In this document: positions 1-64,000 of the stretch, piece after piece
Numbering within the stretch: the stretch's first letter is position 1
Layout: every line of letters starts with the position of its first letter
DNA from: Moniliella sp. 'wahieum'
Lineage: Eukaryota
Reading direction: 5' to 3'
Assembly: GCA_003971905.1 (NCBI GenBank)
Contig: RSEE01000054.1
Location: 372,001 to 436,000, forward strand
Length of the DNA: 64,000 nucleotides
The notes under the pieces: generated by a model
What the model was told of the DNA's origin: nothing
The model's input: the letters and a program-made list of their open reading frames with translations, nothing else
Database searches by the model: none
Program-made: the position numbers and the translations under genes

Positions 1-382
1 TTTGGCTCGCATCCTACCTATCGACTCGGCATACGGCATGCGGGGGCTCGAGTTACCGCTCGCCTCGGACCGGCGCACGGTGACCATTCCGGCTGCGCAG
101 ATCGACACTATCTTTGGTCCACTCAACGTCCAGCACAATTGCGTGAAGGCCAAGTGCCGGATTGTCCCCAACAGCATTCCTGATCCGGTCACTGGCTTGA
201 CCTCCGATGCGGTCCAGCACAACAACTTAGCCGGGACGTCGGCGGTGCAACGCTACGTGCTCAACCACTTTGTCAATTCGGTCTCTCCCCACACACCAAC
301 ATCCTTCGACTTGCTGACTTGGCCTTTGCCCAAGACTGGGCAGTCGAGGGCAAGAATGCGCCTTCGGCCGACGACGTTGTGA
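1..382 (+). mobile_element. 3' fragment of a probable fungal DNA-transposon-associated ORF (partial, runs off window)
   Basis: ORF contains IFGPLNVQHNCVKAKC...VQHNN...RYVLNHF. This resembles the NVQH(D/N)C..YVLN motif I recall from C-termini of large basidiomycete transposon-derived proteins. It lies next to an LTR-like sequence. Family not verified. Confidence 0.35.
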
Positions 383-440
383 GCGCGGTACAAGCAGTGA
401 TGAACGATTAGACGGTTTTTTGCGGATGTGGCTACTCTAC

Positions 441-928
441 TGTAAGACCGGAGGAACCCACAAGGATTTGAGTGGAGAACCTCTGGAGATGTAGAGTAAT
501 GCAATCGCGCGATGGTGATGGTTGAGGTGTATATAACCCTTTTGCCACGCATGGAGGAGACATAGGGGTTCGAACAAGCCGGAGTATACACCCGGAAGCA
601 GAGGATTCGGTGGAGGCCCCAACAGCTACTACTGTTGAGGCGACGCAGCTGTGCGGGTTGAGATTCATTGCGCAGCAGAGAGGAAGGCCACTGGGAGGGG
701 TGATGGCTACGGTGGCGAACTGGACTGCCCTGAACTGACGATGACTGTTGTGCAGCATTGCTGCGTGTGCGGCGCAAGGAATGCGCCTTGAAAGCTCTGT
801 GAAAAATATGGTTCCAGTATAGAGATACTATACACCTGTTGCAGATTACTATTGCCCGTTGTTTTTGTGTTGTACCAGCCCAACAGTAGAGACGATACCG
901 TGGCCTCGACCTGAATGCATCTATTACA
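441..928 (-). mobile_element. LTR-like element (solo-LTR candidate)
   Basis: On the minus strand it reads TGTAAT...GGTCTTACA (TG..CA ends, 5-bp inverted termini), with a TATA-like GGGTTATATA about 90 bp from the 3' end. Its last ~160 bp are homologous to 20868-21023. No matching TSD found, so the 928 boundary is tentative. Confidence 0.5.
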
Positions 929-1134
929 AGGCCCGCTATGCAGTGTAGTGGAAGAAGAAAGGAAAGAAAAGAACGGGAGGGATTGAACCGATATAACTTC
1001 ATATAGTTGCGCGGCAGCGCACGCGAACCGCGAACCGCGAACCCCGAAGAGAGAGGGGGCCTAAACTAGTGAGCGCGGGGGGGGGGCAAACGAATCCATT
1101 CTAGCAAGAGAGCGGCACGAGGATCCAGAAAACG

Positions 1135-1283
1135 CGAACCAGAACGAGAACGAGAACGAGAATCGGAACCAGCAAGCGAACCAGAACGAGAACGAGAACC
1201 AGCAGGCGAACCAGAACCAGCAAGCGAACCAGAACCAGAACCAGAACAGAACCAGGACCAGGACCAGGACCAGGACCAGAACT
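1135..1283. repeat. Purine-rich degenerate hexamer microsatellite (GAACCA/GAACGA/GGACCA)
   Basis: Directly visible tandem GAACCA, GAACGA and GGACCA units. Confidence 0.9.
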
Positions 1284-1556
1284 AGGCCCAAGGCCCGAAG
1301 TAGAACGAGGGGGGGTATCGTCAAAGATCAGATCAAGAAAAAGAGACCAACGCAAAACGAGGGGGATCGAGCAGAGCTAGGGCAGATGTAGAGGTAGTAG
1401 ATGCGGAGCTGGATCACAGTAGGGTAGAAAACGGTGCAAGAGCACGGGAAAGGGGGGGGGGGCGGGGGTTCAAGTAGTTGGTGGGGGGGGCCCTAGGCTT
1501 TTTAAGTGGTGGTCCGACTTTTTTTTTCCAGTAGGGACGTGAGGGGCGGGAGGGGC

Positions 1557-1637
1557 GGGAGGCACGGGAGGCACTGGAGGCACGGGAGGCACTGGAGGCA
1601 CGGGAGGCACGGGAGGCACGGGAGGCACGGGAGGCAC
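1557..1637. repeat. 9-bp tandem repeat (G/T)GGAGGCAC x9 in the kinesin 3' region
   Basis: Nine consecutive units, ending 14 bp from the kinesin stop codon. Confidence 0.95.
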
Positions 1638-1650
1638 AGGGGGACGAAAG

Positions 1651-4600
1651 TTAGAGACAAAACAGCCGCGTACTCTTACGTTTCGTCACTTCCTCCAACC
1701 GAGCCGAGAGAGCTTCGCGCGCTTTATCGCGTGCAGCGCGTTCCTGTTCAATCTGCAATTCGAGCGCTTGGCGCTGTTCCTGTACACGTGCCTGGGTCTG
1801 GGCCAGTTCGGCAGTGGCCGCATCGACTTGAGTTTGCAACTCGCCCGATTGCGCCGCAAACGCATCGCGTTCCCGCGTCACTTCCGATACTTGCGTTCGC
1901 GCTTTGCGCAAATTGCGTTCGCTGTCGTTCAAGGCCGCTTCCAGCGTAGCGACCAAATCGGACGACGCGTGCGTTTCCGCTTCCAAGTGCGTCAACTTGG
2001 CTTGCAAGCGCTGGATCTCTTCCTGGGCACGCTGCTGTTCTTCGGGCGGGACCGTGGCCAAGGGCGCCATCACCATGGGCGCCGGACCGGCGGGGGCCGA
2101 CAGTGCCGGGCCCCGTGGTCGTCATGGACGATACCGAGTCGGCCAAACTGGAAGAACGAGTGAGCGAGGCGGGGCGGGCGGGACAGCCGTCGGGGTAGGT
2201 GGTGGCGGGCCTGCCGGAGGCGGCGTGGGCGGCGGAGGCGGTACTTTGCCACTGCCTGACGAGGGGCTGGCGCGATGCGCATGCGCATGCGCCGTATCCC
2301 ACGACGTGATTCGTCCTGGTGTCGCGTCTTGCTGGTCCAGCGTTGAACGCTGCGCTTTGCCCCCCGTCGAACGGAGGGATACCGCGCGCTCGGCGTGGGC
2401 CAAACGTTGTTGCGCGTCACGCAACAGCGCCTCGTTGCGCGCCGCATCTGCCAAGGCTGCTTGCGCTTCGGCGCGGGACCGAGCCAAGTCGGAGCGGGCT
2501 TGAGATAAGAGGGTACGGTGGGAATCCAGTTCGGCGAGTAAGCTAGCGTTGGCGGCGTTGCCGCTGCCATTCGTGCTGCCGGGCTCGTGCTGCATACCGC
2601 CCCTACTGCCCCAACTGCCCGACCCGGCCGAGGGTCCCAACGAGTCGCGTAGGACGGCGAGGTCGGTGGCAAATTGGTCGCGTTCCGCTTGGGCCTCGGT
2701 CAAGGCGCCTTCCAGCACGACAAGTGCGTCGGAGGTTTCGGCGAGCTCGGCTTTGAGCATGTCCATCTCCACGGGGTCCACTTGGACTTGGGCGGACAAT
2801 TGGGCGATGCGTGCCTCGTTGCGAGCGGCCACGGCGCGCGCTTCGTCGCTTGCCTGCCGCAACGCCGCGCACTCGTCGACCAACCGACGTACTTGGGCAT
2901 CGCGCTGGGCCAGTTCGCGCGCATGCGAGCCCACCGTCTGGGCATGGCTCGCGCCCAGCGCATCGAGGTCGTGGGAAGCGGTGTTACGTGCTTCCTCGAG
3001 CAAGGCAAGTTGCTTGCTGGTCTCGTCAACGTGGCGAGCGAGACGAGCCGCATGAGCCGCTTCGACCTCCTGCACCGCCTTGGCGTGCTCTTCGTCGCGA
3101 CGTTGCAGCTCGGCCTCGTTGGCCTGTTTCAACGCTGCCAGCGCCGCGGCGCCCGTCGCCTCGCCTTGCTCGCTCAGCTGGGCCAAGGCGCGCGCGTGCG
3201 TGTCCTGCAGGGCGGCGACCTCGGCCTGGGCCTGGTCACGGTGCGTGCGTTCGGCTTCGGCCAATGCGTCGGCATGCGCACGCTCCAGCATGGTCACTGA
3301 CGCTTGGTGCTTTTCCTCCAGCGCTTGGAGCGCCGTGGCAAGCGCAGCTTGGTGCTTTTCGTCCTGCGCTTGGAGCGCCGTGGCAAGCGCAGCTTGCTGA
3401 GCGTCCTCCGCTGCGCGCGTTTGGGCCGCGTGGTCATCAAGAAGCTTGGTCTGCGCCTCGGCGTGCTGCTGCTGCAACTGGGCTAGCGCACTGGCGTGCT
3501 GTTCGTCCGAGCGAGCGACGGCGGCTTTGAGCTCGCCATGCGCCTCGGCCAGCGCGCGGGCATGTTTCTCCCAGCGAGGCCAGGGCAGCGTCGTGCTCCG
3601 AACGCAGCTGGGCCAGAGCGTGCTGATGGTCCTCAGCGACCTGGGCCGCGGCCGCTTCGGCTGCTGCCTTGTCTTCCTGCTGGGCCTGACGGACGGTATC
3701 CAGCTCAGCTTGGTGCGCGTCGCGCAACTGGTCCAACGCAGTCTCGTGGTCAGTCTGCAACGCGGCGAGCGCAACGGTATGCTGCTCGGAGGTGGTGCGC
3801 AAGCGGTCCTCGTGCTCGGCTTGGAGGGTACTGTGGGCGTGGGCGAGCTGGTCAGCCTGCTTGGCCAGCGCGTCTGCTAGGGCAGCACGATGGGCCTCGT
3901 CGCGCTCTTTTACGGCACTCGCAACGGCCGCGACGGTGGCCGACGCATGCGCCGCCTCGGCGGCCTGCAGCGCGCGCGCATGCGACTCGGCCGCGTCGTC
4001 CCGGGCGCGCTGCAAGTCAAGCGCATGTTCCTCCTTGGCCTGCGCCAGCGCAGCGGCCAGGGCTGTCTCGTGGTTGCTTTGTGCCTGGTACAGCGCGTCA
4101 GCCTGCTGCGCGCGCCATTGGGCCAACGAGTTGTCCCTTTCTTCTTGCGACTGCGCCGCCCGAGCCTCGTCCTGCTCGGCGGCGGCACGAGCGGCGGCCG
4201 CCTGCGCCTCACGCTCCTCCCGCAGCGCTTGCGCATGTGCCTCGTCCCGCGCCGCCAGCGCCGCCTTGTGCTCGGCCAAACGCGCAGCCAGCGTTGCGGC
4301 CGCTGCGGTCTCGGCGGCAGCAAGGGCGGCAGCATGTTTTATCGGCTTGCGCTTGCGCTTCAGCGTGAAGCGACTGGAGCGAGGCGGTGGTGCGTGCTTG
4401 GGCTTCCTCGGCCGCCTCGGCCCGGGCTTGGACCAAAGTCTGATCCGCCTGCTGCAGCGCTTCCTCATGGGCCGCCTTGAGACTGGCGATGGCCTGGTCG
4501 TGCTGAGTCTGCAGGGAGCTGAGTTGGTCGGCATGCTCGGCCACGCGCGCAGCCAACGTTGCGGCCGCTGCGGTCTCGGCGGCAGCAAGGGCGGCAGCAT

Positions 4601-7600
4601 GCTTTTTATCGGCATCTGCTTGCGCTTCAGCGTGAAGCGACTGGAGCGAGGCGGTGGTGCGTGCTTGAGCTTCCTCGGCGGCTTCGACCCGGGCTTGGAC
4701 CAAAGCCTGATCCGCCTGCTGCAGCGCTTCCTCATGGCCCGCCTTGAGACTGGCGATGGCCTGGTCGTGCTGGGTCTGGAGGGAGCTGAGTTGGTCGGCA
4801 TGCTTGGTCTCCATGGCCGCGAGGGCTTGGTTGTGCTCTTGGATCAACCGAGTTTGGGCGGCGGTAGCCTGTTCGGTCTGGAGGGTGGACAAGGCAGTTT
4901 GGTGTTTGGTCTGGAGCGCGTCGATGGCCTGGGCATGGGTTTGGTCTGACTGGGCGAGCGCGCGCGCGTGGGTCGCCTGCGCTTGTTCCAGCGCATGCGC
5001 GTGCTCAGTAGCTTGCTGTGCCAGCGCGGCGTCGTGGGCCGCGGTGAGCTCGGCAAGACGAGCGGCGTGCGCCGCTTGGCTCTCTTGGTTCGCGCGCGTG
5101 GCCTGGCTCAGTTGCGCTTTGGCCGCGTCGGCCTGCTCGGCCGCCTCGGCAGCGGCGACCTGCGCAATCGCGTACTGTTCCTGCAGCGCACGGTGCGCTT
5201 GGGCCAACAGCGTGGCGGCATGGTCGCGCGCGGCCAAGACACGGGTGTGCGCCTGCTCTTGTTCGGCCATGTGGGCGGTATGGCGAGCGTCAAGCGCGGT
5301 CAACTGGTCCTTGTGCGTGTTTTCCTGCGTAGCGAGTTGGGCCATCAGTTGTTGCACTTGGGTCTGCATCGAGTCGCGCGACGAGGCGGATGGCGAGGCA
5401 GGGTCAGCGTGCAGCGCCTCGGTCGAGCCATTGGCCACCTCGGCTGCACCCACGGCCGCCAGCTCATCCGCCAAGGGGGTGTTGGGTTCCGTCCGACCGC
5501 GCACGGTGGCCGCAACATCGGAAGAAGAGGACACGCCAACTTGCTGCAGCCCATCCAGCTCGTCCTCCCTCTGGATCAGGAGCGCTTGCAACGTGTCCCG
5601 CTCGCGTTCCAAGGAACGGATCTTACGCTGAGCCTCTTCTGCAACCGCCGCCGCAGACGATCCTGCCGCCTCCGCTCGCCCTGCCACCGTCCCGCCCACC
5701 AGGGACAAGGGTCGGCGGCCTGGTTGGGACGAGGTGGAAGCGGAGCGGGCGTGCAAGGGCTTGGTGGGCGAGGTGGCCTCGGTGGGGCTGCCTTGGTGGG
5801 GAGCTGGTACATCGTTCAAGTCGCGTGCGGTGGAGGGCGCATCGGGTGGACGGTAGGCGATGCCCGAGTTGGACCGACGGTGGGTAGCACGGGAGGATGG
5901 ACGCGAGGGCGTGGAGAAGATAGCAGCGTCGCGGCCAGAGAGCGAGTTGCGCCGGGACGAGGCTGAGAATGACAGGCTGGAACGGCGACTGAGCCGGCCC
6001 TGGCTCGGCTGGTCACTGTCTTCCCCTCCATGCAAGAGGCGGGCAAGGTCCGGCTCGGTTCGGCTGCGCAGGGACGGGTGCCACGTTTCGCGACGGGTGC
6101 CGGTCGAATTGCGTCGCTGCAGCGCCTGGACCGAGTCGTCGTTGTGGATCGAGAGTACCTCGAGCGGATCGTCGGTACTGGAGCTGTTGCGCGTACGAGA
6201 GCTGGCGGCCGGGGTAGGCACGGACGACAGCTCGGCCACCTGCGTGGCCAACAGTTCGGCACGTTGCAACGATTCTTGGTGAGGGATTGGGCGGGTACCC
6301 AAGTCGGCCATCGCGGCGGCATACTTGGCCTTGATTTCCGCCAGCTCGGTGCGAACGGTGGCCAGCTCTGTCAACTCGGCACTGGATGCCGCCTCGGTGG
6401 ACTGGGCAGGAGACGGAGCTTCAGGCGATGCCGCCTGCGCACCAGACGGAGCGTCAGACGAAGACTCCAGTGCGCGCGACGGAGCGTCAGACGAAGACTC
6501 CAGCGCGCGCGACGGGGTGGTCTGGGCCTGTGCCTTGGCCTGTTCCACCTCGTTCTGCAGCGCCTCGATACGTTCTTGGCGAGCATCGAGCTCAGCAAGC
6601 AACAACTTGTGGTCCTGCTTGGACGAGTCGAGGTCGTCCAAGGCGTGTGCGGCGGAGCGGTCGTGGGCCGCTTGGGTTTCCCACTGGCTGAGGCTAGCCT
6701 GGGCGGCGGCCAAGTCGGTATCGGTCTGGGCCAAGCGAGCTTCGAGTTGTTGGATGTAAGATTCGTTGTGCTGTTCGCTGTGCTGGTGCCGGGCGAGGTC
6801 CTTGCGTGCCTGGGCCAAGGTCTCGACCAGCTGCTGGTGCGCTTGCTGGGTCGTGTGCAGCCGAGTCTCCAACTCACTCGCATAGTCTGCCCGGCGGCCT
6901 CGCGATCGGTCAACTGCACCGCGGCACTCTTCATGTCCGCCACTTGCTCCCCCAACGTCTCGGCCAGCCGCTCCTTTTCCGCCAGCAAGTCCTCCTGCTC
7001 CACCACGTGCTGTTCCAGGTCGGTAATCACATCCTCCGAGTGGCCCAGGGCGGCCTTGAGCAGGTTGATCTGGCCCGTCAACACGTCGATTGACTTTTCG
7101 TACTCGAGAATCCGGCTCGGCCGATTCGAGAAAGGTGTCCTTGCCCCGCTCCTCATCGGAAAAGTCGGGGGCCATAAGATCTTGCATGGTGGACGACTGA
7201 CGGCGCACCCGCTGACCCAGCCGCGTCTTGTCCATCTTGAGCTGCGCCACTTCCTGCGCCAGCTCGGCAAGGCGGTCCTGTTGGTTCCGGATGATCTCCT
7301 GGGCCTCGCGCGTGCCCGTGGGGAAGAGAGCCGAGGAGCGGAGTTTGGTGCTACCTGCGCCGGCACCTGCCGACGCCGGCGCCGCACGGCCGGCACGTGC
7401 ATCGAGCAGGTCACGGCGCAGCTTGGTCACGAGCATCTGCATGTGCGCCAGGTCGTCCCACCCGGGCTCATGTTCGTTGACCTCGGCCTTGTTTTTGATG
7501 GCGCGAGCGCGCGAAGCATACTGCAACGTATTCACCGTCTCACTCAGGTTGTACTCGGCGGGACTGACACAGGCAATCATCAACGTGTACGCGTTGCCCC

Positions 7601-9316
7601 CGAGCGAGTCTTGCAACAGACGGGTCAGCTTCGAGTCGCGGTAGGGCACATGCACCGCCTTTTTTCCCTTGGCCACGTCCCCCAGGGCAGAGATGACGTT
7701 GCCGAGCGCATGGAGACCCGAATTGATGCTGATGCCTTCCTTGATGCGCTCGCCTTTGGCCGCGGTCCGTTTAAGCTGTGGAAACGGAAAACGAACGCAC
7801 AGGGCGCCCCTAAGTTAGTCTTCTTGTCACGTCAAAAAACGATCCAGTCCCACAGGAGCGACCAAATACAAAACAAAAAGCAGAGAAGAGAAGAAGAGAA
7901 ACGAAAAGAGGAGGAAAGAACTCACCCGTTCCGACCCGGCCAAATCCACAAAGTGGAACTTGCTGATGGTCGTCACCATCTCGCCTTCGGTCAAGACGTT
8001 GGTACCTTGGGATACCGACCGGGCACGGTGCCCCAAGTTGGTGATGGTCGCCTGCGAGCTGGGCGAACGGAGGGCAAACATGGACTGGCGCTTGCCCTTG
8101 CCTGCCGTGGCGCCGGGCGTAGGCGAGGGAGACGGAGGGGGTGCAACAGTGGAGCGGGAGAGGGCGGACTGGGGCCGCGGGATGGCGGACATGCGGTTGG
8201 CCGGTGGTGGTGCGGCCGGTAGGGGTAGGGGGTGGTGCGACCGGCCGGGGTACGGCGGCCGAGACTGCTGGGCGGCGGGGACATGGTGGGGTCCGAGAAG
8301 GCCGAGGCGCTGGCCGCGACTGGGGGCCTGCGGGAGCTGTGGGACGGGGAGGTCGGGGGCGAGATGGCCATGTCGGGCGTCGCCTCGGCCGGGGCAAAGG
8401 ACAAGGGCGGGAGGGAGGCGGCACGGTTGGGTGAGGGTGAGGCGGTGAAGATGGCGTGGGAGCGGGAGGACTGGGCATTCATGTCGGTCGAGTTGGTGCG
8501 ACGGACGGCGTTGCCTTGGGCCAGGAGCGCCATCACATCTGCCACGCCATGGACCGGACCTCGTTCATGCCAGACCAGACGATCTGGCCCTTGTCCTGGC
8601 GGATCTGGACCAAGGGGCGCAGGTCGGCGGGGCGGTCGCTGTCGGCGAGGAGGTCGATGAGGTCCTCGTTGTAGAGCTCGATGAAGCTGACGCTGAGCGT
8701 ATAGCTGGAGCCGGGGCGGGTATCGCGGTTGGTGTAGTAGTAAAGATGTCGGCAATGGCGCGGGGGATGATGCCTGTGCCGGGCTCCCAGGCGCGGGGCT
8801 GGTCGGGGGGCGGGTAGTGGGGCGGGGCAGCGGCGGTGCCCATGGTGTAGGACTTGCCGCTGCTGGTCTGTCCATAGGCCAGGATGGTGGCGTTGTAGCC
8901 CTGGAAGAATTTGGGGATCAGGGGCTGGACCGAGTCGGCGTACACGTCGCTCTGGCCATGCTCGGGGGCGAGGACGCGGTCGTAGACATAGTCGGAGCTG
9001 GCGGCGGCGGCGGCGGTGATGGAGGCCGAGGCGGGGGCGGCGGCGCCGGGGGGGGCGGAGGGGTCGACGCGGAGGCGGGTGGGGGAGTCGGCGAAGATGG
9101 CGGTGCGCTGCCAGCGGGCGGGGATGGCGGTGTGGTCGTGGGCGGTGAGGGGGCGGATGCGGACGGCGACCTGGACGGCGTTGGGGGCGGTGGGGGTGGG
9201 GTCGGGGGCGCTGCTGGTGTGCGGGCGTGGGTGTGGGTGTGGGTGGGGGGCAGGGGTGTGGTGCGGGGGCGCGAGGGCGGGCGCGCAGCCGAGGGCGGGC
9301 GGGGGATGGCGGACAT
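1651..9316 (-). CDS. Kinesin-4 (KIF4/KIF21-like) motor with very long coiled-coil tail, ~2500 aa
   Basis: Motor motifs across frames: [11 protein letters not shown]-loop [29 protein letters not shown], switch [14 protein letters not shown], switch [51 protein letters not shown]. Intron 7776-7925 (GT..AG). Ala/Gln/Glu/His-rich coiled coil ends [10 protein letters not shown]. Probable start MSAIPRPP at 9316. Confidence 0.9.
4281..4807. repeat. Recent ~265-bp (~89 aa) tandem duplication inside the kinesin tail
   Basis: 4281-4545 and 4546-4807 are near-identical; [36 protein letters not shown] occurs twice. Confidence 0.95.
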
Positions 9317-9708
9317 GGGGGGCGGGGAGGCGTCCCAGCGGACCCAGGCCTGGTGGAGGTGGGGCAGCAGACAGCAGCCGCCCCCCCTGCATCTCTCTTC
9401 TGCACGGGGCGCCGCTGTCTCGGCGGGCGCAGCGCAGCACACGCGCCCCGTGCGGCGCGCATCCGGCCGAGTGGCGCCTGCAGGGTGGCGTGCATGCTCC
9501 CATCCCTCCCCCGCGGCTGCTGCCACGCTGGCACTTTCAATTTTACCCTCAACATGAATATTCAAGCGGGCGCGGCGTGGCACGAGGCAGGGCGAGCGCG
9601 TCGGCCGCACACACGCGAGGCGGCCGTTCTGCGCTCGCTCTCCACTCTCCTCTCCGCTTCCGCTCTCGGCTGTCTGCTCTGCTGCGGCGGCTGCCCCCCC
9701 CCACCGCG

Positions 9709-11223
9709 ATGCTCAGCCCCCGCGCCCCACCCGCCTTGCCCGCCAAGCGCACGCGCACCCGCTCCTGCTCCGCCGACGCGTGGCAGCCGGGCGGGCGCAC
9801 CAAGCGCATGCGCACCAGCACCAGCACGGCCGAATCCGATGCCGCGTCGGTGCCGTCGCCGCAATCCACCGCGCCTTCTTCGCCCCCCTCGGACGAAGCG
9901 GCGCATCTCAGTGGAGATGCATGGTGTGCCGCAGCTCTCGCTCCTCGCTGCGCCTCCCTGCCCCATCCCTTCTCTCCCGCCAGCCGATGCGCACCAGGCG
10001 GCAGACGCAGACACGCGTCGCATCACGCGCTCCGCACGCGTGTTGCGCGCCACGACCCGCCGTGGTCGGAAGGACGCGCTGGCGGCTGCTCAGCCCCCCG
10101 CACCAGCTACGCGCCCCGTCCCTTCCCTCCCAGCAGCAGACGATGAGGAGGAGGAGGAGGAGGAGGAGGAGGGGACGCGTCGCATCACGCGCTCGGGACG
10201 GGTGCTGCGCCCCCGGCTCGTGCTGGCCGGACGAAGGACGCGCGGGCTTCTCACTCCCTTGGCTCCGACGGCAGGGCGGACGTGCGTTCCGCCTGTTCGG
10301 ACCAGGACGTGCGTCGCATGACGCCTTCGGGCCAGGTGCCAGAGCGTGCGCCGGTGCGAGTGCGGTCGAAGGATCGGCTGCGCGCGTCGAGCGCACCTCG
10401 GTCGGACTTGCTGGGGTTGTGCAAGACGACGAAGACGTGTACCTGGCCCAGCGGCTTGGGGCGCCTGCGCACGCTGCTCCCTGGGTACCGCAAGGTGCCG
10501 ACGGTGGCCCAGATTGAGCGGGAGCTGGAACGGGAAGAGGAGGCCAAGGAGGAAGAGAGATGTGCATGACCAAGGCTGCTCGCGCGCGCAGGGCATTATG
10601 CGCATCACACCTCGTGCCAAGGTGCACCATGTACCGGCGCGGCAAGAGCAGGATGCGGCCTCGGCCCCGCGAGCCATGCGTTGGCGATGGGTGCGCTGGC
10701 ACGCAAAAACGCGCGCGGCCGAGGCGAGTCGGGTGGCGGACGACAAGTGGGTGCAGAGGGGCCGTAGCACCGCCGCTAGCGATCTACTTCGGACGCGCAA
10801 AAAGGCACTTCGGTTCGCCAAGAGTCGCATTCACGATTGGGGGCTGTACGCGCTGGAGCCGATTGCGCCGCGCCAAATGGTGATGAGTACATTGGCGAGT
10901 GGTGCGACAACAGGTGGCCAACGAACGCGAAACGCCGCTACGAACGGTCGGGCCAATTTTCCACCTACCTCTTTCGCGTCGACGATGACTGGTGGTCGAC
11001 GCACCTGCAAGGGCAACACGGCCGCTTGATGAACCATTCCTGCCGCCCCAACTGTACCGCAACATTGTGACCGTGAATGGCCACAAGCGCATTGTCGTGT
11101 ACGCCAAAGAATGGATCCTCCCCGGACGGGAGCTGACGTACGGACTACAAGTTGGCCCATTCCAACGACGAGGATCCGATTCGGTGCCTGTGCGGAGCCA
11201 AAGGCTGCCGCGGGTTCCTGTAA
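9709..11223 (+). CDS. Short Set1-like SET-domain histone lysine methyltransferase (~500 aa)
   Basis: LRTRKKALRFAKSRIHDWGLYALEPI, EYIGE, RYERSGQFSTYLFRVDDD, RLMNHSCRPNC, KRIVVYAK, ELTYDYK and post-SET CLCGAKGCRGFL*. An N-SET-like AARAQGIMRIT lies upstream. No RRMs seen. Confidence 0.85.
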
Positions 11224-11762
11224 ATCTCTCCTCTCGCTGGATGTTGCTTTTTTTTCCTTTTTTTCCCTCCTCTTGTTTCCCGCAGTTGTTCATACTGTTT
11301 GTTTACTCGACGCTTGGATCTCCCGTTTGCACTTTACTCTTTCTTCTGCCCTCAACAGCGCGATGGATTGCCGTCCCATCCATCTGGCCGGAAGACTGCC
11401 TACCAGGGACATAACTGTGTGAGCGCGAGAGGGATGCATAGCAGCGTTCAACCACAGTGCAAACCAGCCTTTTTGAGATATGCAACGACGCCAGAGGCAA
11501 CGGATGCAACAAGGGGGTAGGGGGATGGGGGTAGGTGCCAAGGAGAGCAGGGAGGAGGAGCATGGAAACATAGAGATCGGGTAGGGACCTCCATGTGCCC
11601 CAAGGAGCATAGATGGGATGCAGAACCATGATAGCCTACTCCCTACCGCCGCCTCCCCTCTCCTGAGGCTCCCCTCAACGACCTCGTACCACACAAGGAC
11701 CGTTCCCAACCAAAAAGAAGGACAACACGAGCGGCACACACGCCGAGTTGGTGTCTGACCGC

Positions 11763-12348
11763 TTAGTTTTGGTCTCCTCCTCCTGCTCCACAGCCAGGAT
11801 AGCGGCGCGCTTCTCGGCGATGCGCTGGGCGCGGCGCTCGCGCATGGCCTGTTGCGGGACCGACGGGCCTCCATCTGGTCGGCGAGGTGCTTGGAGCGGG
11901 CCTTTTCGGCCGGCCTTGTGGATGTGCTCAATCAGCACACGCTTGTTCTTAAAGACGTTACCCTTGCTCTTGAGGTAAAGCTCGTGGTAGAGGTGCTTGT
12001 CAATCTTGCCGGCCTCGCGGTACTTGCGCAGCAGGCGGCGGAGCACGCGCTGGCGGCGCATCCAAAGGATCTTGGTGGGCATGCGGGCTTCGGCCGTACC
12101 AAAGCGCTTACCGTGTCCGTGTGGCGGCCGAGACGCTTGGCCGCGTGCAGCGCACGCGCCGGCCCTTGGACTGGCCCACGTCGGGCTGCTTGAGGATCTG
12201 GCCCTCGGCAACGAGCTTGCGGATGTGGCACGGCTGTTGGCGTTCGCAATCTCGCCCTGCTCGGCCGGGTCGAGCCACACCTTGCGCTTGCCAACACCGA
12301 GCACCTCGCCGCCAGACGCTTCTGGATCCGAAGGTTGCTGCCTGCCAT
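11763..12348 (-). CDS. RPL19: 60S ribosomal protein L19 (eL19)
   Basis: [85 protein letters not shown]. Stop position approximate. Confidence 0.95.
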
Positions 12349-12717
12349 CGTTTGTTTAGTCTTGGTGGATCGACGGCCCAGCCCGCCGTCCGGCAGCGCG
12401 CGACGAGCAGCACGCAACCGACGGGGGGGGCGGGGGGCTCAAGCCCAAAACTCGCGCCGTGCCGTGCCGCAGCCTCCCGCACAGGGGAAGTATCGGCGCC
12501 AGGAATATTTCGTGGCCAAGCGTCGCAACACACTGGGCCTGCGCGACGCCTCGTACGGCTGCACGGCGCCGCGGAGCAGGGTTGGCAACCCTACTCTGCC
12601 TGGGGTGGCCCACCGCCGGGAGCAATGGGCGCGAGGATGGGAAGGCGAGCGGGGGCCTAACCCGCCCGCCCCGCCCCCACCACTCGTTGCTTCCTCCCGC
12701 TTGCTGCTGTGCTCAAC

Positions 12718-13052
12718 ATGGTGCGTGCTTGCGTGCCTCTCCTCGCTCGTGTGCGCTGGGGGCCGCGGTGCTGACGCTCTGCTGCTCTCTCTTCTGCTTC
12801 CTCTAGACTCTGGCCGTCGACCTCCTCAACCCCAGCGCGAACAGCAGGCACGGACGCACAAGCTCAAGCTGCTCGTCCAGCAGCCCGCTCGTACTTCCAG
12901 GACATCAAGTGCCCTGGCTGCTTTGCCCTGACCACCGTCTTCTCCCACCCCAGACCGTTGTTGTTTGCGGTTCCTGCTCCCAGGTCCTGGCCACCCCCAC
13001 CGGTGGCAAGGCCCGTCTCACCGAGGGCTGCTCCTTCCGGCGTAAGATGTAA
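12718..13052 (+). CDS. RPS27: 40S ribosomal protein S27 (eS27)
   Basis: ATG, intron 12721-12806 (GTGCGT..GCTGAC..TAG), then [73 protein letters not shown]. Not recovered intact by the ORF track. Confidence 0.95.
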
Positions 13053-13665
13053 AGTGTAAAGCATCTCTCTTGCCGGTTTTTTTTCTGGCACGTGCTCCTC
13101 ATCTTTCCTCTTCGTCATTCTCCCCTTTGCATCTCGGGGTCGGTGGGTCGGTCGTTGCCTGTGGTGTGGGACCTGTTGCCCCGGATGCCTCTACGCTGTC
13201 CCATCCATACCCGGGGCGGCCTGCTGCAACGGCACATACGCAACAGCATCAGCATCAGCAACAGGAACAGCAACAGCACCCTAGCGAGCCTTAACGCTTC
13301 GGCATGTCCGGCCTGGCTGCATCATCCGCTCTTCATTCTTCCCCCTTTCCCCCCCCATCTTGCAGACATGTTGTTGCCGTCTACGGCCCTCAAAAATTGG
13401 CGCCCTGCAACTACGCCTCGACCCCGTTTGTCTTGCCATAGCATTTTTTCCTAGCCAGTTCGACCCCGCGAGGTCACCTGGAGAAAGGCTCGCTGTGTGG
13501 GTAGCCAGCAGTAGCTAGCGAGCTAGTTTGTTTGCCCGTGCATCGAGTGCTGTCGGCAACCCCCACCAAACGAAAAACGAAGGAAGCGGCCCGATGCAAA
13601 TCGAACGGGGGCAGTTGTTCCAGTGGAACCACCTGGAGACTAGGGTGGGTTTTTTTTTTTCAGTT

Positions 13666-13689
13666 TCAACGTTCAACGTTCAATATTCA
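13666..13689. repeat. TCA + 4-bp palindrome heptamer array upstream of ARO2
   Basis: TCA ACGT TCA ACGT TCA ATAT TCA. Confidence 0.85.
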
Positions 13690-13872
13690 ATGGACCATTT
13701 CCGCTGGAATGACTGACTCGTGGCGTGTGGAGGAACATTTGTCGAATATCTCCGTCGACGGGCGTGGGCAAGTCGCCCGATCGGGTCAGCACTTGGGCGT
13801 GGAGCGCCACCGGTTTTCTTTGTTCCACCACCGCTTACCCTTTTGCGCCGCGTTGCTGTCGTCTGCCCCAGC

Positions 13873-15168
13873 ATGTCTACCTTTGGCCGCTTCTTCGCGT
13901 GACTACCTTTGGCGAGTCGCACTGCCCGTCGGTGGGGTGCATTGTGGATGGGTGCCGCCGGGATGGCGCTGCGGAACGAGGATGTGCAGCCGCAGCTGAG
14001 CCGGCGTCGGCCGGGCCGAGCGCGCTCACCACCCCGCGCGACGAGAAGGACCGGGTGGAGATCCAGTCGGGCACGGAGCATGCGTGACGCTCGGCACACC
14101 CGTGGCGATGATTGTGCGCAACCAAGATCAGCGCCCGCACGATACACGGACAAGACTTTGGACCTCCTCTACCCCCGTCCGTCGCATGCTGACTACACGT
14201 ACTTGGTCAAGTACGGCATCAAGGCCTCCTCTGGTGGTGGCCGTTCCTCGGCGCGCGAGACGATTGGCCGTGTGGCCGCAGGCGCAGTGGCAGAGAAGTA
14301 CCTCAAGGAAGCGTTTGGCGTGGAGATTGTTGCGTTTGTCAGCTGGTGGGCAAGGTGCACATCCCGCGCTTCCCTGGTGAGAAGCTCGCCCCGGCACCCA
14401 AGGCCGACGTGCACGACCCTGCGCACCGGCGAGCAGCGTTGACAATGTGGTGGTGTACGATGGTCTGAGTGCGGCCGAGGCAGAGGAACCGTTGAGCCAA
14501 GAGTTCCGTGACTTGCTCAAGTCGGTCACGCGGCCGAGGTGACAAGACGCCGATTCGCTGCCCGCACCCCGCGGCGGCGGAACGGATGGAGCAGCGCATT
14601 CTGCTCGCCAAGAGCAAACACGACTCGATCGGAGGCACAGTGACGTGTGTCATTCGCGGTCTGCCGCCGGGCTCGGGGAGCCCGTGTTTGACAAGTTGGA
14701 GGCCGTCTTGGCCCACGCCATGCTCCCATTCCCGAACCAAGGCGTTTGAGTTTGGTTCGGGCCTGGCGGTACCGAGGTGCCGGGCAGTCAGTCGGCACAA
14801 CGATGCGTTTTTCGCCAAGCCCGATGGCACGCTGGGAACCACGACGAATTGGTCGGGAGGTGTGCAGGGGGGCATCACCAATGGCGAAGACATTTACTTC
14901 CGCGTCGGCTTCAAGCCCCTGCCACCATCTCCCAAGACCAACAACCACGGCGTACGACGGTACTGAAGGTGTGCTCAAGACGCCGTGGGCGGCATGACCC
15001 TTGCGTTGTTCCCCGCGCGGTGCCCATTGTGGAGTCCATGGCTGCGCTGACGGTCATTGACGAGCTGTGGGCCAGGATGCTCGCCAATTGGCCCGCCTCG
15101 CGTCTCAACCCGGCGGTTGTGGCAGGGTTGCCCGCAGCATGAAGCTGCCCAAGCACAGGACGGCCTGA
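13873..15168 (+). CDS. ARO2: Chorismate synthase
   Basis: [114 protein letters not shown]. Confidence 0.97.
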
Positions 15169-18100
15169 GACGAAGGCCAAACGCCCGCTGTTTCCGTCAA
15201 CTTAAAATGCACTTTTTTACAGAAGTACACGTTCCATCTTAAGAGTTTTAGTGTAGTCTGCACCCTCTGATTCCACGGCTCTACGCGCCCAAGCACCTGC
15301 TTTGAGCATGTGCAATGCAACAGCACCCGACTCACATTCGTAAAGCCCAGCGTCGTCGTGAAAACGTCAATCCCACATGTGTAATCGCTTTCGTGCGCAA
15401 CTGAGCGGGAAGTACAACTGTGTCGTGCTTGGACACCATGCCTGTCCCCACCACTATCACGGGCTCCCGATGACGGATCTGTTAACCTAATGCTACCGAC
15501 ATTGGCGTGCACACCACCGTAGATCTTGCAGCCGAAGATGTTTACTCTCTGACCGATACCCAAGTCGCTGCACGAGGGATACACGACGGTCCTAATCACT
15601 CGATCTGCTTCCTACTGATCACGGGGGCTGCATCTTCGCCTCCTCCAGATCTGACCAAAAGTCATCATTCTCACACAAACCATTGGTGGTGGACAGAGAC
15701 CGGCGGAGCTAGCAACCTCTTCCTGTACGGCCCAACCCCAACACCAATGTGTATATTAGCAGTCCCCCCCGAACATGTACCAGCTTCCTTCGCCTTATTG
15801 AGGTTGTGACGGGGTTGACCCCATGTACACACCCTGACTCCCCCTTCCCCTTCCCCATGCCTGGCACCCCTGCTTGGCAAAAGATGGAGGCAAAACATCA
15901 CAGAAGAGGAGTAGACAACTATGAGTAGAGAACGTGCTATAGTATACCCAAGTGGGATAGGACGTCCCCCCTCTGATCGATCCCCATCTAGTCACTTCAC
16001 TTTCTATATTCTGTCTCACTGAGAGCAGTCCCATTCGTCCCACCCCTTGTTCCATTATCATACGTGTACGTAGCCGTCTTTCTCCCGCCCCCCACCACCT
16101 CTTCATCATCAGTCTTCTCTGATCTGCAACGACAACGACCGCCAGCTTCTACAGTGGTGCACAGGTGTCGAGCTCGTCCAAACGCGCCTTGCCCTACAGC
16201 CCCATCTCTTGACGTACCAGCATCGCCCAGCACAGCCAGCCCGACACATTTCGATCTTCCTGTGGCGCAGAGACCGTCACCACGCCGTCATCAGCTCTCG
16301 CTTCGACATCCGTCGTCGTCCTTCAGCACCGTCCCTTCGTCACCCTCCTCAGGAGTTGATGGGCCCGTCCCCTCTCACTGTATCCGAAACACAACCCCAC
16401 CTCTGGTGTGGAGCGCAAACGCAAGCGCGAGCATGAGGACGAGGACGAGAGCGAAGACGACAATGAAGATGCGGATACGAAGTTTTGTGGATGAATCGAC
16501 ACTAACTCAAAATTGTCAACAAGGTACTGAACCATGTTTGCTTGCCTGAGATAACCGCCTCAGCGCGCCTATGCTGGTGCTGAGAAGCCTCAGGCGCGTT
16601 CCTGCTCCCTCCTACCATTCAAGATGAAAAGGAACGGGCCAGTATCCCCATCAATTTGAGTGACCACTGAAACGCTAACCCTGATCGTGGGAATGTGTAG
16701 CCTCTTACTTCGGCGAGCGAAGGATATGACGAGGATGATGCGTTGGAGGTGCACGCTCCGCCAACACTTTGGTGTCACGCAAGGTCTTGGTCTGGCCAAT
16801 ATGTGATTATTGGCGATGGTGTTCGCGCTCAGCGGTATAAGATCACGAATTGCCAGGGCAAGACCAACCGAGTACGGGGGGAAGTTTCGGCCCTCAGTGA
16901 CATGGTCACCAACTAACAGAGAAGATGAATAGGTTGAGTATAGCGCCGACAAGGCCAGGCGCACCGAGGCGTTGCGTCTTCACACCCAGAGCCTGCATGC
17001 ACAGCCGGCGCCATTGAACACGGCTTGTGTCCGTGGTTCTCTACCAACCGCCGGCGGCTGTGCATTGTGTTGGACAGCAATAGGGCACCTGTGCTCGTGG
17101 ACTACTTTCTCAAACGTCACCTCCACGGCCGTCGCCTCTCCCTGGAATACATTTAGTCAGCATCATGAAACGAACCCTTCAGTTTTTCTCGTCGCCTCGA
17201 TCCATGCGAAACTGCGTCCATATTGGGCACGGACGCTTACCGCAGAGAAGACGTCTTGTTGAACAGCACTTGCGCCCATCCCCGATCCTCCACGCCTGGC
17301 CAGATGATTTATTTCCTTTCCTCTTCGATGGTCCACGTGATCGACAGAGACGAGCCACTTCTCGTGCACAGTTCAGCATGAAGCCAATAGTATCCTCTCC
17401 TTGATGCAATAAACTGTGCGGTATCCCTTCCGACCAAAGCTGGCTTGGTGGGTCGCTCACTCGTCCTCCGTGTTGGTCCGTCGGCATCCATGCGCGCATA
17501 CGCAACGGATCTTATTGTTTGGGTATGATCCCACTCCAAATCGGTACTATAGGGACATAATATAGTACAACGGCAGTTTCCCTCAGAATCTCCCCCTACT
17601 CTCTCTTACGGCACACCTATACCACCCTGTGAACCCATCTTGCCTTCGTCGGTGGTTTGTGCGACTATTGCCATTACCCGACGTCCACACTCACGCTCTC
17701 CATAATACCCCCTCATGGCGACCCCTCAAGAGGACTGCCGAAGACGTGCTCACTCACGGGCAACAACGAACCAAATGCCCTGCAGTTAAACAGAGCCCCA
17801 GGATACGGTGGTCTGCTCCTGCAAAGCTCCCGCCATAATTGATAAAGGCTCTTTATCAACCTCCTACCCCCCCCCTGAGCCTTTTGAAAACCTCTCAGCT
17901 CGTATTGGATGGGGATGTTGCATTACATATGTGCCTCTGTGATGGATTTGTTCTCCTCCTGCGTTACTCCCTTCTCTGTTGGCAATGCCTCCCTCCCCCA
18001 GGTCAGTTCTATGATCATAGTACGGCTTCTCAATGCTGCTGTCGAGGACGACGATGGACACTCCATAATATTGCATGAGCAACGTCCGCATTACCAATGG

Positions 18101-19089
18101 CCAAAGCGCTGCCATCACAACGTGAGATGTTGGCTTTGGGATTGGGACTGTATCCTGGGCGCCACCCGAAGAAGCCATCGCGGCGTCAATGCTCAGAATA
18201 TATCAACAGCAAACCGTTGTCCAGATAGATGAGTGTGTTTTGTTGTCTGCTGTCCTAAGGGGACTTGGGCCTGCTGGCTCCTCGACGGGGAGCAGTTGCA
18301 GCAAGGGGAAGAAGAGGTGGGACAAGGGGGACGGATGGATAAGAGGGAGGATTTCGGTGATGCTAAGGACGGTGGGTTCCGGTTTTGATGACGGGGAAAG
18401 TACGACTATTCTCACAATTCTCACGGTTCTACAGGTCTCATGGCGGCCATGCTGATATTAGGAGCTGTGGCCAGAAGTCGCCCCGATCGCCCCTCAACCC
18501 TTGTATTCGCCGTGCCAGAAAGGGAGGGTAAAGCCCGCCATCACCCGGGAAAGGGGAACATCGCTTACGAGCAATACAACAGCAACACGCCCCCCCCCCG
18601 CGCTCAGTCTCCTTAACAAAAGGGAGTTGAGGATGTTGACCGGTCAACCCCGGCGTTGTTGGAATTTCCCCTCCTGTCTAATCTCTATCCGACTGGTATA
18701 AACGTTGGCAAAGCGAAGCAGACGAAGCAACCGAGACGCCTGCGACTCAAGGCTGCAAAGCTCCGCGGCGCCAAAAGAATATGATCCACTGCGATATCAC
18801 TTGTTCGTATATGTATACTATCCAAATCCACCATCTGCCTCCCGTTCCTATATCTCACGTTTCGTTACTATCACATTAGTTCAAAAAGGGTGCCCGTTTT
18901 CCTTCTCACGCTCTTGGTCCATGTCAGATCCCCCCTGCTCGGATATACGTTCGATATACCCTCTGTTGGACGGGGTAGATACCCTTGGCGCACGGGTCGC
19001 TGCGCTCTGCGCGGGAGGCGGGGCTTTTGAACGTGTGTGGAAGCCTGTTGAGAGGCCTGGGAGACTGGTGCCATTCCGTTTGGCTGAAC

Positions 19090-19420
19090 CCAACGTTGAA
19101 TAACGTATTCGTACGTTGAACGTATACGCGTGGAACGTGTGGAGAGTAGAAAACTGTGGACGCATGCTACTCACACGTGCATGTGATGCATGATGTCACC
19201 CGTGTCACATGACACAGGTCACAATCTCATTGCATTTTCAGGAGAGCCATCAGTGAGTGCATGAGATGCGTGACACTGTGACGGACCGCATGTCACCTGA
19301 CCGGTGACATGCGACATGTGACATGTGACATGTGACAGGTGATCATCGTCAGCGCGTCAGCAATCATGTAATCACTATAGTACCTAGTTACTGGTTACCG
19401 GTTACCAGTTACCGGTTTCG
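19090..19420. repeat. Cluster of TNA + palindrome heptamer arrays
   Basis: (TGTGACA)x3 at 19317-19337; CTAG TTA CTGG TTA CCGG TTA CCAG TTA CCGG at 19384-19415. Confidence 0.9.
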
Positions 19421-20867
19421 CTCAGACCCTCAGACCTCCTTCGACTCATCGATCCATTACACAGTGAGCTGCGACGGCGACCGCCTATATAGGGCCCTAA
19501 GCACTACGCCCCACCCAGTATATAGTGTGTAGTATAGGATCAGTATGGGAGGAAGGATGGGAAGTGACACCAAGTCGGGAGGGTGGACGGGAAATCTGGC
19601 ATATATATATAGTGCACATAGTGCTACATGCTGAAAAGATGAGTGTGACGCGGGACGTCGGATGTGGCTGGCCCCCCTCTGATGAGAGTGACCCGGTGAT
19701 ATCTTCCCGGTTGCCAGTACCGGTTACCCTTGGTCACCACGGTAACCCTTCCATCAATGTGACGTTCAGGGTGTGGACCCCCTCTCTGCTATAGTGCGAC
19801 TCGGGAGCACTCGGCAATCTTATGGATCAGCTGCAAAGCAGCTCTGAAGTCAGACAAGGCGTGTGAAGCATGAAGCTTGAAGGGTGGAGCCACAAAAAAA
19901 ACCTTGAAGAAGCTCATTGAATATTGAAAACGTCTGAAGGGACAAGAGACGGACATCTCATTAGAAATGAGGGAGTTGGAGCGAGTAGTGCAGGGGGTGC
20001 GCAGCCTGCGAGTGCAATTGTTCCTCCCGGATAGGCGAGCGTCACCGATCAATCTGGGGCCGTGCAGGGGAACTGCAGCACTATACTCCTGCACTCTCTT
20101 CTCTCCTCTCGTCCGTGTCAGGCGTCAGGCGTCAGGCCTGCTGAGTGGTCGCCCAATAAAGCATCAGTGCATTAGCATATCTCTCCCTTTGTACGCCATC
20201 GCTTTCCTTCTGTGTCGTTTCATATCATTTGCAGAGCTTATTTTATATATTACGAGGCTCAAAGGATGGAAAAGAAGCACACACGCTTTTGAATAGTGAG
20301 GACACTATGGATATCTGAGTAATCTACAGCACCTATAAAAGCAAAGAACTACCGCATAGCGATGTACAGGCATCTGTGTCACAAATGATCATAATTGATG
20401 CATTGAAGATAAGAAGGGCAGGGAACATGATATAGAGAAAAAGGTAGAGAATCAATGAGATCAATAAGCGCAAGAGAAATTAATTGTGTAGAAGAGATAA
20501 ACCAGATTCGTGTGCGGATGAGAGCACAAGAAAGGGAGAGAGAGATACAATAAACGAAGAGGAAGGAGCAGCGTTAAAAAAAAGACGTCTCCGGTGTGTC
20601 CCACAGTTGAGGGCTATACACAAGATTCGAGGGAGATCATCATGTTGAGACCCGCGGTCCCAGACATAGTAGGCAAAAAGAAACTGTCAACGAATGACTA
20701 AGCTTGCTCCAATTTCCATTCTGCATTCTGTGTCTCTCGCTCTTCCCCTTCCTTTTGCTTCCGTTCTCTGCCATGCCTTCTGTTTCCTTCCACGAACGAA
20801 CTTGCCTTTCCCCTCGGCTTTGACAAGCACCTCATTACCCTATTTCCCCTTTTTGACCGTCGAAGAA

Positions 20868-21023
20868 GCCTCCATGTGTAGACTCTCCACCTGTTCGAAC
20901 CCATGCCTCTTCCAGATGGGGAAGAAGGGTTATATTACCCTAACCACCACCGTTATTGCGATTGCATTGCTCTGCCTTTCCAGAGGTTCACTATCCAAAT
21001 CCTTGGATTTCTGCGGTCTTACA
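20868..21023 (+). mobile_element. Second, diverged copy of the LTR-like terminus
   Basis: Aligns by eye (roughly 70-75% identity) to the reverse complement of 441-599. Shared blocks TGTTCGAACCC, AAGGGTTATAT, GCGATTGCATT, CCAGAGGTTC, CAAATCCTTG, and the same end CGGTCTTACA. Confidence 0.75.
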
Positions 21024-21960
21024 GGAGACTATAGAATTGGTACAAAAAGGACGGGAAATGCAGCAATCACTGACCGGGAAAACGAACAGAGCATAAGGAG
21101 CGGCGTATAAAAGAGCAGGAAGGAAAAGTCGCTGGTATCCCACTAATATTATATAGTGTCCTTTGGGCTAGTGTCACTCCCCTTCCTTCTTCCTCTTCTC
21201 TTCCACAGTCTGGGCCGGAGCCAGCTCCCTTTACTTCCTTCATCCAATGTATAACTGCACTTAGGACATCTTTGTGGGGAACGAGTGTCACGGTCCTCTT
21301 AACTAATCAGGGGATTCTTCTCACCACTCGTCTTCCCGCCGATCCTGTTCTCCCTTCTCCCACCAGTGCATCTTTGGCTTCCCTTGGTACTTGGTCTCAC
21401 TCGTATTCGCCCGACTCTTACAACAAGGGCCATTTTCATGACACCCGTCCCGGCATCACTAGTGACTCCACCCTCTCTCAGACCCCATCATCAAAATGTC
21501 CCTCGAAGCATGAAGTAAACTGAGTACTGAGTGTTGAGTATCTAAGTACTGGGTTGTCGTGTCCCAACACGTTTTAAGCATCGAGCAACGATAAACGGAA
21601 AACGTTAAACCCCAACACAGCTCTCCATTATCCGGGAACGAATGATGCACGTCCCAGCTATTCGCAAAAAAAAACCACATCACAGCAACCGCGCGGCGTG
21701 TCTGTATAATTTCTCTGGGGTTGGTTCTCATGTGTGCCCTCGTGCTCTGGCCATCGCAGCAAAACAACAGAGGGGTCGGAGCAAATCCGTTTATCGTGGC
21801 ATAGAACAAAAGGGATGGACAAGAGGCCGATGTGGAGGCCGAGACGGATTTTATATGAGTGGGTGTGGCGCATTATACACTGTGTTCTGAAGCTATTATG
21901 GCGCTGACTTTCTTGGGAGATATCAGGATCACCGATCACAAATGTTAATGATAGGCGCAT

Positions 21961-22933
21961 GGTGACCGGTGACCGGTGACCGGTGACCTGGGTCCGGGTG
22001 ATACAGTGATGCATTTGGAGAAAGCGCGAAAATCAGGGACACAGTTACCGAATAAGGAGTGATGTTAATGCATAACGCATGGTGGTGCATAGTGGGAAGT
22101 GGTCCCATAGGGTCAAAACACGGCTAGTGGCTGCCTATGTTGGGGAATGGAGGCGATTACTGTCTCGCCGTGATGCATGATGCATGATGCATCATTGATG
22201 CTGGGGTGGCAGCTGGTAACCGGTAACCGCCGGCGTATTGGCCTGTGGTGGATACTTGGGTTCCGCGCTTGGCATATCGCGACACGTCCAGCTATACCGC
22301 TCATGGCTCCAAAGAGACCTTAAGGCCTAATGTCCTAAGGCCTAAGGCTTAGGCCTAATGGCACGCTGTAGGGCCAAACAATCACGTCCTCACATGTTTT
22401 AAATCACACGTGTCACACATGTCACAACGCCTCTTCTTAGAAACCCTCAGACAGAAGGGGTCTTGTTGTTCTGAACACCATATGTCTTTTCTCATCGATA
22501 TCATTTCGCCTCCGGCCTGAGCCTTTGGCATCAGGCCCCCAGGGACCTGACCTCAGGCCTCATCGATATCCACCTCATCGACCTCATCGACCCCATCGAA
22601 TCGGCCTCATCGATCTCATCGAGATCGTCTTCTCTCTTCAGCGCATTCACAAATTGTCTCGGCGTTGTTTGCCCAACCGGAGCTTGAGGGATCAGAAAAG
22701 GGGGATATGACAGGGTGGACAGGGTGGGACTTGCAGCGGGGCCGAGGGGGGCCGAGGAGTGGATACCCCACTCAGAGGTTGTGGAAGCCGATGCATCACT
22801 GATGTGTCAAGTACAACGCTAATAGTAACGTTCGATGGACGTCGGACTTCGAGAGAGCTTAATGCCAAAAGTTGAAGAGGCGCTGAAGCTTTGAAGGTTG
22901 GATCAAGCCTGAAGTCACTAGTCACTAGTCACT
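21961..22933. repeat. Cluster of TNA + palindrome heptamer arrays
   Basis: (GGTGACC)x4 21961-21988; (CATGATG)x2 22176-22189; (GGTAACC)x2 22215-22228; (CCTAAGG)x2 22334-22347; (AGTCACT)x3 22913-22933. Confidence 0.9.
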
Positions 22934-23699
22934 AGTCGACCTTGACTTCATCAAAGACCTTCACGCTCTTGACGTGTCCTGTTCCTACTCAGTATGTCTA
23001 ATTGGTTCTTTCATCCTGTGTGTGGTCCTTATACCCGCGCCTATTATTACTGAAGCGGAGAGTCCACACTACGATTTACTTGAAAGCCTAGGAACCTCTT
23101 TAACTATTTTCAGCACCTCGCCCTGTGCTCCTGCTACGAAGAGATCGCGATCCCTCCGTCAACAGATTCCGGGTGCACAGAGCGCGAAAATGTTTGGGGG
23201 AAAATAATGCAGGACTTTGGTGAAGGGCAGATGCGAGGAAAACAAAACATTAATAAGAGGCAGTCATGTGGCCACACCCCCGTAGAAAATGATGGGTAAT
23301 CCGGTAGGGTAGTCTCCCGGTAACCCTCGGTAAGCCCAAAGCGCCATAATACCGGAAACCTTGTGAACAAACCATGAATCACATCCAGAAATGTATATCA
23401 TCCTTTTACCTCGTCGACAACCCAAACGGCAGTCCTTTCCTCTTCTCCATGGAGGTGCATATATGTGAGGGTGGTGAAGCTGAAGCTTCATGCATGAAGC
23501 TTGCAGCAGAGAGGGTGAATAAGTGTGCCCTAAGGCTTCCCTACCATTAGTAGTTGGACAGTCGCGCTTTTGCGTTGGCTGGTTTGTGAAATGTGAATGG
23601 CCTCGGTCACCTGGGGCCTGACCGGGACCGCAGATGTGGCCAAATCTCCCTCCCTCCCTCCCCCATCCCTTTATGTGGTTCCTTCCATTCAATGTCATA

Positions 23700-24340
23700 A
23701 TATGCAGGCGTTGTTGAATATTCAGCTGAAGCTTCAACTTGAAGCCTGAACCTGAGGCCCATCAGGGCTCAGCGCTGTTGAGGCTCAACGCTCAACGAGC
23801 GCTCAGCTGAGCCTCATGCCTCACGCCTCAGCCTGAGGCCTCAGGCTCCAACAGGCTCCAAGGCCGTTACATGCCGTTGCAGGAGGTTACATGCTACAGG
23901 TGACCGGTGGCTGTTGAACGTTGAACACGTTGAACGTTGAACGTTGAACGTACTTGTGACATGTATGACATGTGACATGATGACAATTGATTGTGATTAT
24001 CACGGTAGTCACCGTGATAAGCTTCTATGACCCCTGTACCACATATACAAAAGCGTTAACTACTCTTTGAGAGACCAGCTTGGACAAGATGAGACTGTTC
24101 CTGGAAGTAATTTATTGGTGAAACCCGAGACCTTAAGGCTTTTCAACGTTGAACGTATAGTAATGAGAACGTTGACGATGTTGAGAACATTGACTCCGCC
24201 TCACACAGCCCTCAACGTCCTCAACCCTCGGCCTCAACTCTCAGAACTCAATCTCAACCCTCAGGCCTCAAGGCCTTAACGTTCAACCGTTCAACTTGAA
24301 CCCTCAACCCTCTCAGGCCTCAGGCCTTAACCCTCAATCG
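23700..24340. repeat. Cluster of TNA + palindrome heptamer arrays
   Basis: (GTTGAAC)x5 with one 2-bp interruption at 23913-23949; many TGA AGCT, TCA GGCC, TGA CATG and TCA ACGT units. Confidence 0.85.
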
Positions 24341-24348
24341 TTGACACA

Positions 24349-24457
24349 TTATAAGACGAGGAAGTGCTATTGGATGATATTTTTAGCGCCTTGGCAGCCT
24401 TTTCGCTTGTGCTTCTGTTGGGGGGGTAGTGCTAGGCTTCACCTGCTCGTTATAAGA
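24349..24457. mobile_element. Tiny MITE-like insertion (93 bp) with 8-bp TSD
   Basis: TTATAAGA at 24349-24356 and 24450-24457 flank 24357-24449. The insert ends are imperfect inverted repeats (CGAGGAAGTG vs reverse complement CGAGCAGGTG, 8/10). Confidence 0.45.
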
Positions 24458-26431
24458 TTTTTTAGTTTATAGTACGGATGGCACCATACTGCATCGGTCG
24501 CTGTTACCCTGTATGGCTGCCATACGTGTGGGCGGAAGCCGTTGTGCACACACCAATATGAGAGTTTCTTTACATATAAAAAGGGGTAAACGTTTAGGAC
24601 GTTTAGGGGCTTAGATGCAATTGGCAGAGAGACAGCGTAGCAGCAAGTCGGTATCGCTCCAATCTCGATAATTATATCTCATCTGCATTATTTTAGTCGC
24701 CACCAAGTCCAGACTCGCTGGTGGTGGAACCTTCACAACTGAACTACCAATCGGACGCGGAATGGGGTGGCGGCAATGGGGCTATAATAAAATGTATGGT
24801 GTTTCCATCAGGCCGGCACCAGGTGTGGCATGTGAGCGACGAACCATTTGAATAGCAGACGAGATCTTAGATCTTACTGCATAAAATCACTAGTGACTTC
24901 TGCACTTTTCCCCCCAGGTCTTACTGGTAGAATATATGGTGTTGTTTGCCGGTAGCCGCGCTTGTGCATCATTGACGAACTTTTGCTCATGTCATCATGT
25001 CATATGTCAGGCTCAGGCGCATCCCCGCTGAGACTCTTTTTCAGAGAAGGCTACTGTAGAACGATAGTGCGTTATCGTTTAGTACCGCTTGTGGTCGGTT
25101 CGACAAAATAGTTCGGACGGCCCAAAATCAAGAATAAGTGTTAGCCACAATAAGGCACGGTTCAAGAACCGAAGTAGTCATGATCCCTGTCATGTTCCCT
25201 GTCAACGGAGGTAGGTTCGGCAGGATCGCCCTTCTCCTGGTTTATGCTGTCTTTCGGTGCCTTGTTTGATGTCAAACGGACATGTACTTGTAATTCGGTT
25301 CAGGGAAATGCGACAGAAAATCGGCATACTGGCAATGGTTATAATGATTCGATGACGCGAATGAGGTATGGGTATAGAACAGAGCCATTCTACTATTATT
25401 TTTATTCAAGTTCTCTCGCTCTCGCTTCACATTTGCAGCAGTGCTCCAGCTCCATCTGAGCAACATCGAGACTCTCGTTCGGCACCGCTTCTCACTTGGG
25501 ACTCTTCGAGTCGTTCGGATACATCATTGTTGTCTCTCGATTCCAAACAGGGCATCATTGATGCATGGATATAGGAGGAGGACCACTGGGCCTACGGCCC
25601 GCCCAGCTTTTTGGTGCTTTGTCGCCACCTTAGCCACCGTTCCCCCTTCGCCACCGTAGCCACCGTTCCCCCGTCGCCAACACCGACATCGAAATAATAT
25701 CACGGATACTTGCTGGCTGCGGGTGGCGTGAAATGTGGTACATTCATTGCATGTTTTCCCCCTATTCACGGTATACTGCTGGCCATAGGCCATTCTTACG
25801 GCGTGTATAGTCGTATGTGTCTTTGGCTTTTCGATGCAAAGTGTGTATATCGAAATTGTTTTGCTTTCAGGTGTCCCCCACGACACGCTGAGCGGGGGGA
25901 GGCTCTGGCACATATGTAACCTCTTTCTATTTCGTGCAAACATATACGATTCGGACCTGTAGAGAGAGCCGGTCTGGTACACGGCACTGGGTATATACTC
26001 ACAGTGCCACTCAGTGTACACTGGTCCTGAAAAGCAACTTCCCGCTTCAACGTTCAACGTAAACGCGTTACGCGTTAACATTCAACCTGCAAAGGACCTT
26101 CCACGTACAAGCCGGGGTATCTGTGGCGCATGTGGGGGAAAGGAGGGGAGCGTGCACAGGTTACTAGTTACAAGCTGTTACATGTTACTGCTATCGTATA
26201 GTTTTGTGTGCGGACGCGTGTGACATGTGACATGCGACGCGTGTGATTGTGACGATCGGCGATGTGACCGACACCATGCATGATGCACTGACTCCACCGG
26301 TGACCGGAGAGAAGTTTATTAATGTGTAACGTTTAACCGGGTAAGCTTGAGCCAGGACGGCAACAGGCGGGAACCAGTATTTCGCAACGGGTAATGGTTA
26401 CCGGTTAAGCTTTAAGTAACACCCGTTTTCA

Positions 26432-26478
26432 GGTGGCTGGTGGCTGGTGGCTGGTGGCTGGTGGCTGGTGGCTGGTGG
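26432..26478. repeat. (GGTGGCT)x6+ 7-bp microsatellite
   Basis: Six full units plus GGTGG. Confidence 0.95.
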
Positions 26479-27759
26479 ACGTGGGCCACCCAGGAACAGG
26501 CTTGAAGCTTGAAGCTTCAATATTCAGTCCATCTACCTCCCTTTTGGGGGTGTTGGGATGGTCAATAGCCACCACGAGCAACCCATTGCCAGTGCCAAGA
26601 AGCTTCAAGCCTTCGAGCTTCGGCGGTGGAGACAGCTACGATACGCGATACACAGACACCCTGTGCCCGCCATGCGTGGGATGTATGACCTGTGTTTACA
26701 TATGTTCTTCTTCATTTTTGGCTGGCACAGGCCAGGGGCCCCATCACCACTTGAGACAAAACCACCCCTCCAAAACAAACATAGGGACCCCTATACTGTT
26801 CCTACCTGGTGCCTACAGGTGCCTGTAGTGCTGGAGCCGAGCAACTAACCGCGTACGGGTTGCACGTTGCCTGCGGGTCCGGGAGCCCTAGCCGTGTCTA
26901 TTGGAGTTCTGGGCTTGGCGGCGCTTTCCTCTGTGGACGGGTCCGCAGACCCTACTGCCCTACTGCAGTCACCGCGAAGGGCCACACCCTGCCACTCCAT
27001 GTAAAAGGACGAAAAACAACCACCCAGTTAACTATTGGCAACACAATGGACGTTACGTGTTCCTCTATGAAACAGGCTGTCATGCAGTCATGTATTCGAA
27101 CTCAAAGCTTAAGCGCTTGGGGCTTCAACGTGAACGTACGTGCCACAGAGAAGAAGTCTGTGGCATGCTCTGCGAGCGCTCACCCGCTCATCCGCTCAGC
27201 GCTGAGGCTCAGCGCTCATGCGCTCATGGGCCCAGCTTTGGAAACTTCAACCGCTTCAACACATCATACATCATGCGTCGTCATGCATCACCTAAACCAT
27301 TCAATATTCCACGTTCGACCTATGCTCTCCGTATCCATATCCATTCCCCTTCGCCTTAGGCCTTACGGATGCGCCGGTCCATCAGTGGCTGCTCCTAATA
27401 GTGATCAGCGTCTAGAAACAACAGTGGCACTTATCGAAATCATTAACCGATGTGAGTGACATCTATCCTATATCTTACCCCCATTGGCGCAGAGAAAACG
27501 TGAATGTGTATCGTCAGCGTGTCAGCGAACTTATGAGCGCAGGACCATCTGTGGCATCAAACTGGTTTAGCGGCGCCGGTAGCCCAAACCCGGATCCATT
27601 TCCGATGCATTCCTTCCAATATTCCGTCCAAGATGACAGGAATATTCTCTGGCCTCTGTAGCTCATACCTACAATGCAATGTACCATCAACTGCCTGCTC
27701 TCTGGTCTTCTCTACACCATCAATAACCAAATGCTGATGGGTGGCAAAAGAAGAAACGT

Positions 27760-28720
27760 CAGCGCGTCAGCGTCAAGCTTCAAGTCGATTCGCCCCAATA
27801 GTTACTAGGTATTCATAGTCGCTATAGTCAGTCACTAGTCACTAGTCACATCGGTCCCGCTGGTCACACTAGTCACTTCTTGATTAGACTAGTCGCTCGC
27901 TAGGATCTAGTCAGCACTCGTACGTACTCAGTACTCGATACTCAGTGAGGTACTCAGGTGCTCGAGAGTACTCAGGCCTCAGGCCTCAGGACTCAGGTAC
28001 TCAGCAACCAAGCTTCTTCAAGCTTCAAGCTTCAAGCTTTAAGCCCAAAACCACTAGGTTCTAGACTCTAGTCACTTAAGTTACTATTTACTAGTCATTT
28101 GCCAAAGCGACCAAACTCGATCTCGTCGATAGTCACTCTAGTCACTAGTCACTTGCTTGCAGTCACATGTCACAGCGACCTGTCTTCCATCTGGAGCGAG
28201 TGGATGGAGTCACAGTGGGGCTAGGCGGAACCCGCGGAGCCCCGGGTTAAATACCGATAAAACCACATCAACATAGGAAACGCGAGAAGTATAAGAAGCT
28301 GGGAGATAAATAGTAAGAGAAGTTGAGAATGTTGAGAGAAGCTGATGCGCTGATGTCGATGATGTCGATGATGGTCTATTGCAGTAACATGTAACAGTCA
28401 ATGTTCATGTTTTTAACGTGATAGCCTAACCGCTTGACGCTACAAAGCCTGCAGATGGTAGCCTCTGGTAGGCCGTCGTATAGGCTGGGGGGAGGGGGGG
28501 GGGGACTGATGCACTGATGAGACGCGGCGAGCTGCGCGGCGTATGCAAAACCAAGGCGCTATTAGCTACTACTTTCTAGTAGCTGTAGTTACTGATGGTT
28601 ACTAGTTGCTAGTGACCGGTGACCTTCTCTAACTTTTCACTAGTGAGACTGTGACATGTGTGACTAGTGACTGCATTATTAGCACGTTACGCGTTACGCG
28701 TTAGGCCTTAGGCCGGCCGG
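27760..28720. repeat. Cluster of TNA + palindrome heptamer arrays
   Basis: AGTCACT units 27830-27878 and 28131-28153; (CCTCAGG)x2 27977-27990; (CTTCAAG)x3 28016-28036; TTA CGCG TTA CGCG TTA GGCC TTA GGCC at 28687-28714. Confidence 0.9.
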
Positions 28721-30145
28721 CTGAGGTGTCTCCGAGCCCTGTCGGAAAATAGGCGGCATGGTTCCCGGTACGCTTAGACCCTTAGGCTTCAGGAAAGGCC
28801 TTAGGTATCTTGGCATAGAGAAACGCAGTGTCACATTGCCGCCGGCACGGCGTCACGCGCCACTGCGCCACCACCCAATACCCAGAAAAAGGTCGTCTTC
28901 TGGATGGCTTTTTTCAAGCTTTTGATGACCCTTGCCTCGGGGGTTCTGCGGTCACGCTCAAGGCTCACCGGTCGACAGTCATCCGCCACCAGTCACACGG
29001 TCACGGGCTACGCATCCTACATTGCATGTCACATTGTAGCAGATCCCAGACTAGTCGCGCCTATCCCACACCTCCATCATGTCACAGGGATCACATATGT
29101 TACACTCGGCGTCACATGCGTCACATGTCACAGCCATCCTGTCGTCACCACGTTACTATTTGCTAACTGCTTGCCCTGTCCATGTCACTATCACTAGTCA
29201 CTGTCACACTGTTGCACGAAGCTGCTGGTACGCTCGGTGGGCGGTGGTGCACTGGAAACTCGAGGGAACATAGTGAACATGGGAACGTACTCGAACGAAC
29301 CGTCGTGATGTTCTGCCTGGGCACAGCAGTGCGTCAGTGACCGAGCGATCCGCCTACCGCTGAGGCTCAGCGGTGATGCTCAACTCTCAATCTCACGCCT
29401 CCAACCTTCAAGCTGCAAGCTTCCCGGCCAACATTTCGCCCCAAGCGCACCCCTTTCGACATACTACGTAGCGGGAATACAAAGCCGTAAGCGGCAACAG
29501 GCAAGTACGGGTAAGGGGTACGCGCCACGCCCTGCACCGCAACGCCCCAGGCCGCTCAGTCTGAGCACTCAGTCAGTACCGGAAGTACTCGACCTGAGGC
29601 CTGTGGCCAAAGTGCTAACCGGTGCCACCATCCACAACACTCTCCCCTGCCCTGGCCGGCACACAACACACAATCCAGCACACGCCGCGCTGTCACCAAG
29701 TCACAAGTCACATGTGAGCCGGCGAGGCGCCTGAAGCTTGAAGGCAGGCCCACGTCCCTGCCCTCCCAGTCGCCCTACCTGACCACTCGGCACCACAGTA
29801 CCTCCTTCCTCGTTCCCACCACCACCACCACCTCCTCTCTTACTTCGCTCCTCGCTCCTCCACTCGACCCTACACTCCCGTTCGAATTGGCTCCCGCCAG
29901 CGATTGGCTACAGCAGAACGCAGCGGCACCTTATACACCCACCGCTGCCTTTCTCGCTCCCTTGTCACTCGTTGGGGTCTGCTCTTCGTCTCCCTTTCTT
30001 TCACTCTACCCTTGCCGCTGTTTCGACTCGTCTCGTCTCGTCCCTACCCGACCCGTCTCTTCTTCTCTCGTCCCGTCCCGGCCCGTTCCGTCCCTTCTTG
30101 TCTTATCTCGTACTTTCTTGTTTCCCATTTTTCATTTTGTTCGCG

Positions 30146-32473
30146 ATGACGTTTTCGACTTCTCCTGCTCTCGCCACTTCAACTCTTGGCATTACCCCCA
30201 TGGCACATCTCTGCAAGGTACCCCTCCCGTCTCTCCTCGGACTTCGCCCTCCCCAGACACGCCGGGCGAATCCAAGGTCTCCAAGTCGACCACTCGCTCC
30301 CCCTCGTCCTCTCGCAAGGCTCAATCTGCCGGCCAACGCAAGAGATCGTCTATCGGTGGGGCCACCGCGTCCGCCAACCAGGCACCTGCACAATGTGAGC
30401 AGGAAGACGATGACCTGTCCACTACCGTCTCCATGGCATGTACTTTTTGCCGCCAACGGTACGTTTCTCGTGTTTGGCTATTCATTGATTTTTTACAATC
30501 ACACCTACTAACCGTCTTTCTTAACCCTTTTCGTCATTGTAGCAAGATCAAATGCAACAGCGCCAAGCCGGTCTGCAGTGCTTGCCACAGCTATGGCCGC
30601 AAGTGCGTTTACCAGGCGGTTCACGGCTGAAGCCAACGCGGCATTGCGCCTTGCCAAGCGCACTCGTCGAGCCCGCCTGGCTGCCTCTTAATCCTGTGGC
30701 TCCGTCGCTGCAGTCGTGCTTGTTAGCCAAAAGGTTGTGGCTAACGTGACCACTCGGGTGCACCAGCACACAGCGCACTCAACCAGATTGACGAGTCGAT
30801 GCAGGTCTGGCCTTGTACTCAGACAATGGCGAATCGCTCTCGCATCTTCACCACGCCGTTCGCTCGCCCGACGATGGTGTGGTGAACCGTGCCTCCACCC
30901 CAGTCAACTTGGATGAACTTCTTACCGTCGATTCCGATGTGCAGCCGTCAAGTCGAGGTGAATATACCTCGCTTCACCCTATGTACGCGATTCCAGGCGA
31001 GGCCAGTGCCGCCACCCCGTTTGCTCCCAGAGCTCATCATCAAGCTCAGAGTTACTCCCACTCCGCTGCCCCATCTATTCCATGTGGTAAGCTAGAGGGA
31101 CCCGTAGTACCTCCCAACGAAATCCTCAGCTTGTCGGGGTACGTGCCTTCGGTCAACCTTGGCAAGCCGATGTGCCTCCTGTCCCGTTACCGTCTCCTCT
31201 CGATTCGAGGTCTCCAAGCAACATGGGTTCGGCCATGCCCACCTTTATGCCCGTGTGGCCCGATACGCCGAATGCGGTACCGTTTACGTCCTCCAAACAC
31301 CGTTTCCGGATCGCCATTGCCCATGCTGTTTACCCCGCAGCCCTCGATGGGACGGACGAAGGAGTGGGAGGGTACTGCTTCCGAGACATGGTGGAGTGCC
31401 CCCTGCCCTTCGCGTTCGTTGCCTTCCTCCTTCTCTGCTCTATCGGGACCGGGACCGGACTCCATGTTCTGCGACCCCAACAACGTGTTGCGCCAGAACC
31501 GGTCGTGGATGGCGAGCAACCTAGGTATGGCAAACTCCCCGCTGCGAATTCCTCGTCCGAGGGTGGCACGGAGACCTCTTCATCAGCGGTGGGAGCCAAT
31601 GGCAGCAAGTGACCCAGCTAGGCTCTTGTGTTGATCTTGACCTCTCCCTCCTGCCGGAGAAGATGGGGGAGGCCATGTCGACGTCCTCTGCTGCCCCCAT
31701 GCAAGGGCTGTCTCAAGCTTGGACCAACAGCCACCCGGGTTGGCAAGCTGGTGCAGGGTTTACCCTCCCGAACACGGAGGCTACGACGGAAACGGTTGCG
31801 ACGGAGATCAAGTCGAGGGAAGCGATGGAGTGGGACTTGTCCCGCACTCCTCCACTTTCTCCCTCGCTTTCTCCGTGGCCGTCGGAGGCAGGGACGGTTG
31901 ATCAATCGGTAAGCACTCGGCGGGAGCTGCGCCGGCCCGTGGTTGTCAATCCTCGCCTATACCATGTGATTGAGGTCATGAAGCAGATCCAAACCCCCGC
32001 GCAAGTGAGTCCGCTGGCTCGCCGCCGCCTAGCACGGCAAGCGCAGTCGACCGCTGCACACTGGACCGGTCCGAGCGTTGGTCCGGGTTCGAACGACGGA
32101 TCAAGTGTGCCAACCAAGACGGGCAGCACCTTGCTCGGCGATCCCAACCAACAGTCAGGCGCAGGGTTCTGTTGGAGTTGGACATGGCTGATTTGCTACC
32201 TAGCTCAACCCGTCTCAGTGGAGCACACCGTGCCTCGTTGAGCGTGGGCTGAGCTTTTGTCCCCTTTACTCCAACCACGGATGATCTGCTCACCCCCCCT
32301 CGCCTGAACGGCTGCCGGCTGGGTCAGATTATGCCCCCCCTCCCATACTGGGGCTCATGGAATCGTCCTGCATGCCCACACAGGAGGAGCTGCTTGTGTC
32401 GGAGTTTATGGTGGACGACCCCTTTGCCATGTCGCTTAATCTTGGTGATCAAGCTATGTCGGCGGGGGTATGA
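30146..32473 (+). CDS. Zn(II)2Cys6 fungal transcription factor
   Basis: After splicing intron 30459-30542: ACTFCRQRKIKCNSAKPVCSACHSYGRKCVY (C-x2-C-x6-C-x6-C-x2-C-x6-C). Ser/Pro-rich body and acidic end EELLVSEFMVDDPFAMSLNLGDQAMSAGV*. Confidence 0.85.
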
Positions 32474-33467
32474 TGTCCACAGGGCCTCCCGTGCCACAAC
32501 GTCTGTGGAAACGCGTTGGAGGTTTATCTTTTTTTTGTTCTTTTGTCACCCCTGTCACCATCTAACCAGCATCCTTGTTTGGGCTGGCCGATGTGGGTGC
32601 GGTGCTGATTGTCAGTTGTGATCCTATGACATGACTGTCTCTCCGGCATCCTTGCTTGCACCCTATCGTACTCTCCGCCCCATCACTTCCCCTAAACTGC
32701 TTTCTTTTATGTATGTCGACTCATATCATTCAAGTTTTTATGCTCCCATACGAGCTACACCCCTGCCTTTTTGCCCGTTCCCGTTCCCATTCCCTTCTCT
32801 CTCTGTTGGTTGCCCGGCTGGAAAGATGGAGTATTCGAAACACGAACATGCCCTCTTCCTGGAAGAAATTCGGCATGGCTCCATCCTTTCCTGGCCCCCT
32901 TGCTCTTGTCCCGCTTTATCCCCCTTATATGACGGCCTTTTGCTGTCCATGGTTGTGTCTATTGTTAACATCCTGTCGCTTTACTCTGCGCATAGTTGAC
33001 CCCTCCCCTCCCCCGCCCCGCACCTGTAGACCTATCAGGTCTGATGGAAACACTCGTACTAGTGCGGCCAACAAAGATATTTTGTCATCCTTTCCTAATA
33101 TTGCCGCACATGTGTCTTCATATCGTCTCATCGCGCCGTATAGGATCGATCCACGATCATTTTGACCGTCACTCTAGCCACTCCGACACGGAAACAATTC
33201 TCCTTGGTGCAGAGCAACAACAGCATGACGCATTGGGGGGAAACTGGTGGTGCTCAGTTGTAGTGACGGTAGTAACATCGCGTAGGTTGTGGGCCTATGG
33301 CGTGAACGTGGTCGAGCGCATGGCATAGCATGTGTATCTGCGGAGAGGACACTCTATGGCCTCAGCTGGAGCGATAGATGCAACTGCACCGTGTGCTACA
33401 AATGCATATATTAAGCCATCCGTGGGCAAGTGATCCAATGCGAAGCGCCAGGGACGAACGATAGGAT

Positions 33468-35102
33468 CTAGCTTATACCCCTGCTGCTTGGTCGCCAAAC
33501 AAGGCGCGCAAGTTCTTTTCCCTTCCTGCTGCCCGACGACCAGGCGATGGCGGCGCGCATACGCGCCTCGGGCGAGTCTGTCTGCCGCCGACCCATCCGA
33601 TGCGGTCTTGGGGAAGGAGGAGAGCGCAGGGTACAAGTCCAACGATGCTGGACCTTGGCGTCCCAGTACCTCCAAGGATGGCCGAGATTCGTCGTTTGCA
33701 GCTAGCATTGGCGCGAGACCAGCACAGAGAGGCGAACCACAGCCAGCGTTCCCTCCTTTAGAGCTGGAGAGCAAGCAAGTCCCGCCCTTGCGACTCGGTC
33801 CCAGGAGAGGGCCGACGCGCGTGTCCAGCGATAACGTACAGGTCTCCGCTACCACGGCAGCGTGGAGGATAGTTGGCCAAGGTCGAGGGTGGTCCCTCGT
33901 TGCTACCACTGAAGAGGGTGGACAGGAGGATTGAAGGGCGGTACTGGCCTCGAGACGGAGGAGAACGTGGGTAGCCTGCTTCGAACCGGGGGCGGCCAGG
34001 AGGCTAGTTGGACAATGGCGAGATGGCCGTCCCTGGATGGAGTTGCCTCCTCGCAGGGAGCGCTCCGTCTCGTCCCAGAGGGGGAGGCGGAGCACGCGGC
34101 CGGGAGCAGGCAGGACGTCGGTGCGGACGTACTTGGCCAGCAAAGCCGAGTCCAGCTCAATGTGGCCAGGAAGGCGTGGGCCGCAGATGCGGGCGCAGGG
34201 GAGGAGGCGGGGTAATTGGGCAGGTAGTCGCTTAGGCGAAGCGTGCTGCCGCCATCGGCAGAGAGCAGCGCCGACTTGCGCGCGCCCTCGGATGGGTACG
34301 GGACAACCAGCAACGCCCCAATGAAGGATGCGCGCCCAGCACGTAGTTTCTACGACCCATCCGGACCGTTGGGGCCCCCAGCGGGAGATGCGGATATGCT
34401 CGTCGCGGTCCGCAGTGATCACGAGTCGGGGGGACCGGGCCAGCGTACGTGGTTGATACGGGCAAAGGGGCAAATACAGCGTCGGTAAGCATCCCCACGG
34501 CCGATGCGGGGACTAAGAGCATCAGAGGGGTCAAAGAGCCCATGTCGGCCGTCCCGTTGGGGGTAGCTTGGTAGTGGGGAGAGGGGAGCCGGCCTTGGGA
34601 ACCGGGAAGGAACGTACACGCCATGCCGATCGCCCACCAGAAGGTGGAAGTCGCCCTTTGATGCCGCAGGCTCCAGAGGAAACGGCAGCGGCTTGGGCAG
34701 ATGGAGGGAGATGGCTTCTTTGCCATAGGCAAGAGGGATGCTTGTCGCAGGCTCGTGAAGGGAAGGTCAACGGCAGGTACCAGACGCGCAGCGTCTTGTC
34801 GTCTCCGGCTACAGCAAGCGCCGAGGCATCGGGGGAGAAGGATGCGATTCTAGGAAAAGACAGCTGTGCAGAATGGGCTGCGTCCACCTGTTTGCCCTGG
34901 GGCTGGGATGCAGGCGCAGTGTAGGAGAGCGAGCAAGGCAGATGGGCTACTTGCACCGCCTCGCCGGCCGTCGTGTCGAGGGGGACGGCCCAGAGCGCGA
35001 GCGAGGCCGCGGTAAGCAGCGCCAGGAAGCGGTAGCTGGATCCGGGGGCGCCAAGGGAGGCGCTGGCGGCGACGAGGGGACGGGGAGGCGGTCGGAAGCC
35101 AT
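33468..35102 (-). CDS. TRM82: WD40 non-catalytic subunit of tRNA m7G46 methyltransferase (Trm82/WDR4)
   Basis: FSPDASALAVAGDDKTLRVW, GDRHG, MLTDA, LVITADRDEHIRISRW. 3' end approximate. Confidence 0.85.
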
Positions 35103-35232
35103 GGCGGATGGGCCGGTGAGCGGTGCGGGAGGAAGGGGAGGGGTGGGGGCGGGCAGGCAAAATCACAGGCCGGCGGGGGCGAGATTCCGCGGGCAGAAAA
35201 TTGGATTCCGCGGTGAGACGCAGGGCTGCCTC

Positions 35233-35247
35233 TGAAAAAAAATTATT
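35233..35247. promoter_or_regulatory. RRPE-like element in the divergent TRM82/RRP14 promoter
   Basis: TGAAAAAAAATTATT resembles the yeast RRPE consensus TGAAAAWTTT; it lies between two ribosome-biogenesis-type genes. Confidence 0.35.
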
Positions 35248-35337
35248 GCCGCGGGGGCGCCTTTGCAGTTTCCTCTGCTCTCTCTGCCCTCTGTGCTGCC
35301 TGTCTGCTCTGCCGCCCAGCGCTCTCCCGCCCCCACC

Positions 35338-36962
35338 ATGCCTCCCAAGCGCGGAGCAGTGCCCCGCACGCCCAACCGACCGCCGCCAAGGCTGTGGAAG
35401 AGGCGGTGCCCCGGGATCCTTCGCCGGCCCCTTCCCTGACCGTGTGCTGGTCCGTGGCGAATGGCGTATCGAAGCAGGCCAAGCCAGACTCCCCAACGGG
35501 GGCGCCCTTGCAGCCAGTTAGTCCTCCCTGTCCTCCTCCTTCCCGCTCACAAGCAAAGGTAACTGACGCGTTCGCTTCGCCTAGCCTCCTCTCCCTCTGG
35601 CACCTGTTCCGGCCGTGGCCGAGGCCAAGGCACTGCCGTTGCTCTCGGCCAGCTTCTCCTCTTGTGGCTTTGATCCCCCCGCGGCTCTACTTGGTCCAAG
35701 ACGAGGAGGAGCACCTTTTGGTTGGCGATGGCCAGGCTTCTTCGCGCTTCCACAAGAACGTGCGTCCGGGCACGGCAAACAAGAAGGAGGCAGCCAAGGC
35801 GGCTCGGATGGCCAAGTTGAACCCGGCGAACCATGTGTCGGTAGAGGAGGTGGCTCTGGCCCGGGCCCAAGGCAACGACAGTTCGGAAGACGAGTACGAG
35901 GATGAGGAAGACAGCGATAACGAGTCTCTCCCCTTTGCTGTGGACGATGACGATGAGTCGGACATGGAGGACTTGAGCGGACGCAAGCGCAAGCGTTCCT
36001 CGGAAGAAGACGAGTCTGGGGACGAGGACGAGGTCCCGCCACCGAAGGGGCTGGCAACTTCGATTGGCGACCTGCGTTCTCGCCTGCAAGATCGGATTGT
36101 TGCGCTACGGAAAAAGAGGGGTGTGGACGAGACCAAAATTGAGTCGGAAGAAGTGTTGGCCGAGCGGAAGCGGAGGGGTGAAATGCGGGATCGCAGGCGG
36201 AGGGAGAGAAAGGAGGCGCGGCGTGCTGCCGCTACGGCGGCTGCTTCGTCCTCAACGTCGGCGCCGAGCTCCAGAAAGAACACAGATTCCCTTTTGCGTA
36301 CCAACAACTCTGAAGGTGGGGAGGAACGGAGCTCCTGCCTTGTTGGTGACTGAGCCCAAGTCGGCCGCTTCCCAGGCCAGGGAGGAGGCCGCCAAAAGGC
36401 TCGGGAAGCTTATGAGGTTGACACCTCAGCTACGGATGTGCAATTTGGGGGAGAAGTGGATGAGCGGGTGGCCAAGTTGGCCGAACGCCACAACCTGCCC
36501 CGAGACCCCAAGGCAGCGTTGGCGACGCTCCAGGCGCGGAAGGCCAAGGCTGAGCGCATGGCGAGAAGAAGCAAGCCAACACGGGGACAAGGCGGAGAAA
36601 AACTACGGCTGCAGACGCAGCGTGGGATAAGGCCACGCGGCCGCGGCGGGCGTGCGCGTGCGGGACAATGAGGCAATGCTTCAGCAGGCAGCAGCGAGGA
36701 AGGACCGGGCCAAGGCCAAGGGCAAGGCCGCATGGGCGGAGCGTACTCAATCAATGAAGGACGCCCAAGCGGCGCGCCAGGCTAAGCGAGGGGAAGAGAA
36801 CATTGCGCTCCGCCAAAAGTCGAAGAAGAGCCACAAGCCCCACCCGAAGGACACGCGCAAAACTTCTTCGTCCTCACGCCCGGCGCCGGGGGTAAGGCCA
36901 AGACCGCTCGTGGAGGGATGCAGAATAAGGCCCGGGGCAAGGGAAAGGGCGGACGGAAGTGA
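35338..36962 (+). CDS. RRP14: Ribosome biogenesis protein Rrp14/SURF6
   Basis: LVALIPPRLYL, KKEAAKAARMAKLNP, acidic tract, SIGDLRSRLQDRIVALRKKRG, LPRDPKAAL, VRDNEAMLQQAAARKDRAKAKGKAAWAER...EENIALR. Probable intron 35517-35584. Confidence 0.85.
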
Positions 36963-37666
36963 TTCCCCACCTGTCCAGTTAACAGGCTGATCTCGCCCAA
37001 TCCATTAACGCTCGTTACACTCACCTTTCACGTTGGGTACTAAGTATATTTCCCCTGGCTCAGGTGGATGTCAAGTGGGCATCGTATAGGCTGGCATGAC
37101 CTGTACCTGGTCAGGTGTCGAAGACGTTCATATTTTGGTAGACATGATGCTCGGACAACGGGAACATTCCACTGGCAATGCGTACTAGGTATGCTACTCA
37201 TCTCAGAAACACTGCCGCTGGCCTTTATTAATAGTCGTTGTGCTACTAGTGTTCCACTAGTTGACCACGATCCTCCTAGTACTAAGTAGGCTGATCCTCT
37301 TTCTTTTCTCTGATACCTTGTGATACGCTGACACCCAATCCCTCCGAACATCGAGCGTCAGTTGAAAGTCATCCGTGCGAGTGACAACCACGCGGGCGCC
37401 TCAATTCAGCCCCATCAACATCATCAAATCGCTTCTGATATGATGCCCTACTTTCATGTCCCCACCTGCCCCTTCTGCATTTGCATACTATCACTGTTAT
37501 CGTCATACATAAACCCTTTCGAATCGCAGGACAATCAAGCCTAATCCGGACCAAAATGTTCCTCAAGCCCAGGTGTCTCTTGCGGTTCACACTCGAGTAA
37601 CTCTTCGTGGTTTGCGAAGGTACGGCACACAGTGTCGTTTCCAGCCACCGCATTTCAGGTTCCGTA

Positions 37667-39533
37667 TTAGATGCGGAACTCCTCTGCCGGGCCATACCAA
37701 GCATCACAGCGTTCTGTCCGCCCGCCGATGCTGTGAGGCTGACCTGCGTACGCAGCGCAGCCGACCGCAGCACTTGTGGTGTCTCCACCGTCTCCTCTTC
37801 GCCCTGCCCCAGCTCCGACCGTTGTCCTAGCCCCCAGGTGTAGGCATTGCCATCCCGCGCGACTGCAATGGAAAAGCGCGGTCCCGCAGACACTTGCACA
37901 ATATGCGGGTTGCCAGGGAATGGGATGTGGACTGGCTCGGTGAGGTACTCGTCTGGGGGTGGGCCACGGATCGGGGGCACATCTTCAGGGGAAAGCAAAG
38001 TGGCAAATGTGCCTTCGGTAACAAGAGCTTTCTTGGCCGCCATACGGGCCTCGTAGGCCCGCAACTCTTCCTGCAGTTGTCGCTCTCGTTCTGCTTCCCA
38101 GGCATGCCGCGCTTCCACGATGGTCAGCTTGGCTGGGTGTCATCCCCCAGCCCCAGTTCGTTACCGTCGCACCGCCCAGTGCCCCATACTTGGCCATTGT
38201 CCAGCAAAACAGACTAAAATGAGCCAGCGTCAATCTGGACGACCTTGGCACCGTTGTGCTTGGAAGGCAACAGGCCCTGTACCACCGGTTCTACCCTTGG
38301 TCCTCGGCTGTCTCGAGCCCGAGCTGGCCAAATGTGTTGAGCCCCAAGCATAGACAATGCCCAGATTGTCGACTGCAAACGAATGGTATGCGCCACAGCC
38401 GACGGCGACAATGTTCTTAAGTGCGAGACGGGAGGGAGAGAGGGCGTTAAGTTTGCGCCGTTCGATCACCTTGCGGCCCAATTGGCATTGCTGCCGTTGC
38501 CCCATGCCCACACTTGACCCTGTACCGACAAGGCCAGTACATGGTCTCGCCACAGGCCACGGAACTGAACCGCACCTTATCCAGTCCATGTAGCGCACGG
38601 GGAGTAAACTGCAGCCGAGCCGCTTGGGCGATGGGTCAAAACCAAGAAGTCCTTCGTTGCTCTACCATCCACGTCAGTCATGTCAGCCACTAACGCCCCC
38701 CCCCGAACGGAGGAGAGACATACACGGAACGATCCCCACACTCGTAGTTGACCTTGATCATCGAGGGCCAGTGAACACGAGCTTGATGCGGCCACACGGG
38801 TGGCACGGAACGTCTCTACTGGCCCGAGGGAACCTGCCCGAGGCCCGTTCCCGCCGATCACACCATGGCCCGTGGGGGACAGGCCCTCAACGAGAGCGGG
38901 CGTTGTTTCCAGCTCCTCTGCTTGCTGGTCTGGGTTGCGCGTTGTGCTCCGTCCCAGGGCGGCATTGTCGTTGACGCCCCAGGACCAAATCTGTGGGGTT
39001 GTCACATCAGTACATGCTACCGTAGGAAGAAAAACGTGCCTACCCGTCCAGTCGAATCCAGGGCCAACGAATGCATCCCGCCCGCCACCACTTGCACTAG
39101 GCCACCGGGGCCAAAGAGACCCTCTTTGGTTCCCTGCTCAGCCCACGCATGCAATCTCGGTCGCTGAATTTCTTCAAGCGCATCCATCCCAGGCCATGCT
39201 GGCCCATATCCCCGTTGCCCCAGACCAGGAGGGAGCGGACGTGGGCATCGGGCGCGGCATGGAGATGAGAAGGCGGTGCAACAGGGGCCGGGAGCGGGTT
39301 GAGGCGACCACTTCCCGCTTGATGCGCGGCCGCTTGGGGATCGCAGCCGACGGCGTGGAGCTGCGTCCTCGCTTGGCCCGGCTGGCTCGCAGGGGGTGCT
39401 GGCGGGGGGCGGGATGCGGGCGGGGGGGCGCTGCTGTGGCGGACGCCTCTCTGGGCGTCTGCATCGTCGCGTCGTCGTCTGGGTCGGAGGGGGGCGCCCT
39501 CGATGTGGCGCGGCTGCTGCTGCGGGGCGCCAT
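37667..39533 (-). CDS. RCC1 (Ran guanine nucleotide exchange factor, Pim1/Srm1 type)
   Basis: RCC1 repeats: VWGNGDMGQHGLG, VVAGGMHSLALDSTG, IWSWGVNDNAALGR, QLGRKVIERRKLNALSP, VGCGAYHSFAVD, VSAGPRFSIAVARDGNAYTWGLG, SAGGQ. Contains introns. Confidence 0.9.
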
Positions 39534-39959
39534 GGGGGCGAGCGTGTGGCAGCGAGGAGGGCGCGGTGGGCTGCGCTGGGTGGGTGGGATGCATCCAACA
39601 CGCCCCGACGCTCCACAAACCCAAGGCGCGGCTCTGTTTGTGCTGCCGCTGAAAACGAAAAAAAAGTGCTTTGGTGCAACTTTCAACTGTCGCGTCGTTC
39701 CCTGCACGCGTCACGTGCCTCCCATTAGCCATTGCCGACTCCCTCCCGGCCTCATCTTGGCTGGGGAGCCACGGGCATCGGTCGTAGATAACCCCATGAA
39801 ATTTCCATTTACGCCTGGCGCGAGCGACCACCACATCAGCACCACCATCAGCACCACCATCACTGCGCTCTCCTCTCCGCCCCCCACCCCAGCACGCCCT
39901 CCCTCCCGCTGGTTTCTTTGCCCAGGTCGGCGCACTCCTTGCTCACTGCCCCACAGGGA

Positions 39960-42286
39960 ATGACACACGAGGAAGAGTCCATCCCGCTTGCAGATATGAG
40001 CACCCCCCGCCCCGCCTCGACCGCCGAGAGCGACACACTGGCCGCCACCAGTGACTTCCCCCCACCCTCACCTCCACCACAACCGGCATGGGTTCATCCT
40101 ATGCACGCACCGACACTGCCTATACTCAGAGCTTGGACGGACTGGACGCACACTCCAAGCTCAGCCCCAAGTCGGACGACGAGGGCCGTTCGGACCTGGA
40201 CCCCTTGGACGCGCATGCCCATTATCCCAGGAGAGAAGCGCATGGCGACCAAAACGATGGCGATGGCGATGGCAATGGCGATGGCGATGGCGATGGAGAT
40301 TCGTTCCTTGGCGACGAAATGGGAGAGGATACGCTGATTCCAGAAGGGGGTACACGTATTACCTCGACTGATCCGGGTTGTGCTCATCGCCTGCTTGAGC
40401 GGACTTCAATTTGGGATGGATGTAAGTGCGCTCCCCCCAGCCCCGGACTTGGACCCCATGCTGACGTCGCGTGTTGCTTGGGACTAGATGGTGCTGCTTC
40501 AGGCATGCTGGTTGCCATCCATGGTGATCTGGGCCATCCTTTGTCTGCAGGGAGCAAGAACTGGTGGTCTCTGCCACGACAGCGGGGGCGATTGTAGGCT
40601 CGCTCTGTGCTGGCCGTGTGGCCGATTGGGCAGGGCGCAAAAAAGTGATGGTGACAGCAGCGATCTTGTTCCTGTTGGGCGGACTGGAACAAGCGGCGAG
40701 CCAAGTGGTGCAAGAACTCGTGGTCGGGCGGGCAATTCAAGGGGTGGCCGTTGGGATGGCCAGTATGGCCACGCCCCTGTTCTTGGCTGAAGTGGCACCA
40801 AGTGACATCCGCGGTCGCTTGGTAGGGATCAACTCGCTGCTCATCACGGGGGGGCAGGTGGTCTCCTACATCATCTCGGCAGTATTCTACCACACTTCCC
40901 ATGGATGGAGGTGGATGGCCTTATCGGGGTGTGTACCAGCTGTTGTTCAGCTGGTCAGTTTGATCGCTTTGGACGAGTCCCCGCGCTGGTGATTCATCAG
41001 GGTCGGGTTTCGCAGGCCCGCCACGTCTTGAGCCGCATCTACCCTGTGCTCCCTTTCTGGTGATCGAAGAGGAGATTACGCGGATTACCAATACCTTTGG
41101 GCAGACGGCGTATGAAGCACGCGCCTCCGCGCGTGCCGCCGAGGCGAGCATCGGGAAACTCGACGCAGGAAGTTATGCTCACTCGTCTCCAGAGGTGGAG
41201 GTCCAACATGGCCGCGTCGATCAAGGAGTCGGTCCAGCCCGGAATCACACAGCTCAAGATGCTCTTTGGTGTGCCGGCCAATCGCCGTGCGCTCGAGCTG
41301 GCGCGGGCTGCTCTTTTTCCAACAGATGATTGGTTTCAACAGTCTCATGTACTTTCCTCCAAAATCCTCTTATGCCGGGTTTGAAAACCCCAACGCTATG
41401 GCAATCGGGATTGCGGTAGCTAATCTGGTAGGAACAATGGGAGCGATTCGCTTGGTGGATACCATCGGTCGCCGTCGCCTGTACTTCGCACCATTGCTCT
41501 CGCCGCCCTTTCCCTCGCTTCCTCGCGATTGCCCTGCACAACGTTAATATGAAGGACGTGACGGAACAGGCCTCCTCCTCCCTTTCGGCTCGGGGACTGC
41601 CCCACCTCGCTCTGGTGGGCATGCGGGCTGGGCTTATGCCAGCTTGGCTGCCGTACGTTGAGCGCATTGATCACCTTGTCGGGGTTGCTGATACTGACCC
41701 TCTCCTCCTCATTCTACTTTTTGCTCTCCCCAGATTATTCTCTTCACTTTGTTTACGCTCTAGGACTCGGGATTATCCCCTGGCTCGTCTCGTCTGAAGT
41801 GTTTGCCTCGCCTGTGCGTGCCGTCGGAGGCGGCGTGGCTTCGGCGGTGAACTGGATTGCCAACCTGATTGTGTCGGCTACCTTCCTCGACTTGGTCGTA
41901 CGTACCCACTGCTCCCCTGCTACCCTACCACTGGATGGAGGAAAGTGACTGACATTACCATTGTGCACAAACTGCCTCGCAGCGCGCGGTCACGGCGTCG
42001 GGGTCGTTTGGCATCTATACTGGCATGGCCGTCTTGGCCTGGTATTTACCTACTTGCGCCTGCCCGAGCTAAGTGGAGTGTCGATCAACGATGTCCAGCG
42101 TGCCTTTGGCGCTACGGAGGCTGGCGGGGGCGCAGGCGTACCAAGCGTTGCCGCAGCTGGCGTCGTGGTGGACCTGGGACGAAGCGCGATGGTGGCGAGG
42201 AGAGGCGGGCAGCTGCCGTGCAAGAACATGATGATGATGGTGATGATGAAGGTGATGGTGATGATTATGATGATGCTGGTCGGTGA
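39960..42286 (+). CDS. MFS sugar-porter family transporter, myo-inositol transporter-like
   Basis: GLQFGWD, ADWAGRKK, GRAIQGVAVGMASMATPLFLAEVAPSDIRGRLV, GWRWM, ESPRW, FQQMIGFNSLMYF, DTIGRR, YALGLGIIPWLVSSEVF, LPELSG. Confidence 0.9.
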
Positions 42287-42786
42287 GGTTGATCGAGGAG
42301 CAGGGCAGGGGAAGAGAGGGGTTCGTGGGACGGACGAGTGGGGTAGGCGGGTAGTTGGGCATGTCGAGTATCTACAGGGTGCGTACCTAGTGTGGGACAA
42401 GATGGATGCGATGCCTCCCATCGATGATCGGCGCAGCTGCTGCGAGTCAGGTACACTTGCTAGCTGCGCATTGCATATTGATCGGTTGTTGATTGATCGC
42501 CCCCTGTTGGCCGCCGCGCCCATCGCCTCGCCCATCGCCTCGCTCACCACCACCACCATCGCCACCACCATCGCCGTCCCCGCGCCCAGCGTGCAGCGTC
42601 CGTGTTGGCGTCCCCGCCGCTGTGCTCCATCAGCAGCGCCTTCTCAGACAGGCCGCCCCCCCGCCACCCATCCTGCTCACGCCATGCCTTCCCCGCCTCC
42701 TTCTCCCTAGCAGCAACCACCGCCACTCCAGCCTGTCCCACGGCATTCTCCCTGCCCCCGCCCCGCTCTCGGGCACCCTTCCATCC

Positions 42787-45134
42787 ATGTCGGCCGCCCA
42801 CAGCTTTGCACCCTCCCTCTCCAGTCTAGCCGTCGCCGCTGCGGGCGACTCCCTCCGCCCCCCCGTCTTGGACCAGAGCGCTCTTTCGCCCGCCGAGTAT
42901 GCTGCCTACATCCCCGCCCTGCTTGCTCTGCCGCCTTCCGAGGCCGGCATTGACGGCTTGTACGACGAGCAAAGCGCGCTCCAATATCTGCGCGAAAAGT
43001 GCAAACTCGAACTCAAGGACGAGGCCATGATCTTGGCCCTGTTCGAACGCACCCCGCTCGGCATCCAGCCCGGCCACTTTTTTGCCTGGCTCCGGCTCGT
43101 CTCGTGGGTCCAGCAGGGCAAGCTGCCCAGCAAAAAACTCCTCTTCACCCAAAGTACGTTGAATGTTGGCTTCCTTCCCCGCCCCCCTTCCTTCCTGAGC
43201 CGTCTCTGACTCCTTCCCCCCACCCTCACCCGCATGGCGCCTACAGCCCAGCCAGCCCAGACGTTTGTTGGTGCCCCCTCCGAATATGAGGCAGGGCGGC
43301 ACCCGGGCAAGACAGCCGCTTCGGCTTTGCGATCCCCCTGCCGCTCTCCTCCGATTATCGTGCCTCCCGGCTGGGATACGGACCGGCACCACAACGACGG
43401 GGAAGGCGCGCCAAACGGCCTCGTCCTCGGCGGCCGCCATCCCGCCGTCGTCGTTGGCGAGTGTAGCCAGTGCCCAGACCGAGCAAGTGCCGAGCAAAGA
43501 CGTGGCCCGGCCCCATCCACGTGTGGCCACCCAACCCTCATACCCACCCCCGCGCTTGCGTCGTCCACGGGCCAACAGCGAACCCATGCGGTGTCCCAGC
43601 CAGTACCCAATAGCAAAAATCCCTTCCGCCCCTCGCTTTCTCAGATCCCGTCCGAGACTGAGGGCGTCGACTCGGTTCCCGCCTCGGTCCCCTCTCTTCC
43701 AGCTCCGGCGCCTGCCCCGCTACATCACCACCACCAGACCCAGCACCACCGCCATACCCCCGACCCTTGCAGCAGCCCCTCCCCTCTCACCACCATTCGC
43801 ATCGTCTGCCCCCCAGCGACCCGGTCCTGCCCCGGCCCCCGCACATCCCCTCTCCGGATCGCGGGCCCCTCCTGCCCCTTCAACCGTGTCGTCGACGCGT
43901 ACCCTGCCTCTCGATGCATTGATTGGCTTCAATCCTAACCCGAACCCATTCAAGCAGCCCAAACCACGGCTGGTACGCCCCACGCCCGTTGTGGCCGCCT
44001 CTCGACGCCCGTGTCGCAAACGTTTGGCACGGGTGCCGAGGTGCGGGATGGAGAGCGGGACCTGAATGCGCCCACGCCTGCACCCCGTTGGTCTCTGGAC
44101 GAAAGCAATGGGTATGCGGGGGGTACAAGCCAAACGACCGTTTGGGCGTGACGATGCCGTCACGTGCGCCCATCAGTCCCTTGATCCAGGCGGGCCTGGA
44201 CGCTGCATCAGAGGTGCAAAGGGCCAAGCAAGCCTTGCCTCCCAAAACGTATACGACCATCCAACGAAGTACCTTCATCCCTCCCCGTTCAAGCCCAAGG
44301 CGGCCAAGTCGGCGACGACCAAAAAGGCTGCGGCAGCGCTTCCGCCTCGCTCTACCGCCACTGGCACCTCGGCGACCGGGGCGGGACCCAAATTGGTGCC
44401 CCGCAACCGCGGGGCGGCTGCTGGGACCGATCTGAGCCAGCACCGGAAAAAACCATCGTCCCGCTCGGAAGCATTGGACGAGGATGAGATCCGCTCGATG
44501 CGCAGCGTCAAAAGTGGTAAGAGCAAGCACAGTGCGATGGCGCGCCCGCCCCGCTGCCGCTTCCAGACCAAGGGTGGCGCCTGGGATGGGCGATCTGTTG
44601 GGCTCCCACCTGGCCAGTCTTGGCGAGGCGGACGTTCCCAAGTCGCGTGGCGCAGGCATGCCCAAGCTGCACATCCCTGACGAACTGCCTTCGGACGCGG
44701 CCATGGCCAACAGCGGCCGGGTCGGTGACCAACTGGCTGCGCGAGCAAGATACCTTAGTCCGTGCGCGCGTAACCAAGCGCCGAGTCGCATGGCCAAGTC
44801 GCCCGTGCCACTTTCGTCCGCCTCGACCCACAGTCCTCTGCCAGGGGGAGGGGGACGAGGAGGGCGAGTCGAGTTTACTGGTAGATGGGGCAGATGGGAT
44901 CAGTCGGCCAAGGAACCCATTTGATGCGCAGGCGACAGAGCCCCGTCCATCCTCGGCTTCGCCTGGGCCTGCACCGCCCGTACGGCCGACACTGGTGCTA
45001 AGCCACTCGCCTTCCGCCACCCCCACCCCTCTTCCCAGGGACTGAGGACGAGTCCTCGGGCCATGGGGACGACGGTCCCTGCGACGACACATGACGTCCC
45101 TTGCCAGCGACGGTCCCAAGCCGTCCCGAACTGA
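42787..45134 (+). CDS. EH-like domain protein with Pro-rich tail and NPF motifs (putative endocytic adaptor)
   Basis: GHFFAWLRLVSWVQQG resembles the EH-domain F..ALRL...AQ.G motif. Intron 43154-43246. NPF at about 43618, 43943 and 44914. 3' end approximate. Confidence 0.6.
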
Positions 45135-45681
45135 CTTTCGCCCCCATTCAATGACACACCTCCTCACGCCATACGACCCGCATACTCTTTATCGCTCTTT
45201 AGCTTTGACCTTTTGTGTCCCAGGACACGGGACACGCCGCCTTCCATCTCCTTGTTTCTAACCCTCTTCCTATCCATCTCACCAGAAATCCCTGTCCTTC
45301 CCATTGCTTGCTTCCCTCCTTCAGTTTTCTACTAGGCTGTGAACTGGCACTACTGCGGTACCTGTCGGCCTCGGAGGCGTAGAGGGGGGAGGGGGGTACC
45401 CTACTCTGTTGGGCAACATCCCTGCCTGTCCAGGGGTAAGAGTATGGCAGCGCTGAAATCTTGTGCGCTCATGTCCACTCCCTCGTTTTCAACTGATACC
45501 TCTTGTCTTTCCCATGTCTTTCTCCTTGATGTTAAAGTATGGCTTGATGTTAAAGTAGGGTGCCGTGGTACGCTCGATCGAGCTTAGGATAGGTGGTAGG
45601 TCAAACCCCAACGGGAGACCAATGAGTTGGCACCCCAGCTCGCCGTGTTTGGACCGTCCAACATGCAATCCTGTCCAGTAT

Positions 45682-46582
45682 TCACTTAAACTGGACCTTG
45701 CTCCAGTCGATGTTGTCGGGCAAGCCTGAGGCCGAGGGGGCGGCTGGCCGTCGCCAGCCTGGGCCAGTTGGGCCAGGACTTCCGGTGGCAAGGAGGCTGT
45801 GGGAGGGTCGGGTTCGGACTGCTTACCCATCGCCTTCATACGTTGTTCCCACATCATCTTCTCCACCACCGCGCGTTCTTCGCCCTGCAAGTCGCTCAGA
45901 CTCGATGCCTCGGGCACAATCTTGCGCACGTCAATCTCCGGGTCCTTGGTCAACACGTGCGACCACCAGCCCGACTTGTCCACCTTCTCCAACACAATCG
46001 CAACCACCTTGGAATCCTCTGTCCGCCCGCCGCCCATCCCAGTCAGCACATACACACACATACACACACATCACTCACACCTCACTTCACGTCACTTTCC
46101 CACACGTGCACGTACGTACCCAACGTCCAAAACTCTCCTCCTCCTTGATCGGGCCAGGAAGGTCGCCCTGCACCAGCGCCGGCTCGCCCTTGAACCCGAC
46201 GGAAAGGTGGGTGCGCTTGATCACGACGGCGAGCTGCTTGGCGCGCGTGCCCTCGGGCACGGGAACATTGACCGACACTTGGTCCAGCGTTTGGGTCCAC
46301 GAGTAGGCAGCGCCGCTTGCTCCGCTGCCTCGCGCGCAGCTTGGGCCGCGTCGTACGCCTCGCGCTCCTCGGGGGAGAGCTTGTCGATGGCGTCCTGGGA
46401 CAGGGGGCGGAGGAGGGCGCAGAGCTCATCGCGGTAGCAGCGAGGGATGGGGGGGGAAGTGGCGGTGGTGGTGGTGGCAGTGGGGCCGTGGCCGTGGAGG
46501 GGCGGCGCACGGGTGGGGCCACCGCTGTGGTTATTGGTGGCGCTCGAGCCGCCTCGAAGCTTTGGAACGGGTGCTTGAACAT
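45682..46582 (-). CDS. nudC: Nuclear movement protein NudC (CS domain)
   Basis: [79 protein letters not shown], end IDWSKVQFK*. Confidence 0.92.
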
Positions 46583-46929
46583 TTCACGCGCAGGAGCAGC
46601 CAGGCGGTAGGGTTAGGGTCACGTGTTACTAGTAGCCCATGCCAGCCAGTCGAAGTGGTATTTGTGCTAAGGCACCGACGCCTGCCCCACCGCCATTCCC
46701 CAGCCGCGGCAGACTATCATACATCGCATCCGATTCCACAGCGGAGCCAAGCGCACCCGAAAGCACGCCGCCGGCATGTACCCAGCACGGCGTCAGGCGG
46801 ACAAGCCTGGGCACGCAGGGGGGACAGGCAGAGAGAGATATACAGAAGCCCTGCCGAGCGCGGCGATAGATAGCCCTGCTGGGAGCGAGGGGGGTTATCA
46901 AGTGTAAGTATTCCAAGCGTTCCAGGGGT

Positions 46930-49380
46930 TATGCCTCGAGAAGGATGGGGCGTATCGGGACCTGCCACCGCCTGGCCCGGGCCGGCACTTTGTGGTGCCG
47001 ACGACGGCGGAGCGAGCGAGGGTCCGGCCGCCAGACCGAGCGCCGCTGGCGAAAGGTCGGCGTCCAGTGCCCCCACCAACGTTCGTCGGGCGAGCAGGTG
47101 CGCCGCCGCGGCCCGGTCGACGCGCACCAACGCCGAGCATGCCCAGTCCCAGACGTGCACAATGGCCTGGCGCGTGGGCGGTCCGTCGGGCCGCAGGCTC
47201 AGGAGGTAGGCCGCGCACGAGGTTACTGCCACCGCCACACACGGTCGGCCGCGGCGGCGGCATAGAGGCGCTGCAAGATGCGCATCTGCGCGGCTTGGTA
47301 CCAGGAGATACGGTGGTGGGACGCGTTGGATCGATGGTAATGGCCGCGGCTGTGCGCTTGTCGTTCGGGGTCGAGGGCACTTCGTCCGTCTTGCCTGCCT
47401 CGCTTGGCATGCTGCGCGTGCCCCCGCGCGGGATGGTACCCATTCCGAAGCGCCAGCAGCCAGGGTACGACGGGCGCCGTCGGATCAATGCGGCAGAGGG
47501 GTTGCGTGATCGGGCTTGGAACGAGGCGCGGCGAGCCAAGGCCGAGGAAGGGAGAGGCAGAGGAGGAAGTGAAGGTGGTGGCGGTGGAAGAAGATGCGAC
47601 AGGGTGGACACTGGTCGTACTGGCTGGCCTCGGCCCGTGGGGAAATGGGAGATGAGAGGATGAAACCGAGGCAGAGCAGGAAGGTGGGACTGGGGCCGAG
47701 GCGAGCAGAGGCGAGACGTGGTGGTGTCCCAGGGGGTTTTGGCCCTGCTCAGGTCCACCACGCGCACTTGGCTCGGTGGCTGGCTTGGGCATAATCGATG
47801 AGCAACGCGCGCCCAATGGGCGAGAGAGGAGCCCGTCCATCGCACGAGGCAAGATGGGCGATCCGACGCCGGGCCAGTAGCCGGTACCTCGCCCCACTCG
47901 TCGTCGCTGCCAAAATACCAGCACGGCGACCAAGGGTTGTGGGAGCGGGGCTGGGGAAGCCAAGCGAAGCCGCGTGCGTGCCCAAACAGCGTCGCACAGC
48001 CGCGGAGGATCAAGACGCCTTGCCCCGAAGCGACCAAGATGGCGTCGTGAGCCACGTCGCGGGTAAAGACCGTGTCGAGAGCGCCAAGTCCCTTGCCAGC
48101 GGTGGCCCTTGGTGATGCGAGCTTCCGCAGCCGCACATGCCGACGTGGGGGGCACGTCAAAGCAAGTGTTGAAGACAAATGTTGGCTCGGATCCAAACAC
48201 GTTCCCGACGCCAACGCTGCGCCATCGCCCACACCAACGTAGCCGCCTCCCCCTCGCTGGGGACGAAGCACAACAAACAGATCGTCCCACGTTGGGGGCG
48301 GCCAGCCGTGCCGGCGGAAGGGAGGAGGTAGTGGACAAATAGATAAAGTGGTCATCGTATCAACGAGCGGGGATGGTGGTGCCTCTGTCGGCGGACAAAA
48401 GGTGGGCGAGAGAGAAAAAGTGGGTTTGGGTCATGGTGGGCAAGTGCCATTGGACAAACGTGCCGTCGCCTGCTACCAGGGCGGGCCGATAGACCGTTGA
48501 CCTTGATGTTGGTACGAGGACCAACGTGCTGCACGCCGGGCGGCAAGGCAACTGGCCCATCAGTTTGAATTGGCCACGCCGATCGGATCCGGGAGTAGGA
48601 TGACTGGAGCACGAAACAGGTGGACGGTACAGATAGCATGGCCCCCCACGTTTGGGCCGACAAATGAACTGGTCGCCATCCGACTCGAGCGCCGTGGACC
48701 GAAGCGCAAGCGGCCAGCCGACCAGGCGGCAGCCCCGGTTGGAAGCAAGTTCACCCGGGGGGGCGGAGGTGGCGTGCCCCACAGAAGCTCGTGCGACGAC
48801 ATCCACCACATGCGTCCCCTGCACACCGGGCACAAGCAAGGTTGGGGCGGGGCAAGGCGATCAGGCGCCGCTGGAGCGCGTTGGGCACACAGGTGCGGAA
48901 ACGTGGCGACAAGCTCGCCAAGAGGGCCTGTGGCGCGGCGCACGTATTCGGCGGGCCATAGAGAGAGACGACGTGGCAATGGAAGGGAGCAAAACGGGTG
49001 TGCGAGCGCGACGGCCGAGGCCGGTGCCCCATTGGGGCCAAGGACATGGTGCAGCACCACGAGCGAGCGCCAGGAATGCACCGAGGCAAAGGCGCCCGTC
49101 TCATCCGGCGGGGCAGCGCTGGCGCGCGTGGTGGGCGCAGGCGGAAGGAGGCCGTGGCGCTTGGCCAGGCCGTACCAGACAGCGTCAGCCATGGCCAGGT
49201 GGTACCACGCCTTGCACACCCGCGCGGCCACGGCCAGCTCGCGGGGGACAGCACGCCCGAGGCCAATACGTCGCAGGCCACCTCGAAGGAGAGGGCATGA
49301 GGATGTCCAGGGGGGGTGCGCGGGGGGGAGAGGCGGCGGCGGCCAGGAGGATGGAGATGGGGGGGGGGGATGTCCGCCCT
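46930..49380 (-). CDS. F-box protein with divergent C-terminal region
   Basis: LSFEVACDVLASGVLSP...AARVCKAWYHLAMADAVWYGL is an F-box motif. Downstream GC-rich coding-like sequence; both ends uncertain. Confidence 0.6.
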
Positions 49381-50213
49381 AAGGAAACGAAGCGAGGCCC
49401 CTGCTTGGTAGGTACTACTTCGAGCGCCTACTCGTAGCCGGAGTGCACTTAGCCACTCGCCACTAGTCAGGCTCAGCCCCTGTGTCAGCCACGGCAATCG
49501 GATCTACATTCGATCATCCGTCATCAATCATTAAGCTTAATCATCGATCCACTGGGCGAAATCTGGTTGGGGTTTAAATAGGCCTGAGACCTTGTTGGGC
49601 CCTGAAGCTGGCGAGTATCGACTATCGGTTCATACATGGCTCACGAGACGTTGAGCACGTTGAACGTCGAACCTTCAGCAAACCCGCAAGGGTTGCTAAG
49701 TAACTGAGTTCTTCGGCATATCTCGTCGGTAGTCTGTCAGTTAGTTGCCACTGCCCCTTGTCAGCAGGTCCACAGATGCCTCTTCGTCGAAACACTGTGG
49801 CCTGTGCTCCCTCTCTGTCTACTGCACGTCTATGTCTCTACGCCATAGGAGGTCGTAAGGGCAGGCCTTGGTGCTCATGCGCTCACAATCCAAAGGTAAA
49901 GATGTATCTATCTGTCGTCGATCATCAGTTTCCGCCAAAAAGACCGACTGTTGCAGCTAATACACAAGGGAGACGCTCAGGACAAACCCTAATTGCAGCG
50001 AGGAACACAGAGACCAGATAGGATGGGAGTCGGAACCACCACAAGAACAGCAGACAACGTAAACAGCAACACACGGGAGACATATAGGTGTTGCGCAAAA
50101 AGACAGAGGAAAAGGAGATTGGCAGCAGTGCAGCCAGACGAGGACAAGCGGGGCTGCTCGAGACCACCAAGATCAATCCGGACCAATCTCGGTAGTGGAA
50201 TGCAGTGGTGAAC

Positions 50214-52137
50214 TCAGTTCATTCCATCTTGCGGGCTCTCAACTATCTCGTTGTGTGGCGTCGCATTCTTCGACGTGCCTGCACCTCGGCCAACTGCGCT
50301 CCGTTCGGATCCGTCGCCCAGCACGTCATTGCGGCCATTGGCAATCAAAATCTCGTTCCATTCGTTGTCTTGCTCTGTCAAATCAATCTTGGTCGTATCG
50401 GGAACAACAGGCGGCATACCACGCCCACCGCACCAATCCGGCTGCCCAGAAAACGTGGCATTCTTGCCCCACCGGTGCTGGATCGGCGGAAGGATTGGGT
50501 GCCGATGGCCGCACCGGCCTTGGCAAGGCCGCTGCAAAGCCATAGTGCGTCCCACGCAACGCCGTGGGAACGAAGACGCAGCCACCAACCCGCACGCAGC
50601 AGAGCCAGGCCGAGTTGCCGACGAGGCCAACAGACCATACAACACCACCATCGCAGCTGGCGCATGCAGCAGCTTGTCCCATGCCGCCCCGATGATCACA
50701 CCTGTCCATCCAGCATTGATCAGTTACTCTCATCCTAACAGGAACCAACTGGGCGAGAAAGAAAGCAAAGGAAAAAACGAACCCAGAATGACGTAGCCGC
50801 CAAAGCCCAAGACGAGGAGCCGCTTGGTCCCAACATGGGCAGAGGACTGGGCCCAGGAAGGCACCGGGGAGAGAAAGTGCTCCGAGCAACAGCTGGTACT
50901 CTGCGGTCCTGCGCAGCGGCGGTTTGTGGAGGATAAGAGAGATGACCGTGCCAGAAAAGCCCGTTGGAAAAGCTGACAACTATGAAAGGAGGGGAACAAG
51001 CACAGAGGGTCAAACAGGAGGGTCGAGGCGTTGTGGGAGAGAGAGATAGGACCACACTCACAGTCGTACAGGAACCAGGACATGGCGATACCAAACAGAC
51101 GGGGCCAGTACTTCTTAAGTGCGAGCCAGTAGGGCACCTTGTGACGAATGGCATTCTTGCGATAGAGCTTCGAGTTGATCATGCGCCACCGGAAGTAAAA
51201 CACCGTCAGGGGCAGAAGAGCACCAATGCCAAAGCAGATGCGCCAGGTAATGTGCAAGCTTGCGCATATCGCTTGGCCATGAGGGACAGGCGTGTCGCCA
51301 TACCCGGTGGCGACAGAACGATGAGGAAAATCGAAGATGCCAGTGGCCGCCAAACGTGAGGACCACATTGGTGACCCAGATAAACACCGAGTCGCGCTTG
51401 GCCCGCGAAGAGCGTTCATCGGCCGCCTCGGAAGCGGAGACGGACGAGGCAGGGTACTCGCCTCCGACGCCAAACCCAATAGCCCCGCGCGTGATGACAA
51501 GCCACCAGAACAGGTTGTTGGGGTTGCCATGAATGGGCGAGGCGGCAGTGGAAAAAATAGCACCCAGGACGAGAATGACGGTAGTGATGACGATGGCTGA
51601 CTTGCGGCCCACGCGGTCGGTAATGACGCCGACGATCAGTTGACCAAGAATGGCACCCACAAGGAGCGCATTGCTCACGCGCGTGCTCATGGTCGATGTG
51701 TAGACGTTGGAGCCATACCGCTACTCGGGAAAAACCATCTTCCATCAGTATACAAGAGGAGCAACGCCAAGGCAGGGAGAGAGGGCGGGGCGTGGGTGCG
51801 TACCGTTCGAAGAGCACATTGCCAGGGTCATGCAGTTGTTCTGATAGCCGTCGCTAATGAGAGCAGCGCCAGCGGCCAGAACAGTAAAGAAGGAGCTGTA
51901 CTTGGCGATCCTGGCCTGCTTGGCCTCCTTGGCGGTCTGGATGGGATCTTGGTAGGGCAGGTTGGCGGCGGGGGACAACTCGCCTGAGGGAACTTCCTTC
52001 AGCGGCGACTTGATGCTGCTGCTCTGCCCGTCCGAGGACGAGACCTTGAGAAAGTCGGCTGGAGCGAGCATGTCGGGTGCAGGCGCAGGTGCTGGCGGGG
52101 GCCAGGACGGAGCGGTGGCCGTGGGGGGGGCGGCCAT
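50214..52137 (-). CDS. MFS glycerophosphodiester (GIT1-type) transporter
   Basis: AGAALISDGYQNN, RVSNALLVGAILGQ, TDRVGRK, RGAIGFGVGGEYPASSVSASEAADE, WRICFGIG, VPYWLALKKYWPRL, WFLYD. Several introns. Confidence 0.88.
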
Positions 52138-54177
52138 GGTGCTGTGTGGGAGAGGAATAAGGGGGGGGGAGGGGTGACGTGTGGGCGGGGTGCGGGGCGC
52201 GCGGGATGGGGCGGGAGGGGTTTTATGCAGATGGCTCCAGCACCAGGCGCGCAGCTGGAGGGGACGAAGGTGCGGGCGAGTGTAGTGGGGATGGGGGGAG
52301 AAAGGGCGCGGACAGACGGTGGGCGTGCATGGCGGGAGGCGAGCCTTCGTTGGCACAGATGTGATCACACTGTTCTGGAATCGTCCAAGTGCCGCAGCGC
52401 TGGGGATGGGAAGCAGCCGCGTGCAAATCCTGTCCCCAAGACACGCGCCACGCCGGCCGCAATAGCGACGGAGCACGGCGTGTGTGTTCCTGCGAGCGCT
52501 GTGCCTTCTCCGCAGCTGCCCAGTCATTAATCATTAACCCGCATGATCGGCTTAGTCCGGCTAAACGTTTAACGAGAATCGAGCTAATCGAGCTAATCTG
52601 TGATCAGTACGCGGGCACTGCCGGGCACTTCCCCGCCAGCCGCGCCCCCACACGCGCCGAGCCAGCAGCAAAAATGTCCGCCCCACAGCCGCCGTGCTGG
52701 GCGATGTTGTCCCCGACCCCGCACGCACACCACTGGCCCCGTGCGGCGAGGCGCGGACGCGGGGCAACTGCGAGCGCACCCTGGTACCTGCCTAGTCCCC
52801 ACTGCTCGTGTGTGTCACGCAGCGGGCGGTGATATCGTGATGCTGGGGGCCCCGCACCAGCGCACTGTCCTGCGCGCCGTATCGCCACGCCTGCCCAGGC
52901 GGCTGGGCCCAGGCTGGCCTGGCGCCAAGGCAGGCACCAGGCCAGTACCAGGACTAGTAACCTAGTAACCATGCCTGCCCGTCGGCCCGTCTCCGTGTGA
53001 GCAGCAGCAGTCGCACAGCACCGTCGCCACCCTCGTCCGCACACGAACGAAGCACCTAGCAAAAGGACAGTATATAGAAGGGCATTGCCCTGTATAGCGC
53101 CCGAGCCCAGAGCCTCCCAGTCCCTTCCCCCCACATCCATCCTCTAGAGAGCCGAGGATATATATGGCCCACCGGTTGGACCACATCCAATTGGGCCCAT
53201 CTCGGCGGCAACCGTGGCTTGATGGGTGTTGGTTATATTATGTGGGCACAGAAGCGCAAGTCGCCTAGCGCACACACAGGTGAAACTCGAGTAGACTCCG
53301 ATGGTTGCAACCGGGTGCCCAGGCACGCATTGGTAAGCATGTTGGCTGTTTCGTGTCCGCCCTTCTTTTTGTATCCAAGTTTACCTGGTATGTTTGGACA
53401 CCTATGCTTTCTCTGTATAGGTATGCCAAAAAGCCAACAGGTCCCGAGCACAATCAGGTACAAAACAGGATCCACGTGTCTGGGGTAACTAGTGTGGAGT
53501 CGCGTGAATCATTAAGAAGGATCGACTTGGCCGCGGGCCCTTTTCACCGTCTCTCGCCCTCGCTCCCTTAGCTTGTTTTGGGTTGAAACCTCCCCCACAA
53601 TGCATTTAGGAGAACTGTGTTGCAACCTGATTTTGTGCAACTGAGTGAGCGGCAGGTCTCCTGCCGCCTTCTCCCGAGTTGAAGCATATCGGTGTGAGAC
53701 ATATATAGAAACGTTGTATATGGAAGCAGCGCTGTAGGGTAGTCTCGCCCGTCGGCGGGGGCTCAACCCGCCCTTCCCCAGATGCCGGGGAAGCCTATTA
53801 GGTGGGTCACATGTCCGGTCATCAAAAGCTTTTATATACGTCTCTGCTGAGATGATGCGTGGCGGATATAACCGTCGGTTTTCGCACCATAACTTGCATC
53901 CAAACCCAGCTGGACACACATCCAGTAGCATATTATACGCCAGAGCAAGATGGTTCTGTCTATATCGCACTTCGGCTTCATTGAAAGAGACGAGATAAAA
54001 TGAATTTGACTTGGGTTTTTTTATCTGTTTTTTTGGTGGAGAGGGTGGATGGAAACATGGACGGGTGTGAGAGACAAGAGATGTTCAGGGATCATGGATC
54101 ATGGATCATAGAAGATATGATGAGGTTGAGAACAACCAATCCAGGGCGATGACTGAAAAGAGATGACGGACGCCCAT

Positions 54178-56055
54178 TCAGGGGCGAAAACATGACGGAT
54201 CCTGGAACCGAACCAAAACAAAGCGAGAGCGTCTGGCATCTCTCGGGGCGATTATATTCACCCTAGATGTGGCCAAGCCCCGACGGGTGCCCGCCAAGAA
54301 CGCCGCGCTCACCGCGGCCGAGCCCGGGTTGAGCATGTTGGCCATGCCCAGCACATTCATCTCGTTAAATGCACCCTGCAGAACGGCGGCGGCAGCAATG
54401 GACGGGAGAGCGGCTGTGCCAAACTGCGCTGCCGCATTCGCCGCAATGGCCTGCGTCACGCTCGACTGGGCCGCCGCCGTAATCATGGCCTGAACACGAG
54501 CCTGCGTCAGGGCAATGGACTGGGCAGCTTGGATGCCCGACCGCGAGATGAGGTCCTGAGCAAGCATCTGCTTCCGAATGGCCGCAGTGACAATGGAGCG
54601 GAGGTAGGGTGCAGTGGAAGCTTGCTCAATCGCCTCCTCCACCAACGAGCCGGTTACACCCACTGCCGCCGCCTTCTGCAGGGCCGACGCAATGGCGATC
54701 TGCTTGTTCGTCTCGACCAACGAAGACAGGCACGACTGGAGAATAGCCGAATAGGCCGCGGCCTTGATTTGTTTCGCCTCCTCATACGCGGCACCCTGCA
54801 TCCTGGCAAACTCGAGAGCATTGGCCACTGCCGAACGGGTAAGAATCGACTCCTTAGCCGCCAGCATATAAGGCGCCACACTGGTGCCCGCTTCGAGCAT
54901 GCCAGCCTGAACAAGACTGTCGGTGAGCAAGCTCTGGGTGGAGCGCGAAGAAGCCACATCACGAAGAGCCGCCAACACCTCGGCCGACGAGGCCGTCGCC
55001 GCCTCTTCGGCCAACAGTGACGGGGCAATGATGCCATTAGCCAACCCATTCATCGCAGCCCACTGTAGCACGGCAAAATGCGCGTCAGTACATATACCCC
55101 TCACAACTGAGTCCCAACCTGATTTCCATGGCGCTGTCATCCGAAAATTAACGTACCTTCACCATCCCATTCGTAGGGCAGGCGCCCATCATCATCATTC
55201 GGCTCGCCATCACGTCCTTGGCCGCGGCCTGGTCCGCGATAGCCGACTTGATCATCGCCGCCTCGACCGCCTGGTCTTCGGCGATTTTCGACTTGAACAT
55301 CGCCTCGTCGATCGCCTGGGTTGCCATGGCCGACTTTTTCATCTCAGCCCACTGCGCTGCACCTTGCGCCCGCACGGCCGAGTCGAGCGTCGTGCGCCAC
55401 GCCTCGTCGGCCAGGGTGGCCGAAGCGGCAGACAAGTAGGGCTGGTTGAACCAATTGACCGACTCGGCCGCCGCCATCTCGCCGGCAGCAGCCGTGGTCA
55501 TCATAGCGGCTGACGAGAGCGGCGCAACGTGCAGGAACGGTGTCCACTGGGCAGCAGCGCGCTTCTTGGCCTCGGCCGTGGCAAGCCGTGCGGCCAGAAT
55601 CTCAGCATGCGGCAAAGGCAAGGCGGAGCCATTGTAGATCATGTCAATCTCATTGGCCCAATGGCCGGCATGTCGGCCAAGACCTTGTGGTAGACCGTGT
55701 CCATCGCATCAATCGGTCCGTCAAGGGAGAGGATCGACGAGCTGATGCGGCTCGCGTCCAGGCCCATCTTGGATGCCAGCGCCATGTTGGCCTCGAGAAT
55801 GTCGAGCGAGGGAGCAACGAGGTGCACGTTGGCGCCTTGCTGCAGCAGCTTCATGGCCATCGACGCACCCTGGCGGTTGTCACCAGTAAAGAACATGATC
55901 CGCGCGCCGGCCACGGTGGGGTCGGCCATCATGGACGAAGACAGAATCCCAGGGGGGGGACCAAACGCAGCAGACGCCGCGAGAGAACGACGGATTGCCA
56001 ACGTGTCAGGCACAACGTGGCCGGGAAAGAGTTGGAGGCTGGTGGGGAAGGACAT
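54178..56055 (-). CDS. Orphan protein: degenerate N-terminal half-SDR Rossmann fold plus ~400 aa Ala/Met-rich helical region
   Basis: Start AACATG at 56055. IMFFTGDNRQGASMAMKLLQQGANVHLVAPS and EIDMIYNGS. One frameshift near 55660. Intron 55063-55156 (GTACGT..TACTGAC..CAG). Stop at 54178, or about 54263 if frameshifted. Confidence 0.7.
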
Positions 56056-56188
56056 GTTGGACAAACAAGTGCTTGGGGGCAAGGGAAGTGGGAGTAGTGG
56101 GGAGCGAGAGGTAGTAGATGTGGGGAAGTGCGGGAAGGCAGAAGGGGGTGTGGTGAAGAAGAGAAACCCAGGGGGGTCGTCCGCTGGG

Positions 56189-56196
56189 TTTATATA
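56189..56196 (-). promoter_or_regulatory. TATA box of the orphan half-SDR gene
   Basis: TATATAAA on the minus strand about 134 bp upstream of the ATG, followed by a pyrimidine-rich leader. Confidence 0.6.
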
Positions 56197-56737
56197 CGGT
56201 CGTAGCTCCGCTTCACAGCTATTAGAAGAAAATACTGCACCACACTGGAAACACGTCCGTGCGCCTTTGCTGATGCAATGGACCGCCGCTGCACCACCAA
56301 AAGTGTATATTTTCGGATGATCTGTGCTCGTTTGTACGCCCTGCGCAAAGGCCCCAACCCCACCACCTCTCGAAGCTCTGATTTGACCGACAAGTGTCGT
56401 ATGACACCTCCCGTCCTACTGGCCCTGCGCCTCCGCTCGACTTTCAGCCTTGCTCCGCCCGTCGCCTACTAGACGACGCGCTAAAACCTGTGCGCACAGG
56501 CAATCGTCCTAAGTAGCCGACGAGGTGGGACGCACGGGCGCTAGGGGTGGTTCGTTCCTCAGTTGCCGCCTCAATGACCGACTACTTTCCCGCGGTGCCA
56601 CCCACCTTATTACCTTACCACCCGGCCACCTGACCACCCCACCACCCCACCACATCCCACCTCCACCGACTCCCTACGGAGACACGAAGCGAGAATGAAT
56701 GGCTTAATTAAGCGCATGGTATACTAGCAGACTAACG

Positions 56738-59700
56738 CTACTCAGTAGGCTGCTGCCGTGGCAGTGAGCGGGGCCATCCGGGGATGCAGGCCAATGCGCC
56801 GCCCTCCTGCCCGGAACAGCAGAAGGCGCTACGGACGGACAGGTCAGGAGCCTCTCCTGGATAGCTTCGATTTTGGCGGCAAAACGGGCTTCGAGAGTGC
56901 TGACGCTCGGTCCAGCATTTGGTGGGCACAGAGGACGCTGCGCTCCAGCGCTTAAGCCGGACCAAGGTTGTAGGAATCGCCTCCGCTTCGCTAGGCGACA
57001 CATGGGAAGCATGTTGGGGCGCGACTGGCTTGTCGGTACCTTCTCTCTCATCCGCTGGGTCCGAGCCCTTCTCGTCCGCAACCGGGCCAGCTCCCGAGGT
57101 GACCGACTGCCGCGCGAATGACGGTGGCCATGGCTCTGTGCGTGCGGTGCGAGCGAGGCGGCTTAAAGGTAGAGCAGGTAATGTCAAGCATCCGTGGCGT
57201 GGCAGCAAATTCGAGCGCTTGCTTCCGCACCATCTTGGCTTGGTACAAGAGTGATGGCAGATCCAACTCTCCCTCGGCCTTTTCCAAGGGCAGAAGCGTT
57301 GCCACCCTTCCCTCCTCGTCCTGTTCGGCCTTCTGCACCTCGCCCTCTTCAACCAAAGGCAACAGTGGGAGGCTGAACAAGGCGCTGCGCAGGTCGGCAC
57401 TCTTGAGGTAGGCGTTCTCATTGACGACGTGCTGCAGCGGCGCGGAGCGACCGTACCCGGTCCAAAAGGTAGGAGGTCTCGACGTCAATGGAAGAGTAGG
57501 TGAACTCGGTGTGTGTTTGGTTGTCTCCCTCTCGCACACCATCTGGGTTGTCGGCGTTGTTTGCAGTTGCAGCAATAGTGGCCTGTTTGCGTGCGATAGC
57601 CAAGTTTTTCTCCAGATCGTCAATCTCGGCTGGAGTGCGTCGTTGGCTTCTTGGTAAGTCTGGCTCTGTTTGAGCGTTTCTGCTAGTTCATGCTTCACAG
57701 CAACTATCTGGTCGGCCTGCTCGCTGGCCTTGAGCTGCCGGTTTAATCGCTCCACCCTAATTCCATCTTCTTGCAATCGCTCATCGCGCCACTTGAGCTC
57801 GCGGTACAAGTCGCGAATTTCATCTGTCAGCTTGGCCACCGTTCGTTCTGCTTCAACGTTACGCATCGACTCGATCTTGACCTGCTCCACTCGGGCAAGC
57901 CATGGCTCGGCGCCCACGACTGAAGATGCGTTGGTCAGTGTCGTGGGAAAAAGGAAACAGAGGGGAAATAGAAGCACGCACATTGCACAATGTTATCAGG
58001 TTCCTTGGCCACAATAAGCAAGAAGAGACAGTCGCCACCATAGACGTTGTGGACTCGAGGGGTTTGGCCAGGGCTCTGCGTCAAAGACATTGAACCCTTC
58101 CTTGGTTGCATCCAGAACCTGTTTGAGAAAGTTGGAAAGCAGGCACGGCATCTTGGACATCTTGACCTCGTGGGCATAGGCCGCGGCAGAACGCGCCAAC
58201 GCTGCAGCAAACTCTACCAGCTCCGAGCTGGTCTGGGTGAGAGTGGGCAAAGTGGATGATACAGCGTCCATGCGGAGGGCCTCAGTGTTGGCGTGCAACC
58301 CCTCAAGGTGGCGGAGGAACTTATGTGAGGTAACCTTGGCCGCTTGAGCTTGTCCACCAGTTCGTCCAGTGGCCCAAACATCGACCTGTCAACACTCTTA
58401 CCCCCACCACCGAGCTCCCACTCGACCGAGCCATCGACATGGAGCGCAGCGATGACTTGCCGGGTAAAGGTCAGGGCGGCAAATAGGGTGTCAAGGTCGT
58501 GTTCAAAGAGCGAAACACTGCCCACCTCCTTGGCCCAAAGGTCAGGCTCGGCATCGAGTTCGATTGCCATCCCGTCCGCAATGACGCCTTCTTGGTCGGC
58601 ACCTGCAAGTGCCTCAGCAAAGTCCTCCAGCTGAGCGATGAAGCGTAGCAGGTCCGATACGCACTCGGACTCCTTGAGTTCCTCTTTGCGTAGTGCTTCG
58701 ATATACATATCCATCCTCCGCTCCACGGAGGCAAGCTCCTTGTACATCCGCACGACGGATAAAGGCAGACGTGCTGCCATGGCCAGCAATAGCTGAAATC
58801 TGCCGCGAGACGGCAGTAACGTGGGCAAGATGGCGCCGCATTTGACAAATAGAAATGAGCTTCTCGTTGGGTGTTGGTGAATCCGCGACCGTGATCTCGG
58901 AGTGTTCCAGTTGACGGGGAATGTCGTAGTGAATCTCAATTACATGTTTGATGATGTCCGCCTTCTGGTGAATGCGTTCAAAGAACAGCAAGGCGTTGAC
59001 TGCATCCGCATCTTCACGGAAAAAAGCAGCTGGGAGGTAGGGACGCGTGACATCAATGTGCATCTGGGCCTGCTGGGCAGCTAGCTTGCCCAACTCGAGC
59101 TCGATGGTCTTGGCTTGAGACTTGAGAATGGACGTTTGAAGCTTCATGTTAAGGTTGAGCATGGCCTGGGTCTGGTTGGCGAGTTTGCCATTCCCACTGA
59201 CCGTTGTGAGTGCACTTGCATCGGCTCCCTCCGAATCCGATAGCCACTTTGCCTTCTCCTCCTGTAATCGCTCTAGCTCAGACTGAAGTTGGATGGTCAC
59301 CTCGCGGAACTGAGTAAAGATCACTTGGTCTTCTGCCACATTAGCTTGAAGCGTCTCGTTGCGGTGGTGCTGCTCTGCAAGCTGGATCGCCTTGAGATCA
59401 ATCTCCTCTTGAAGTTGCTTCTCTCGTCTCGATATGGGTCTCCTCGAGCTCATCGTTGAGCTCCCTGAGGGCATCGAGATCCTTGATCACAGCCTTCATC
59501 TCCTCCACCTTCTCGTTGAGAAAAGATTGCGTTCCGTCAGTTCTTCCAACATCTCCTCAGCATTAAGCGCATCATCCAGCTGCGCTTTGAGTTCTTCGAT
59601 CAACGTCTCTGCACTCTCCAAACGCTCTGAGGTCTGCTCGTACTGAGTTTGGATGTTGACAAGTTGGGCAAGCTCCTTGTCCATCTCAGCAATCTTGCGC

Positions 59701-61638
59701 TGTTGCCAGCTCAACCTCGTTGGTGATATCACGGAAACGAATGAGGGCTTCCTTGAGCTTCTCGTTCTGCCGCTCCAATTGGGCGATGGTAGCTGCTGCG
59801 CGCATGTCGGTAGCGCTTGGGGTCCATCCCTGTTACCCTCTAACCAGTTGGGGAGAAAGAACCGTGGTCTTGGATGCGATCAAGTGCATCCTGCTGCTGC
59901 TCCTGCACACCTCGAGATCAATTTGGAGCTCATCGGCACGGAGTTTTCTTGCTCTAGCTGCTCTTGAAGCAGCTCTACTTGTTCTTCCGCCACTTCCTTA
60001 TCAAGCGTAGACATCTCCAGCTGCTCGCTCAAATCTTGAATTTGGAGCTCCATCTGGTTACGCTGGCTCAACCATTCCTTTCCATCTTCTCGTAGTTGCG
60101 CACATCTTGCTCCAGGTCTTGCATTCGCTCTGCTATCTTTCCTTTTTGCGACAGGAACTTGGCTGCATCCTCCTTGTATTGCTCCAGCTCCCGCAGACGA
60201 TCACGATCCTCCTTCTGTCGCTCGAGCACTGTTACCTTTTGTATAAGTCGGTCACTTCGTGTGACGAGAGAACGTCTTTGACAGGCGAGGCTGCCATGCG
60301 TCTGTTGCGGAAAAGGACGCAGACACTCCGCCAAAGCGCGCCGAAGGCGACTCATCATTCAGTTCCACCAGCGCATCCTCCTCATCTTCCTCTGACTCAG
60401 CAGAGAGCCCAGTCAAGAACTCAGACCTTCCCCCCCACGATCCCGCTCGCTAGGATCAAACTCGGTCGAACGCGGTAAGACCAAGTCGTCTGAGCCCTCG
60501 TCGGGCGGGTCGCTGCGCTGGCCAAACTGAACTTGACGGTCGCCGAAGCCAGAAGTCCGAGCACGGGTCGATGGGGCGGAGATCGGTTGACGAGCAGGAC
60601 GATCCGAAGGAATACGAAGCGGGTTGGTGCGGGGAGCCAAAGCGGAAGAGGAGGTGGTGGCCGCCGGCCCGGCGCGGCGCGTGGCAGGCGTGGTCATGGC
60701 AGCCCCAGATCTACGAGCTAGGGCCGTTGCAGGGGTCGTTGCGGGGTCGTTGCAGGGGTCGATGCAGGGGTTGTTGCTGTGGCCGTCGCACGCGTACGGA
60801 CAGGTGCGGAAATGCAGGAGCAGGGCGAGTAGTAGTGGTAGGTCGGCGGGTCCCTGGACGGGTCGCCATCGAGGGACGGGCAGCAGGAGTGACGGCTGCG
60901 GTGGATGAGGCGCGAGAGGCTGCGGGAGAAGGAGATGGGCGAGCTGAGGATCGTGGCGTGACGATGGACGCAACCGGTCCGGCACCGTGCTAGCGCCCAT
61001 AGTCTCTCGTTTCAACGGAGAACCACGCGAGGACGGAGGTGTAGGTCGTGTCGAGACCGGGCGGCTCGCGATAGCGGAAGAACGTGTCCTAGGTTGGGAG
61101 ATGCGGCAGCACCGATAGCAGAAGGGGATGAAGAAGTAGGGTAGCAGTCCTTACTCGGGGTAGCCGACGGGTTCGGCGTGTTGCCTGTGTGCAGCAAATG
61201 GTTTCATGTCAGAAGAGCCCTGCCACCAGGCCATGAGGAAGGCAGGACGTACAGTCGCTGTTCGCGCAGACACCGATGGCCGAGGGCTCCTGGCAGCAAC
61301 AGTAGGTGGCGTACCGGAGGCACTTTTGCGTGCCGGAGAGGCTTATCAGGGTCGCTGGGGATGACGGACAACTCGTCGTCGGCACGCTTGATGATGCTAG
61401 CGCTGGTGGGAGAGCATGTACCTGGGTGGGGCGGACAAATACACCATGGTTTGGTGGGCAATCCTGGATGTACACCTGTCCCTGCACCGATCCGTCGTTC
61501 TTTCCGTTGGGAAGGTCGAGCACAACGCCGACCCACTGCCCCGGAGCAAAACGGGGCTGGCCAAGATACATAATCTTGCCCACCCCCGCTGACCTCGACG
61601 CGCTGCCCGACCCACAGCTGGGGCGCATTGGCGCTCAT
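56738..61638 (-). CDS. Dynactin p150Glued subunit (DCTN1/Nip100 type)
   Basis: CAP-Gly domain GQPRFAPGQWVGVVLDLPNGKNDGSVQG...GVFVRPTQV; basic Ser/Pro region; EQLEMSTLDKEVAEE, LKAQLDDALNAEEMLEELTERNL, QAKTIELELGKL, PYLP. 3' end approximate. Confidence 0.92.
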
Positions 61639-62089
61639 TGTGGAGACTGCTCTCGGGTACCGAAATGGCAACAGAAACGGAATGGATAGGAACAGGGGCA
61701 GGGGCGATGGCAAGAGACAAGAAGTGGTGGTGGTGGTGATGCTGGTGGTGGTCATGGCGTGAGCAAAGCAGCAAGAGATGAGTGAGACCCCGCAATAAGG
61801 ACGCCCTCCCATCCCGCAGGGAGGGCGTTGGACGTTGGTACGAGGCAGACAAACCCTACGTACACCCTACCCTAGCGCCCCACGCTCAGCCTGAGCGCTC
61901 ACGCTCCTATCCGACCTACCCAGCCTACCCCCGTTGTTCCCCATGGCCTCATCTATCCGATCGATCATCATCAACCTCCTTGGCCATCCCGACTGGTCTC
62001 CTTCCGGCTGCACTCGCGCCTATCTCCCGAAGCCTTAGATGCCCCCAACCATCGATTCGTAGTGCAGGATACCAGCAGGACCAGGCACC

Positions 62090-63379
62090 TTATGCGTCCA
62101 TCCTGCCCACTCAAACGTCAGTTCCCCTTTCATCCGGCGCAAAAAAACGGTCCACGTACTCATTCACACACTCCCACTCCCCCTTCAGGTTCTCCTTCCA
62201 CAGCGTAATTTTGCCGTCGCCACACGACGGCCAATACGTTGCCCGATGGACCAGGATACCTTCCAGACCGTGTCGGGGAACTTCCCTTGTCCATCGGAAG
62301 AAGGGTCCAGGGTGACTTTGGACCACTCGGACGACATTGCCTCTTGCGTCCAGATGAGCACGGTACGGTCCTGCGATGCGGTCGCCAGCTGTGTCCGGGG
62401 CAAGCCTTGACCGGGAGCAAAGGCCACATCACGCACCCAATCCGTATGTCCAGCAAGTGGGACGGCCTCCTCAACCCACCGGTTCTGCTCCTCGCTAAAC
62501 TCCCACAGCTTGACCACATTGTCGCATCCGGCACTCGCAAACCTCCGCACGGGGGGCAGCGCCTGCGCCGCATCCTTGCCCACGCCAAGATGAGGGTTAA
62601 CCAGGCTGCCGGGAACCACGGCCGGCGCCCCACGAGACGGCATTGGAGCCAATCGGATGGGCAGTGACCATGTCCACTGCCCAAGTGCCATTGACTATCG
62701 GTCAAGGAAACATGTCAGTTTACTAACCTCGACATAAAATGAGAACAGGTCACGCACAATTGAACGTCAATACCGACACGTTACCATCGGACGAGGCACA
62801 GGCCAGTACAGCGCCCAGTTCAGGCGGGGCCCAAGCCAGCGAGTTGACCGAGGCCGAATGCATGGCATGCTCCTTGATCTTTTGCCACGACCCAGTCGGT
62901 TGCTGGAGGTGTCGCCCGCCCCGTGCCGGCGCGGCAGCGGAGCCTCCTCGTACTTCCAAATCAAGACCTTGCCATCGTACGACGCGCTAGCCAAAATCGA
63001 GCCGAATTTGGGGTGGGCCCATGCGACCTGCCACACCGGCCCCTCGTGGCCGGTCAGAGACACACCTGGACCAGTCGCCGCGCCGTCCACAACATCAAAA
63101 ATCTTGACACTCCGGTCTGAACTGCAAGTAGCCAATCGGCGCCCGTAAAAGTCGAGCTGGGCATCGTGTGAACAGAATCGCTCTCGTCAGTTCCGCTCCT
63201 CAACACAGAGGGGTGCAGGCCACGTACAATCATATCCTCATGGTGAGTTTCAATGGTTTGGGCTCCGAACGGGCGGGGCAACGGGAGGGGCAGCAAGAGC
63301 CTGTGAAGTAGCAAATAAGTGGTCAGAAAAGGCGGTCAGACAAGGGTTTCGAGCGGCGGGGCCAGTTGGAGCATACCAT
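62090..63379 (-). CDS. SEC13: COPII/nucleoporin WD40 protein Sec13
   Basis: [110 protein letters not shown]-intron start, and a last intron before MDA*. Confidence 0.97.
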
Positions 63380-63600
63380 CGTTGGTGAGAAATAGCGTGG
63401 TGGTGGTAGAGGCTGAGAAGACGGCAGCGAGCACATGGACGTGGCGCCGGCGAGCTGGCCACGTTGCTCCAACGAACAGATTGACTGGCCTTGTGCGGCT
63501 GGGGTTATGTAATACAGGAAACGTTCAATTTTCCAGTGGCAGGTGCCTTCCACGTGTGTCATCATCGATCATGGATCATAGAGATCATCCGTTAGCCGGG

Positions 63601-63687
63601 TCATGCGTCACGCGTCACACTCATCATGCACCATGCGATGAGCCAGAAGGATGGCATGATCATCGATCATGCATCATGCATCATGCG
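63601..63687. repeat. TCA + 4-bp palindrome heptamer arrays upstream of SEC13
   Basis: TCA TGCG TCA CGCG TCA at 63601-63617; TCA TCGA TCA TGCA TCA TGCA TCA TGCG at 63660-63687. Confidence 0.85.
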
Positions 63688-64000
63688 TGCACATTTTCAC
63701 CAAAATGTGAGATGCTCCTCCTTGTTCAGGATCGATGGATGTGTCGCCTCGGGGCATACGCGAACCAACCCGATCAAATGCTAGTAGCTACGGCCAGCTA
63801 CAGCCTCTTGACATCCCATCCACCATGGGTATGCTGTAGCACCACTACATCATACTCCTCCCTCTCCCTCTTCTCTACGTTTACGCATACGCGCGAATTG
63901 TTATCAACAAAAGTTCACGCATTTCAGCAAAACTGTCATTGACAGTCAAGCTAGTCACAGGCCAGCTCAAAACTGCGCGGGTCCCAGTATGGTATATAGT

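What the first reader, a model, noticed from the sequence alone, without database searches (positions are those of the whole stretch)
19090..29210. A generative 7-bp grammar in non-coding DNA: [T-N-A triplet + 4-bp palindrome]n
Seen: dozens of short tandem arrays that look like unrelated microsatellites share one rule, a TGA/TCA/TAA/TTA triplet alternating with a self-complementary tetramer at period 7. Tetramers observed: CATG (19317), CCGG (21961, 22215), TGCA (22176), GGCC (22334, 27977), CTAG (22913), ACGT (23913), AGCT (26503, 28016), ATAT (26520), CGCG (28685), GCGC (about 27199), GTAC (about 21525), TCGA (about 22560), and TTAA outside the desert (52524). Ordinary slippage does not explain why so many different units obey the same constraint. 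Inference: an enzymatic process writes these units. Candidates: (a) excision footprints of cut-and-paste elements with a 3-bp TNA TSD that leave 2 nt of each inverted end, which is automatically palindromic (analogous to the Tc1 TA-CA-TG-TA footprint; PIF/Harbinger elements have TWA TSDs); (b) 7-bp duplication of XY-TNA-Y'X' palindromic targets; (c) selection for a DNA-binding or chromatin factor. I cannot confirm novelty. I recall TCA-containing 7-bp repeats in Ustilago maydis intergenic DNA, which should be compared.
Basis: partly seen in the sequence, partly recalled or inferred. Interest (0 to 1): 0.85.

Follow-up and report, generated by a model that had tools for sequence, protein, structure and literature searches.

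The report
Rule-bound palindromic 7-bp repeats in fungus
A 10-kb gene-free stretch of a smut-related fungal genome is littered with short 7-bp repeats that all follow one rule (T-any-A plus a 4-bp palindrome), which looks like the trace of a specific cut-and-copy DNA process and not of ordinary slippage or chance.

Summary
In 19001-29300, T-N-A + 4-bp palindrome + T-N-A with the same N occurs 57 times, against 0.5 expected. No other triplet, spacer length or 3-nt loop shows this. Of 30 perfect period-7 arrays there, 23 have a T-N-A-centred odd-palindrome unit. 13 of 16 palindromic tetramers occur in the desert and 15 of 16 in the window.

The window comes from an Ustilaginomycotina fungus. The desert is non-coding and has no transposon, RNA gene or long repeat.

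The tetramer is usually the reverse complement plus a copy of the two bases flanking one T-N-A. So it is written by copying, not recognised by a protein. Runs of 12-13 nt are the commonest.

My best reading, held at moderate-to-low confidence, is a self-propagating break-and-templated-repair process at T-N-A, which is the known target of PIF/Harbinger-type (PHIS) transposases.

- Option (b), a 7-bp duplication of a palindromic target, fits partly.
- Option (c), selection, is unsupported.

My searches found no published description. Only 64 kb could be examined.

The parts
19090..29210 (.). Array-rich, gene-free domain at about 50% G+C. It holds 75 T-N-A/palindrome/T-N-A cores and 136 T-N-A-centred odd-palindromic 7-mers. 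Two array-poor blocks interrupt it, at about 20.1-21.5 kb and 24.35-25.95 kb.
19313..19337 (.). TGTGACA unit (TGA+CATG), 25-nt perfect run inside a degenerate 5.6-copy array that also starts with a CCGG unit
19393..19406 (.). GGTTACC x2.0
21519..21532 (.). ACTGAGT x2.0 (TGA+GTAC)
21961..21988 (.). GGTGACC x4.0, the longest conforming array
22171..22192 (.). TGA+TGCA x3.1
22215..22229 (.). GGTAACC x2.1
22334..22348 (.). CCTAAGG x2.1, next to further TAA/TTA+GGCC cores at 22321 and 22349
22913..22937 (.). AGTCACT x3.6 (TCA+CTAG)
23481..23501 (.). In-phase tract with different tetramers: TGA-AGCT-TCA-TGCA-TGA-AGCT
23913..23951 (.). GTTGAAC arrays (TGA+ACGT), two perfect runs of 14 and 25 nt separated by a 2-nt insertion
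23966..23979 (.). TGA+CATG x2.0
24312..24327 (.). CCTCAGG x2.3
24862..24876 (.). TCTTAGA x2.1 (TTA+GATC)
26046..26088 (.). Six in-phase units: TCA-ACGT x2, then a CGCG unit, TTA-CGCG, and decayed ACAT and ACCT units
26219..26234 (.). TGTGACA x2.3
26500..26526 (.). TGA-AGCT x2 switching in phase to TCA-ATAT-TCA
27830..27849 (.). AGTCACT x2.9
27971..27990 (.). CCTCAGG x2.9
28016..28039 (.). CTTCAAG x3.4 (TCA+AGCT)
28138..28153 (.). AGTCACT x2.3
28685..28714 (.). TTA-CGCG x2.7 running in phase into TTA-GGCC x2.0
13665..13691 (.). Outside the desert: TCA-ACGT x2.7 switching to TCA-ATAT. It lies about 190 bp upstream of the ATG that I read at 13874 in front of the chorismate synthase ORFs.
52524..52537 (.). 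Outside the desert: TCA+TTAA x2.0
63561..63686 (.). Outside the desert, at the window's end: TCA-TCGA, CGTCACG x2.0 and TCA-TGCA x3.0 arrays. There are 5 cores in the 814-nt non-ORF segment 63187-64000.

Best explanation
These are products of a local, self-propagating cut-and-copy mutational process. They are not selected sites, chance or plain microsatellite slippage.

The rule the data give is ab-TNA -> ab-TNA-b'a'-ab-TNA. Next to a T-N-A, 7 nt are added. They consist of the reverse complement of the two flanking bases, then a copy of those bases, then the T-N-A again. The tetramer is therefore a palindrome by construction. Any of the 16 tetramers can arise. A new T-N-A is created each time, so further events, or slippage once 12 nt or more repeat, extend an array.
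- An event that copies the inner flank repeats the same tetramer.
- An event that copies the outer flank starts a new tetramer in phase.

The most likely biochemistry is inferred, not shown. A DDE-type transposase or nuclease targets T-N-A, which is the known target of PIF/Harbinger-superfamily (PHIS) enzymes. It nicks at a fixed distance, 2 nt 5' of the T, which would correspond to a 7-bp stagger. Repair synthesis re-copies ab-TNA. It then switches onto the displaced same-sense strand, because T-N-A pairs with itself at its outer bases. It copies the 2 nt to that strand's end, and the product is sealed as a +7 insertion.

Point mutation then erodes the units. The arrays probably have no function. 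They do seed stop triplets in all frames and dense 6-bp palindromes.
For: Shown:
1. Specificity. Among 2-bp stems around any 3-nt loop, only T-N-A is enriched: 136 vs 40.8. With a run of period 7 of at least 12 nt it is 34 vs 0.02. G-N-A, which I recall as the stable DNA triloop, gives 33 vs 39 and 0 repeated.
2. Fixed ruler. Same-N T-N-A pairs peak at spacer 4 (89 vs 10.2). Spacers 0 and 2 sit at background (13 vs 10.7; 10 vs 9.8).
3. The tetramer is templated by the flank. Of 43 abTNA repeats at period 7, 34 have the spacer rc(ab). Of 47 TNAab repeats, 39 do. Of 36 same-N singleton cores, 29 match the periodic dinucleotide on at least one side: 13 on the right only, 9 on the left only, 7 on both. 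Chance is 1/16 per side.
4. Runs of 12 and 13 nt are the modal classes, with 12 and 10 of 55 runs. Runs start at X, Y or T in 47 of 55 cases.
5. Palindromic tetramers are needed. P-TNA-P occurs 30 times vs 0.15 expected. Non-palindromic W-TNA-W occurs 6 times vs 2.8.
6. Tracts with different palindromic tetramers stay in phase.
7. Neighbouring N are the same in 67, complementary in 21 and otherwise different in 5 of 93 pairs.
8. Decay is visible. Of 32 same-N non-palindromic spacers, 23 are one pair away from a palindrome.

From papers:
- PHIS transposons duplicate T-W-A or C|TNA|G, and the latter group occurs in basidiomycetes (PMC4482050).
- mPing/Pong cut the duplication with a 3-nt 5' overhang and accept any middle base (PMC4561436).
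Against: - No enzyme, transposase gene or transposon copy lies in the 64 kb.
- The nick position and the strand switch are pure inference.
- A self-pairing argument would also allow A-N-T, G-N-C and C-N-G, which are not used. The T-N-A specificity must therefore come wholly from the unseen enzyme.
- Known PHIS enzymes cut with a 3-nt stagger and repair precisely, not at 7 nt.
- Cores with complementary N mostly lack matching flanks: 11 of 17 match on neither side. The model predicts a match.
- Six of 55 runs are only 10-11 nt long.
- T-N-A pairs at spacers 5 and 6 are about 3-fold enriched without palindromic spacers.
- 7 of 30 period-7 arrays in the desert do not conform, including the longest, GGTGGCT x6.7.
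- No strand polarity was found: 27 vs 16, p=0.13.
- Everything rests on one 64-kb window. No second genome or population data were available.
Confidence: 0.35

Rival explanations
1. Repeated 7-bp target-site duplications. A transposase with a 7-bp stagger prefers odd-palindromic XY-TNA-Y'X' sites. Each insertion followed by clean excision leaves a tandem copy of the 7-mer.
For: The unit is a T-N-A-centred odd palindrome: 136 vs about 41 expected, with arms of 6 or more in 19 vs 0.7. Four arrays are exact whole multiples in the palindromic phase, at 19393, 21519, 21961 and 23913. From recall, several DDE enzymes with an odd stagger have symmetric targets centred on T-N-A. From a paper, the NuwaII target C|TNA|G is such a site.
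Against: A real 7-bp duplication gives runs of at least 14 nt, but 28 of 55 runs are 10-13 nt. Uniform decay cannot explain that while the 10-nt cores stay intact. This is my estimate. A protein cannot demand that XY and Y'X' be complementary for 13-15 different XY. Independent half-site recognition would give mostly non-palindromic W-TNA-W, yet only 6 are seen against 30 palindromic. In-phase tracts with different tetramers break the odd palindrome but keep the palindromic tetramer. No element with 7-bp duplications is present in the window. One search tested only 3-nt flanks.
Confidence: 0.15
2. No dedicated enzyme is involved. Quasi-palindromic heptamers that arise by chance expand because looped-out units fold into mini-hairpins that escape repair. 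Template switching at quasi-palindromes keeps them symmetric and flips N.
For: The units are self-complementary apart from N. Isolated odd-palindromic 7-mers are also in excess, with 65 isolated against about 41 expected for all. Complementary N in 21 of 93 pairs, against only 5 other pairs, fits copying from the opposite strand. Local clustering of orientation is modest: 22 runs vs 28.6, P=0.04. Once 12 nt or more repeat, slippage can extend an array.
Against: Hairpin stability predicts G-N-A loops (recalled) or any complementary inner pair. Only T-N-A is used: A-N-T 41 vs 40.2, G-N-C 52 vs 41.4, C-N-G 39 vs 42.2, G-N-A 33 vs 39.0. Periods 5 and 9 with palindromic spacers are not enriched. 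Chance gives far too few proto-arrays. About 10 five-mer repeats at period 7 are expected of any kind, against 307 seen. Inverted copies W-TNA-rc(W) with non-palindromic W are absent: 1 vs 2.4. There is no general excess of 10-bp palindromes apart from T...A ones: 7 others vs about 6.8.
Confidence: 0.15
3. Excision footprints of cut-and-paste elements with a 3-bp T-N-A duplication that leave two terminal nucleotides of each inverted end.
For: T-N-A is the duplication made by PHIS elements, including a group found in basidiomycetes. The 10-nt core T-N-A + 4 + T-N-A is what such a footprint would look like. Tracts with different tetramers would follow from successive visits. GGCC, the footprint expected from elements that start with GG, is among the commonest tetramers at 12 of 75.
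Against: 13 tetramers occur in the desert, seven of them with 7-12 cores each. The tetramer matches host flanks in 29 of 36 singletons. PIF/Pong elements excise precisely without terminal nucleotides, and when repair fails both duplications stay adjacent. Adjacent T-N-A pairs are not enriched here: 13 vs 10.7. No such element is present in the window.
Confidence: 0.07
4. The arrays are selected functional DNA. They could be binding-site clusters for dimeric factors, or non-B-form (dyad-symmetric) DNA of a regional centromere lying in this G+C trough.
For: The domain is a 10-kb gene-free G+C trough between housekeeping genes. In Malassezia, of the same subphylum, centromeres map to G+C troughs (PMC7025860, passages). 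Cores are better kept than their flanks. Density is 7.3 per kb in the desert against 0.65 per kb in other non-ORF DNA.
Against: No base-specific half-site is shared apart from T and A, and 13-15 different tetramers occur. A structural role should favour perfect palindromes, yet same-N pairs outnumber complementary-N pairs 67 to 21. Arrays also sit in ordinary intergenic DNA, for example upstream of chorismate synthase. Units are visibly decaying. Kinetochore binding cannot be tested here.
Confidence: 0.1
5. An assembly or sequencing artefact.
For: None. It is listed only because reads cannot be inspected.
Against: The pattern is confined to non-coding DNA and is rule-bound. It is embedded in unique sequence and shows graded mutational decay. 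I know of no error mode that writes T-N-A plus palindromes.
Confidence: 0.02

Closest known systems
Palindromic excision footprints of hairpin-forming transposons (Ac/Ds type) and P nucleotides of V(D)J joints
   Same: Short palindromes of arbitrary sequence are made by copying the nucleotides next to a break, and they sit between short direct repeats. PMC4561436 states that Ac/Ds footprints are palindromic sequences from flanking DNA. Here the 2-nt spacer is the reverse complement of the adjoining repeat's first two bases in 34 of 43 cases.
   Different: The palindromic addition appears on one side only. The mirror product, spacer TN', occurs once against 34. Direct repeats are 5-7 nt at a fixed period of 7, not 8-bp duplications. 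The inner pair is T..A, whereas the usual hAT target (recalled) would give A..T. No element is present.
PHIS (PIF/Harbinger, NuwaII) transposon target sites
   Same: T-N-A with any middle base is cut. The target can be an odd palindrome, C|TNA|G. The group is present in basidiomycetes (PMC4482050; PMC4561436).
   Different: These elements make a 3-bp duplication, excise precisely and leave no arrays. Their flanking preference is base-specific (C...G). Here all flanking dinucleotides occur and the period is 7.
Ordinary microsatellites and short tandem repeats made by replication slippage
   Same: Head-to-tail copies, low copy number, degenerate edges, confined to non-coding DNA.
   Different: The unit sequence is constrained by a two-symmetry rule. 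Period 7 is over-represented in the region (30 of 46 arrays), while periods 5 and 6 are not (8 of 98; 7 of 64). Partial copies of 1.7-1.9 units are the modal class.
Quasi-palindrome template-switch mutagenesis (recalled from the literature, not read here)
   Same: Copying from the wrong strand makes or perfects short inverted repeats, and it could flip N to its complement.
   Different: That process has no sequence specificity and no fixed length. It does not give direct repeats at a fixed period.
'10-bp repeats' of Ustilago maydis proposed as transposon footprints
   Same: Small repeats scattered in the intergenic DNA of a related fungus with few transposons, interpreted as footprints (PMC4081816, passages). 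The core here is also 10 nt.
   Different: Their sequence is unknown to me. The source papers are not held. The only 10-bp repeat spelled out in the passages read is a GA-rich one in U. hordei, which does not fit this grammar.

Membership tests
Slippage microsatellite | Tandem head-to-tail copies of a short unit | tested here: met
   23 conforming perfect arrays of 2.0-4.0 copies in the desert; TRF rows
Slippage microsatellite | Unit sequence unconstrained; array length a smooth function of slippage | tested here: not met
   23 of 30 units obey XY-TNA-Y'X', where roughly 3% would by my calculation (7 rotations x 1/256). The modal run is 12-13 nt, less than 2 copies.
PHIS (PIF/Harbinger/NuwaII) excision footprint | 3-bp T-N-A (or T-W-A) duplication flanking the scar | tested here: met
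   T-N-A recurs on both sides of the tetramer: 75 cores vs 2.2 expected
PHIS (PIF/Harbinger/NuwaII) excision footprint | Scar made of the element's terminal nucleotides (GG...CC for most NuwaII) | tested here: not met
   GGCC accounts for 12 of 75 cores and 13 tetramers are used. The tetramer matches host flanks. PIF/Pong leave no terminal nucleotides.
PHIS (PIF/Harbinger/NuwaII) excision footprint | Element copies with inverted ends and a T-N-A duplication in the genome | tested here: inconclusive
   None in the 64-kb window. Of 41 candidate pairs, 6 had T-N-A flanks; 5 of those are array-to-array matches and 1 is a G+C-rich pair. No transposase domain was found. The rest of the genome was not available.
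hAT/Ac-type hairpin footprint | Palindromic nucleotides copied from the flank at the break | tested here: met
   The spacer equals the reverse complement of the adjoining dinucleotide in 34 of 43 and 39 of 47 cases
hAT/Ac-type hairpin footprint | Hairpins at both flanks, so palindromic additions on either side; 8-bp duplications | tested here: not met
   The mirror product occurs once against 34. T-N-A followed by its own complement as a 6-mer is not enriched (TGATCA 3 vs 3.6; TCATGA 2 vs 3.6). The repeat period is 7.
7-bp target-site duplication (P, Dada or other superfamilies; lengths recalled) | Exact tandem duplication of the 7-bp target, giving a run of at least 14 nt | tested here: inconclusive
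   27 of 55 runs are at least 14 nt and 28 are shorter
7-bp target-site duplication (P, Dada or other superfamilies; lengths recalled) | Target preference set by protein contacts (base-specific, half-sites independent) | tested here: not met
   Complementarity holds without base identity. P-TNA-P is seen 30 times, non-palindromic W-TNA-W 6 times.
Regional centromere of Ustilaginomycotina (Malassezia type) | Gene-free chromosomal G+C trough | tested here: met
   G+C is 0.47-0.55 in 19-29 kb against 0.53-0.76 elsewhere. No domains and flat codon-position G+C. Whether it is the chromosome's minimum cannot be told.
Regional centromere of Ustilaginomycotina (Malassezia type) | Kinetochore/CENP-A binding with H3 depletion; one per chromosome; 12-bp AT-rich motif | not testable with these tools
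   Needs ChIP and the whole chromosome. The motif's sequence was not in the passages read.
Transcription-factor binding-site cluster | Conserved base-specific half-sites | tested here: not met
   Only T and A are fixed, and 15 of 16 tetramers are used in the window. There is no extended consensus outside the unit.

The most novel reading that the evidence does not exclude
A previously undescribed DNA 'writer'. An enzyme-defined, self-propagating process adds 7 nt at T-N-A sites: the reverse complement of the two flanking bases, those bases again, and the T-N-A. It thereby generates a whole family of palindromic heptamer micro-arrays. It may be driven by an active or domesticated PIF/Harbinger-type nuclease, and it is concentrated in a G+C trough that may be a centromere. 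This would be a new class of templated mutagenesis that builds non-coding DNA.
Probability: 0.25. Interest if true: 0.85.

Novelty: new variant of a known kind. Interest (0 to 1): 0.72.

Why it matters
If the rule reflects a dedicated process, it shows that part of a fungal genome's 'junk' is written by a defined cut-and-copy reaction whose product re-creates its own target. That would be a simple generative mechanism for non-coding DNA.

It would give a sequence signature for tracking the activity of a nuclease or transposase even in genomes that carry almost no transposon copies. This is a long-standing puzzle in smut fungi, whose streamlined genomes are suspected of having purged their elements (PMC4081816).

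The arrays also place stop triplets in all three frames and pack 6-bp palindromes into a candidate centromere. That bears on how gene deserts stay ORF-free, and on the proposed link between dyad symmetry and centromeres (recalled).

The claim can be tested directly with population or mutation-accumulation data.

Tried and rejected
- Chance or composition. Rejected by Markov models of order 1, 3 and 5.
- Coding or RNA origin. The desert has no Pfam domain (17 ORFs scanned; 15 more in 14.5-18.5 kb). Codon-position G+C is flat. There is no period 3, no Rfam family and no tRNA.
- A longer diverged satellite or transposon copies. No repeat longer than 32 nt was found, and no TIR pair with T-N-A flanks apart from the arrays themselves.
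- A 3-bp staggered cut with fill-in. Adjacent T-N-A pairs are not enriched.
- Hairpins at the T-N-A end. Neither the predicted 6-mers nor the TN' spacer are enriched.
- Inverted duplication around T-N-A. W-TNA-rc(W) occurs once vs 2.4 expected.
- Stable mini-hairpin loops. G-N-A is not used.
- Strand polarity of the one-sided products. Not significant.
- An extended nick-site consensus outside the unit. None found beyond a weak C-G preference just before the T.
- Comparison with other genomes. The only DNA collection open held bacteria and archaea. Their flanks hold almost no other cores: the median is 0, and the maximum of 9 is in an AT-rich locus. This is a control, not a relative.
- No fungal DNA, reads or population data could be reached.
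- Literature. They included six 14-nt array strings searched as text (one unrelated hit). None gave a description of the grammar.
- Laurie et al. 2012 and 2013 are not held.
- A search of the supplements of PMC4081816 for the 10-bp repeats found nothing. Files 3 and 13-15 were not searched.

Full report
**The window**

The sequence is eukaryotic.
- Kinesin motor pieces lie in several ORFs on the minus strand at 4.2-9.6 kb, which implies introns.
- Other genes are ribosomal protein L19e (11.7-12.4 kb), chorismate synthase (13.9-15.1 kb), a Zn2Cys6 protein (from about 29.5 kb), RRP14, two sugar transporters, an F-box protein and dynactin.
- The dynactin fragment is closest to unnamed contigs (83%). 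Among named proteins it is closest to Tilletiaria anomala (54%), Violaceomyces and Ceraceosorus.
- The kinesin tail matches Ustilaginomycotina at 48% or less.

So this is a divergent Ustilaginomycotina fungus with no close named relative in the protein set.

Genic DNA has 0.53-0.76 G+C and a period-3 signal. The stretch 19-29 kb has 0.47-0.55 G+C and no period-3 signal. No Pfam domain was found between 15.2 and 29.5 kb. ORFs in the desert have flat codon-position G+C, 0.44-0.59 at position 3 against 0.70-0.73 in two genes. There is no Rfam family, no tRNA, no repeat longer than 32 nt and no transposase.

Yes.
- Perfect period-7 arrays of at least two copies number 46 in the window, and 30 start in 19000-29300. 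Periods 5 and 6 show no such concentration (8 of 98; 7 of 64).
- Of the 30, 23 have a unit that is an odd palindrome, XY-T-N-A-Y'X'. Every palindromic unit has T and A as its inner pair. Outside the region 4 of 16 conform.
Expected values are 0.5 (order-1 model), 1.3 (order 3, maximum 6) and 11.1 (order 5, maximum 21 of 200).
- The other triplets give 1, 1 and 0. Palindromic spacers of 2 or 6 nt are at background.
- The window holds 93 cores in 71 clusters, using 15 of 16 palindromic tetramers. The desert holds 75 cores and 13 tetramers.
The TCGA array near 22560 has period 9.

**Anatomy**

The pattern has two symmetry centres per period, the N and the middle of the tetramer.

- Hexamers. Six-bp palindromes of the form A-NNNN-T occur 143 times against 36 expected. 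Those with other outer pairs are at background (39/38.8, 33/36.6, 33/36.0). A T lies two bases upstream of 100 of the 143, and an A two bases downstream of 97. Hexamers without either are not in excess, by my estimate.
- Odd palindromes. Those centred on T-N-A total 136 against about 41 expected, and 65 stand alone.
- Loops. Among all sixteen 3-nt 'loops' between complementary dinucleotides only T-N-A is enriched. G-N-A, which I recall as the stable DNA triloop, is not.
- Spacing. Same-N T-N-A pairs peak sharply at spacer 4 (89 vs 10.2) and at spacer 11 (46). Spacers 5 and 6 show a weaker 3-fold excess and look like insertion/deletion variants. Spacers 0 and 2 show nothing.
- The central base. 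Neighbouring N are identical in 67, complementary in 21 and otherwise different in 5 of 93 pairs. C or G makes up about three quarters.

**The informative details**

1. Run lengths at period 7 are 10 (4 runs), 11 (2), 12 (12), 13 (10), 14 (7), 15 (5), 16 (3) and 18-28 (12). About half the runs are shorter than two full copies. Runs begin at X, Y or T in 47 of 55 cases and end after A, Y' or X' in 41 of 55.
2. For 36 same-N singleton cores, the two bases outside match the periodic expectation on the right only in 13, on the left only in 9, on both sides in 7 and on neither in 7. Chance is 1/16 per side.
3. Put differently, where a 5-mer abTNA repeats at period 7, the 2-nt spacer is rc(ab) in 34 of 43 cases. 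It is the mirror alternative TN' in 1 case.
4. Arrays need a palindromic tetramer. P-TNA-P occurs 30 times vs 0.15 expected and non-palindromic W-TNA-W 6 times vs 2.8. Inverted W-TNA-rc(W) is absent, at 1 vs 2.4.
5. Tracts with different palindromic tetramers run in phase and share T-N-A, for example AGCT/TGCA/AGCT, CGCG/CGCG/GGCC/GGCC and ACGT/ACGT/ATAT. The desert has 16 tracts of at least 3 units. Shuffled sequences have 0-2.
6. Of 32 same-N non-palindromic spacers, 23 are one pair away from a palindrome, so units decay by point mutation.
7. Mismatch rises with distance from the tetramer centre: roughly 6% per site in the tetramer, 18% at the outer T and A, and 30% at the outer dinucleotides. 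This is my estimate. Uniform decay of 14-nt duplications cannot give that. Either the short forms are primary products or the core is protected.

**Where the arrays lie**

- Density is 7.3 cores per kb in the desert, 0.65 in other non-ORF-like DNA and 0.12 in ORF-like DNA.
- The desert is a mosaic with two array-poor blocks, 20-21 kb and 25-26 kb.
- Arrays also lie about 190 bp upstream of the ATG I read at 13874 in front of the chorismate synthase ORFs, and in an intergenic stretch at 63.55-63.69 kb.
- Orientation (purine or pyrimidine N) clusters weakly: 22 runs vs 28.6, P=0.04.

**What this excludes**

- Chance, coding sequence, RNA genes and a decayed long satellite are out.
- Protein recognition cannot impose complementarity of XY and Y'X' for 13-15 different dinucleotides. 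Independent half-sites would give mostly mixed sites. The palindrome must therefore come from copying or base pairing.
- Generic hairpin-driven slippage fails on specificity, because only T-N-A and only period 7 are used.
- Hairpins formed at a T-N-A end predict 6-mers and spacers that are not enriched.
- A 3-nt stagger with fill-in predicts adjacent T-N-A pairs, which are not enriched.
- Footprints built from transposon ends fail on tetramer diversity and on flank templating. They also conflict with what is published. PIF/Pong elements excise precisely through 3-nt 5' overhangs of the duplication, accept any middle base, and leave no terminal nucleotides (PMC4561436, passages). NuwaII elements, with target C|TNA|G and present in two basidiomycetes, mostly start with GG (PMC4482050, abstract passages and section 8).

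**Most likely mechanism**

The data are summarised by one operation: ab-TNA becomes ab-TNA-b'a'-ab-TNA, or its mirror image. This explains several features at once:
- The tetramer is palindromic by construction, and any tetramer can arise.
- The 12-nt product is modal.
- A new T-N-A is created, so the process feeds itself.
- Using the inner flank repeats the same tetramer, and using the outer flank starts a new one in phase.

What performs the operation is inferred. T-N-A is the signature target of PHIS/IS5-type DDE enzymes. From recall, several DDE enzymes with an odd stagger also have symmetric targets centred on T-N-A.

A fixed nick 2 nt 5' of the T (a 7-bp stagger) would fit. It would be followed by strand-displacement synthesis of ab-TNA, and then by a switch onto the displaced strand through the self-pairing T and A. 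Run-off after two bases and sealing would give exactly +7 nt. A switch one base earlier would give the complementary N.

I put 0.35 on this class of explanation, meaning an enzyme-defined break plus flank-templated repair, extended by slippage.

Its weak points:
- No enzyme has been seen.
- Known PHIS enzymes cut at 3 nt and repair precisely.
- Cores with complementary N mostly lack matching flanks: 11 of 17 match on neither side.
- Six runs are only 10-11 nt long.
- Spacers 5 and 6 show an unexplained excess.
- Seven period-7 arrays in the desert do not conform, including the longest, GGTGGCT x6.7.
- There is no strand polarity (27 vs 16, p=0.13).
- There is no consensus outside the unit.

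**Rivals**

- A 7-bp target duplication at palindromic hot spots: 0.15.
- Enzyme-free hairpin slippage with template switching: 0.15.
- Selected or centromeric DNA: 0.10.
- Footprints made of transposon ends: 0.07.
- Artefact: 0.02.
- The remainder is left for something not considered.

**Control in other genomes**

The only open DNA collection holds bacteria and archaea. The up to 5 kb on each side of these arrays hold a median of 0 other cores. The maximum is 9, in an AT-rich Vibrio locus. A single such array therefore does not bring the multi-tetramer grammar with it.

No fungal DNA could be fetched. Genome-wide and between-strain tests remain undone.

**Known or new?**

None of my ten literature searches found a description of this rule.

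The nearest statement is that U. maydis carries numerous small 10-bp repeats proposed as footprints of past transposon activity (PMC4081816, passages). Their sequence is not given there, and the cited papers are not held. Supplements of PMC4081816 that I could not search (files 3, 13-15) may bear on this.

Other papers were seen only as passages:
- PMC4824034: tandem-repeat content of smut genomes, 11% in Pseudozyma flocculosa.
- PMC8120014.
- PMC10288648: not relevant.
- PMC6643885: no occurrence of my terms.
- PMC7025860: Malassezia centromeres at G+C troughs.

I class the finding as a new variant of known kinds, namely short tandem repeats and templated break-repair scars. I give about one chance in four that it marks a distinct, undescribed writing process.

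Noticed in passing
window 15200-29500: About 14 kb without any recognisable gene, between chorismate synthase and a Zn2Cys6 gene. The right 10 kb form a G+C trough (0.47-0.55). In Malassezia, of the same subphylum, centromeres map to such troughs, so this is a centromere candidate.
   Followed up: partly
window 26432-26478: The longest period-7 array of the desert, GGTGGCT x6.7, does not follow the T-N-A/palindrome rule. Six other non-conforming period-7 arrays start at 20117, 20717, 21348, 23783, 24299 and 27261. At least two of them (20117, 23783) have tetramers one base pair away from a palindrome.
   Followed up: partly
window 20100-21500 and 24350-25950: Two array-poor, more AT-rich blocks interrupt the array-rich domain (3 and 2 odd-palindromic 7-mers per kb, against 10-22 elsewhere). 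They have no domain, no codon bias and no similarity to each other. Their nature is unknown.
   Followed up: partly
window 13665-13691: A conforming array (TCA-ACGT x2.7, then TCA-ATAT) sits about 190 bp upstream of the ATG that I read at 13874 in front of the chorismate synthase ORFs, in the intergenic region upstream of that gene.
   Followed up: partly
window 63550-63690: A second dense patch of conforming arrays lies at the very end of the window (5 cores in the 814-nt non-ORF segment 63187-64000). Another array-rich domain may begin here.
   Followed up: no
window 4269-4804: A 267-bp tandem duplication (2.0 copies, 94% identical) lies inside the long ORF that carries the end of the kinesin motor domain.
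   Followed up: no
window 22561-22627, 28343-28373, 22404-22426: Period-9 arrays contain TCA or TGA with non-palindromic or 6-bp near-palindromic spacers. Same-N T-N-A pairs at spacers 5 and 6 are about 3-fold enriched. They look like insertion/deletion variants of the 7-bp units, but this is not shown.
   Followed up: partly
whole desert: Because 7 is not a multiple of 3, three consecutive TGA or TAA units put a stop triplet in all three frames of one strand. TCA and TTA units do the same on the other strand. The arrays therefore keep the region ORF-free as a side effect.
   Followed up: no
loci L001-L122 (genome contigs): GGTNACC x3 or longer arrays occur in at least 122 bacterial loci, many of them Streptomyces, and several metagenome bins have two or three hits. 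One short locus (L087) holds 34 consecutive cores. Why this heptamer recurs in bacteria was not examined.
   Followed up: no
window 28488-28506: A G-rich run (about 17 G with one A) lies inside the desert, next to TGA-containing period-8 repeats.
   Followed up: no

Follow-up and report, generated by a model that had tools for sequence, protein, structure and literature searches.

What kind of process could write arrays in which a TNA triplet alternates with a 4-bp palindrome, in 7-bp register, into the non-coding DNA of a fungus, and why does the palindrome sometimes change along an array and still remain a palindrome? The question is raised by a 64-kb stretch of DNA, referred to here as the window, which is the whole sequence that was analyzed. 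Judged from the pattern of duplicated and inverted bases in this one 64-kb window, the arrays were probably written by a cut-and-paste DNA transposon, or by a transposon-derived nuclease, with a 7-bp TNA-centred target, whose successive excisions left footprints stacked one upon another.

The gene content of the window was surveyed with Pfam on part of a list of 198 open reading frames (ORFs) of at least 130 codons, 141 ORFs in all (17 + 34 + 90), and the matches are collected with the arrays in Table 1. The kinesin and dynactin domains mark the DNA as eukaryotic, and among named proteins the dynactin fragment at 58614-59474(-) is nearest to those of Tilletiaria anomala (54% identity), Violaceomyces, and Ceraceosorus, which places the source among the basidiomycetes, in the Ustilaginomycotina. 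Between ~18.7 and 29.7 kb, there were zero Pfam matches among the scanned ORFs, and the tRNA and Rfam scans of this interval were empty.

Table 1. Genes, tract, arrays, and junctions of the window (lower-case letters are outer flanks; a slash marks a centre of symmetry or separates the two halves of a junction label)
Feature	Position	Strand	Remarks
Kinesin	~4.2-9.5 kb	-	Pfam
RPL19	11.7-12.4 kb	-	Pfam
Chorismate synthase	13.9-15.1 kb	+	Pfam; first ORF fragment from 13903
Zn2Cys6 factor	domain inside ORF 29515-30630	+	Pfam
Dynactin	58.2-59.5 kb	-	Pfam
RRP14, RCC1-like protein, two sugar-transporter fragments, F-box protein	elsewhere in window		Pfam
Gene-free, lower-GC tract	18501..30000	.	GC 48-55% vs. 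~60%; 78/93 links inside
Mixed array	28685..28714	+	[CG TTA CG][CG TTA CG][CG TTA GG][CC TTA GG]CC; both flanks match; labels P/ab, P/ab, cd/P
Mixed array	63658..63685	+	ga TCA TCGA TCA TGCA TCA TGCA TCA tg; both flanks match
Mixed array	26396..26416	+	gg TTA CCGG TTA AGCT TTA ag; each tetramer predicted by its own flank
Mixed, polarity-switching array	26501..26528	+	ct TGA AGCT TGA AGCT TCA ATAT TCA gt; left flank fits
Mixed array	13664..13691	+	tt TCA ACGT TCA ACGT TCA ATAT TCA at; right flank fits
Homogeneous array	21961..21988	+	(GGTGACC)x4, four whole palindromic 7-mers (gg TGA CCGG ... TGA cc)
Array with flip	22171..22195	+	(TGA TGCA)x3, then TCA; flip palindrome ATGATG/CATCAT, 6-nt arms
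Array with plain junction	27970..27995	+	ac TCA GGCC TCA GGCC TCA GGAC TCA gg; labels cd/P, cd/P, cd/ab
9-bp junction	29110..29125	+	CG TCA CA + TG + CG TCA CA; TG reverse-complements the CA before it (P(cd))
9-bp junction	23920..23935	+	GT TGA AC + AC + GT TGA AC; AC reverse-complements the GT after it (P(ab))
9-bp junction	52583..52598	+	GC TAA TC + GA + GC TAA TC; outside main tract
8-bp junction	52956..52970	+	AG TAA CC + T + AG TAA CC; T inverts the following A

We define a link as two TNA triplets on either side of a 4-bp palindromic tetramer and a chain as a set of links in 7-bp register. The window holds 93 links, 67 with the same N in both triplets and 26 with a different N, against means of 2.3 and 4.9 (maxima 7 and 12, respectively) in 200 dinucleotide-preserving shuffles carried out in 2-kb blocks. 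The great majority (78/93) lie within ~18-30 kb, and those outside the tract occupy other non-coding stretches, for instance, at 13.7, 52.5, and 63.6 kb. When all 64 triplets were surveyed for the triplet-palindrome-triplet arrangement, TCA, TGA, TTA, and TAA together accounted for 67 of the 165 occurrences. The 93 links assemble into 71 chains, namely 56 single, 8 double, and 7 triple, and six of the 15 multi-link chains are mixed arrays. Fifteen of the 16 possible palindromic tetramers are in use, fairly evenly, with AGCT, CTAG, GGCC, ACGT, CCGG, TGCA, and CATG each occurring 9-13 times.

The spacing of equal TNA triplets within the tract centres on the tetramer. A spacer of 4 nt occurs 92 times against 10.6 expected, and it is palindromic in 58 cases against 0.6 expected; spacers of 5 nt (36 vs. 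11.0) and 6 nt (31 vs. 10.6) are also in excess. Directly adjacent triplets are at chance level (13 vs. 10.7), an 8-nt spacer is at about chance (14 vs. 11.1), and a 7-nt spacer is likewise near expectation. Single palindromic 7-mers of the form xyTNAx'y' were considered as the primary motif and rejected, as they number just 255 against 178 expected. A heptamer array without TNA, (GGTGGCT)6.7, lies in the same region at 26432-26478.

Where the repeating unit begins and ends can be read from the bases immediately outside the chains. Period-7 identity holds at the first and second positions to the right in 47/71 chains each (+1 and +2), and at the first and second positions to the left in 46/71 (-1) and 43/71 (-2), respectively; from position 3 outward, it holds in 19-30/71 (27-42%). 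This step in identity between positions 2 and 3 defines the repeating unit as a 7-mer, y'x'-TNA-xy, not as a triplet plus a tetramer. Two other geometries, a 3-bp target site duplication (TSD) followed by element termini and a 5-bp TSD, were discarded on the same grounds of geometry: with the site written as ab-TNA-cd, cd is present in the left copy, and it is whole 7-mers that have been duplicated. In the 36 single links with the same N, the period-7 runs peak at 12-13 nt (18/36; 10-13 nt in 23/36), which is shorter than the 14 nt or more that a plain 7-bp duplication needs and fits five duplicated plus two inverted nucleotides. Similarly, when 5-nt period-7 runs were collected from the tract without bias, the inverted dinucleotide was present in 10/12 runs edged by TNA versus 4/21 other runs.

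The identity of each tetramer follows a rule set by the outer flanks of the array. For a site ab-TNA-cd, left-hand tetramers read b'a'ab and right-hand tetramers cdd'c', and three mixed arrays (28687, 63660, and 26398) are exact instances of the formula [ab TNA b'a']m [ab TNA cd] [d'c' TNA cd]n. In the array at 28687-28714, the CG flank on the left accounts for CGCG and the GG flank on the right for GGCC, and we infer that the hybrid unit CG-TTA-GG between them was the original target. Similarly, at 63660-63683, TCGA goes back to the GA flank on the left and TGCA to the TG flank on the right, and at 26398 the two tetramers, CCGG and AGCT, differ at all four positions. The right flank is off by one base at 26503-26526, as is the left flank at 13666-13689 (tt vs. 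gt), and the rule fails on both sides of the mixed array at 23481. Altogether, 8 of the 12 flank tests in the six mixed arrays match, against an expectation of 1/16 each (p ~9e-8).

The rule extends to the whole set of chains. Across the 71 extended chains, 66/108 tetramers fall in the set {cd+ab, cd+d'c', b'a'+ab, b'a'+d'c'} that the two flanks predict; in 2000 permutations of flanks among chains, this number averaged 14.4 and never exceeded 30. The other 42/108 tetramers are unpredicted by flanks. Non-palindromic tetramers also occur as plain cd+ab junctions, as in GGAC at 27986, CCAG at 19402, and CAAG at 29701. The first of these, in the array at 27970..27995, is GG+AC, the plain junction of two AC-TCA-GG copies, and it adjoins two palindromised units. 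Among the 36 single links with the same N, 13 match the right flank only, 9 the left only, 7 both, and 7 neither, so that 29/36 match at least one flank versus 12% expected; under one and the same definition, a control with non-TNA triplets gave a flank match in 22/92 versus 31/39 for TNA. The flanks that fail still match at one of two bases in 26/36 cases (40% expected), which points either to decay after the event or to targets that were preferred for being nearly palindromic. Both flanks match in 7/10 homogeneous multi-link arrays with the same N, so either a palindromic original site or slippage is needed for these.

Mixed arrays were the subject of a preliminary description of this DNA, which quoted four of them (28687-28714, 26503-26526, 13666-13689, and 63660-63683), all present as placed, and held that the tetramer changes at two positions at once and remains palindromic. 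Tetramers that are neighbors in register comprise 16 pairs of the same palindrome, 6 pairs of different palindromes (five at Hamming distance 2 and one at 4), and 15 pairs of a palindrome beside a non-palindrome (nine at Hamming distance 1, five at 2, and one at 4). Five of the ten Hamming-2 neighbors are thus palindromic, against 6/54 expected (p = 0.003), in line with that claim. The same description proposed tabulating whether transitions between palindromes exceed what single substitutions would give; in the window, they number 5-6 versus ~0.1 (Poisson p ~1e-7), the expectation being derived from the 16:9 ratio under independent substitutions. Likewise, chance adjacency would yield at most ~1.9 mixed arrays versus the 6 seen, taking a local frequency of 0.013 per position for a palindromic tetramer plus TNA over 142 chain ends, which is an upper bound because this frequency counts the arrays themselves. 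These substitution and adjacency counts rule out mixed arrays as point-mutated copies or chance neighbors. The suggestion that triplet and palindrome behave as separate modules is not supported, as the tetramer is set by the flanking dinucleotide, while the alternative offered with it, a hairpin or template-switch step that keeps the tetramer symmetric, is supported by the finding that tetramers consist of a flank dinucleotide and its reverse complement. Because tetramers are set by the flanks, a mixed array requires at least one left-type and at least one right-type event at the same TNA.

A test independent of palindromic tetramers is provided by TNA pairs in which both flanking dinucleotides are repeated, that is, in which the full 7-mer has been copied. 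When such copies are separated by 2 extra nt (n = 13), the dinucleotide is the reverse complement of its neighbor in 9/13 cases versus 2/16 expected (p = 3.3e-6), four of the nine mirroring the preceding cd and five the following ab. When they are separated by 1 extra nt, that base is an inverted copy of an adjacent base in 7/7 cases, two of which share one motif at two loci. Full 7-mer copies with 3 or 4 extra nt (10 or 11 bp apart) gave zero cases. An unbiased scan for any 7-mer copies 8-11 bp apart was noisy outside the tract due to coding repeats. The 7-mer ab-TNA-cd is duplicated, and the junctions bear short inverted copies of the adjacent flank.

The switches in triplet polarity belong to the same family of events. 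A link in which the two central bases are complementary, TNA-palindrome-TN'A, is a perfect 10-bp palindrome, and the tract holds 16 of these versus 0.6 expected. The palindromes at switch points have arms of 5-6 nt; for instance, TTGAAG/CTTCAA at 26509-26520 and ATGATG/CATCAT at 22184-22195 are both perfect with 6-nt arms. The triplet flip is inverted copying carried on through the central N and has the same root as the tetramer. Odd-centred flips with a 3-nt spacer form a smaller class (11 vs. 2.5 expected) than the 58 even-centred cases.

A duplication of fixed length together with inverted copies of the flank at the joint points to integration by a staggered cut and to donor ends capped by hairpins, and from this we infer a hairpin, a nuclease, and a transposon as parts of the explanation. 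In the proposed scheme, insertion by a 7-bp staggered cut would duplicate ab-TNA-cd, and excision would seal both flanking ends into hairpins, which a host nuclease would open mostly 2 nt 3' of the tip. With such +2 opening, the duplexes would end at TNA and carry self-complementary 4-nt overhangs, cdd'c' at the left end and b'a'ab at the right end. End joining would then ligate one overhang to the opposite recessed 5' end, the other overhang being discarded, to give ab TNA cdd'c' TNA cd or ab TNA b'a'ab TNA cd, for a net gain of 7 bp. If the hairpin on one side were opened at its tip or at +1, the 9-, 8-, or plain 7-bp junctions could result, and opening 5-6 nt away would copy through N, so that TGA flips to TCA. 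Every product would hold a new TNA-centred 7-mer, so that later hits could lengthen the array in register, and a left-type plus a right-type hit on an asymmetric site would leave a mixed array with the hybrid ab-TNA-cd at the switch.

Joining through one overhang would explain at once why 7 bp are gained, why the tetramer is always symmetric and depends on a single flank, and why the two flanks are used about equally (13 vs. 9). A spacer of 8 nt, which would arise if both overhangs were kept, is at chance, as expected for two 3' tails that are not complementary. The scheme implies ~140 events on the 738 TNA sites of an 11.5-kb tract, and this very high event density is among the points that count against the footprint reading. 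At that density, double hits at one TNA site should be common without a special hotspot, according to a Poisson estimate.

The first alternative to be weighed dispenses with a transposon: palindromic heptamers would form hairpins during replication, slip, and be made symmetric by template switching (quasi-palindrome correction). Such arrays are indeed self-complementary except at N, template switching would yield the same end sequence as hairpin opening, and ordinary 7-mer slippage occurs here too, as in (GGTGGCT)6.7. Homogeneous arrays, moreover, come in whole units, exemplified by the 4.0 copies at 21961-21988, and their frequent match to both flanks (7/10) is what this process would give. 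However, slippage requires a pre-existing repeat, and 56 of the 71 chains are single links, whose period-7 runs are mostly 12-13 nt and thus shorter than two units. Neither the TNA centre (67/165 across all triplets) nor the duplication of non-palindromic 7-mers with 1-2 inverted nt between the copies is explained, and single palindromic 7-mers are only modestly enriched (255 vs. 178). We consider this account improbable. The preference of the preliminary description for repeated independent events over pure slippage is supported, with the caveat that homogeneous arrays could still have grown by slippage once two copies existed; in these, slippage and repeated hits may be inseparable.

A second alternative retains transposition but changes its geometry. 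PIF/Harbinger and IS5-type elements classically target TNA/TWA, duplicate these 3 bp alone, and excise mostly precisely. The arrays would then be footprints of several PIF/Harbinger-like families, with TNA as the 3-bp duplication and the tetramer as two terminal nucleotides from each terminal inverted repeat (TIR). A palindromic tetramer would indeed result if each end of a perfect TIR left two bases behind, most arrays keep the triplet constant, and T-N-A is the expected target; however, with 15/16 tetramers in use, about ten families would be needed, the 8- and 9-bp junctions duplicate whole 7-mers, not 3-mers, and adjacent equal TNA triplets are not enriched. Above all, the host flanking dinucleotide, not the element, predicts the tetramer, and this flank rule strongly disfavors the PIF/Harbinger reading, which we regard as very improbable. 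Equally hard to credit is a functional origin, in which the arrays, for example as binding-site clusters for a dimeric protein or as a chromatin or centromere feature, stay palindromic through selection: the arrays do lie in intergenic and promoter DNA (that at 13664..13691 precedes the first ORF fragment of chorismate synthase by ~210 bp) and are concentrated in a single gene-free, lower-GC tract, but selection of binding sites would not predict that 15 tetramers are in use, that they depend on the outer flank, or that non-palindromic 7-mers are separated by inverted copies of 1-2 nt.

If the arrays are indeed stacked excision footprints, is the element that made them in the window? A search for TIRs with a minimum length of 10 nt and equal TNA on both sides found none in the window, and among 1248 pairs of identical TNA-centred 7-mers lying 30-9000 bp apart, TIR-like ends occurred just within arrays. 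A wider set of 56,564 pairs of any identical 7-mer gave one 12/14 TIR of low complexity, and a search for direct and inverted repeats over 12-31 kb gave nothing beyond short arrays. A transposase domain was found in 0/141 Pfam-scanned ORFs of the window.

The footprint reading nevertheless predicts the target and the duplication length of an element that can be searched for. If it is right, each unit would represent one insertion-excision cycle and each tetramer one opened hairpin, so that past transposon traffic could be counted per site with no element present. The footprints would also give an in-vivo hairpin-opening spectrum for a basidiomycete that is mostly +2, with some 0, +1, and +5/6; 7-bp tandem repeats would gain a simple mechanical origin, and transposition would offer a concrete route to microsatellites and to new promoter-proximal sequence. 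It is conceivable, though we advance it only tentatively, that a transposon family so far unrecognized, or else a transposase that has been domesticated, with a 7-bp target centred on TNA, is or was active enough to have written a measurable part of the intergenic DNA of this fungus. The scars would in that case record, event by event, where the host hairpin-opening nuclease cuts in vivo, and new heptamer repeats would arise steadily, along with new sequence in promoters and in the 11-kb gene-free tract, which might itself be centromere-like or a preferred landing zone.

Several known systems resemble the arrays in part. Heptanucleotide microsatellites share their head-to-tail 7-bp units, but a slippage microsatellite consists of whole direct repeats with no inversions at the junctions, whereas the gains here are mostly single 7-bp steps accompanied by an inverted dinucleotide, and arrays switch between two palindromes determined by the flanks. 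PIF/Harbinger and IS5-type elements share the T-N-A core at the insertion point, but the unit here adds 2 nt on each side of TNA. To our knowledge, there is no 7-bp-TSD family with a TNA-centred target. The relevant sections of a transposon survey give Harbinger a TSD of 3 bp and name two groups of Basidiomycota transposons with 7-bp TSDs, hAT7 in Pucciniales and Kyakuja in Laccaria, the latter a KDZ group with a 7-bp TSD, CA..TG termini, and a KDZ transposase (PMC12730594). Both are basidiomycete DNA transposons that share the 7-bp duplication length with the arrays (PMC12730594). Neither a homologous transposase nor homologous termini of hAT7 or of Kyakuja (KDZ) were found in the 64-kb window.

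The opening of hairpins is also known from V(D)J recombination, in which Artemis opens the hairpins made by RAG and P nucleotides remain at the coding joints, and from Pso2 in yeast. In the parts of two studies that deal with cleavage position, the cut made by Pso2 and by Artemis lies 2 nt 3' of the hairpin apex (PMC3299998), and for Artemis, +2 is the primary position, the dominant product being a 4-nt inverted-repeat 3' overhang with a range of 2-8 nt (PMC2175297). As described there, +2 opening and a 4-nt inverted-repeat overhang, the source of V(D)J P nucleotides, correspond to the tetramer in size and symmetry (PMC2175297, PMC3299998). The range of +1 to +4 stated for V(D)J opening parallels the 1- and 2-nt additions seen here, whereas the 5-6-nt arms of the flips exceed it. 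In contrast to V(D)J recombination, the arrays are a germline fungal record with a target duplication, no N additions, and no programmed rearrangement.

Excision footprints of transposons that form hairpins on flanking DNA (hAT such as Ac/Ds, MULE, Transib) are a further close parallel. As in that class, a target duplication of fixed length is found here, the 7-bp unit ab-TNA-cd, and P nucleotides are found at the joint, in 9/13 of the two-nucleotide and 7/7 of the one-nucleotide inserts. The TSD of hAT elements is 8 bp with the consensus nTnnnnAn; in the arrays, 7 bp are duplicated, and T and A occupy positions 3 and 5. In the passages of a review that cover excision, hAT, Transib, MULE, and RAG form hairpins on the flanking DNA, and end joining leaves footprints (PMC5499845). 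For Ac/Ds, the sections of one study on footprints describe short deletions or P-nucleotide insertions in Candida albicans, palindrome arms of up to 20 nt in S. cerevisiae, and palindromes centred on the complement of the base beside the element (PMC5873905). Joint features of this kind, alike in these transposons and in the arrays, are explained in those accounts by hairpins, opening by the host, and end joining (PMC5873905, PMC5499845). Unlike the Ac/Ds palindromes so described, those of the arrays are mostly even-centred, cd/d'c' (PMC5873905); owing to these even-centred palindromes and the 7-bp duplication, we do not assign the arrays to hAT. Compared with Ac/Ds-type footprints, those seen here are stacked in register into very dense arrays. 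A limited search of the open-access literature found neither TNA-centred palindromic heptamer arrays nor stacked footprints described in fungi. Thus, the chemistry is that of known systems, and what appears to be new, as far as that search could show, is the combination of a 7-bp TNA-centred target, stacking in register, and the density of the scars.

Besides the arrays of TNA triplets alternating with 4-bp palindromes, the window holds the features listed in the table below. Both of the longest perfect palindromes in the gene-free tract are composed from the same vocabulary of TNA triplets and tetramers as the arrays. In the 9-bp array, the unit is CC-TCA-TC + GA, i.e., a 7-mer followed by its own 2-nt inverted copy (the reverse complement of the adjoining dinucleotide), and this composite has been propagated as a 9-bp repeat. 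The 17-mer found at three places, 8 kb apart, consists of two CGTCAGC copies with a single G or T between them, reflecting either independent formation of the same footprint or copying of a short segment.

Repeat and palindrome features in the window
Position	Feature	Detail
1022-1048	(CGCGAAC)x3.9 array	AAC CGCG AAC CGCG
4269-4804	267-bp unit, 2.0 copies	94% identity; inside long minus-strand ORF
19345-19361, 27510-27526, 27755-27771	17-mer	same sequence at each place
22561-22627	9-bp array, ~6.6 copies	ATCGACCTC; imperfect
23483-23502	perfect palindrome, 10-nt arms	AAGCTTCATG|CATGAAGCTT
23830-23847	perfect palindrome, 9-nt arms	AGCCTGAGG|CCTCAGGCT
26432-26478	(GGTGGCT)x6.7 array	perfect heptamer
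54085-54109	(TCATGGA)x3.6 array	TCA TGGA TCA TGGA; tetramer non-palindromic

In the CGCGAAC array, a non-TNA triplet (AAC) adjoins a palindromic tetramer (CGCG); an alternative parsing gives simple repetition of CG-AAC-CG, in which both flanks are the self-complementary CG. The TCATGGA array lies immediately outside a 326-codon ORF (54181-55158, minus strand). The GGTGGCT array lacks both the TNA centre and the palindromic tetramer; it is unaccounted for by the hairpin-footprint model, in which arrays are stacked transposon excision footprints, and probably originated by plain slippage. The 267-bp repeat is probably a duplicated coiled-coil segment, and the ORF containing it also encodes the terminal part of a kinesin motor domain.

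Across 11 kb of the tract (18700-29700), GC content is 48-55%, compared to ~60% in the rest of the window, which is gene-dense. None of the ORFs scanned in this 11-kb interval gave a Pfam hit, and it contains no tRNA or Rfam match. The interval may represent a landing zone for transposons, a graveyard of decayed elements, or a centromere-like region.
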